64,000 nucleotides of DNA, taken from positions 63,065 to 127,064 of the forward strand of contig CAKOTZ010000001.1 of the NCBI GenBank assembly GCA_934120395.1. Direction: 5' to 3'. Both the position numbers and the translations under genes were made by a program. How positions within the stretch are numbered: position 1 is the stretch's first letter; every line of letters begins with the position of its first letter. Positions 1-64,000 of this stretch are shown here, piece by piece. The DNA is from an uncultured Clostridia bacterium (GTDB taxonomy: Bacteria; Bacillota; Clostridia; TANB77; CAG-508). The notes under the pieces are model-generated. The model ran no database searches. It saw only the letters and a list, made by a program, of their open reading frames with translations, and was not told where the DNA came from.

Positions 1-799
1 AATTGTATTTATGTATAACAATGAAGAATATTCTATTACAGAATATCAAAAGACAGGAATAGCTAATGATAGAAATTCAGATGTTATTTCTAAAAAAGTT
101 ATATTTGATGGAAAAGAAGTAGATGCAGGAGTAACAGATATAATACAAGTTGGAGATAGAAGTTTGTATAGTATAGATATTGGATTATACAAAACACCGA
201 AATTTAATTTAAAATTAGAAGCGGGAATAACAAATATTACGGTTTCAACAAGTAAAAATACAATTAGACAAGACTATAATTTAGCACAATTTGCCAAGCA
301 GGAAATTCATAGTAAAGAAATTAATGGAGCAGAAGTTATTATAGAGTATACATTGAATATTACAAATACAAGTGATGTAGCTGGAAGTGCAACTGAGATG
401 TTAGCTAATATACCAAGTGAAATGACATTAAACTCAAATATGAATCCAGATTGGTATGAAGGAAAAGACAAGAAAATATATTCTATTGCTTTAGCAGATA
501 AAATATTAAAACCTGGTGAAAGTACGCAATTAAAAATGTACATATCGAAAAAAATGACAGATAAAAATACAGGTAACTTTAATGTTAATTTTGAAATATC
601 AGAAACGTATAATCAAAACGGAATAGAGGAGGAAACCAAAGAAGATAATAATCAAACGATTAAATGTTTGATAACAGTTGCAACAGGAAATACACCTATT
701 TATATAGGAACATTAATAATAATTCTTATTGTATTAGCAGGAGTTATAAGTGGTGTAAAATTTTCTAGAAAATTCAAAAAAGAAAAGAGGTGGAAATAA
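1..799 (+). CDS. C-terminal fragment (5' partial, open from window start) of a giant type B surface protein; DUF11-like C-terminal module, then motif VATGN, a TM helix and a basic tail
   Basis: ORF 11..799 is open to position 2 with no upstream stop. The C-terminus ...NWYEGKDKKIY...LITVATGNTPIYIGTLIIILIVLAGVISGVKFSRKFKKEKRWK parallels the C-termini of the 24573 and 37975 genes. Confidence 0.6.
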   Translation, partial: IVFMYNNEEYSITEYQKTGIANDRNSDVISKKVIFDGKEVDAGVTDIIQVGDRSLYSIDIGLYKTPKFNLKLEAGITNITVSTSKNTIRQDYNLAQFAKQEIHSKEINGAEVIIEYTLNITNTSDVAGSATEMLANIPSEMTLNSNMNPDWYEGKDKKIYSIALADKILKPGESTQLKMYISKKMTDKNTGNFNVNFEISETYNQNGIEEETKEDNNQTIKCLITVATGNTPIYIGTLIIILIVLAGVISGVKFSRKFKKEKRWK

Positions 800-800
800 T

Positions 801-3800
801 TTGAGAATAAATAGAATAATAACAATTCTGCTTTTATGTTTAATTCTAGAAATTAGCCCAATTTCATATGCAAGGGAAAATTTGAACAATGTAAATGTAT
901 TGGAAAATAAACAGAATACAACTAGTAGTGCACAGCTAAGAGAAGGAGCAACTACAGATGAAAATAATGGAGATGATTATGATAATTTTAGTATTACTTT
1001 AGATGCAGGATATAATTATGGAGAGCAAAAAGTTGCGTTAGAATGGACTGGTGTTAAAGATGAAGTAAAATTATCTGATAAAGCAAAAGTTGGAGATTAC
1101 GTTAATTATCCAATTTCTACCGATACAATTAATCAAAATTTTAACACTATGATTAAAAGAATAAGAGATAAATCACAAGTTAGTTTAAACAATACTGCAT
1201 GGAGAGTTATCTATAATGATGGGAAGACTGTTAAAATTATAAGTACAGCAACAGTAGCAAGTACAACAGTATCTGGAGAGAATTACGATTGGTCATACTC
1301 AAATCCTTATGCTTATGGTGATGCTAATGCAGACAATGGAGGATATGGACTATATTATCAATTAAGTGAAATTGCAAGATGTTTTTCAGACAAAAATTAT
1401 GTAGATAGCATACGACCATTTGACTTAAAAGATTTACCACATACACAAGCATTAACTGAATTAAAGCAATATTTGGGAAGAACAGATGCAGAACAATTAG
1501 CTGTTGAATTGGTTCAGGATGGATATGATAAGATAAAAGATACAGATAAACATGGAGGGATTTTTGGAACAGGACTTGGTGGTTCAAGGAATTATGATAC
1601 TGTAGTTGGAAGAATTTTAGATAGAAACAATTTATACATAGGTGGAAATAAATTTTTTATTCCAAACTACTATAATGCAGAAAGTTCATTAAATTCTGTT
1701 TATTATATTGATGGAACAGATGTTAAATTGCACAGAGTAAATCCAAAAGGAAAATCTATGACAGCAGGGATAAAAGTGGTTATAACTTTAAAGACAGATT
1801 TATATCAAGTTTCTGGTGAAGGAACACAAGAACAGCCATGGGAAATATCTAGTAATCCAGGAAATGGAACTTATACAGTATATCAAAAAGCTGGAGATGG
1901 CGAATATGAAGAAAAATTAACAACTAAAAGGCAAAGTGCAATGTTTGATGTTTCAGATGGCATTAGAGATTTGGCAGGACCAGACATACCAACAGCAGAG
2001 CTTTCAACAATTCGTGGTGATGGTTGGAATTTAAAATTAGATATAAAAACAGGTGATAATGGAACACCATATATGCATAAAATTGTAGCAAAAACTTCTG
2101 AAAAAGAACACAGTTCAAATGAAACGACAACGGTTGTAGCAACAGGAGTAGCAGGATATTCCTATGTTGTGGACGAAAAAAGCGATACAGACCCAGGAGA
2201 CAGCATAATGTTAAAAGCTGGAGAATCGTTAAAAATAGATAGAACTATAGTAAACAAAGGAAGATATATTCATATAAAGGCAATTGACTATGCAGGAAAT
2301 GTTAGCGAAATATTACATTTCCCTTTGATGTTTGTTTTTCGTGATTTGAATTTATTTAAAACTTATCAAGAAGCATCAAATATAGATGAAACAGGAATAG
2401 CAAGAACTGCTGGTTGGAACTATGTAAATATTGATTGGAATCCAATTGAAATAGAAAAAGATGACCCAGCAGAATTGCCAGAAGTAGCAATAGTTATAGA
2501 CCGTTCTGGTAGTATGAGTGGATCAGGAATGTCAACTGTAAAATCAGGAATGAATGTATTAATAAATAAATTATTGGATTATTATCCAGATATGAAAATT
2601 AGTATCATATCATTTAATGGTGGTGTAAGTTTACATATAAGAAGTTCTAATAATAGGGGAGCACTAATTTCGGCAGTAAATAGTTTAGGCGCTTGGGGAA
2701 TGACAAATGCTGGTGCAGGAATAAGTGTAGCAAATAACATATTAGCACAGTCAACACAAAAAAATCATGTGTTAATTACAATGACTGATGGATGGTCAAA
2801 TGAAGGGGAATGGCCTAATAATGGTATTGCAAGAGCAAATGCAAGAGGAACTAAAACTATAAGTTTAATTATTAATTATGGAAGTACATCACAATTTACC
2901 AATAGTAATAAATTATATGTGGTATCTAGTGGAAATAATTCACTATACAATACAATTGCATATAGTTTATATCAAGAAATTCAGGATACAATGATTGCTA
3001 GATATTATGCATATAGAGACCAAGAAGGAGTTAACCAATATGAATTAATAAAGGGAGAATTGACAGAGGTAAAATATGGAGATGGAGATGCAACAGATAA
3101 AGCTGGACCAACAAAACCATTAGTAACATTATCCGACACAGCAGATAAAAATAATACAATAAAAATGAATGTTTGGGCAGAAGATAGGGGAACATCGTAT
3201 GAGTTCTATGTTAAATTTGTTCATCCAAGAACTAAAGCAGAATTATTATCAAATCCGACAGTTCAAGAGGTAAAAACTGGGATACAAGGATATGCATGGA
3301 CTGTAGATGACAATTCAACAACAGACCCAGGAGGTAATATTCGAGATTTACAGTTTACATTTGGAAAAGAGTCAATTGGAAAGTGGTTACATATTAGAGC
3401 AGTAGATTGGGCTGGAAATTTGGGAGATGTTACACATATACGAATTGAAACAAGTAGATTTATTCCGTGGGAGGAGCTAAATGAAACAAAGGAATTGTTT
3501 TGTGTTCAACATGGACAGACAATTCCAGCAAGAGAAGATGCAGAGCATTTAAATGCAAAAGTAACTGCGGGAAGTGGAGAATATAAATTAGATGAGGTAG
3601 TAGCTGATCCAAAAACTGGTGATAGAATAGGTAATAGATTTGTAGAAGGAACAACTACTAATATATATGGAACACAAGATATATATAGTTATTCTTTAGG
3701 AAAGTATATAATATCACCTAATACGCCAATAAAAAGACCTGGAAAAGAAGGAAATGCAACAGAAAAAGAAGCATACGTATTAAATTATTACAGACAGAAT

Positions 3801-6800
3801 GACAGTTTAGAGTCCTTTGTACAGAAAGCAATGTATGGAACCGAAATTAGCAAGGGAAATGTAACTTGGAATTGGAATACAACGGTTGCAAGTGAAAGAC
3901 TATTAGCTGAAGCAAATGCTTATGCTAAATATAAAGAAAAAGGATATGAGGTATCAGATAAAAAACTAAGTTCAGAAGTATACATGGATGATGACTACAA
4001 AGATATATTGGTAGGTCCATTTTCATTAGATTATGACCCACAAGGCTTTAAAAGTGGAGATAGAGAAGTATATTTTGCAAGTATAACAGGAATGAAAATC
4101 TATGACCAAGACAATAATGTAATAGCAGAGCTAAATAAAGATGGTAATAACATCGGAAATATAGAAGCGGAATTTGTATATACGGGAACTGCTATTGCAT
4201 CTAAAAGATTAGAACCAATGTTTACAAAGGAAAAGTATAAATTTCCCGTTGCAGATGAGCAATTTTATATAAAACTAAAATATAATCAAAACTTAGATAA
4301 TGTAAGCAAAATAAACAAAATAGATTTTATACATACAGAATATAATGTAGATGCACAATACAATGTTTTAGTAGGCACATATAATAAGGTGAAATGGACA
4401 CCAAATAGGATTACACGCTATGATAAGGATGTGTTATGGTGTAACGAAGTCGAAAATGGACACAATACGTGTATTCACAATAAGACATATAGCCATATTG
4501 TAGGTTGTTATTTTTATTTAACAGCAACTGTATACAATTCATATAGAGAAATACCATCTCAAACATTAATTGATGTATTGTGGGCAAAGGATTATTACAC
4601 AACAAAAATACAAACATTAACAAAAGTATCAGGAGAAGATGATTCAAACGATGAATGGAAAGTTAAAATGAATGTATCAGGAAACATTTGGGAAGATGGA
4701 ATGGAGGAACAAAATAATGGAATAAAGGAAAATGGGGAATTTGGACTTGATAAAGTAAGAGTTAATTTGTATAAGGTGGATAAAAATGATAACAGGACAG
4801 GAGATGGATATTATACTTATTCATATGCTGTAGGAAATTACGAATTGACAGAAGTACTAAGAGGAATGTATGATATAGAATTTGTATATGATGGTCAACA
4901 TTATAAAAGCACAAAGATGTTAGTAAACGGTAATATTGTAGATTATAAATCAGATTATACACATCAAAAGTATATAAACAATTCAGTAACTCAAGAAGTT
5001 GAAAAAGAAAGGGATAATTTTAATAAAGCATATACAGAAATTGCTGGAAATGATACTGCAATTGGAACAAGGGGAGAAATTGGATTAACATATGAAAGTG
5101 ATATAAATACATCAAAAATACAGACGACAGATAATGGATATGTAAAAGACCAGTTTGCAATGGCTTCAAGAACATCAAGTTATAATATTTTTTATCCAAT
5201 TTCTAAGGAAATCATAATACAAAATAAAAGGTATATTAAAATTGTTGACAGTAAAGATGTAAACTTTGGTTTAGCTAAAAGATATATAACAGATATTAGT
5301 TTAAAAACAGATTTATATGAAACAATTTTTAGTATTAAAGGTAATATACAACGATATATATTCTCGGAACGAAACATCAGGGATATTAATTCTAATATAG
5401 AAAAAGACGAATATATTCAAAAAGTAAATAGAGCTGATTATAATTGGAAACTAGACGATTTATTAGCAAAAGCACCAAATGATGAAATAAAACAAAGATT
5501 AATAGAAATACTAGGAAGTGCTAATCAATCAGAGCTAGAAAGCTATTTAGATTATATGATTGTAATAAGAAATTCCGGAGAAAAAGATGAAGCACAAATT
5601 GCTGAGTTAGCAGATTATTATAGCAAAGACTTGGAATACGCTACTAAGTATAGGGACTTTGATATTACTTCATGGGCTCAAGTAAAGTATGATACAGTAA
5701 ATGAAGATACAAATCAAAACAAAACAGATAAAATAGAAATTAAATGGACAACAAGCTCAAAATATGGAAATATGGACAATCCATATAGTGATAAATACCA
5801 AAAAATTTATACAACAGGATTGGATAGAGAAGAATTAAGAGTTAGAAAAGGAGAATATCTTGAAATTCATATTATTTTAAAAACTAAGAAAAATAGTGAA
5901 GGTAAAATTGAATTAGATGAAGATAATGACGGTAAGGTAAATGTATCAGAGATAAATGGATACAAAACGTATAACATAGTAGACGGAAAAGTAGCTGGAT
6001 TAATAGATTCGGATTCAAAACCAGGAAACGCAAATCCAAATAAGCCAAAAGAATATTATGAAGATGACGAAGATAAAGCACCAACATTGTTATTACAATT
6101 AGATGAAAGTAATAATAATGGAGATTCAATGGATAACGTAGACAGTAAAAATGACATAATAAGAGATGAAGACGGAAATCCTATAGGCTATGGAAATGTT
6201 GTAGAGGGCAATGTTTGGGAAGATGAAAGAACAGGAGAAAATGTACAAAAATTATCAAATAACCAAATAATAAGTGATGGAATTAGACAAGAAAACGAAA
6301 AATTAATACAAGATATAACTGTAGAATTGGTAGAATATTTTAAACATCCTACTGATTCGAATAAAGATGTATATTTAACTTTAAAAAGCCAGAAAACTAG
6401 AGCGGTATTATCTTTAAGTCATAATAATAAATTAGAAGGAGGATATAGCTTTATTAACTTAGCTTCAGGAAATTATCAAACAAGGTACATTTATGGAGAT
6501 GAGGAGCAATTGCAGAAAAATGTAACTTATAATGGACAAGACTATCAGGCTATTTCGGCACAAGATATTAATGAGAAATCAGAAACAAAGAAGTCATATA
6601 ATGATATAGAAATAATGTTAGTAGCTGATACATCAGGAAGTATGAATAAAAATGGACTTGATAAAGTAAAAGAGTTAGCAGAAAAACTAGCAAAAGGACT
6701 TTATGAAAAGCTGCCAGAGGTAAAAATAGGTTTAACAAAATTTAATCAAGTTGCAGAATTAGTAAGTGAACCGAAAGAAGAAAATAGTCAAATAATACGA

Positions 6801-8249
6801 AAAATAAAAAACTTAGATGGAAACAATGAAACTGCAATTGGATATGGATTAGATAAAGCTATTAACAGTTATTCAAGAAACGCTAATAAAAAAATTATGA
6901 TTGCATTAACAGATTCAGAGGAAACTGTACAAAGTATAGAACAAGTAATTAAACAAATTGAAATTGCTACAGATGAAAATAAAATTGAACTTAATACAGT
7001 ACTAACAAAAGAGCATGATGAAATTTTTGGAACTGAATTACAGCCAAGAAGAGGAACCGTATATCAAATTTACAATGTAAATGCTGATAGCATAATTCAA
7101 AATATTTGTCAAAAAATATTTGAAGAAAGCCAACTAGAGAATAATGTAAGTAGTGCAAAAGATGTAGAAGGTGATGAAAATACACCTGGAACAAGAGCTT
7201 ATGGAATTGAAAAATATAAAACAATGGATTTGGAAAAGGGCAAAAGTTTAGATGTAAACTCAATTCAACAGTTAAGCGGAGAAGAAAAGAAACAAGCAAT
7301 CCAAAAATTAGCTCAAGAGACATATATGAATGCAAATAGTAAAATGATAAAGTTTAATGCTAATAATGTAAAGAGTACATTTATACACGAATTAAACATG
7401 GCTTTAATGAAGCGACCTCAAACAAAGTTAACAATAGATACAAAAATTGTAGGAGTAAAAGTTACTTTGCAAGATGGACAAACAATAATCGATACATCAA
7501 AAGGTATAAATAAAAATGTAATGGGAATAGACAAAGAAGGATTGCCAATAAGTGTATATATGGATGAGGAAATTATGCATGGAGCTATTTTACAAGTTCA
7601 ATATGAAACAACTGTAAAAAATCAAGGAGAAATAGACACATTGTCAAACTATATTAGTTCAGATGATAGTAATAAAACTGTTACTACAAGTGCAAAACTA
7701 GTGTTTAACTATACAAGTAAAAATATGCTTTATAAAGAAGAGGATAATAGTACTACATGGACAATTACAAATATAAAATCTATTGATGGAAAAGTTACAG
7801 ATAGTGTTATAAAGCAAGTAAATAAAGAAAATTTACAAATATATCAAACAGGTGAATTTGGTGTGGATTTATACCCTGAAAACAGTATAGAGGTACAAAA
7901 TGGCACAGGAAACTTTGAAGCAAAATTTATTACAACCTTGTCAAAAATAATGACATCAGAAAATAATGATATGGATTTAACTTTTGACACATCAATGGAA
8001 ATTGTAGAAAGACAAAATTCAGCAGGAAGACGTGCAGAGAATGAAATCCCAGGCGACTATGTACCAAATAGTACACCAATTCAATTAGATTCAACTATAA
8101 GCAAAAGAATAATAGTAACCAAACCATTAGGTGAGCAAAGAGCAACATATTATATAATCATTGTAGTAGTATTACTTATATTAGCATTAGGAATTGTAGG
8201 AATAAAAATAATATTAAAAAAGAAAAATAAAATAGAAATATTTAAATAA
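801..8249 (+). CDS. Giant type A cell-surface protein (2482 aa). Carries an N-terminal signal peptide, two vWA/MIDAS motifs, Ig-like repeats, CnaB/SdrD-B-like domains, a DUF11-like C-terminal module, and a C-terminal KPLGE motif followed by a TM helix and a K-rich tail
   Basis: Signal peptide MRINRIITILLLCLILEISPISYA. MIDAS-like IVIDRSGSMSGSG and LVADTSGSMNKNG. Repeats ending H(I/L)(K/R)A(I/V)D(Y/W)AGN. GNVWEDERTGENVQKLS.. is a CnaB-like G-x-VW-x-D signature. C-terminus VTKPLGEQRATYYIIIVVVLLILALGIVGIKIILKKKNK. Confidence 0.8.
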   Translation: MRINRIITILLLCLILEISPISYARENLNNVNVLENKQNTTSSAQLREGATTDENNGDDYDNFSITLDAGYNYGEQKVALEWTGVKDEVKLSDKAKVGDYVNYPISTDTINQNFNTMIKRIRDKSQVSLNNTAWRVIYNDGKTVKIISTATVASTTVSGENYDWSYSNPYAYGDANADNGGYGLYYQLSEIARCFSDKNYVDSIRPFDLKDLPHTQALTELKQYLGRTDAEQLAVELVQDGYDKIKDTDKHGGIFGTGLGGSRNYDTVVGRILDRNNLYIGGNKFFIPNYYNAESSLNSVYYIDGTDVKLHRVNPKGKSMTAGIKVVITLKTDLYQVSGEGTQEQPWEISSNPGNGTYTVYQKAGDGEYEEKLTTKRQSAMFDVSDGIRDLAGPDIPTAELSTIRGDGWNLKLDIKTGDNGTPYMHKIVAKTSEKEHSSNETTTVVATGVAGYSYVVDEKSDTDPGDSIMLKAGESLKIDRTIVNKGRYIHIKAIDYAGNVSEILHFPLMFVFRDLNLFKTYQEASNIDETGIARTAGWNYVNIDWNPIEIEKDDPAELPEVAIVIDRSGSMSGSGMSTVKSGMNVLINKLLDYYPDMKISIISFNGGVSLHIRSSNNRGALISAVNSLGAWGMTNAGAGISVANNILAQSTQKNHVLITMTDGWSNEGEWPNNGIARANARGTKTISLIINYGSTSQFTNSNKLYVVSSGNNSLYNTIAYSLYQEIQDTMIARYYAYRDQEGVNQYELIKGELTEVKYGDGDATDKAGPTKPLVTLSDTADKNNTIKMNVWAEDRGTSYEFYVKFVHPRTKAELLSNPTVQEVKTGIQGYAWTVDDNSTTDPGGNIRDLQFTFGKESIGKWLHIRAVDWAGNLGDVTHIRIETSRFIPWEELNETKELFCVQHGQTIPAREDAEHLNAKVTAGSGEYKLDEVVADPKTGDRIGNRFVEGTTTNIYGTQDIYSYSLGKYIISPNTPIKRPGKEGNATEKEAYVLNYYRQNDSLESFVQKAMYGTEISKGNVTWNWNTTVASERLLAEANAYAKYKEKGYEVSDKKLSSEVYMDDDYKDILVGPFSLDYDPQGFKSGDREVYFASITGMKIYDQDNNVIAELNKDGNNIGNIEAEFVYTGTAIASKRLEPMFTKEKYKFPVADEQFYIKLKYNQNLDNVSKINKIDFIHTEYNVDAQYNVLVGTYNKVKWTPNRITRYDKDVLWCNEVENGHNTCIHNKTYSHIVGCYFYLTATVYNSYREIPSQTLIDVLWAKDYYTTKIQTLTKVSGEDDSNDEWKVKMNVSGNIWEDGMEEQNNGIKENGEFGLDKVRVNLYKVDKNDNRTGDGYYTYSYAVGNYELTEVLRGMYDIEFVYDGQHYKSTKMLVNGNIVDYKSDYTHQKYINNSVTQEVEKERDNFNKAYTEIAGNDTAIGTRGEIGLTYESDINTSKIQTTDNGYVKDQFAMASRTSSYNIFYPISKEIIIQNKRYIKIVDSKDVNFGLAKRYITDISLKTDLYETIFSIKGNIQRYIFSERNIRDINSNIEKDEYIQKVNRADYNWKLDDLLAKAPNDEIKQRLIEILGSANQSELESYLDYMIVIRNSGEKDEAQIAELADYYSKDLEYATKYRDFDITSWAQVKYDTVNEDTNQNKTDKIEIKWTTSSKYGNMDNPYSDKYQKIYTTGLDREELRVRKGEYLEIHIILKTKKNSEGKIELDEDNDGKVNVSEINGYKTYNIVDGKVAGLIDSDSKPGNANPNKPKEYYEDDEDKAPTLLLQLDESNNNGDSMDNVDSKNDIIRDEDGNPIGYGNVVEGNVWEDERTGENVQKLSNNQIISDGIRQENEKLIQDITVELVEYFKHPTDSNKDVYLTLKSQKTRAVLSLSHNNKLEGGYSFINLASGNYQTRYIYGDEEQLQKNVTYNGQDYQAISAQDINEKSETKKSYNDIEIMLVADTSGSMNKNGLDKVKELAEKLAKGLYEKLPEVKIGLTKFNQVAELVSEPKEENSQIIRKIKNLDGNNETAIGYGLDKAINSYSRNANKKIMIALTDSEETVQSIEQVIKQIEIATDENKIELNTVLTKEHDEIFGTELQPRRGTVYQIYNVNADSIIQNICQKIFEESQLENNVSSAKDVEGDENTPGTRAYGIEKYKTMDLEKGKSLDVNSIQQLSGEEKKQAIQKLAQETYMNANSKMIKFNANNVKSTFIHELNMALMKRPQTKLTIDTKIVGVKVTLQDGQTIIDTSKGINKNVMGIDKEGLPISVYMDEEIMHGAILQVQYETTVKNQGEIDTLSNYISSDDSNKTVTTSAKLVFNYTSKNMLYKEEDNSTTWTITNIKSIDGKVTDSVIKQVNKENLQIYQTGEFGVDLYPENSIEVQNGTGNFEAKFITTLSKIMTSENNDMDLTFDTSMEIVERQNSAGRRAENEIPGDYVPNSTPIQLDSTISKRIIVTKPLGEQRATYYIIIVVVLLILALGIVGIKIILKKKNKIEIFK

Positions 8250-8256
8250 AAAACAA

Positions 8257-8296
8257 AAAATCTTGAAGACGAAAATGTTTTCAAGATTTTTTATTT
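8257..8296 (+). terminator. Rho-independent terminator after the giant type A gene
   Basis: Stem aaaatcttgaa / ttcaagatttt of 8-11 bp, a 12-nt loop, then ttatttcc. Confidence 0.55.
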
Positions 8297-8484
8297 CCAC
8301 TAATATATTGTATTTTTTGACAAAGTATAATAAAATAATAAACATAATTTGTTTATAGTAATATAAAAAAATAATAATATAGAAAAAAGTGTAAAAAACT
8401 TTTTAATAACAGCATACTTAATATGACAAACATTTTAATAAAAAAATTATAAAATTGGAACATAAAAAATAAAGAGGTGATAAT

Positions 8485-10917
8485 ATGTTTCAGAATATCT
8501 CAGAAGAAGTAGAAGAAGAGATAGAAACTCAAGAAGAGAATAAAAAAGATAAGTGGAAGGCCATAGTAAAAAATATGTTAAAACCGCAGAATATATTACT
8601 ATATGTAGTTGCATTCTTTGCATCAATGGTATCAATAGTAGATGGACTAGCACCATTTGGGTTAGCAATATTTGCAGCTGCTTGTAGTAGCGGTGTAATA
8701 GCATTTCCTGTATTTATTGCTACACTAATTGGTACTTTAATAGGCTTTGGAACAGGAGCTACATTAAATTATATATTAACGTCGTTTGTATTTCTAGTTT
8801 TAATGTTACTTGTCAGACCACATTTACAAGAAGAAAGCAGAAATGAAAAAAAGAAATTAGGAATGCATTTAATGGCATCATATTTTATGGTACAAGCCTT
8901 AAAAATATTTAGTGCAAGTTTTATGGTATCAGATGTATTAGAAGTAATCCTACAATGTTTAATGATATATATCTTCTATAAAATATTTGTAAATTCTATA
9001 CCAGTTTTAAAGGAATTGGGAAGCACAAAAGTATTTACAGCAGAAGAAGCGATTGGAGCAAGCTTATTAGTTGCAATTGCAGTCTGTTCAATTGGAGACT
9101 TTACTGTGTTTAGTTTTTCAATAAGAAATATTTTGTGTGTATTACTAGTAATGATGCTAGCATGGCAAAATGGAGCATTAGTAGGAACAACAACAGGTGT
9201 AACATTATCTGTAATGCTTAATTTAATGGGATTTGGAAGCCCAGAACTTATAGCAATATATGCATTAGCAGGAATGATAGCAGGAGCTTTAAGCCGTACA
9301 GGAAAAGTTGGAATTGCGCTATGTATGGTAGTAGGGGTAGCGGCTATTACGTTTTTACATGATGTTCCATATCTACAATATATTAAAGAAGTAATAATTG
9401 CAGGAATAGGATTATTTATAATGCCAAATAAAATAGCAATTAACATAGAAGATTTAGTAGGAAAAACAAAGTTATTACCAGTAACAAGAGAAAATAGATT
9501 AGAATCAAACCAAGATACAATTTACAAATTAAACACAATGTCAGAAACTATAGAAGAAATTGCTAAAAGCTATGAAGAAGCGGCAGCAACTATAGTTGAA
9601 GAAAACAAAAAAACAGATTGCCAAGAAAAAAATAAAGCAATATTTAAAGAAGATTTAAAGCTAAACTTAGAAAATATACAAGACAATATTTTATATGAAG
9701 ACCTTGCTGATATGGAAAATGGTATTGTAGATGATATTTTTGAATTATTAATAAAAAAAGAAGAAATAGAAAGTGAAGACTTATTAGAGGTATTTGAAAA
9801 ACATAATAGTTTCATTTTTGGTGTTGACGATGATGAAATGAAAAAACGTATTGAAAGACAAATATATCAAGCGGTAAAAAATATTAATTATACTTACCAA
9901 ATTAGCAAAGTTAATTTTATTTGGAAAAAGAAAAGTTCAGAAAGCAACAAAATAATGTCAGAGCAATTGAATACAGTATCAAAAGTAATCAATAAAATGG
10001 CAAAGGGAATTCAAGAAACAAAAATTGCAAGAGAAGAAGAGAAGGAAGAAAAAATTATAAGACTATTTGAACAAAAAGGAATAAGTTGCCAAGAAATTGA
10101 AATACGAAAAGAAAAAAATGGAAAATATAAGGTGAAAATAGAATCACTAAAACCTGTGGACACAAAAATAGAAATTATAGAAAAGATATTAGCTAAAGAA
10201 TTAGGAGAAAAAACAATATGGAAATCAAAGGCAGAAACAACAGATTACTATGAATCAGCAGATAAGTATAGCCTTAATATAGGAATTTCAAAAACAACTA
10301 AAAATAAAAGCGAAATTTCAGGAGACAGCAGTACGCAAATAAAACTACAAGATGGAAAGTATTTATTGGCAATTAGTGATGGTATGGGGTCAGGTGAAAA
10401 AGCTAAAAAAAGCAGTAAAATGGCCATAAACTTATTAGAAAAATTATTAGCATCAGGCTTTGATAAAGAAAGTTCAATAGAATTAATAAACACAGCATTA
10501 AACACAAAATTTGAAGAAGATATGTATGCAACTTTAGACTTGACTATTTTAGACCTGTATAATGCAAATGCTGAATTTGTAAAAACTGGGGCATGTCCAA
10601 CATATATAAAAACTAATGAAAATGTAAAGATTATAAAAGAAGAGACAATGCCGGCAGGAATGGTCAGCGAAGTTGAGTTAGCAAGTTTTGACAGAGATAT
10701 ATCAGATGGTGAAATTATTGTTATGTGTAGTGATGGAATACTAGAGTCAGCTGGACAAAATAAAGAAGAGTGGTTAAAGGATATTTTAGAAGAAATTAAA
10801 ACAGACAATGTACAAAAAATAGCAGACATAATTATTAGAGAGGCTATAGATAATGGCTTAGGTATTGCAAAAGATGATATGACAATAATTGTAGCAAAAG
10901 TTGAAAAAATGCTTTAA
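8485..10917 (+). CDS. spoIIE: Stage II sporulation protein E (PP2C-type serine phosphatase with a polytopic N-terminal membrane domain)
   Basis: About 10 predicted TM helices at the N-terminus. The C-terminal PP2C-like region reads LLAISDGMGSGEKA...IVMCSDGILES, and the 810 aa length is typical of SpoIIE. Confidence 0.85.
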   Translation: MFQNISEEVEEEIETQEENKKDKWKAIVKNMLKPQNILLYVVAFFASMVSIVDGLAPFGLAIFAAACSSGVIAFPVFIATLIGTLIGFGTGATLNYILTSFVFLVLMLLVRPHLQEESRNEKKKLGMHLMASYFMVQALKIFSASFMVSDVLEVILQCLMIYIFYKIFVNSIPVLKELGSTKVFTAEEAIGASLLVAIAVCSIGDFTVFSFSIRNILCVLLVMMLAWQNGALVGTTTGVTLSVMLNLMGFGSPELIAIYALAGMIAGALSRTGKVGIALCMVVGVAAITFLHDVPYLQYIKEVIIAGIGLFIMPNKIAINIEDLVGKTKLLPVTRENRLESNQDTIYKLNTMSETIEEIAKSYEEAAATIVEENKKTDCQEKNKAIFKEDLKLNLENIQDNILYEDLADMENGIVDDIFELLIKKEEIESEDLLEVFEKHNSFIFGVDDDEMKKRIERQIYQAVKNINYTYQISKVNFIWKKKSSESNKIMSEQLNTVSKVINKMAKGIQETKIAREEEKEEKIIRLFEQKGISCQEIEIRKEKNGKYKVKIESLKPVDTKIEIIEKILAKELGEKTIWKSKAETTDYYESADKYSLNIGISKTTKNKSEISGDSSTQIKLQDGKYLLAISDGMGSGEKAKKSSKMAINLLEKLLASGFDKESSIELINTALNTKFEEDMYATLDLTILDLYNANAEFVKTGACPTYIKTNENVKIIKEETMPAGMVSEVELASFDRDISDGEIIVMCSDGILESAGQNKEEWLKDILEEIKTDNVQKIADIIIREAIDNGLGIAKDDMTIIVAKVEKML

Positions 10918-10942
10918 AACTGAAAAAAACATACGGCTAAAC

Positions 10943-10974
10943 AAAACTCCCTCTTAATTGAGGGAGTTTTTGTT
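10943..10974 (+). terminator. Rho-independent terminator of spoIIE
   Basis: aaaactccctc-ttaatt-gagggagtttttgtt: a GC-rich 10-11 bp stem, a 6-nt loop and a U-tract. Confidence 0.65.
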
Positions 10975-11114
10975 AATAAAAGAAAACTTAGGTAGGGTGA
11001 CCTTCCTACATCTCCTAACAAGGGTGGCGGCTGCCTGTTCCGCCCTCAGAAGTTTCCTTTATTATTATATGTTATTGTTATTTTAACATACATAATTATT
11101 TTTTTCAAGGAAAT

Positions 11115-11480
11115 TTATTTATAAATTTTTGCATAGCCATTTTTTAAATATATGTTTTTTTTCCTTTCAGTCATAACAAATAAGGTTTTAGCAAACATAG
11201 TACCTTTATTACTAATTCTTACTGCGACTAGCACAAATTCATTATTAATTTCATATTCTTTTATATATTCTATAGAACCTTGTTTTGGATTTTTTGCAAT
11301 ATAGGTTGGATTTTTAATGATATTCGCTATATCATTTCCATATTTAATATAGGCATCTAAATGTTGGCGTTTCATATGTTCTATATTGGTGTCGCCTATG
11401 ATTATAGGCATACCTTCTTGATAATCTAAGTTTAATATGTCTATAACTTTTTGACATATAACTCCAATTTGCTTATGCAT
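11115..11480 (-). CDS. Hypothetical protein (121 aa); possibly a small nuclease/toxin-like domain (uncertain)
   Basis: Clean ORF on the minus strand, convergent with spoIIE. No recognisable catalytic motif. Confidence 0.45.
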   Translation of the reverse strand: MHKQIGVICQKVIDILNLDYQEGMPIIIGDTNIEHMKRQHLDAYIKYGNDIANIIKNPTYIAKNPKQGSIEYIKEYEINNEFVLVAVRISNKGTMFAKTLFVMTERKKNIYLKNGYAKIYK

Positions 11481-11512
11481 TAGTATCCTTTCATAATTCC
11501 CCCAAGTTAAAA

Positions 11513-12242
11513 TTAACTTAATATAGTAATGGCATGCAGGTCTTTTAAATCATTGCTTTTCATAGTAATAACATGGTTACCATTAGTATCTTGAGTATAA
11601 AGACAAGCAATTTTATCACCTAATAAGCATTGCTTCTTGTACATAACTTCGATATTATGAAAAGTAATAGAATTATATACATCGTCTGGTAAAGCTTCCA
11701 AAGCAAAATCAATATAATTCAGGTTATTAACATGATTATTTGTATCTAAATCTCTCCTTAGAATAGTATAATCAAAGCGCCTAGAATAGTCTAAATCGGG
11801 TTCTTTAAGCTTTTCAATTTCTGTATCAAAAACTCTAACATTAACAGGACCATAAGCACTAATAACTTCAGGGCTAATTCTAGCAATGCTTCTATCATTT
11901 GCATTAATTAAAACCCATTTAGAACTTGCAATAGCAATACGGCTTCCGAGTATTATCGATTATTTCAAAATCACGAAAACTATATAATTTTGTGGAACAT
12001 CTGGTCCAAGTACGAATATGAATAGCTTCGCCAGTTCGTGGGTATCTATCAACATGGACTTTCCAATTTAAAATAAGCCATGTAAGATTAGTAGTAGGAA
12101 TATCATTTAATCCATAACCTGCCTTATTAGAATGTAATGTTGCAGCATCTAATAGATACTTCAATAAGCCTTTTAAAGTTATGTAATTATTTTTATCAAC
12201 GTCCTCATAACGGACACGTATATCAACATTAACAAATCCCAT
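11513..12242 (-). pseudogene. Acyl-ACP thioesterase (double hotdog fold) interrupted by a single frameshift near 11919-11950
   Basis: The N-terminal frame MGFVNVDIRVRYEDVD...FRDFEIIDNTRKPYCYCKF* stops at 11919. A second frame opens from about 11945 and reads LGSRIAIASSKWVLINANDRS...YIDFALEALPDD...ITILS. Total length of about 243 aa matches FatA-like thioesterases. Removing the g at 11948 (+ strand), which is a C before GGA on the coding strand, fuses the two frames. Confidence 0.6.
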
Positions 12243-12317
12243 ATATACCTCCCGTAATATAAAATTAAATAATATTATAGCATAAATATTGTAATTATGC
12301 ACGAAAAATGATATATT

Positions 12318-13874
12318 ATGTATGAAAAAATGAAAAAATACGGAGGTGCTAAACTTTTGGGTGGAAAAAGATACGAAGAAGAACCAAAGCTAAACATGAA
12401 AAAGGTAATTGGAGTAATTGTAGGAATTGCAGTAGTTGTAATGTTTATAATTACTTTAACTAAACTGCTAAAAGATGGTGAAAATAAACCAACAAAAGTA
12501 GAAGAAGTAAATTATTTTGCTGTATATACACAAGATAAATGGGGAGTAATAAATAATAAGGGAGAAATAGTAGTAGAACCAAGCTATGAGGAAATGATAC
12601 TAATACCAGACCATACCAAGCCAGTATTCCTATGTACATATAATGTAGACTACAACACACAAACATACAAAACGAAAGCAATAAATGAAAACGGAGAAGA
12701 AATATTAAGTGGATATGATTCAATAGAAGCTATAAGTAATCAAAACAGTAAAGACCAAATTTGGTGTGAAAAAGATGTGTTTAAGGTAAGTAAAAATGGA
12801 AAATATGGAGTAATAAACAGCAAAGGAAAAGAAATACTTGCATGTGACTATGAAGAAATCAATGCTTTAAATGGAGTTGAAGGATATCTTGTAAATAAAA
12901 GAGATGGCAAAGTTGGACTTTGTAATCTTTTTGGAAATGTTGTAATAGAAAATCAGTATAAAGATATAAAAGCTATTAGCGAGGAGAACAAGCAGGAGTT
13001 TATTATTCAAGACAACGATGGAAAATATGGAATTGCTTCAAATGATAAGAAAAACATTATAGATCCGACTTACGAAGCTATTGCACAAGTAAATACAAAA
13101 AATATTTATGTTGTAAAAGAAAATGGGAAATGGTCTATTATAAATCAACAAAAAGATGTATTAGTAAATGGAGACATGTTTGACGAAGTAAAAGAAATAA
13201 ATGAAGCAAATATAGTCATAAAAAAAGACAAAAAATATGGAATTATAAATACTGATGGAGAGGAAAAAGTAAAAACACAATATGATGACTTAACTATTGC
13301 AAGTGGAGAATACTATATAGCAAAAAAAGATGGGCAATATGGAGTAATTGATTTAAGTGGACAAACAAAATTAGAATTTAGATATAAAAATTTATCTTAT
13401 ATAAAAACAGCCAACATATATATTGGAGATACAGAAGGAGCGCAATCCGATTTTCTAAATGATGTATTTGATATAAAAACACAGGGAATTTTATCAAAAA
13501 TGGATACAGATAAAGGTTATATGAGAATAAAACAAGCAGGAGAATATAAATATTATAACTTTAAATTTGAAGAAAAGAAAAATACAGAAGTGTTTCCTAA
13601 AAATACATTATTCTTAACAAAACAAAATGGAAAATATGGATACATTAACAATAAAGGTGAAATAGTAGTAGAATGCCAATACGATGATGCCACAGAACAA
13701 AACGAATATGGATTTGTTAGTGTTAATAAAGATGGAAAATGGGGAAGTCTAAATAAAGAAGGAAAAGTAGTAGCTGAGACAAGTAATGATTTAAAAAACA
13801 ATGAAAAGGTAGACTTTATAGGAAAATGGCATTTAGGAGTTGCTATAGAGGCTGACTATTATACAGATATATAA
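12318..13874 (+). CDS. WG-repeat (KWGxIN/YGxIN beta-repeat) protein with an N-terminal membrane anchor. The start is uncertain: alternative TTG at 12356 or ATG near 12396
   Basis: More than 10 repeats of the type GKYGVINxKGExxxxxxYDxI. N-terminal TM IGVIVGIAVVVMFIITL. Paralog of 58696..60435. Confidence 0.7.
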   Translation: MYEKMKKYGGAKLLGGKRYEEEPKLNMKKVIGVIVGIAVVVMFIITLTKLLKDGENKPTKVEEVNYFAVYTQDKWGVINNKGEIVVEPSYEEMILIPDHTKPVFLCTYNVDYNTQTYKTKAINENGEEILSGYDSIEAISNQNSKDQIWCEKDVFKVSKNGKYGVINSKGKEILACDYEEINALNGVEGYLVNKRDGKVGLCNLFGNVVIENQYKDIKAISEENKQEFIIQDNDGKYGIASNDKKNIIDPTYEAIAQVNTKNIYVVKENGKWSIINQQKDVLVNGDMFDEVKEINEANIVIKKDKKYGIINTDGEEKVKTQYDDLTIASGEYYIAKKDGQYGVIDLSGQTKLEFRYKNLSYIKTANIYIGDTEGAQSDFLNDVFDIKTQGILSKMDTDKGYMRIKQAGEYKYYNFKFEEKKNTEVFPKNTLFLTKQNGKYGYINNKGEIVVECQYDDATEQNEYGFVSVNKDGKWGSLNKEGKVVAETSNDLKNNEKVDFIGKWHLGVAIEADYYTDI

Positions 13875-13950
13875 CACAAAAAAGTAATAGCATACCTCAA
13901 AAGTATGCTATTACTTCTTTTACAAAGAAGATACTAAAGAGGGAGAAAAT

Positions 13951-15177
13951 ATGGAACTAAAACCAAAATATCAATATACATATTTTATAAAGCCTTTTTA
14001 TATAGAAGGGGAAAAATATGAAAGTTATTTAATTAATATACTAAAAAATAAAAAGATGAGCTTAAAAATATGGGAAAAAGAAAAAGATTTTGAAGTATAT
14101 TCATACTTTGAACCTGAATTGCGAGATAAAATATTTGCAAGTTTCCAATATTCTAAAGAAAAAATAAGCAAATTAGAAAAAACAGATGAATTCACATTAG
14201 CAAAAATTTTAAGAAAACAGCCATGTGTACATTTTACATATATGCTAGAAGAAGATACACCAGGGAAAATAGGAGAAGAAAATGGCATTTTCTTTGGAGT
14301 AAGAAATATAGACGTAGTATGTTTCAACACAGGTATATGTTTTATATTAATAAAAACATACATTGAAGATTTAAAAAGCTTTTCAGATGTCTTAAACTTT
14401 AATTATAAATTTAGAGACATAAGCTCTAAATATGCAAATTTGAAAGAATATGAAAGAATTAATATACAAACAAGTAATTTTCATACTAATCAAGAATTAA
14501 GTGACTTTATAAGAAAAATAACAGGTGTATCTGAGAAAAAACAAGATAGTAAATACTATGTTTATGCTTATACTTGTTTAGATGGAGAAAGTTGGAATGA
14601 TAAAGTAAAATTTGAAGATATACAAACAGAATTTTATAAATACAGGGAAATTTTACCAAGTAACTATAATGTTGATTGGAGTGCAAAAAAAAGTGATAAT
14701 ACAATAGATAAATGGGAATATGCACGCTTTGGGTTTAGTAAAAATGCGAGTGTATTATTAACGTCAAATTTAAATGCTTATCATTATACTAAATTGCCTT
14801 TTGAATATGAAAATCAGTATTTGTATACTTTTTTACTAGCTTTATATGAAAGATTATATTTAAAAAAGTTAAATAAAGAACTGAAAAGTAACAATAATAT
14901 AAAAAAAATAAAAAGTAATTTTCAAAACTTTATGAAGGTATTGTGGTCACAAGAAATAACAGAAGACGAAATGGGAACAATGTTTTATAATAAATTAAGA
15001 GAATGTTTTGAATTAGATAATTTATATTTGGAAACATTGAACGCATACGATTGGGCTTATAAGGAAAAAAACACAAATAAAACAAAAAGAAATAATTGTA
15101 TTTTGTGGGGAACAATAGGTATTTGTTTAGTGTTGAATATAATTAATTTAATAGTGTTAATAATGTTACAAAAATAG
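13951..15177 (+). CDS. Hypothetical protein (408 aa) with a C-terminal TM helix
   Basis: Clean ORF. C-terminus CILWGTIGICLVLNIINLIVLIMLQK. No recognisable domain. Confidence 0.55.
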   Translation: MELKPKYQYTYFIKPFYIEGEKYESYLINILKNKKMSLKIWEKEKDFEVYSYFEPELRDKIFASFQYSKEKISKLEKTDEFTLAKILRKQPCVHFTYMLEEDTPGKIGEENGIFFGVRNIDVVCFNTGICFILIKTYIEDLKSFSDVLNFNYKFRDISSKYANLKEYERINIQTSNFHTNQELSDFIRKITGVSEKKQDSKYYVYAYTCLDGESWNDKVKFEDIQTEFYKYREILPSNYNVDWSAKKSDNTIDKWEYARFGFSKNASVLLTSNLNAYHYTKLPFEYENQYLYTFLLALYERLYLKKLNKELKSNNNIKKIKSNFQNFMKVLWSQEITEDEMGTMFYNKLRECFELDNLYLETLNAYDWAYKEKNTNKTKRNNCILWGTIGICLVLNIINLIVLIMLQK

Positions 15178-15190
15178 AAGGAGAATCACA

Positions 15191-15565
15191 ATGAAAATAG
15201 CTTGTGGAACGGATATAATTGAGATTGAAAGAGTAAGAAAATCAATTGAAAACATTGGAGAAAAATTTTTAGAAGAAATATACACAAAAAATGAGATAGC
15301 ATATTGTGAAAGTAAAAGAAGGGCAAAATATCAACACTATGCAGCAAGATTTGCCGCTAAGGAAGCGACTTTTAAAGCTGTAAATAATTTTTTAGAAAAT
15401 AAATTTAGCATATCATGGAAAAACATAGAGGTTGTAAATGATGATAAAGGAAAACCTGACTTAAGATTTATAAATAAAGAATTCTCGCAAATAATTTCCA
15501 TGGATATCAGTATTTCACACTGCAAAGAGTATGCAGTAGCAAATGTGGTTATATTATATAATTAA
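15191..15565 (+). CDS. acpS: Holo-[acyl-carrier-protein] synthase (4'-phosphopantetheinyl transferase)
   Basis: MKIACGTDIIEIERV... with a 124 aa length typical of AcpS. Confidence 0.85.
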   Translation: MKIACGTDIIEIERVRKSIENIGEKFLEEIYTKNEIAYCESKRRAKYQHYAARFAAKEATFKAVNNFLENKFSISWKNIEVVNDDKGKPDLRFINKEFSQIISMDISISHCKEYAVANVVILYN

Positions 15566-15578
15566 AAGGAGGGGAGAA

Positions 15579-16346
15579 ATGAAACTATTTGACTCACATG
15601 CACACTATAATGACGAAAAATTCGAAGAAGATAGAGAGCAAATTCTAAGAGAAATTAGACAAGAGAATGTTGAAAGAGTTGTAGTTGCAGGGTATAATCT
15701 AGAATCTTCAATAAAAGCTGTAGAAATAGCTAATACACACCCAAATATATATGCAACAGTTGGAATATCACCTAATGATTTAGATGATAATTTAGATTTA
15801 AAGCAAATTGAGAATCTAGCTAAAGACAGGAAAGTAGTGGCAATTGGAGAAATCGGTTTAGATTACTATTGGAACAAAGAAAATAAGGAAGAGCAGAAAA
15901 AGGTTTTTAAGCAACAAATTGAGCTTGCCAATAAATTAGAATTGCCTATAGTTATTCATACAAGAGAAGCTGTTAATGATACCATAGACATTATAAAAAA
16001 TAAAATAAAGAGCAAAAAAACAGGAATATTTCATTGTTGCCCAATGAATGTTGAACTGATAAAAGAAGCAATAAAGCTTGGATATTATATATCTTTTTCT
16101 GGGAATATAACGTTTAAAAATGCCAAAAATGCAGATAAATGTATAGAAATTGTGCCAAATAATAAATTACTAATTGAAACAGATAGTCCTTATATGAGTC
16201 CAGAACCATATAGGGGAAGAAGAAATGATTCGAGAAAAGTTGTATATGTTGCTGAAAAAATAGCGCAAGTTAAACATGTAAGCTTAGAAGAGATTGCAGA
16301 AATAACCTACACAAATGCAAATAAAATATTTGAAATAAAATATTGA
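15579..16346 (+). CDS. tatD: TatD-family metal-dependent DNase/hydrolase
   Basis: MKLFDSHAHYND..., IGEIGLDYYW, IHTREA and ETDSPY motifs. The start was moved to the internal ATG at 15579 behind an RBS. Confidence 0.85.
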   Translation: MKLFDSHAHYNDEKFEEDREQILREIRQENVERVVVAGYNLESSIKAVEIANTHPNIYATVGISPNDLDDNLDLKQIENLAKDRKVVAIGEIGLDYYWNKENKEEQKKVFKQQIELANKLELPIVIHTREAVNDTIDIIKNKIKSKKTGIFHCCPMNVELIKEAIKLGYYISFSGNITFKNAKNADKCIEIVPNNKLLIETDSPYMSPEPYRGRRNDSRKVVYVAEKIAQVKHVSLEEIAEITYTNANKIFEIKY

Positions 16347-16434
16347 AATATTTGTAAATATATGCTAGAATAGCTAAAGTGCTAATTTATTATTAAGACT
16401 AAAATTAGTCTTAAAAGACAGGAGGAAGAGTGTC

Positions 16435-16854
16435 ATGATGGGCAAGGTGTTGAAAGTACGGTTTTGGAGGGTAATGATCATGGTTGTTGCAATTTGTGTT
16501 TGCAATGCTTGGTCAGGAGAAGCTGCCGAAAGGCAAAATGTGGATCAAAAATTGGAAGACTATGTTGGACAATTGGAGGTTAGCATTATTACAAAACAGC
16601 ACAAAGACTTTATAATGAAAGAAATTGATGAAGTTGGAACTGTTGTACTTGGCTTCCACTCAAAACCTGCTGCAGAAATCGTTTCTGAGGTATTTACTGA
16701 TGAAAGAAAAGAACTAATATGTAAAATATTAGAAAAGGTTGAGCTCAGCAAACATCCTAAGCTTAGCTATTTAGATTCACCAGAAGTAGAAATTCAGAAA
16801 TTTGTGCTTATAATGGCCCAAAATAATCAAGTCTTACGTGATTTACTCATATAG
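16435..16854 (+). CDS. Hypothetical secreted/membrane-anchored protein (139 aa). Local GC is noticeably higher than the surroundings
   Basis: Strong RBS aggagg. Signal-like N-terminus VMIMVVAICVCNAWSGEAAE. GC about 40% versus about 27% for neighbours. Confidence 0.5.
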   Translation: MMGKVLKVRFWRVMIMVVAICVCNAWSGEAAERQNVDQKLEDYVGQLEVSIITKQHKDFIMKEIDEVGTVVLGFHSKPAAEIVSEVFTDERKELICKILEKVELSKHPKLSYLDSPEVEIQKFVLIMAQNNQVLRDLLI

Positions 16855-16914
16855 AGTTATCACAATAGACACACAAAAAAATAACCGAGGATATTTTCCT
16901 AGGTTATTTTTCCT

Positions 16915-17796
16915 TTATTTAATGTTCTTTAACGCTTCAATTCTTGCTTCAATTGGTGGATGTGTTGAAAACCAATCAGTTTTTTTCTTGTTTCCTTTAA
17001 ATGGATTTGAAATATACATGTGCGCAGTAGAAGTATTTGCTACTTCTAAAGGTTCTTGGTCATCATTTAATTTTTGCAATGCAGAAATTAAACCTTGAGG
17101 ATTTCTTGTAAATTCAATTGCTGTAGCATCAGCTAAATATTCTCTACGTCTAGAAATAGCAAGTTGCATTAGTGTTGCAAAAATAGGTGATAAGATTAAT
17201 AAAATAAGTCCAATAATCATAACAATTGGGTTTCTATCTCTGTCGTCACTATCTCCTGAACCCCAAAAAAGGGCTCTAGAGCATATATCTTGCAACATTA
17301 CAACTAATCCAACCATAACAGTTACTACAGCAGAAAGACGAATATCATAGTTTTTAATATGCGCAAGCTCATGGGCTATAACACCTTCAAGTTCATAGTA
17401 ATCCATTTTTTCTAATAAACCAGTAGTAACACAAATAACAGCATGTTGAGGATCTCTTCCAGTTGCAAAAGCATTAGGTTGAGCTTCATCCATTACATAT
17501 AATTTTGGCTTAGATTCTAAACCAGCAGATACTACTAATGCATCTAAAATGTTAACTAATTTTTGGTCTTCTTCATGAGTGGCAGGTCTAGCCTTATTCA
17601 TTGACAAAACAATTTTATCAGAATTGTAATAAGATGCCCAAGCTGAAATAATTGAAAAAACAAGTGCAATTACAATAGAAGAAGGACCAAAGTCAAAATA
17701 TATACAAACATAATAAAGAATTAAAGTAATAACTGCAATAAAACAAGAAACAATAAAACCTGTTTTTAATTTGTTTCGTTTAATATCTTCAAACAT
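16915..17796 (-). CDS. htpX: Zinc metalloprotease HtpX (M48 family)
   Basis: HELAH zinc-binding motif, N-terminal TM helices, 293 aa. Confidence 0.85.
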   Translation of the reverse strand: MFEDIKRNKLKTGFIVSCFIAVITLILYYVCIYFDFGPSSIVIALVFSIISAWASYYNSDKIVLSMNKARPATHEEDQKLVNILDALVVSAGLESKPKLYVMDEAQPNAFATGRDPQHAVICVTTGLLEKMDYYELEGVIAHELAHIKNYDIRLSAVVTVMVGLVVMLQDICSRALFWGSGDSDDRDRNPIVMIIGLILLILSPIFATLMQLAISRRREYLADATAIEFTRNPQGLISALQKLNDDQEPLEVANTSTAHMYISNPFKGNKKKTDWFSTHPPIEARIEALKNIK

Positions 17797-17811
17797 AATT
17801 TTGCCCCTTAA

Positions 17812-18369
17812 TTAGTTGTTAAAATCAATCTTAATATTGTTTTTTACCTCAGCATTATCTACTTGAAATAATTCCTCAGGCTTAAATTTAAACATTGAAG
17901 CAATAATGTTAGAAGGTACAACTTCTAATTTTGTGTTATACATTGTTACACTATCATTGTAAAATTGTCTAGAAAAAGCAATTTTATTTTCTGTATTTCT
18001 CAATTCTTCTTGTAATTCAGAAAAATTTTGATTTGCTTTTAAATCGGGATAGTTTTCAGCAACAGCCATAATTGATTTTAAGGATTCAGATAATTTGTTA
18101 TCTAAATCAGCTTTTTCACCAATTGTTTTAGCATTTGCCCAAGAAGTTCTAAGCTCAGTAACTTGAGTTAAAACATTTTTTTCATGTTGCATATAGCCTT
18201 TTACAGCTTCAACCAAATTAGGTATTAAATCAAATCTCCTTTGCAATTGGACATCAATTTGACTCCATGCATTTTTTACTTTTTGTCTTGATTGTACAAG
18301 TCCATTATAAAGACCAATAATGGCAATGATTAATACAACAATGACAGCTATTATAATTAATGCTACCAT
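17812..18369 (-). CDS. lemA: LemA family membrane protein
   Basis: N-terminal TM followed by ...[18 protein letters not shown]..., typical of LemA. Confidence 0.8.
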
Positions 18370-18586
18370 AAATTTCCTCCTTTTATTTTTCTATCTAATC
18401 TATAGATACCAATATCTTACCATAGTTTATTTCATTCTACAAGAAATATGTGTGCATTTAATGGATTTTATGTATGATTTTTATGACTTTTGACTTGCTA
18501 TAATGAAACATGAAAAGCTGTTGAATAAAAAAATAAAAAATGCTATACTATAATTAAGGTTAAAAAGGCAATAAAGGGGGAAAACA

Positions 18587-19435
18587 ATGGAAAAAAGATA
18601 TATTTTGTATGTCCTAATAGTTATTGTGTGTATAATTGCATTGGGGATAGGTGTTTATGCACAGATATTTTATAAAAATGCAGATACAGATAAACTAATG
18701 GTAGGAGCTACAGCAAACCAAACGCAAATAAGTCAAGTTAATCAAACTGAAGAGAAAATAAAGACTGAATTCAACAATATTTTTACAAACACACTTAATT
18801 ACGTAAATAAAAACATAAAAACTACAGCAACAAGAAGAGATATGAGTAAAGATTTGGTTTATACAAGTAACCAAGTATCTAAAACGGAAAAAGGTAAATA
18901 TGAAATGAATATAAACATACCAACAGTAAACATTGTAAGTGACAATGCTGAACAAATAAACGACGAAATAGAAAAAATATTTGTTACAAAGGCAACAAGT
19001 ATTTTAAGTACAAATGGAGCAGCATATACTATATATAATATAGACTACATTGCCTATGTAAACAATAATATTTTATCATTGGCAATTAGGGCAACATTAA
19101 AAGAAGGAGATAATCCTCAAAGAGTTATGTTTATGACATACAACTATAACCTGGAAAATGGAAGTATTCTAACACTAAATGATATAATGCAAGCAAAAGG
19201 ATTATCAAATTCGACTGTACAAAATAAAATTACAAAAGAAATAAAGGAAATAAGTAAAAAAACAGAAGACTTAAAAAACATTGGATACACGGTATATAGC
19301 AGAAATGCAGATGACAGTATGTACAAGTTAGAAAATACAAAATCGTATTTTATTGGGGAAAATTCATATTTATACATATTATATCCTTATGGTAATACCA
19401 ATAATACAAGTGAAGTTGACATTGTGGTATTCTAA
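18587..19435 (+). CDS. Hypothetical membrane-anchored extracellular protein (possibly DUF4163/DUF3298-like)
   Basis: N-terminal TM ILYVLIVIVCIIALGIGVYA. The remainder is hydrophilic. Confidence 0.5.
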   Translation: MEKRYILYVLIVIVCIIALGIGVYAQIFYKNADTDKLMVGATANQTQISQVNQTEEKIKTEFNNIFTNTLNYVNKNIKTTATRRDMSKDLVYTSNQVSKTEKGKYEMNINIPTVNIVSDNAEQINDEIEKIFVTKATSILSTNGAAYTIYNIDYIAYVNNNILSLAIRATLKEGDNPQRVMFMTYNYNLENGSILTLNDIMQAKGLSNSTVQNKITKEIKEISKKTEDLKNIGYTVYSRNADDSMYKLENTKSYFIGENSYLYILYPYGNTNNTSEVDIVVF

Positions 19436-19440
19436 AAACA

Positions 19441-19480
19441 AAAAAATGAACGAATCTGAAAATCAGATTCGTTCATTTTT
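19441..19480. terminator. Bidirectional rho-independent terminator between convergent genes
   Basis: Perfect 14-bp stem atgaacgaatctga/tcagattcgttcat with a 3-nt loop, flanked by an A-run and a T-run. Confidence 0.65.
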
Positions 19481-19594
19481 AAAATAAAAAGGGGATGTTT
19501 TTATTTTTATGGAATCAACTTTTTGTTGATTCTTATTAATCATACATTCATATTATGTCTATTTTGTGAAATAAGTGTGACAAAACAAAGAAAA

Positions 19595-20791
19595 TTACGG
19601 CTGTTCCTCTAAGGTTAATTGAATATCCATTTCCTTGCCATCTCTAACAATTTTTAAAGTAACTGTGTCACCAATATTGTGTTCATATTTAATATTATTT
19701 AATTCATCCATAGTTTTAATTTCTTTGCCATCAATTGCAGTAATGACATCAGCAACCTTCAAGCCAGCTTTTTCAGCAGGAGAGAAGTTGCTAATTTCTT
19801 TAACATAAACACCTACTGGAATTTTATAATATTGAGATGTTTTTTCATCAACATTTGTTCCTGTAACACCTATATATGGTCTTTTTACCTTATTATATTG
19901 AATTAATTGTTGATAAATATCTGTAACAGAGTTAATAGGGATAGCAAATCCCATTCCTTCCACACCAGTAGCAGATAATTTAAGTGTATTAATACCAATT
20001 ACTTCACCCTTACTATTTACTAGTGCACCACCACTATTTCCAGAATTTATTGCAGCATCTGTTTGAATTAATTTACGAGTTCTACCATCAGAATCTGTTA
20101 TTTCACGATTAGTAGCACTGATATTTCCGCAGGTAATACTGCTTTGCATGCCAAGAGGGTTACCAACGGCCATTGCAAATTCACCAACTTGAACGCTATC
20201 AGAGTTACCAAGTTCAGCTGCAGTTAAATCTGTTTTATCAATTTTTATAACAGCAATATCTGTTAATTCATCTTGACCTACAATAGTTGCAGGATATGGT
20301 GTAGAATCATTATATAAGTACACATTTATGCTAGTTGCTTCTGAAATTTGGTAAAAAGAAGATGAACTAGAAGAACTAACAACATGATTATTAGTTAAAA
20401 TATATCCATCACTACTAATTATAATACCAGAACCTGCGCCGGTAGAAGTACTAGTAGTTCCCATAAATGATGTAACATTACTTGTTATTGAAATACCAAC
20501 AATAGATGGTAGTATTTTTTGTGCAACACTAACGGAAGTATCTGAATAATTTGAAAGAGATACATAGTTAGTATTTACTGAATTGTTAGAAGAAGTAGCT
20601 GATGTTTCAGTGCTACCAGTTTCAAACAAAGAATTTTTTATATTAGGTACACCAAAGCAAGTGCCTAATACCAAAGCAGAGCCTAGTACGCCTGATACAA
20701 AAGGTATTGCTACGCTCTTGCCAAAAGAGTGATTTTTACTCTCCTTATAATAATTATTTACTTTTTTATAAGCTTTTTCATTTTCGTCCAT
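19595..20791 (-). CDS. htrA: HtrA/DegP-family serine protease (trypsin-like domain plus PDZ)
   Basis: DGYILTNNHVV (His), DAAINSGNSGGALVN (Ser), a C-terminal PDZ and an N-terminal TM. Confidence 0.85.
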   Translation of the reverse strand: MDENEKAYKKVNNYYKESKNHSFGKSVAIPFVSGVLGSALVLGTCFGVPNIKNSLFETGSTETSATSSNNSVNTNYVSLSNYSDTSVSVAQKILPSIVGISITSNVTSFMGTTSTSTGAGSGIIISSDGYILTNNHVVSSSSSSSFYQISEATSINVYLYNDSTPYPATIVGQDELTDIAVIKIDKTDLTAAELGNSDSVQVGEFAMAVGNPLGMQSSITCGNISATNREITDSDGRTRKLIQTDAAINSGNSGGALVNSKGEVIGINTLKLSATGVEGMGFAIPINSVTDIYQQLIQYNKVKRPYIGVTGTNVDEKTSQYYKIPVGVYVKEISNFSPAEKAGLKVADVITAIDGKEIKTMDELNNIKYEHNIGDTVTLKIVRDGKEMDIQLTLEEQP

Positions 20792-20980
20792 AATAATTAA
20801 ACCTCCTAAAAATTACTAATTAATAATAGCATAACCCAATTTGTACTAATAATACAATAGCAATGTGACTGTTTTGTGAAAAAAATATGATTTAAGGTAG
20901 AAGTTATTTACAAATTTGAGATATCTATATATAATATATACGAATGCAATATTAAAGTAAGCTTAAAAATGGAGGTATTA

Positions 20981-21466
20981 ATGAAAAAAACAGGGCAAAA
21001 TGGAATTACAATAGTAGCATTGGTTATTACTATTGCTATAATTGGAATAATTGCAACAGTAGGCATTACACAAGGTAGCAATGTAATACAGAAGGCAAAT
21101 TTACAAACTTTAAATACTAATATGTTATTAGTACAAGCTAAAGAAAAAGTAATTTCTGAAAAAAATAGTTTTGATGAAGAAAACAATCCTTTAAAGGGAC
21201 AGCAATTAAATACCATAAATGGTAGTACATCAATTGAAACACTAAAAACAGCAGGAGCTATACGTGATGATGAAGAAAATTACTCATTTTATTATGTATG
21301 GAATCAAACAATTCTAGATGAATTAGGCTTGGATAGCATTAAGTTAAAGGCGGGGACATTTTTTATAGTAAATTACAAAACCGAAGAAGTAATATATTCA
21401 GCAGGATTTAAATATACAGATGGAAATACATATTATAAATTAAGTGATTTAATCAATCTAAAATAG
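20981..21466 (+). CDS. Orphan pseudopilin-like protein with a ComGC-like N-terminal domain
   Basis: MKKTGQNG|ITIVALVITIAIIGIIA resembles a type IV prepilin leader plus hydrophobic helix, but lacks the Phe+1 and Glu+5 residues. RBS ggaggt precedes the ATG at 20981. Confidence 0.5.
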   Translation: MKKTGQNGITIVALVITIAIIGIIATVGITQGSNVIQKANLQTLNTNMLLVQAKEKVISEKNSFDEENNPLKGQQLNTINGSTSIETLKTAGAIRDDEENYSFYYVWNQTILDELGLDSIKLKAGTFFIVNYKTEEVIYSAGFKYTDGNTYYKLSDLINLK

Positions 21467-21486
21467 AACTAAAAGGAATTAACAAA

Positions 21487-30340: not shown

Positions 30341-33300
30341 GAAAGCTAATGAAGTGGCAAATGGAAAAATTGATGTTATGTCAGAAAAAATAGTTGATAT
30401 GGCATTAAGTCCATTATATGATGAAATTGAAAATTTAACAGCAGATATTCCAGCTATAGGCAAAATTGCGAAACAAGTACTTAGCAAATATGGTAAATAT
30501 CAAGAAGCAGACAAAATAGCAAACACACTAAAAGACCAAATAACTAAAAGCAACAGTGAAAGAGTGAAGGATAAATTAAATAAAGACAATAAAGATGCTA
30601 ATGGAAATATTGATAATACTAAACCAAATTTCAATTGGGAGTATGAAACATATTATGCAACTTTAGAAGTACTATCTGTTGAAGCTACAAAACTGACAAA
30701 TGATTTTTTAGATAAAGCTAACCAATACATAGCTGAGAAATTAGGTGGAAAAATAGGAAAAGATTTAGCAGATACCTTAACTTCATATTTTAAAGGTAAT
30801 ATCCAAGCATACATGGATGGAAATATGTTGAAATGGAAAGATACTTTATGGGATTCAACACATAAAACGCTATCTGAAGAAGAATTTAATCAATTATATG
30901 GTGCTGTTGAAAAGGAATTTAAAAATGTAGAAGATGCAATGATAGAAGATGCACAAAAAAAAGTTGATATTATGGTTCAAGAAGCTAAAATTCAAATGAA
31001 TGATAAATTTGCTCAAATAAGGGCAGAAGCTCTAGTAAAAATTACAAATAGTATGTCAGATATGGCTACAGATTTTGCAGGAAGACTATTTAGTCAAGTT
31101 ACTGATAAATCAAATAAACTAGGAAGTAATTTAGGAAAAATTGGAAATGCTTGTGTAACTAACATTACTAATCAAGTTACAAATTGGGCAACAGGTGAAA
31201 TACAAAAATTTGTAGTCAAAACTATGACAGATTTCTTTTTTGGAAGCATGGGGGGACAAAGTTTATTTAATGTTGCAGGGCTAAAATTTGAAGGGCTAAA
31301 AATAGACTGGACTTCTGTTGCTATTGATGTATTAATATCGTGCTTTGAAGATAATGAAACAGTGCAAATTTTAGCAAGTTTAGGAATATTATATTTTTTT
31401 AACACAATTACTTTTCATGATACTGGGTATGACACATATAATAATATGTATTATATGTTTTCAACTTTAGGAAATTGGTTAATACCAACCTTAAAAGGGT
31501 CAGCATCTTATGGAGCACCAAGAATTCAGGGATTGGCTCCAACACAATTTCAAGACTGGTTTGATGCTACTTTAAGAGTAATGCCAGGGATAGGAATACC
31601 AGTTATAAATAGATTGGAAGTACCAATTGTATTTAATGAATTAAGTAACATGGGATTATTTTCAGCTTGGGTCCTTTATCCGGGGCCAATATTGATAGAT
31701 TATTTACCTTACAATGCTATAACAAATACATATAGTAGTTTCATTCCAATTAGTTCAAAAAGAATTGGAGGAGAAAGCACATATTTAAGTGATGCAGCAT
31801 ATATACTATGTGAAATGGATTCAAATTACTGTGCAGATTCGTATGTTCAACGTGCTTTATCACAAACAGGAATATATAGAGGAGCAACTTATGAAGAAGA
31901 TTATATGTCGGAGGCCTTGAATGCGGAAGCTGCAAAGTATTCAAGCTTTAGAGAACAAGCGTCATCTTATAATGGATATGTAAATTCAATACAAGATAAT
32001 ACTGAAACAGCGAAGGTATTATATGACAGATGGAATTCTGCATACATATTTGGCCCGTTTAAAGTAGATTATATACATGATTTTGTGTATACAGATTTAA
32101 GAGGTAAAGTAGATTTTGGATTTATATATGATATGGAGATATATGACCAAGATGGGAATAAAATAGATAAAAACTATTGGAATATAACTTTTTCGGATGA
32201 TACTAAGCTAGATAGATTAACAAATGATGAAGACTATAATTTTCCGTATCCAAATGAAGAATTTTATATTGAATTAATGAATTATGGAGATAATAATATA
32301 CAGAGTATTAGTAAAATAGAAATTAAATATAAAGAAATGCAAGCGCAAGCATCATATCAAGATTTGCTAAGTTGGTATTATATGGGAATGTGGCATGAAT
32401 ATATTAACAAAGTTAAATTTTATACAGGTGCTTCAACCTGGATATGGCATTTTGAACATTATTTTACATATGCAGATATAGCACAAATAAATAAATCAGC
32501 GATTACGGTAGATAACGCTGTAAAATATTATTTACACCACACACAAACAATAACTTTACAAAAAAATCCTAGCCATGGAGGATATGAAACAGAAACATTT
32601 ACAACTACAAGTACAACTGTAACTGATGGAAGAACGGAACTTTCAAATGTAAATGGTGGTAAATTAAATAGTTCATTAAGAGAATCTTTAACAGCTGCTT
32701 ATGCACTGTATAAATATTCACATCCAGATGAGGAAAACGAAGAAGAAAAAGCACAAAAAGAAAAAGAGACAGCTGAGCAGAAACAAAAAATGCAGGATGC
32801 AATAGATGCTAGAGAAAAGCAAATATATGATGAGTATTATGGAAAAATAGAAGAAATAGGAATGAACAATCCAAAAGCAACAGAAAAAGCAAAAAATAAG
32901 CTTTTGTCAGATTTAAGACATCTAGAAAGTCAGAAACTTGCATTGAATAATTTATCACAACTTTATAAAACTAATAATAATAAAACAACTTTAGAGAAAA
33001 GATTAGAATCATTATCACCAACATTAAATACTATAAACAATGCGTTTGCAAGCATGGCAAACTTTAATCCAATGAAAGATGGATTAGAAGTTGTGTTAAA
33101 GAATTTGAATGTTAACAAAGATTTAATGAAGGTATATAACGTATATAATGTTTTGAATTCAAATTACATGACTGATTTGGTTAAAACAATGTATGTTGCA
33201 AATACATTAATAGATTCAAAAGAAGGAAAATATATAATTAATGCTGTAGGAACTATAACAGCTTTTGCAAATCATAATGGTGGAGATATACTTGGAATGT

Positions 33301-36300
33301 TATCAGTTGTTGCTTCATCATTAGGAAAAACTGAATATGCAAATAGTATAAATAATTTAACAAAAATGGTTAGTGGTTTAGATAGTAAAACCATGAAAAT
33401 TGCAACAAAAGTATATTGGGAAGCATTAAATTACAAGGGCGACGATATGGAAAAACATATTAAGGATTTAGTTAATAAGTATGGAGAAGGACTAAATGAA
33501 AAAGAAAAACAAGAGGCAATTAAATCTGCAATTAAAATGGTAAACTATACAGACAATAACTCTGATTTAGGAGACCTAAGCGGTTATGCACAAAAAGCAC
33601 AAAATACTATTGATAAATTAACTGGATATAAAAGAGAAAACAAAGATACAGAGAAGAAAGAGGAAACAAACAGTAAAAAAGAGACAACAAATAGTGAAAA
33701 CGAAAAAACAAATAACCAAAAGAGTGCAATGGAAAATGGACTAGAAGTAATTAAAGGTATTGCTGGAAAAGACAGTGATATAACGAAGACAATAGATAAA
33801 TCAGAGAGTTTCTTCCGTGGTACATCTAATACATCTAAAGATGAATTTTGGTCTACTTTGATTGTAGCGGCACAAGAAATGGCTAACGGAAAATCAAAAG
33901 AAGATGCAATGGAAAAAGCTATTAAAATATCTAAGTCGAATGATCAAGCAAATGTTATAAACAAATATATCGAAGCAACAGATAGTATGACTGCTGACCA
34001 AGTTAAAGAACTAGTAAGTCAATTAAGTAAAAGTTCTAATATGGACGGAATAGAAGCTGTTTTAAATACAGCACTTGAAAGAAATGCTAAAATGTCAGAC
34101 GAAGAAAAGACAGAAGCCGAAACAAGACCTTATGCAGATACATTAGCAGAACTTACTGTTCTTGAAGATGCTACACCATATATTGAATATAGTCCTAAAT
34201 TTTCAATTACTAATATAGATAGACCAAATGAAGTGTATTGGGCAAATGATGATGAATTGGGCATGACAATTGGTGTTGCTGGTGCAGTATGGAAAGATGG
34301 ACATAGTGGATTAGAAACAGACTACGATGGTATTAGAGGAGCTAATGCAAATGGTGACCTAGAATTAGGACTTGAAGGAATAAAAGTAACATTAGTAGAT
34401 AGAATAACAGGACAGACAGGAAAAATGTATAATAGTAGTGGAAGAAAGGTAGATGCTACAACATACACAGACTCAGGTGGATATTATCATATTGAAAGAG
34501 TACCAGTAGGAGAATATGATGTAGTATTTGAATACGATGGACAAACATATAAGGCAACCGATTATTTAGCTGGTGGAGGTATATTAGAATATCTAGATGA
34601 GCCAGACCTAGACACTTATGATAACAATTCAAAAGCAATTGAAAATGCAAGTGAAAGAAGAAGATTTAATGAACGCTTTAATGAAATTGTAAATGGATAT
34701 GCAATAGGAAAAGACGGAACAAAAACTGCACTTGCCTATGACAAATCAGGTGGAGAAAGCAAATTAATTACGCTAGATGATGCAGGACACGTTTTACCAC
34801 AGTTTGCAATGCATGCAAGTACGGCACTACTTGGAATAACATATCCAATTGATGATCAATTCTCATTAGATAATGAAGATACAACAATTATTTTAAATGG
34901 AAATAAATTAACATTCCATAAAGCTGGAGAATATATGTACCATGTTAACCTAGGATTAATTGAAAGGGCTAAGGCAGACTTAGCAGTAACACAAGATGTA
35001 TACACAGTAGATACAACTATAAATCAAAAACAGGAAACATATTATTATGATTTAAGAAATCCAGCAAATATATTTGATGCAAAATTGCAACAAACAAGTG
35101 CATATAGAGATATTTCATATACACGTGAGTTATATAAGGCTGATTATCAATTTAGAATAGATGATTACCAATATAACGAATTAAATCAATTAGACAGAAA
35201 TGAAGACGACAAGAAAGATGAAATAGCAGAAATTCAGAGAATAAAATGGAACAGTGAGGCTTGGGAAGAAAGAGTATTTGTTACTTACAAGCTTACAATT
35301 AAAAATCAATCGTTGCTACAAAAGGCATCTGTTAATGAATTAGTAGATTACTTTGATGGAAATTACAGTTTAGTTCCAGAAGATCTATATATGGATATTC
35401 AAGACGAAGAAGGAAAGCCACAACGTAAATTGGTTGCAAAACAATCATACTACGAATTAAATAGTGGAGAAACTGGAAAGATTACATGGACAGCAAATAG
35501 CAAAACGGGAGGAGCAGAACTTTATCCAGGATTTAATACAATGTATACAACAGGATTAGAAAACATACTATTAAGTTCGCATGACACAATAGATGTATAT
35601 GTAACTTTTGAAGTAGATAAAGGTCAAAATGATGCTCTAGAACTTGGCGAAAAACAAAACGTAATGGAAATTACAAATTATTCAACATTTGAAAGAAGTG
35701 CAACAGACAAAAATGATCCAGAAGGATTAATAGACAAAGACTCAGAGCCAGGAAATAGTAATCCATATTATATGGATGCTTATGAAGATGACAATGATGC
35801 AGCACCAGTTCTAAACTTGAAACTATATGAAAATGATGGCAGAACATTAGATGGATATGTATGGAATGATACACGCAATAAACTATTAAAAACTGGACAA
35901 TTAGTTGGAAACGGTATAATGGATGACGGCGAAGAAAAAATAGACGGAGTTAGAGTGCAATTAGTTGAAAAAATAGATGACCCAGATACTGGAGAGGAAT
36001 ATGAATATGTATGGAAAGAAATTTACACTGGAGAAGATAGATATAGTTTTGTACAACATGGTGGTGCAGTAGCAAATGGAGCAGGACAGGTAAATGACTA
36101 TGGAAGTATAACTACAGATACTACAATGGGTAGTGTAAATGAAGGTCAATATAAATTTAATGAATATATTGCAGGAAACTTTATTGTAAGATTCATTTAT
36201 GGTGATACACCAAAAACATATCTTGCAGAAGGATATGAAAATAGTGAAGGCGAAGGAAAGAACGATGTTTCATATAATGGACAAGATTACAAATCTACAA

Positions 36301-37781
36301 CATATAATATGGGTTATGATGTGAATAATAAGTGGTATGATCTATCTAATTGGTTAAATATTGATAGAAGAATATCAGATGCAAAAGATGATCAAACTAG
36401 AAGATTAAAAGTTATTGAATATGGAAGTAACCTTACAAATAAAAAAGCTGAAATATTATCATCTTTCGACGGTAGAGCAGACAAGAAATATTATGATACA
36501 ACAAAACACCAAGCATTAAGAGACAATACATGGATGTTTGCTGATACTGCAAGATTCAATATTGAAGGCGAATATAACGAAACTTTAATAGATGGTAAAG
36601 AGCAATATGTATATCAAATCAAGAATATTGACTTTGGCTTAGAGCAAAGACCAGAAACTAAAGTTGAGTTAAAGAAAGAAATTACAAGCATTAGATTAAC
36701 CTTGGCAAATGGAGAAACAATAATAGATACAGCAAATGGAGTTGTACAAAATGTAAACTGGGTAGCTTCTAAGAAGAATGCTGTAATAAAACAAAATGTT
36801 TACAAAAGAGAAACAAAGAAATACGAATACACACAAGGTAAAATTCATGTTTACATGGATGAAGAAATTATGCAAGGTGCAAAATTAGAAATAGATTATC
36901 GTATTACAGTTACAAATGATAGTCAAATTGATTATACAGGTAGTGACGGTAGTCTAGGTGATACTTACTATACAGGACAAGAAAGTAGCTCAGATAAAAT
37001 TGCTACCACAAAAATTAATAAGATTATTGATTACGTTGATAACAGCTTAGTATTTAGAAAAGTTGATAATTCAGACTGGTATTTAGTTGAAAATATGCAA
37101 GAGTTTATACCAGACAATATAATTAAAGAACAAGAAGAGCAATTAAAACAAAACGAAGAAATTCAGAAACGTTTACTTGAAAATTACTTGAATGCAAAAC
37201 GAGCTCAATATGGGGCAGATTTTGTTGAAAAGAATTACGATAAGTTGAAGGAAGAATTTGAAAAAGAGCAATCAAGTAAGAAAGATATTGTTGAAGAACA
37301 AACAAGACTAGATAATACAGAAGTTCTAAAATACATGAAGGAAAAAGGATATTTGAATCCAGACTTGAGTATAGTGCAAACTAAATCAGCAAGAACAGAA
37401 AAACAACCAATTACCCAAGTAATTGCAACTAGATCATTAGAGAAGAATGAATTAAAACCAGGACAATCAACAACTGTGGATTTAACATTGGCTAAAACCT
37501 TGTCGCCAAATGATGATGCAGACTCATTATCATACCGTAATATTGCAGAAATTTTGGAAATAAGCAATAGTGCAGGAAGACGAGATATGGATGCTGTACC
37601 CGGAAATCAAGATCCAGACAATGTGCCACAAGAATATGATAGTGATTTTACAGAACAAGTAATTATTACACCACCAACAGGTCAAAATAAAGCTTATTAC
37701 TTTGTACTTGCAACAGTTGTACTAGTAATCTTAACAGTTGGAATTATAGTTATTAAAAAAAGAGTACTAGACAGAAAATAA
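30279..37781 (+). CDS. Giant type A cell-surface protein (2500 aa as called; about 2630 aa once fused to 29882..30340). Has a unique N-terminal region of about 1270 aa, CnaB/SdrD-B domains and a DUF11-like C-terminal module, and ends in PPTGQ followed by a TM helix and basic tail
   Basis: CnaB-like VAGAVWKDGHSGLETDYDGIRG...GIKVTLVD...GGYYHIERVPVGEYDVVFEY and GYVWNDTRNK..DGVRVQLVE. C-terminus VIITPPTGQNKAYYFVLATVVLVILTVGIIVIKKRVLDRK. Paralogous to the 801 and 43237 genes from the middle onward. Confidence 0.75.
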   Translation: MKDGLGKCGQSYAKRYPDIYKKANEVANGKIDVMSEKIVDMALSPLYDEIENLTADIPAIGKIAKQVLSKYGKYQEADKIANTLKDQITKSNSERVKDKLNKDNKDANGNIDNTKPNFNWEYETYYATLEVLSVEATKLTNDFLDKANQYIAEKLGGKIGKDLADTLTSYFKGNIQAYMDGNMLKWKDTLWDSTHKTLSEEEFNQLYGAVEKEFKNVEDAMIEDAQKKVDIMVQEAKIQMNDKFAQIRAEALVKITNSMSDMATDFAGRLFSQVTDKSNKLGSNLGKIGNACVTNITNQVTNWATGEIQKFVVKTMTDFFFGSMGGQSLFNVAGLKFEGLKIDWTSVAIDVLISCFEDNETVQILASLGILYFFNTITFHDTGYDTYNNMYYMFSTLGNWLIPTLKGSASYGAPRIQGLAPTQFQDWFDATLRVMPGIGIPVINRLEVPIVFNELSNMGLFSAWVLYPGPILIDYLPYNAITNTYSSFIPISSKRIGGESTYLSDAAYILCEMDSNYCADSYVQRALSQTGIYRGATYEEDYMSEALNAEAAKYSSFREQASSYNGYVNSIQDNTETAKVLYDRWNSAYIFGPFKVDYIHDFVYTDLRGKVDFGFIYDMEIYDQDGNKIDKNYWNITFSDDTKLDRLTNDEDYNFPYPNEEFYIELMNYGDNNIQSISKIEIKYKEMQAQASYQDLLSWYYMGMWHEYINKVKFYTGASTWIWHFEHYFTYADIAQINKSAITVDNAVKYYLHHTQTITLQKNPSHGGYETETFTTTSTTVTDGRTELSNVNGGKLNSSLRESLTAAYALYKYSHPDEENEEEKAQKEKETAEQKQKMQDAIDAREKQIYDEYYGKIEEIGMNNPKATEKAKNKLLSDLRHLESQKLALNNLSQLYKTNNNKTTLEKRLESLSPTLNTINNAFASMANFNPMKDGLEVVLKNLNVNKDLMKVYNVYNVLNSNYMTDLVKTMYVANTLIDSKEGKYIINAVGTITAFANHNGGDILGMLSVVASSLGKTEYANSINNLTKMVSGLDSKTMKIATKVYWEALNYKGDDMEKHIKDLVNKYGEGLNEKEKQEAIKSAIKMVNYTDNNSDLGDLSGYAQKAQNTIDKLTGYKRENKDTEKKEETNSKKETTNSENEKTNNQKSAMENGLEVIKGIAGKDSDITKTIDKSESFFRGTSNTSKDEFWSTLIVAAQEMANGKSKEDAMEKAIKISKSNDQANVINKYIEATDSMTADQVKELVSQLSKSSNMDGIEAVLNTALERNAKMSDEEKTEAETRPYADTLAELTVLEDATPYIEYSPKFSITNIDRPNEVYWANDDELGMTIGVAGAVWKDGHSGLETDYDGIRGANANGDLELGLEGIKVTLVDRITGQTGKMYNSSGRKVDATTYTDSGGYYHIERVPVGEYDVVFEYDGQTYKATDYLAGGGILEYLDEPDLDTYDNNSKAIENASERRRFNERFNEIVNGYAIGKDGTKTALAYDKSGGESKLITLDDAGHVLPQFAMHASTALLGITYPIDDQFSLDNEDTTIILNGNKLTFHKAGEYMYHVNLGLIERAKADLAVTQDVYTVDTTINQKQETYYYDLRNPANIFDAKLQQTSAYRDISYTRELYKADYQFRIDDYQYNELNQLDRNEDDKKDEIAEIQRIKWNSEAWEERVFVTYKLTIKNQSLLQKASVNELVDYFDGNYSLVPEDLYMDIQDEEGKPQRKLVAKQSYYELNSGETGKITWTANSKTGGAELYPGFNTMYTTGLENILLSSHDTIDVYVTFEVDKGQNDALELGEKQNVMEITNYSTFERSATDKNDPEGLIDKDSEPGNSNPYYMDAYEDDNDAAPVLNLKLYENDGRTLDGYVWNDTRNKLLKTGQLVGNGIMDDGEEKIDGVRVQLVEKIDDPDTGEEYEYVWKEIYTGEDRYSFVQHGGAVANGAGQVNDYGSITTDTTMGSVNEGQYKFNEYIAGNFIVRFIYGDTPKTYLAEGYENSEGEGKNDVSYNGQDYKSTTYNMGYDVNNKWYDLSNWLNIDRRISDAKDDQTRRLKVIEYGSNLTNKKAEILSSFDGRADKKYYDTTKHQALRDNTWMFADTARFNIEGEYNETLIDGKEQYVYQIKNIDFGLEQRPETKVELKKEITSIRLTLANGETIIDTANGVVQNVNWVASKKNAVIKQNVYKRETKKYEYTQGKIHVYMDEEIMQGAKLEIDYRITVTNDSQIDYTGSDGSLGDTYYTGQESSSDKIATTKINKIIDYVDNSLVFRKVDNSDWYLVENMQEFIPDNIIKEQEEQLKQNEEIQKRLLENYLNAKRAQYGADFVEKNYDKLKEEFEKEQSSKKDIVEEQTRLDNTEVLKYMKEKGYLNPDLSIVQTKSARTEKQPITQVIATRSLEKNELKPGQSTTVDLTLAKTLSPNDDADSLSYRNIAEILEISNSAGRRDMDAVPGNQDPDNVPQEYDSDFTEQVIITPPTGQNKAYYFVLATVVLVILTVGIIVIKKRVLDRK

Positions 37782-37873
37782 AATGTGTAGGTGGACGTAT
37801 TTTGAATACGCCCACTTAACATTTAAAAAACAATAAAAAGGTTCTAAAAATTGCGAAAAATTGGAAAAAACTA

Positions 37874-37902
37874 TTGAAAAAGTTTACATAAGAATGTATA
37901 AT
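37874..37902 (+). promoter_or_regulatory. Candidate sigma-A promoter for the second type B giant gene
   Basis: TTGAAA, then a 17-nt spacer, then TATAAT, about 70 nt upstream of the start. Confidence 0.35.
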
Positions 37903-37974
37903 ATATGTTAGGTACGTAGATTGCGTGCTTTAATATGTAAAAACATAAAGAGCTTTTATTTGGGAGGAAAAAAT

Positions 37975-40900
37975 ATGCGAAAAAAGAGGGGAAATGTAAC
38001 TGAACTAAAAGTTATAAAAGTTATGGTAGCCATATTGTTAATTTTAAGTTTAACAAGTGGAAATTTCTTTTTATTAGGAAAAGAAGTAGTAGCTATGGCA
38101 ATTAGTCAAGATTTAGATACACAGACAGCAGATACCATAAATAAAAATGTTAAATTTGATACATTCTTTAAAAACGATAATGGGAATAATACACATTATC
38201 TAGTTTACGATGTAAATGGAAATCTAGAAGATATGTATATGAATTTATCTGTAAAAGATGGATATTTAAAGAATGCAAGCATCGAATTTGCTGATCAAAA
38301 TTACAGTATTCAAAACATTGTGGATGAAGGCCAAATGCTACAAGAGGCAACAAATGAAAAGTTAAGTTTAAAACAGGTAAATACAAATACGGATATTTCT
38401 TTACAAGCTAGAATAGGTTCTATTATTGGAGAAACAATGAAAATAGATGATATCCAAAAAGAGAGCAAAGTAATTTTAAAAGGAACTTATGTTGATAATT
38501 TAGGCAAGGAAAATCCAATTGAAAAAGAAGTTAAAATTTGTGTAGGACTAAAGCAAGATGTTCAAGCAGAATTAACACAAGAACTTGCTTCATATTTTTC
38601 ATTTAAAAATAATGGAGAGGACAAATTTTTAGTACGCATTAGTGCCAAAGTATCCTTAGGTAAGCAAGAAAATAATTTACCAAGAAAAGAAACACAGCTT
38701 ACTATCCAAGTTCCTACTTTAAATGGAATAGCACCAGAAAGTGTAAATGTTTTACCTAAAAATACATCAATGACTAATGGTGAACAAGAAGAAAAAATAG
38801 TTTATTCAAATAGTCAAGTAAACTATGATAAAGATAAAAAAATCGTTACTATGACTGTAGAAAATAAAGAAACTGACCAAAAATTATGGTCTGGAAATGG
38901 ACAAGATGAATACATTATTAGTTATGTATATCCAAAGGGAGCTATAACAGCTGAAACAAATAAATTTGTTTCTAAGGCAGAAGCAAATATAACTATGTAT
39001 CAAGCAGAAAGTGAAAAAGAGGTAAAAGCAAACAATCAAGTAGAAATTACTTTAGATAAGGAAGTTGGAACTCCTCTTACATTAGAAATGACAGCAGAAG
39101 ATTCTATGAACAAAGGTAAAATGTATGCTAATAGTCAAAGAGAACTTAAGGAATATGACACAGAGTATAATACTGAATGGAAAATAGATGTAACTAATAA
39201 AGATATGACGGATGCAATTAGAATTGTTTCAGGTAATAGTTATTTTACAAATCAAGCTGAAAACATTTATTCTTTAAGTATTGGTAGCGACAACTACAGT
39301 AATTATAAAGAAACAAAGGTAAATAAAGAAAACTTTGAAAGAATTTTAGGACAAGATGGATATATTAATATTTTAGATGAAAAAGGAAATACAATTTCTA
39401 GTATTAATAAGAACACAAAACAAGATGAAGAGGGGAATTTAATAGTAAGTTATCCAGATAAAACTGGCAGAATTATTTTAGAAACCTCAAAACCTGTATC
39501 AGAAGGTATTTTGTATGTTAAACATAACAAAAAAATCAATGCGGATTTACCTTATAGTAAAGAGCAATTAAAAAGCTTTATTAAACTAAATGAAACAGTT
39601 CAATTAAACCAAAAACAAGCTAATAATTATAACAACATGGGTGAGACAAAGGCAGAAATTGTTTTAACTGAAACTAATACAAATGCTAATATTGTTTTGA
39701 ATAAAGATATTTTATCTACAATTGTTACTAACGAAAACGTTGAAATGAAAATTGAGTTAGATAATAATAGAAAAGATACAGATCTTTATGTAAATCCAAC
39801 ATTTTTCGTTGAATTACCAGAGTACATCGAAGATATAAATGTAAAAGAGGCAAATGTTTTATTTGATGATAATTTACAAATTCAAGAAGTTAAGAAATTA
39901 ACTCAAGATGGAAAAATAATTTTACAAATCACATTACAAGGTATGCAAGATGGATTTAGCTTAGGAAGCTTTACAAATGGTACAAATATTGTACTTACAA
40001 CTGATATAAAAGCAAAATTATTAACACCAAACAAAAGCGATGAAATAAAGTTATATTATACTAACCCAAATGCAATAAGCTATGCAAATATTGGAACTAT
40101 AGGAGAGCAAAGTTTAGGAGAGGCAAGTACTGATATTCAATTTTCTGCTCCTGCTGGAATGCTTGCTGTAAGTAGTATTACAAATTATGAATCTACTGGA
40201 AAAAATGTAATTTCTGTAAAACAAGGAACAATAACAGATAAAATTTCAATTTTTGATAATGCTAAAACAGCAAAAATGCAGGTAATGATTGTAAATAACA
40301 CAGGTAATTCTTGCAATTCAGTAGTAGCTCTTGGTAGAATTCCTTTCAAAGGAAATAAAAATATTGAATCAGATACTAATTTAGGAACAACATTAGATAC
40401 TGTATTAAAAAGTAAATTAACAGCAGATGGAATTGACGAAGATAAGGTAGAAATTTACTATTCAGAAAAAGAAGAAGCATCTAAGGATTTAAACAATACG
40501 GCGAATGCTTGGACAAAAGAACCAGAAGATCTTTCAAAGATAAAATCGTATTTAATTGTATTGAAGGATTATGAAATGCCAACTGGTCAAACTTTAAAAT
40601 TTAATTATGATTTTGAAATACCAGCAAATCTAGAACATGAAAATAGTTTATATGGAGCTTTTGGAGTTTATTTTACAAATAAAACAAATACAGGAGATAA
40701 AGAAGAAAAGGTGGTTGCTGACATTGTTGGTTTAACAACTGGTCAAGGGCCAAAACTTGCTGTAGATCAAGCTGTTTCAGTTGGAGATGGAAATCCTGTA
40801 CAAGAGGGACAAACCGTTAAAATAACAGTAAAAGTTAGTAATACAGGCTCTAGTGATATTGAAAATGTTTATGTGAAGGATTATATACCTAACTATACAA

Positions 40901-50126: not shown

Positions 50127-50966
50127 ATGGATATGGTCTATCAAGTATTGGAAACTTTATTACCATTTTCGTTTATAAGATATGATTTTATAAAAAATGC
50201 TATTATAGCTATTTTAATGTTAGCTCCTTTGTTTGCAATTTTAGGCACAATGATTGTAAATAACAAAATGGCATTTTTTTCAGATGCTTTAGGACATTCT
50301 GCTTTAACAGGTATTGCAATTGGAATGCTGTTTGGAATATCAAATAATATTGCTATGATTATTTTTGCGATTATATTTTCTTTAGCATTAAATTATGTTA
50401 AACATAAGGCGAATTATGGAGCAGATACAATTATTAGTGTATTTTCGTCAATAGCAATAGCTTTAGGATTAGCTATTTTAGCAAGCGTGGGTAATTTTAG
50501 CAAATATTCTTCTTATTTGGTAGGAGATATTTTAGGAATAAGTAGTCAAGAATTAATATATTTAGCAGTTGTATTTATTATTGTACTAATTATATGGAAT
50601 TTAATTTTTAATAAATTGCATACGATTAGTATAAATACAAGTTTAGCTAGGAGTAAAGGTATAAATGTCTTGTTAATTGATAATATTTTTGTTATTACAA
50701 TTTCTATTGTAGTTATGTTATCAATAAAATGGATTGGAATTCTCTTGATTAATTCTTTATTAATTTTACCAGCGGCAAGTAGTAGAAACATTGCCAAAAG
50801 TATGAGGCAATATCATGCCTTGTCTATCATGTTTTCATTAGCTAGTGGTTTATTTGGAATTATTATTTCGTATTATGCTAATATTCCTACTGGACCAGCA
50901 ATTGTTATATTATCTGGAGTTATATATTTGGTAACGTTTGCTATAAAGGGAAAAATAAAAGGATAA
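50127..50966 (+). CDS. Metal ABC transporter permease (ABC-3/ZnuB family)
   Basis: About 8 TM helices and ABC-3 family composition, lying downstream of the ATPase. Confidence 0.8.
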   Translation: MDMVYQVLETLLPFSFIRYDFIKNAIIAILMLAPLFAILGTMIVNNKMAFFSDALGHSALTGIAIGMLFGISNNIAMIIFAIIFSLALNYVKHKANYGADTIISVFSSIAIALGLAILASVGNFSKYSSYLVGDILGISSQELIYLAVVFIIVLIIWNLIFNKLHTISINTSLARSKGINVLLIDNIFVITISIVVMLSIKWIGILLINSLLILPAASSRNIAKSMRQYHALSIMFSLASGLFGIIISYYANIPTGPAIVILSGVIYLVTFAIKGKIKG

Positions 50967-50989
50967 AATTGTAATAGGGGTTGATAAAT

Positions 50990-51589
50990 ATGTTTGCATA
51001 TATTAAAGGTGTTTTAGAAAGTAAGGGAATAAATGAGGTTGTTGTTGAAACAGGAGGAATTGGATACAGAATATTTATGCCTCAAAGTTCTATAAAAAGT
51101 ATGTCTCAAATTGGGGAACAGGTAAAAGTACATACTTATTATTATGTTAGAGAAGATAATATTAGTTTATATGGGTTTAATACATTAGAAGAACTTAGAA
51201 TGTTTGAACTATTGTTATCTGTTAGTGGAATAGGTGCAAAATCTGCAATTGGTATGGTTTCAGAAATAAATCCTTCTAAATTTGCACTTGACGTTATTTC
51301 GGGCGATGTATCTGGATTGGTTAAAGTTCCTGGAATAGGAAATAAAACAGCACAAAGAATTATTTTAGAATTGAAGGATAAAATAAAAACAGAAAGTGCG
51401 ATTATTAAAGCAGACATAAAGGAAAATAATAATATTGCATTTGATAATAATATTGAAGAAGCTTTATCTGCTTTACAGGTTTTAGGATATCAGAAAAAAG
51501 AAGCTCAAAATGCACTTGGAAAATTTGATGTTCAAAATATGAGTATAGAAGATATTATAAAAAATGCATTAAATGTTTTGTCAAAGTAG
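50990..51589 (+). CDS. ruvA: Holliday junction DNA helicase RuvA
   Basis: MFAYIKGVLE...GGIGYRIFMP...LLSVSGIGAKSAIG...VPGIGNKTAQRIILEL. Confidence 0.85.
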   Translation: MFAYIKGVLESKGINEVVVETGGIGYRIFMPQSSIKSMSQIGEQVKVHTYYYVREDNISLYGFNTLEELRMFELLLSVSGIGAKSAIGMVSEINPSKFALDVISGDVSGLVKVPGIGNKTAQRIILELKDKIKTESAIIKADIKENNNIAFDNNIEEALSALQVLGYQKKEAQNALGKFDVQNMSIEDIIKNALNVLSK

Positions 51590-51602
51590 AAAGGATTAAG
51601 AT

Positions 51603-52829
51603 ATGGATCAAAGTAAACCATTAGCATATAGAGTAAGACCAAAGAAGTTAGAGGATTTTGTAGGTCAAGAACATATTTTAGGTAAAGATAAGATTTTGTA
51701 TCGTACTATTTTGGCGGATCGCTTATCTAGTATTATTTTATGGGGACCTACTGGTTGTGGTAAAACATCGCTAGCAAAAGTAATTAGTAATACGACTAAG
51801 TATCAATTTTATCAGTTAAATGCAGTAACATCTGGAATTGCAGATATTAAAAAATGTATTGAGGAAGCTAGAAATGCATTTTTAAATCCAACGGGTAAAT
51901 GTATCCTGTTTATAGATGAAATACATCGTTTTAATAAATTGCAACAAGATGCCTTATTGCCATATGTGGAAGATGGAACGGTTATTTTAATTGGAGCAAC
52001 TACAGAAAATCCTTATTTTGAAGTAAATAAGGCATTAATTTCTAGATCAATGGTTGTAAAGTTAGAAGCATTATCAGATGAAAATATTATAAAAATTTTG
52101 AATAATGCAATTAGCAATCCTGAAGGACTAGGTACATATAAGTTAAAAATAGAAAATGGTGTTTTAGAAAATATTGCTGAATTATCTGGGGGAGATGTTA
52201 GAACTGCATTAAATGGACTTGAAATTGCTGCATTAACAACAAATATGAATGAGATAGGTGAGATTGAAATCACTAAGGAAATTATAGCTAATTGCTTTCA
52301 AAAGAAAAAAATTGCATTTGATAAAAATGGTGATAGTCATTATGATAATATTAGCGCATTCATTAAATCTATGAGAGGAAGCGATGTTGATGCAACAATA
52401 TTCTATTTAGCAAGGGCTCTTTGCGGTGGGGAAGATCCAGTTTTTTTAGCAAGGAGAATAGTTATTTGTTCTGCGGAAGATGTCGGAATGGCAAATCCGA
52501 ATGCCCTTGTTGTTGCTAATAGTGCTATGCAAGCAGTGCATTACATCGGAATGCCGGAAGCAAGAATAATTTTATCAGAGGCAGCTGTATATGTAGCAAA
52601 ATCTCCTAAGTCAAATAGTGCTTATGTGGGAATAAATAAAGCTATGGAGGATGTTAGTAGTAAAGATACTGGAATGATTCCTATGCATATTAGGAATGCA
52701 CCTATTGAAGGAATGAAGGCACATGGATATCATGATGGGTATAAGTATCCGCACGATTATCCAGGACATTTTGTAGAACAACAGTATTTGCCAGATAAAA
52801 TGTTAGGAACAAGATATTATAATGAATAA
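51603..52829 (+). CDS. rarA: Replication-associated recombination protein A (RarA/MgsA AAA+ ATPase)
   Basis: [49 protein letters not shown] and a C-terminal HIRNAP...GYKYPHD motif. At 408 aa it is too long for RuvB. Confidence 0.85.
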
Positions 52830-52830
52830 A

Positions 52831-52857
52831 AGAAGGTAACAGTACCTTCTTTTATTT
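52831..52857. terminator. Bidirectional terminator between rarA and the convergent XRE gene
   Basis: agaaggtaacagtaccttct hairpin followed by tttatttt. Confidence 0.45.
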
Positions 52858-53088
52858 TGAGCTTTTTTTCTTATCAGCATCATCTGGTGTTGGTATATAT
52901 TCAAACAACTCAGATATTTCGCAATTAAATGCTTTGCATAAACTATCAATATGTTTAATATCAATTCTTTTAATTTCTTCATAATACATTTTAGAAATAG
53001 TTGCCGGTCTGATATTAGTAAGTTTAGATAATGTTTTTTGATTCATTTTATGTTTTCCAAGTAAATCAGACAGTTTGATTTTAATCAT
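52852..53088 (-). CDS. XRE-family helix-turn-helix transcriptional regulator (78 aa)
   Basis: QKTLSKLTNIRPATISKMYY is an HTH_3-like stretch. Confidence 0.7.
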   Translation of the reverse strand: MIKIKLSDLLGKHKMNQKTLSKLTNIRPATISKMYYEEIKRIDIKHIDSLCKAFNCEISELFEYIPTPDDADKKKSSK

Positions 53089-53308
53089 TTTAATTAGTTA
53101 CCTCCAAAAGTTTAAATAGTTAAAAATTTTACCTATAGTATAAATGAAATGTCAATTTATAAATATAAGCAATAAAAAAGTGATTTTTTATTGTATTTTA
53201 TCATTTTATGTAATAAAATGACATATAACGCAGGAAAAATAACGCTAAGCGTAATATAAATACACTTTAAGGAAAACTGTATTGCTTTTCGAAGGGAGTT
53301 AACACATA

Positions 53309-53521
53309 ATGAATCGTGAATGGAAAAATAAAAATGAGGAATATTTAAGAGAACTTCAAAAAATGCTAGACATAATTGATAATGTAAAAGATGAAAATTT
53401 AAAGTCAAGAATTATAGCACAATGTTTGAAGTGTGACAATATTCTAACTGAAATCTCAGAAGATTTATTTTATTTATATTATATAAAAGGAATGGAAGAA
53501 GTTAGAAAGGAATATAAATAA
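53309..53521 (+). CDS. Hypothetical small protein (70 aa), divergent from the XRE gene
   Basis: ORF only. Confidence 0.3.
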   Translation: MNREWKNKNEEYLRELQKMLDIIDNVKDENLKSRIIAQCLKCDNILTEISEDLFYLYYIKGMEEVRKEYK

Positions 53522-53568
53522 AAAAAATGCACAAAATAGGGTAAGAATAAAATGGTAGGAGCAATGGT

Positions 53569-53913
53569 ATGACAAAAAGGATTGCAATTGGGTTTATTGC
53601 TGGTTTAGCTAGTGGCTTTTTTGCGTCAGGAGGAGGGCTTTTATTGGTACCAGCGTTTGTGTATTTTTTTTATCTGTCAGACAAAGAGGCAAGAGCTACT
53701 TCTATTTATGCGATTTTGCCAATGGTTATTGTAAGTGGTTTTTTCTATTATACTGGAGTTTGTATTGATTGGAATTTAGCAATACAATGTTCTATAGGAG
53801 GGATAATAGGAGCGTGTTTAGGATCAAAATTATTAAGCAAGATGCCGACTAATTTTTTAAAAATAAGTTTTTTAATTTTTTTAATATATATAGCTATTAG
53901 AATGTTAAAATAA
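53569..53913 (+). CDS. TSUP (TauE/SafE) family 4-TM half-transporter, first half
   Basis: GFIAGLASGFFASGGGLLLVPAFVYFF is a TSUP-like Gly-rich motif. Confidence 0.65.
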   Translation: MTKRIAIGFIAGLASGFFASGGGLLLVPAFVYFFYLSDKEARATSIYAILPMVIVSGFFYYTGVCIDWNLAIQCSIGGIIGACLGSKLLSKMPTNFLKISFLIFLIYIAIRMLK

Positions 53914-53928
53914 TAGAAAGGAAAAAGT

Positions 53929-54315
53929 GTGGAAATAATAACTGGGATAATAGCGGGGATTGTGAGTGGTGCTGGTTTAGGAGGAGGCACTATTCTAATT
54001 TTAATTCTAGTAAATTTTATGCAAATAGATCAACACATAGCACAAGCAACAAACTTAATATTTTTTGTACCTACAGCGTTAATGGCGATATGGATTAATT
54101 ATAAACAAAAATTAATTGATTTCAAATTAGGGACAACTATTGCCGTTGCAGGAATGATAGGAGCTTTGGTTGGAGCAAAAGTGTCATTAATGATAAATTC
54201 ATCTAATTTAAAAAGATATTTTGGAATTTTTTTATTGGTAATTGCTGGGTATGAAATATATAGTTTGATAAAAATGCATAAAAAGAGCAAAAGAAGGGAT
54301 AATACTAAAGATTAG
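53929..54315 (+). CDS. TSUP (TauE/SafE) family 4-TM half-transporter, second half (GTG start)
   Basis: GIIAGIVSGAGLGGGTILILILV. The two stops taa tag separate it from the first half. Confidence 0.65.
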   Translation: MEIITGIIAGIVSGAGLGGGTILILILVNFMQIDQHIAQATNLIFFVPTALMAIWINYKQKLIDFKLGTTIAVAGMIGALVGAKVSLMINSSNLKRYFGIFLLVIAGYEIYSLIKMHKKSKRRDNTKD

Positions 54316-54336
54316 AATAAAAGAGGAGGCGTTAGA

Positions 54337-54477
54337 ATGAATTTTGTAAAAGGAATGGTTGTTGGAAGTTTAATATCTGCGGGAGTTGTTATGATGTGTA
54401 CTGAGGGAATGTCAAATGATAAAAAGAAGATTATAAAAAAAGGAAAACAATTTGTTAGAAAAATGGGAATTATTTAA
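54337..54477 (+). CDS. Small membrane peptide (46 aa) not in the ORF track
   Basis: Strong RBS agaggagg 7 nt upstream of the ATG. Sequence MNFVKGMVVGSLISAGVVMMCTEGMSNDKKKIIKKGKQFVRKMGII. Confidence 0.4.
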   Translation: MNFVKGMVVGSLISAGVVMMCTEGMSNDKKKIIKKGKQFVRKMGII

Positions 54478-54510
54478 TTTAAAGGAGCAATTTATTGCTC
54501 CTTTAAATTA

Positions 54511-54966
54511 CTATTCTTCATTTCTATATTGGTTACAATCTGAATCTGGGTTGCAATTTGAAATTAGTTCTGTTCCAATTCTATAATCGCAACAATCAAG
54601 TTTTGCTCCTTTTAAACATTTTCCTTCATGTTTGCATTTTGAACATATTTTTATATGTTTTACTTCATTAACCCATATATTAATTTCATAAACTTTATGA
54701 GGACAAAGTGGACCAAAAACAAATTCTCCAGCTTCATTTGTAAAAGTATGTGAAACTGGTTTTCTTTCTTCTTTACCGTGTTCACAATCAACTTCAATTA
54801 ATTTGACAACAGCATCTGCAATTGGTTCTTTATAGCAGTCTTTTATAATACCATATATTACGTTACGATTATCTTCTGGCAAGGTAATATCAATGTCAAA
54901 TTGCTTTCCTCTTTCGATAAATCCATCAACATTAATAATTGGACAAATTTTTTTATCTAATTCCAT
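54511..54966 (-). CDS. Hypothetical protein with a prealbumin/carboxypeptidase-regulatory-like beta-sandwich domain and a Cys-rich C-terminus, no signal peptide (possible spore-coat-type protein)
   Basis: AVVKLIEVD...TFTNEAGEFVFGPL...YEINI, then KICSKCKHEGKCLKGAKLDCCDYRIG...NCNPDSDCNQY. Confidence 0.5.
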   Translation of the reverse strand: MELDKKICPIINVDGFIERGKQFDIDITLPEDNRNVIYGIIKDCYKEPIADAVVKLIEVDCEHGKEERKPVSHTFTNEAGEFVFGPLCPHKVYEINIWVNEVKHIKICSKCKHEGKCLKGAKLDCCDYRIGTELISNCNPDSDCNQYRNEE

Positions 54967-55202
54967 TTATATCAATCCTTTTTTTATATTTTAGCAATTT
55001 GAAATAATTGCTTAATATAGTTTATGAATGTAAAAACAAAATGTTACAAAATGGCGAAATGTGTCGATGAAAAGTGCTTTACAGAACATAAAAAACATTG
55101 TACAATAAAATCGTTAAATCAAAAGTTGCAATTTTTAATTTAGTTCAAAAATTTTTAGATTCTATAAAAAAATCTCAATAAACAATTTAATAGGAGGAGT
55201 TT

Positions 55203-55754
55203 ATGCTTTTTAATTATAGCAGAAAAAATATTATACTAATTACGCTCCTAATTAGTTTTATTATATTCTTTGGACTTAATTTTTTAATTCTAAAAATTTC
55301 AGAAAATAAACAAATAGAAAAAGGTGAAGTATATTCTATACAATTTCCAAGCTATGTAGAAGAAAATAAAGAAGAACCAATCAATTGGAGTTTAAAAATA
55401 CCTAAGATAAATTTAGAAGCAAATATACAAGAGAACACAACAGAAGAAGTGCTAAATAGCAATATTGGTCACTTTGTCGAAACTAGTAAGTGGAATGGAA
55501 ATATAGGACTTGCAGCACATAATAGAGGATACGATGTAAATTATTTTCAAAATCTAAAAGATGTGTTAGAAGGTGATGAAATAGAATATTCATATCACGG
55601 AGATACGAGAATATATAAGGTCGAGAAGAAAGTTTATATTGCAAGCAATGATTGGTCATATTTGAACAGAGGGAGGCAAAATAAACTTACACTTATAACT
55701 TGTGTAGAAAATCAACCCAAATATAGATTGTGTGTGCAGGCTATTGAAATTTAA
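55203..55754 (+). CDS. Compact sortase (183 aa, class-D/A-like) with an N-terminal TM anchor
   Basis: His in GLAAHN, catalytic Cys in LTLITC and Arg in YRLCV, the canonical sortase triad order. Confidence 0.85.
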   Translation: MLFNYSRKNIILITLLISFIIFFGLNFLILKISENKQIEKGEVYSIQFPSYVEENKEEPINWSLKIPKINLEANIQENTTEEVLNSNIGHFVETSKWNGNIGLAAHNRGYDVNYFQNLKDVLEGDEIEYSYHGDTRIYKVEKKVYIASNDWSYLNRGRQNKLTLITCVENQPKYRLCVQAIEI

Positions 55755-55768
55755 AGGAGGAAAAAAGA

Positions 55769-57286
55769 ATGAAAACAATAATATCAAGGATTTTAATAAT
55801 ATTTATGATAATTATACTATGTATAGGTGGAGTATATAAATGTAATGCCAATGAAAAAAAAGAAAGTTATAAATTAAATTTAAGAGATGGTGAAGCTATT
55901 TTAAAATATACTAATTATGAGCTAAGAAACAGCTATGTTTATTACGAAATTGAAGAAAATGGAATTAAGAAGGAATACCCGGCATATTGTTTAAATAAAT
56001 TTTTGCCTGGAGTAGAAAAATATAAAGATAAGGATTATATTGTAAGTCCAGACAGACTCGTAAGTGATAGTACAATATGGACAGTAATAACAAATGGTTA
56101 TCCATATAAAAGTATAGAAGAAATGGGTTGTAAAAGTAAAGAGGAAGCTTATACTGCTACTTTACAGTCTATTTATTGTATTTTATACTTACAGGATGAA
56201 AATAATTTTAGTAACTATTCTGCATTGAATGAAAGTGGAGAAAGAGTACTGTCAGCAATGAAAAAAATTGTAGATAAAGCAAGAAATAACACACAATCAA
56301 AAAGTTCTACATGGGTAGATATTATATGTGATGATAATATGTGGAAAGCAGATAGTGTTGATGATAACTATGCATACAAAGAGTATCATATAGGAAATAC
56401 AATTATTAAAGACGAGTATATTGTTCAATTAGGAAGTGGATATCCAAATGGAACATTGATTACTGATTTAGATAATAATGTTAAAAGCACATTTAAGAAA
56501 GGTGAACATTTTAAAGTTATTGTACCTGCAAATGAAATGAAAAAAACAGGTAGTTTCTATGTTAAGGTAGATGCTAAACTAAGAACATTGCCAGTATATG
56601 ATGCTTCTACAGGTAATCAAAATCAACAGAATTATGCACTTACTCATGAATTATATGAAGATGGACATGGAGAAGTGTTAGAAAAATATAAAAGTGATGC
56701 AAGCCAAATTACAATAATCAAAAGGGATAATGAAACGAAGAAAAGGCTGGAAGGAGCAGAATTTAATATATTAGATAACAATAAAAAAGTGATACATGCA
56801 GGATTAATAACTAATAGTAATGGTGAAACAAAAGTTAAAAATTTAGAAGCGGGTTTTTATTATATAGAAGAAACAAAAGCACCAAGTGGATATCATAAAA
56901 TAAAAGAACCAATTCGTTTTGAATTAAAATATAATCAAGAACTAACTATTAGTGTAAATAATACAGTTGAAAAACATACAGAGGAGTCAACAACTACAAC
57001 AGGTAATATTACCATTACTGATAAATATGAAGAAAATATAAAAAATTCAGAACATTATGAAGAAATAATTGAAAACAATGAAAAAAATAATATAAATAAT
57101 CAATTAACACATGTAAAAAAAGAATATAATACAATTACAAATAACACCAATAATACACAAAATGAAGACAGCATAGAAGTTAATAATAAAAATATTAGCA
57201 ATAGAATTGAAAGTAAGCAAAAAAACATGGAAACCATAAATGTTAGCACAAAAAATATAAAAGAACTACCTAAAACAGGAATGTAA
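55769..57286 (+). CDS. Secreted CnaB/pilin-fold surface protein ending in LPKTG-M-stop, i.e. a sortase motif with no hydrophobic/basic tail
   Basis: Signal peptide MKTIISRILIIFMIIILCIGGVYKCNA. CnaB-type domain ITIIKRDNETKKRLEGAEFNIL...NGETKVKNLEAGFYYIEETKAPSGY. C-terminus ...NIKELPKTGM*. Confidence 0.75.
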   Translation: MKTIISRILIIFMIIILCIGGVYKCNANEKKESYKLNLRDGEAILKYTNYELRNSYVYYEIEENGIKKEYPAYCLNKFLPGVEKYKDKDYIVSPDRLVSDSTIWTVITNGYPYKSIEEMGCKSKEEAYTATLQSIYCILYLQDENNFSNYSALNESGERVLSAMKKIVDKARNNTQSKSSTWVDIICDDNMWKADSVDDNYAYKEYHIGNTIIKDEYIVQLGSGYPNGTLITDLDNNVKSTFKKGEHFKVIVPANEMKKTGSFYVKVDAKLRTLPVYDASTGNQNQQNYALTHELYEDGHGEVLEKYKSDASQITIIKRDNETKKRLEGAEFNILDNNKKVIHAGLITNSNGETKVKNLEAGFYYIEETKAPSGYHKIKEPIRFELKYNQELTISVNNTVEKHTEESTTTTGNITITDKYEENIKNSEHYEEIIENNEKNNINNQLTHVKKEYNTITNNTNNTQNEDSIEVNNKNISNRIESKQKNMETINVSTKNIKELPKTGM

Positions 57287-57368
57287 AATATAAGAGGCTA
57301 ATTGATAATTGACAGATAAATGCATAAAATATATAATAATGTTTATTAAACAGTAACGAAAGGAAAAA

Positions 57369-58670
57369 ATGTTTATGCAGATATTTGTCTTATGTATATT
57401 GATTGCACTAAACGCTTTTTTTGCTGCAACAGAAATAGCATTTATTTCTTTGAATGACACAAAAATAGAGAAACAAGCAAAGCAAGGGAATAAAAAGGCT
57501 AGGCAAATTAATGAAATGTTGAAAGAACCTAGTAAATTTTTGGCTACTATTCAAATAGGTATTACTTTTGCAGGATTTTTATCAAGTGCATTTGCATCAG
57601 ATGCATTTGCCGATCGATTGGCACCTGCATTGCAACAGCTTATTCCACTAGGAATAGGAATATGGAAAAGTGTATCTATTGTACTTATAACTATTATTTT
57701 ATCTTATTTTACTTTGGTGTTTGGAGAGTTAGTTCCAAAAAGAATCGCAATGAAAAATCCAGAAAAAATAGCTAATTTTAGCATTGGAATTATTAAGATG
57801 ATTTCAGTTATAACTGCACCATTTGTAAAGCTATTAACATTTTCTACAAATATTGTATCTAGAATATTTGGTGTAAAGGAAAAAGAAGAAGAAATTGTTA
57901 CCGAAGAGGAAATAATGATGATGGTAGAAGCAGGAGAAGAAAAAGGGACAATTGAAAAGCAAGAAAAGGAATTAATTAATAATGTATTTGAATTTAATGA
58001 TAAAACTGTTTCCGAAATTATGACACATAGGACTGACATATATGCTTTGGATGTTAGAGATAACATTGAGGATATTTTAACAGAATTAAATGAGTATAAA
58101 TATAGTAGAATTCCAGTATATGAAGATAGCATAGACGAAATACGTGGAGTTTTATATATTAAAGATTTATTTAAGTATCTAAATAACAAGGATAATAATA
58201 TTGAAATAAAGGACATTATGAGAGAAGCATATTTTGTACCACAATACAAAATGATAAATGATTTATTTAAGGAGTTGCAGAAAAACAAAAAACAATTGGC
58301 TATTGTTATTGACGAATATGGTGGAACAGCAGGAATAGTAACAATGGAAGATATATTAGAGGAATTGGTTGGAAATATTTTTGATGAATATGACGATATA
58401 GAAAATGAATTTGAAAAAATAGATGAAAATACTTTTAGAATAAGCGGAAGCGTATCTATAGCAGAGCTAAATAAAATATTAAAAGTAGATATACCAGAAG
58501 GAGAGTATGACACACTTTCAGGATATTTAATTGAATTATTAGGGAGAATTCCTGAGGACGATGAAAAACCAATTATTGAAACACCAAATGTAACTTATAA
58601 AATAGAAGAATATGAAGATAAAAGAATTTTGTGGGTAAAGGCTTGTTGTAACAATACAACTAATATATGA
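57369..58670 (+). CDS. CNNM/CorC/HlyC-family transporter with DUF21, a CBS pair and a CorC_HlyC domain
   Basis: Hydrophobic DUF21 N-terminus, CBS-like ..IPVYEDSIDEIRGVLYIKDL.. and a C-terminal transporter-associated domain. Confidence 0.8.
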   Translation: MFMQIFVLCILIALNAFFAATEIAFISLNDTKIEKQAKQGNKKARQINEMLKEPSKFLATIQIGITFAGFLSSAFASDAFADRLAPALQQLIPLGIGIWKSVSIVLITIILSYFTLVFGELVPKRIAMKNPEKIANFSIGIIKMISVITAPFVKLLTFSTNIVSRIFGVKEKEEEIVTEEEIMMMVEAGEEKGTIEKQEKELINNVFEFNDKTVSEIMTHRTDIYALDVRDNIEDILTELNEYKYSRIPVYEDSIDEIRGVLYIKDLFKYLNNKDNNIEIKDIMREAYFVPQYKMINDLFKELQKNKKQLAIVIDEYGGTAGIVTMEDILEELVGNIFDEYDDIENEFEKIDENTFRISGSVSIAELNKILKVDIPEGEYDTLSGYLIELLGRIPEDDEKPIIETPNVTYKIEEYEDKRILWVKACCNNTTNI

Positions 58671-58695
58671 AGAGATTCTTAGAAAAGAGGAAAAA

Positions 58696-64000: not shown

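What the first reader, a model, noticed from the sequence alone, without database searches (positions are those of the whole stretch)
55203..57290. Sortase with an adjacent LPKTG substrate whose sorting signal is cut off after LPKTG-M
The CnaB/pilin-fold protein ends ...KELPKTGM* with no hydrophobic segment or basic tail in any frame downstream. About 80 nt of AT-rich spacer follow before the CNNM transporter gene. A substrate lacking the membrane-retention segment should be released rather than wall-anchored. This suggests a recent 3' deletion, a pseudo-substrate, or an unusual secreted pilin-like protein. The sortase itself appears intact.
Basis: seen in the sequence. Interest (0 to 1): 0.6.

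Follow-up and report, generated by a model that had tools for sequence, protein, structure and literature searches.

The report
Sortase substrate with one-residue tail
A gut Clostridia bacterium encodes a sortase next to a thioester adhesin that ends in LPKTG plus one residue, and this membrane-anchor-less ending is conserved in nearly all relatives examined, so it is probably an undescribed minimal sorting signal and not a broken gene.

Summary
ORF 55769-57286 ends ...KELPKTGM-TAA, with no hydrophobic segment in any frame. An intact 183-aa sortase (55203-55754) sits 14 nt upstream.

The "recent 3' deletion" reading is wrong. Of 186 non-redundant homologues (33-100% identity), 183 end in [LI]Px[TSA]G plus exactly one residue, mostly Met. 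The same 505-aa ORF recurs in independent metagenome assemblies.

A genome scan using the sortase alone recovered about 590 relatives in species-representative genomes. All 80 loci retrieved come from uncultured MAGs, nearly all titled Clostridia or Clostridium. In 69 of them a homologue of this protein lies directly downstream. At least 66 have the one-residue tail and none has a canonical tail.

The same ending also closes giant multi-CnaB adhesins. In the two such loci where a sortase lay in the DNA retrieved, it belongs to the same clade. One of these loci is on a conjugative element.

The substrate is a class II thioester-domain (TIE) adhesin: TED, one CnaB domain, then a disordered stalk. 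The sortase reaches no curated class threshold.

My best reading is a functional minimal sorting signal, (K/R)LPxTG-X-COOH, processed by a dedicated sortase clade. Cleavage is inferred and the acceptor is unknown. I found no description of it. I rate it a new variant of a known kind.

The parts
55078..55106 (+). Promoter-like site (TTTACA-17-TACAAT, 10/12) upstream of the sortase gene. Candidate operon promoter; weak evidence.
   Evidence: Such sites are only modestly enriched over shuffles in this AT-rich region.
55203..55754 (+). Sortase, 183 aa. It has an N-terminal membrane helix (about aa 7-39), a disordered linker (aa 39-56) and a catalytic beta-barrel (aa 62-183). Catalytic residues: H106 (nt 55518-55520, LAAHNRG), C167 (nt 55701-55703, TLITC), R175 (nt 55725-55727). 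RBS AGGAGG lies at 55192-55197.
55755..55760 (+). RBS (AGGAGG) of the substrate gene, in the 14-nt gap between the sortase stop and the substrate ATG. This implies co-transcription.
   Evidence: sequence read directly. In most related loci the gap is between about -60 and +60 nt.
55769..57286 (+). Class II thioester-domain (TIE) adhesin, 505 aa, with an LPKTGM-stop ending.
55769..55849 (+). Predicted cleavable Sec signal peptide (aa 1-27, ...VYKCNA|NE). Homologues show AXA-like sites such as NSVQA and VNA.
   Evidence: The cleavage site is inferred from sequence.
55856..56698 (+). Thioester domain with the class II beta-sandwich insert (about aa 30-310). It carries invariant C74 (nt 55988-55990, YCLN motif) and invariant Q287 (nt 56627-56629, QNYAL motif), plus a TQxx-like motif at aa 131-136.
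   Evidence: Motif definitions are from PMC6194298. The C74-Q287 bond is inferred.
56705..56965 (+). SpaA/CnaB domain (aa 313-399) with invariant K318, E368 (E-box YYIEETKAPSGY) and N398. This is a putative isopeptide triad.
56966..57262 (+). Disordered N/T/E/K-rich stalk (aa 400-498, pLDDT below 50). Its length varies widely among homologues.
57266..57286 (+). Minimal sorting signal L500-P-K-T-G-M505 plus the TAA stop. L, P, T and G are invariant in the 33-sequence alignment, and exactly one residue follows G in 183 of 186 homologues.
57309..57337 (+). Perfect sigma-70 consensus (TTGACA-17-TATAAT) in the spacer. It is the likely promoter of the downstream CNNM gene and marks the 3' boundary of the cassette. 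No intrinsic terminator was detected.

Best explanation
This is a self-contained two-gene cassette.

Gene 1 encodes a membrane-anchored sortase of a distinct clade. Its signatures are GHF.ETS, GN(I/V)GLAAHNRGY..NYF and T(L/M)ITCVEN.P.YR.CVQA. It has no lid and no C-terminal anchor.

Gene 2 encodes a Sec-exported class II thioester-domain adhesin: TED, one CnaB domain and a disordered stalk. Its C-terminal sorting signal is reduced to (K/R)-L-P-x-T-G-X-COOH. The hydrophobic helix and basic tail of the classical tripartite signal are absent by design, not by accident.

Inferred mechanism:
1. After export, the sortase binds the free C-terminal LPKTGM.
2. It cleaves between T503 and G504, releasing the dipeptide Gly-Met.
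3. It transfers the adhesin, through Thr503, to an amine acceptor. The most likely acceptor is the peptidoglycan precursor.
4. The thioester head is then displayed on the stalk to bind targets covalently.

One residue after Gly is the shortest extension that still leaves a peptide bond C-terminal to the scissile-site Gly. That would explain why exactly one residue is kept.

Shown here: the anatomy, the conservation of the tail, and the sortase-to-tail association. Inferred: cleavage by this sortase, the acceptor, and how the substrate is captured without a membrane anchor.
For: 1. The tail is conserved. Almost all of the 120 best homologues end in LPxTG+1. Pooled with genome loci, 183 of 186 non-redundant proteins do. 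The last residue is M 135, Y 17, K 14, F 10, C 5, I 1, L 1. Position x is V or K. Position -1 is K or R in 162. L500, P501, T503 and G504 are invariant, while the linker length varies widely.

2. Termination is real. Stops are TAA or TAG in different loci, further in-frame stops follow, and no frame encodes a TM segment. The sortase protein recurs on 8 independent contigs, and the four places retrieved carry the identical 505-aa ORF.

3. The association was found starting from the sortase alone. An alignment of sortases retrieved about 590 relatives in species-representative genomes. Of the 80 loci fetched, 69 have the TED protein immediately downstream, at least 66 with the +1 tail and 0 with a canonical tail. 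Three loci found through the substrate, in different chromosomal neighbourhoods, all have the sortase directly upstream.

4. The pairing recurs in a different context. Giant adhesins of 2-3.7 kaa with many SpaA repeats also end in LP[KRT]TG[YFW]-stop; 55 of the 143 top cluster representatives have a +1 tail. Two such loci carry 315-324-aa sortases that are 43-48% identical to this one in the catalytic domain and share HNRG. The conjugative-element one also shares TLITCVE and RLCVQA. One locus lies in a conjugative element with ParAB, RepA_N, VirD4 and TrbL.

5. The sortase looks active. H106, C167 and R175 are invariant, AF2 pLDDT is 87, and the fold matches SrtC1 and SrtD at E about 5e-12.

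6. The short tail is specific to this protein type. Tripartite motif+TM+basic C-termini exist in the same window and in related genomes.

7. It is feasible. Exogenous LPETG peptides with no membrane anchor are incorporated into the wall by S. aureus SrtA (PMC3929722).
Against: There is no biochemical or proteomic evidence for any member. All carriers found are uncultured MAGs.

Classical experiments point the other way. An LPXTG motif without a hydrophobic tail was not anchored in B. anthracis (PMC3208642).

Nothing shown here explains how a soluble exported protein is held near the membrane long enough to be captured.

The acceptor is unknown, so wall anchoring is only the default assumption.

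Eleven of the 80 sortase loci have no TED gene adjacent, so the pairing is not absolute. One further short-tail giant (P0248) had no sortase in the 7 kb retrieved upstream, and its contig ends about 100 nt after the gene.

The two sortases next to giant adhesins appear to have cleavable signal peptides, not signal anchors. This hints that the clade may act away from the membrane.
Confidence: 0.6

Rival explanations
1. The sortase uses the LPxTG-X end for something other than wall anchoring. It could join adhesin subunits to one another as a pilus-like fibre. It could couple the adhesin to a specific protein acceptor. It could also act on adhesin that is already free outside the cell.
For: By Foldseek the sortase model is as close to pilus-polymerising class C sortases (3rbj, E 5e-12) as to class D (4d70). 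The NCBIfam best partial hit is class C. A substrate that is not membrane-retained suits reactions between soluble partners. Loci L093 and L096 carry a conserved 334-410-aa neighbour with a signal peptide and a C-terminal TM that could be an acceptor, and their sortases have cleavable-looking signal peptides. K249 is an invariant lysine outside the CnaB triad.
Against: The YPK pilin motif is absent (1 of 120). The sortases have no lid motif (0 of 120) and no C-terminal TM. The cassette in this window and in most loci has only one substrate gene and no third conserved gene. K249 sits in a beta-strand next to invariant E246 and D195, so it may be structural (inference).
Confidence: 0.2
2. The protein is simply secreted and released. 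Under this reading the C-terminal LPxTG-X is conserved for a reason unrelated to sortase, or the sortase only trims it by hydrolysis.
For: Classical sortases do not anchor substrates that lack the hydrophobic tail (PMC3208642).
Against: The motif matches the sortase recognition pentapeptide exactly and is invariant. It is always at the extreme C-terminus. It is genetically coupled to a sortase in two unrelated genomic contexts. A motif with no sortase role would not track a sortase clade in this way.
Confidence: 0.1
3. The gene suffered a recent 3' deletion and is a decaying pseudo-substrate.
For: Looking only at this locus, canonical TIE proteins such as BaTIE have LPXTG followed by a TM segment (PMC6194298).
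Against: 183 of 186 homologues at 33-100% identity share the same ending. The sortase protein recurs on 8 independent contigs, and the four places retrieved show the same 505-aa ORF. The thioester and isopeptide residues are intact and invariant. Giant relatives have the same tail.
Confidence: 0.02
4. The ending is an assembly or annotation artefact, or the stop codon is read through or recoded into a downstream TM segment.
For: None was found.
Against: No frame downstream encodes a hydrophobic segment, and several in-frame stops follow. Both TAA and TAG are used across loci. Other genes in the window translate normally with table 11.
Confidence: 0.01

Closest known systems
Classical tripartite cell-wall sorting signal and housekeeping sortase (S. 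aureus protein A / SrtA paradigm)
   Same: Both have an N-terminal Sec signal, a C-terminal LPXTG pentapeptide preceded by a disordered stalk, and a cysteine transpeptidase with a His-Cys-Arg triad and an N-terminal membrane anchor.
   Different: Here the hydrophobic helix and basic tail are absent, and a single residue follows Gly. The sortase is a dedicated, operon-linked enzyme, not a housekeeping one. It fails the NCBIfam thresholds for the classes that matched at all (C, D, E and GN).
Class D sortases (C. perfringens SrtD, PDB 4d70; B. anthracis SrtC, 2kw8)
   Same: These are the best sequence matches in the PDB (E 3e-11). They are small enzymes of similar size with an N-terminal anchor, no lid and no C-terminal TM. 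PGAP names one family member 'class D sortase'.
   Different: Identity is only about 30%. The class D HMM scores 43.7 against a cutoff of 165, and the SrtD HMM scores 48.5 against 140. To my knowledge, known class D substrates (LPNTA or LPQTGS types) carry full TM tails. This clade also has its own HNRG and TLITCVE signatures.
Class II thioester-domain TIE adhesins (BaTIE 6fwv, EfmTIE86 6fwy, SaTIE; pLS20 TIE)
   Same: The fold and domain order match: a class II TED followed by CnaB domain(s). The family has the Cys motif YCLN, the Gln motif Q(D/N)YAL and the E-box. Like the pLS20 TIE and the enterococcal examples, relatives occur on conjugative elements.
   Different: BaTIE, SaTIE and EfmTIE86 have LPXTG plus a TM segment and are anchored by general sortases. 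The pLS20 TIE has no sorting signal at all and is sortase-independent (PMC8092201). This family lies in between, with a motif but no TM, and has its own sortase.
Sortase-assembled pilus loci (class C sortase plus pilins)
   Same: A sortase gene is adjacent to a CnaB-fold substrate. The structural similarity of the sortase to SrtC1 equals its similarity to SrtD.
   Different: There is no lid, no pilin YPK motif and only a single substrate gene, and the substrate lacks the TM tail that pilins retain.
In vitro sortagging substrates (LPETGG, or LPETG followed by at least one residue) and exogenous LPETG peptides
   Same: These are minimal TM-less LPXTG-X substrates that sortases accept. Exogenous LPETG peptide is incorporated into walls by SrtA (PMC3929722).
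   Different: Those are artificial. Here the minimal form is the natural, conserved, genome-encoded state.

Membership tests
Sortase (PF04203 cysteine transpeptidase) | Pfam Sortase domain above the gathering score | tested here: met
   76.4 bits against a cutoff of 26.6, E 2e-21. TIGR01076 scores 52.2 against 39.35.
Sortase (PF04203 cysteine transpeptidase) | Catalytic His, Cys (TLxTC) and Arg | tested here: met
   H106, C167 and R175 are invariant in 47 sequences. T[LM]ITC is present in 120 of 120.
Sortase (PF04203 cysteine transpeptidase) | Eight-stranded beta-barrel fold | tested here: met
   AF2 pLDDT is 87. Foldseek matches solved sortases with TM 0.6-0.7 and rmsd 1.5-2.2 A.
Sortase (PF04203 cysteine transpeptidase) | Transpeptidase activity on the adjacent substrate | not testable with these tools
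   This needs enzyme assays.
Class D sortase | Score at or above the curated cutoff of NF033746 or NF058671 | tested here: not met
   43.7 against 165, and 48.5 against 140.
Class C (pilus) sortase | NF033745 cutoff, a lid with the DP[WFY] motif, and a C-terminal TM | tested here: not met
   56.5 against 160. The lid motif occurs in 0 of 120. A median of 18 residues follows TLITC.
Canonical LPXTG cell-wall sorting signal | LPXTG pentapeptide near the C-terminus | tested here: met
   L500-P-K-T-G504. L, P, T and G are invariant in the 33-sequence alignment.
Canonical LPXTG cell-wall sorting signal | Hydrophobic segment of about 15-20 residues after the motif | tested here: not met
   One residue (M505) and then TAA. 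No frame downstream is hydrophobic.
Canonical LPXTG cell-wall sorting signal | Positively charged C-terminal tail | tested here: not met
   It is absent. Basic residues instead precede the motif: position -1 is K or R in 162 of 183.
Canonical LPXTG cell-wall sorting signal | Match to the TIGR01167 LPXTG anchor model | tested here: not met
   No hit in the NCBIfam scan of the whole protein at E up to 0.01.
TIE protein with class II thioester domain | TED domain (PF08341) above the gathering score | tested here: met
   32.5 bits against a cutoff of 22.
TIE protein with class II thioester domain | Cys in the [YFL]C-hydrophobic-hydrophilic motif and Gln in the hydrophobic-Q-hydrophilic motif | tested here: met
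   C74 (YCLN) and Q287 (QNYAL) are invariant. They are present in 118 and 119 of 120 homologues. Motif definitions are from PMC6194298.
TIE protein with class II thioester domain | Class II beta-sandwich insert (fold) | tested here: met
   Top Foldseek hits are BaTIE 6fwv (E 5e-25, 374 columns) and the EfmTIE86 TED 6fwy (E 2e-15).
TIE protein with class II thioester domain | Thioester and isopeptide bonds actually formed | not testable with these tools
   This needs intact-mass spectrometry (-17 Da) or a crystal structure.
Sortase-assembled pilin | Pilin motif lysine (YPKN) as nucleophile | tested here: not met
   YPK[NDGS] occurs in 1 of 120 homologues. The window protein has GYPNG.

The most novel reading that the evidence does not exclude
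LPxTG-X-COOH is a distinct, previously unrecognised class of sortase signal that works without membrane retention. It is read by its own sortase clade, marked by the HNRG signature; most members also carry T(L/M)ITCVE. That clade may recognise the free C-terminus of the residue after Gly. The system is spread across hundreds of uncultured gut Clostridia species and also serves giant adhesins on conjugative elements. Motif-plus-TM search pipelines would have missed the whole class, so the sortase-dependent surface proteome of gut Clostridia would be underestimated.
Probability: 0.5. Interest if true: 0.8.

Novelty: new variant of a known kind. Interest (0 to 1): 0.68.

Why it matters
The tripartite sorting signal (motif, hydrophobic helix, basic tail) is the textbook definition of a sortase substrate, and it is built into every prediction tool. 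If a natural, widely conserved signal has only the motif plus one residue, three things follow.

1. Membrane retention would not be a universal requirement for sortase action.
2. A whole set of surface adhesins in uncultured gut Clostridia, and on their conjugative elements, would have been invisible to substrate predictors.
3. The dedicated sortase may be a ready-made enzyme for protein ligation with a very short natural tag.

The idea is directly testable with one recombinant enzyme and a few peptides.

Tried and rejected
- **Read-through, frameshift or recoding into a TM segment.** Rejected: all three frames downstream contain several stops and no hydrophobic stretch, and both TAA and TAG are used in relatives.
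- **Recent deletion.** Rejected by the homologue tails and the independent assemblies.
- **N-terminal retention by an uncleaved signal anchor or a lipobox.** The homologues show ordinary AXA-type cleavage sites, and the window protein has no good lipobox (by inspection). This is not supported, but it is not formally excluded.
- **Thioester residues.** I first took Q133 (TATLQS, TQXA-like) as the thioester Gln. After reading the class II motif definitions I corrected this to Q287.
- **Pilin interpretation.** There is no YPK motif and no sortase lid.
- **Literature.** Searches for LPKTGM, for LPXTG at the extreme C-terminus, for LPXTG without a TM or hydrophobic tail, and for thioester-domain/Clostridia terms found no description of LPxTG+1 signals. 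The megaplasmid preprint PMC12934698 describes only canonical signals.
- **NCBIfam.** There is no specific model for either protein.
- **Cultured handles.** tblastn of this sortase and of the conjugative-element sortase against PLSDB plasmids gave no match.
- **Profile search.** The exhaustive search was dominated by giant multi-SpaA proteins, so it did not give a clean sister-group phylogeny. It did reveal the short tail in those proteins.
- **Not done.** Two canonical-tail giants (P0262, P0247) had no sortase within 8 kb, so I could make no sortase comparison for canonical tails. A third short-tail giant (P0248) sat at the end of its contig with no sortase upstream, so it was uninformative. 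I could not read the AF2 coordinates, so I did not measure the C74-Q287 or K249 geometry.
Full report
**1. The observation**

The window is 29% G+C. The + strand carries a 183-aa ORF at 55203..55754. After a 14-nt gap containing an AGGAGG ribosome-binding site comes a 505-aa ORF at 55769..57286.

The first ORF is a sortase. It matches PF04203 at 76 bits, E 2e-21. The second ORF ends K-E-L-P-K-T-G-M followed by TAA at 57284-57286.

Translating the 150 nt after the stop gives several stops in every frame. No hydrophobic stretch appears before the start of the CNNM/CBS/CorC transporter gene at 57369 or 57375. The 82-88-nt spacer contains a perfect TTGACA-17-TATAAT at 57309..57337, most simply the transporter's promoter. 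No intrinsic terminator was detected.

One thing was missed: the substrate has a thioester domain (PF08341) in front of its single SpaA/CnaB domain (PF17802).

**2. The ending is not an accident of this locus**

A search of the 5.8-billion-protein collection returned 371 homologues. I read the C-termini of the best 120, which are 33-100% identical. Almost all end in LP[KVIR]TG plus exactly one residue.

I pooled these with proteins found in genome loci. Of 186 non-redundant sequences, 183 end in [LI]Px[TSA]G-X-stop.
- X is Met in 135, Tyr in 17, Lys in 14, Phe in 10, Cys in 5, and Ile and Leu in 1 each.
- The variable motif position is Val (91) or Lys (76).
- The residue before Leu is Lys or Arg in 162.

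In a 33-sequence alignment, L500, P501, T503 and G504 are invariant. The stalk in front of them ranges from a few residues to more than 200. Stop codons are TAA in some loci and TAG in others, and more in-frame stops follow.

The window's own sortase protein recurs on 8 independent metagenome contigs, and the four places retrieved all carry the identical 505-aa ORF downstream. A recent deletion, a pseudo-substrate and an assembly artefact are all excluded.

**3. The sortase and the short tail travel together**

Three distant homologues (39-42% identity) lie in three different chromosomal neighbourhoods. Each has a small sortase immediately upstream. Where gene callers had clipped the N-terminus, the upstream in-frame sequence still encodes the membrane helix.

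I then reversed the test and scanned one genome per species using only an alignment of the sortases. All 80 loci retrieved come from uncultured MAGs, nearly all titled Clostridia or Clostridium (one is Candidatus Scatovivens and two are Bacillota); sample names suggest human, rabbit, mouse and goat gut sources.
- In 69 of the 80, a homologue of the adhesin lies directly downstream.
- 64 of these end in LPxTG+1 and 2 end in LPKSGM. The rest are visibly fragmented.
- None has a canonical tail.
- The remaining 11 loci have a GerS-like lipoprotein or a SipW/TasA-like operon downstream instead.

**4. The same pairing occurs in a second context**

An exhaustive profile search of 1.84 billion cluster representatives was dominated by giant adhesins of 1-6 kaa with many SpaA repeats. 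Of the 143 new best hits, 55 end in LPxTG plus one residue. In the giants this is typically LP[KRT]TG[YFW], after a conserved Trp-rich C-terminal domain. My pattern scan counted 59 as having a canonical motif+TM+basic tail.

One short-tail giant (2320 aa...LPKTGW) lies in a conjugative element with ParA/ParB, RepA_N, a VirD4-type coupling protein, TrbL and Maff2. A 315-aa sortase sits close upstream. A second short-tail giant (3575 aa...LPKTGY) has a 324-aa sortase about 1.6 kb downstream. A third (P0248) was uninformative: no sortase lay in the 7 kb upstream, and its contig ends about 100 nt after the gene.

The catalytic domains of the two neighbouring sortases are 48% and 43% identical to the window's enzyme. 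Both share the GH..TS.W.GN and HNRG signatures, and the conjugative-element enzyme also shares TLITCVE and RLCVQA.

Two giants with canonical tails had no sortase within 8 kb. The association between this sortase clade and the one-residue tail is therefore seen in two unrelated settings.

**5. What the two proteins are**

*Sortase.* H106 (LAAHNRG), C167 (TLITC) and R175 are invariant in 47 sequences. The AF2 model (pLDDT 87) has an N-terminal helix at residues 7-39, a disordered linker and the sortase barrel.

Foldseek places it equally near class C (3rbj, E 5e-12, 29% identity) and class D (4d70, E 7e-12, 31%). The best sequence match in the PDB is C. perfringens SrtD at E 3e-11.

It reaches no curated class threshold in NCBIfam:
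- class C: 56 against 160
- SrtD: 48 against 140
- class D: 44 against 165
- class E: 42 against 160

None of the 120 family members has the class C lid motif, and none has room for a C-terminal anchor. All have HNRG and T[LM]ITC.

*Substrate.* The AF2 model (pLDDT 79, with residues 404-505 disordered) best matches the full-length B. anthracis TIE protein 6fwv (E 5e-25). The next best match is the E. faecium TIE86 thioester domain 6fwy. Both are class II thioester domains.

Using the motif definitions in PMC6194298, the bond-forming pair should be C74 (YCLN) and Q287 (QNYAL). Both are invariant. K318, E368 (E-box YYIEETKAPSGY) and N398 are also invariant, which fits a CnaB isopeptide triad. 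Signal peptides across the family have ordinary AXA-type sites. There is no pilin YPK motif.

**6. Context that sharpens the anomaly**

The same window encodes five giant surface proteins with VWA, DUF11 and SdrD_B domains. Each ends in a short motif, a hydrophobic helix of about 20 residues and a K/R tail. One example is ...ITPPTGENRATYYLLIGAAVLIVLAGGIYIIKRKVIKK.

Related genomes also encode canonical LPKTG+TM+KTRKIK and IPQTG+TM proteins. So this window's genome carries membrane-retaining C-termini, and related genomes carry canonical sorting signals. The short tail is specific to this adhesin type. Only one sortase gene lies in the 64-kb window.

**7. How it most likely works**

*Shown:* the anatomy, the conservation of the tail, and the sortase-to-tail linkage.

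*Inferred:* the adhesin is exported by Sec. The membrane-anchored sortase then binds the free (K/R)LPxTG-X end and cleaves between Thr and Gly, releasing Gly-Met. It transfers Thr503 to an amine, by default the peptidoglycan precursor. The stalk then spans the wall and displays the thioester head.

To my knowledge, sortases act poorly on LPXTG ending in a free Gly carboxylate but accept one further residue. That fits selection for exactly one residue.

Published experiments bear on feasibility in both directions.
- Exogenous LPETG peptides without any anchor are incorporated into the wall by S. aureus SrtA (PMC3929722).
- A B. anthracis fusion carrying LPHTG without a hydrophobic tail was not anchored and was found only in the supernatant (PMC3208642).

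The second result is why a conserved TM-less signal is unexpected. It suggests that this clade has a special way of capturing its substrate.

*Rivals:*
- Ligation to a protein acceptor, or polymerisation (0.2).
- Plain secretion with a motif that has no sortase role (0.1).
- Recent deletion (0.02).
- Artefact or recoding (0.01).

**8. Comparison with known systems, and novelty**

The system works like a sortase/LPXTG system, and the enzyme is a member of the sortase superfamily. It fails the curated thresholds of the classes it matched (C, D, E and GN). The substrate fails two of the three defining features of the classical sorting signal.

The adhesin is a class II TIE protein. It differs from BaTIE, SaTIE and EfmTIE86, which have full signals. 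It also differs from the pLS20 TIE, which has no signal and is sortase-independent (PMC8092201).

Six full-text searches found no description of LPxTG+1 signals. NCBIfam has no model for either protein. Neither sortase type occurs in PLSDB plasmids. All carriers found are uncultured MAGs. Together with predictors that require a TM segment, this would explain why the system has gone unnoticed.

I rate it a new variant of a known kind, with interest 0.68. The comparative evidence is strong, the mechanism is untested, and simple experiments would decide it.

Noticed in passing
window 801-8249, 24504-29870, 30279-37781, 37921-43218, 43225-47847 (all +): Five giant predicted surface proteins (1540-2500 aa, with VWA, DUF11 and SdrD_B domains) each end in a short non-LPXTG motif (TPPTGE/Q, TKPLGE, VRTGG, IKTGS), a hydrophobic helix of about 20 aa and a K/R tail. 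They may be substrates of another sortase-like system or simply TM-anchored. No second sortase lies in the window.
   Followed up: partly
window 57309-57337 (+): A perfect 12/12 sigma-70 consensus (TTGACA-17-TATAAT) sits in the 82-nt spacer after the LPKTGM stop. It is presumably the promoter of the CNNM/CBS/CorC transporter gene. No intrinsic terminator follows the adhesin gene.
   Followed up: partly
L093 2993-5162 and L096 14089-16205: Next to giant short-tail adhesins, the sortases of the same clade are 315-324 aa, with cleavable-looking signal peptides and long low-complexity linkers. Each is preceded by a conserved 334-410-aa protein with a signal peptide and a C-terminal TM and no Pfam hit. 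This protein could be an acceptor or a partner. L093 is part of a conjugative element (ParAB, RepA_N, VirD4, TrbL, Maff2).
   Followed up: partly
L012, L046, L083, L087 (about 4400-7800); L015, L021, L035, L068, L088 (about 4540-5700): In 11 of 80 loci the sortase is not followed by the TED adhesin. In some it is followed by a SipW-type signal peptidase with two or three TasA-like small secreted proteins (KYITxxxG N-termini). In others it is followed by a GerS-like germination lipoprotein and a MazF-like gene. It is unknown whether the sortase acts on any of these.
   Followed up: partly
L083 1957-3429 (-): A 490-aa VWA plus GBS104-like tip-pilin Ig protein with a fully canonical LPKTG+TM+KTRKIK signal lies divergently upstream of a frameshifted-looking sortase and a TED fragment. 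Canonical and short signals therefore coexist in this lineage.
   Followed up: no
window 53569-53913 and 53929-54315 (+): The TauE/SafE-type permease (PF01925) is encoded as two adjacent half-size ORFs of 114 and 128 aa. The same split is present in the four independent contigs retrieved, so it is probably a natural two-gene form and not a frameshift.
   Followed up: no
window 54511-54966 (-): A 151-aa protein with no signal peptide has a weak CarboxypepD_reg-like beta-sandwich hit and a Cys-rich C-terminal third. It is divergently oriented from the sortase, and it has no Pfam entry on record in the other contigs. Its function is unknown.
   Followed up: no
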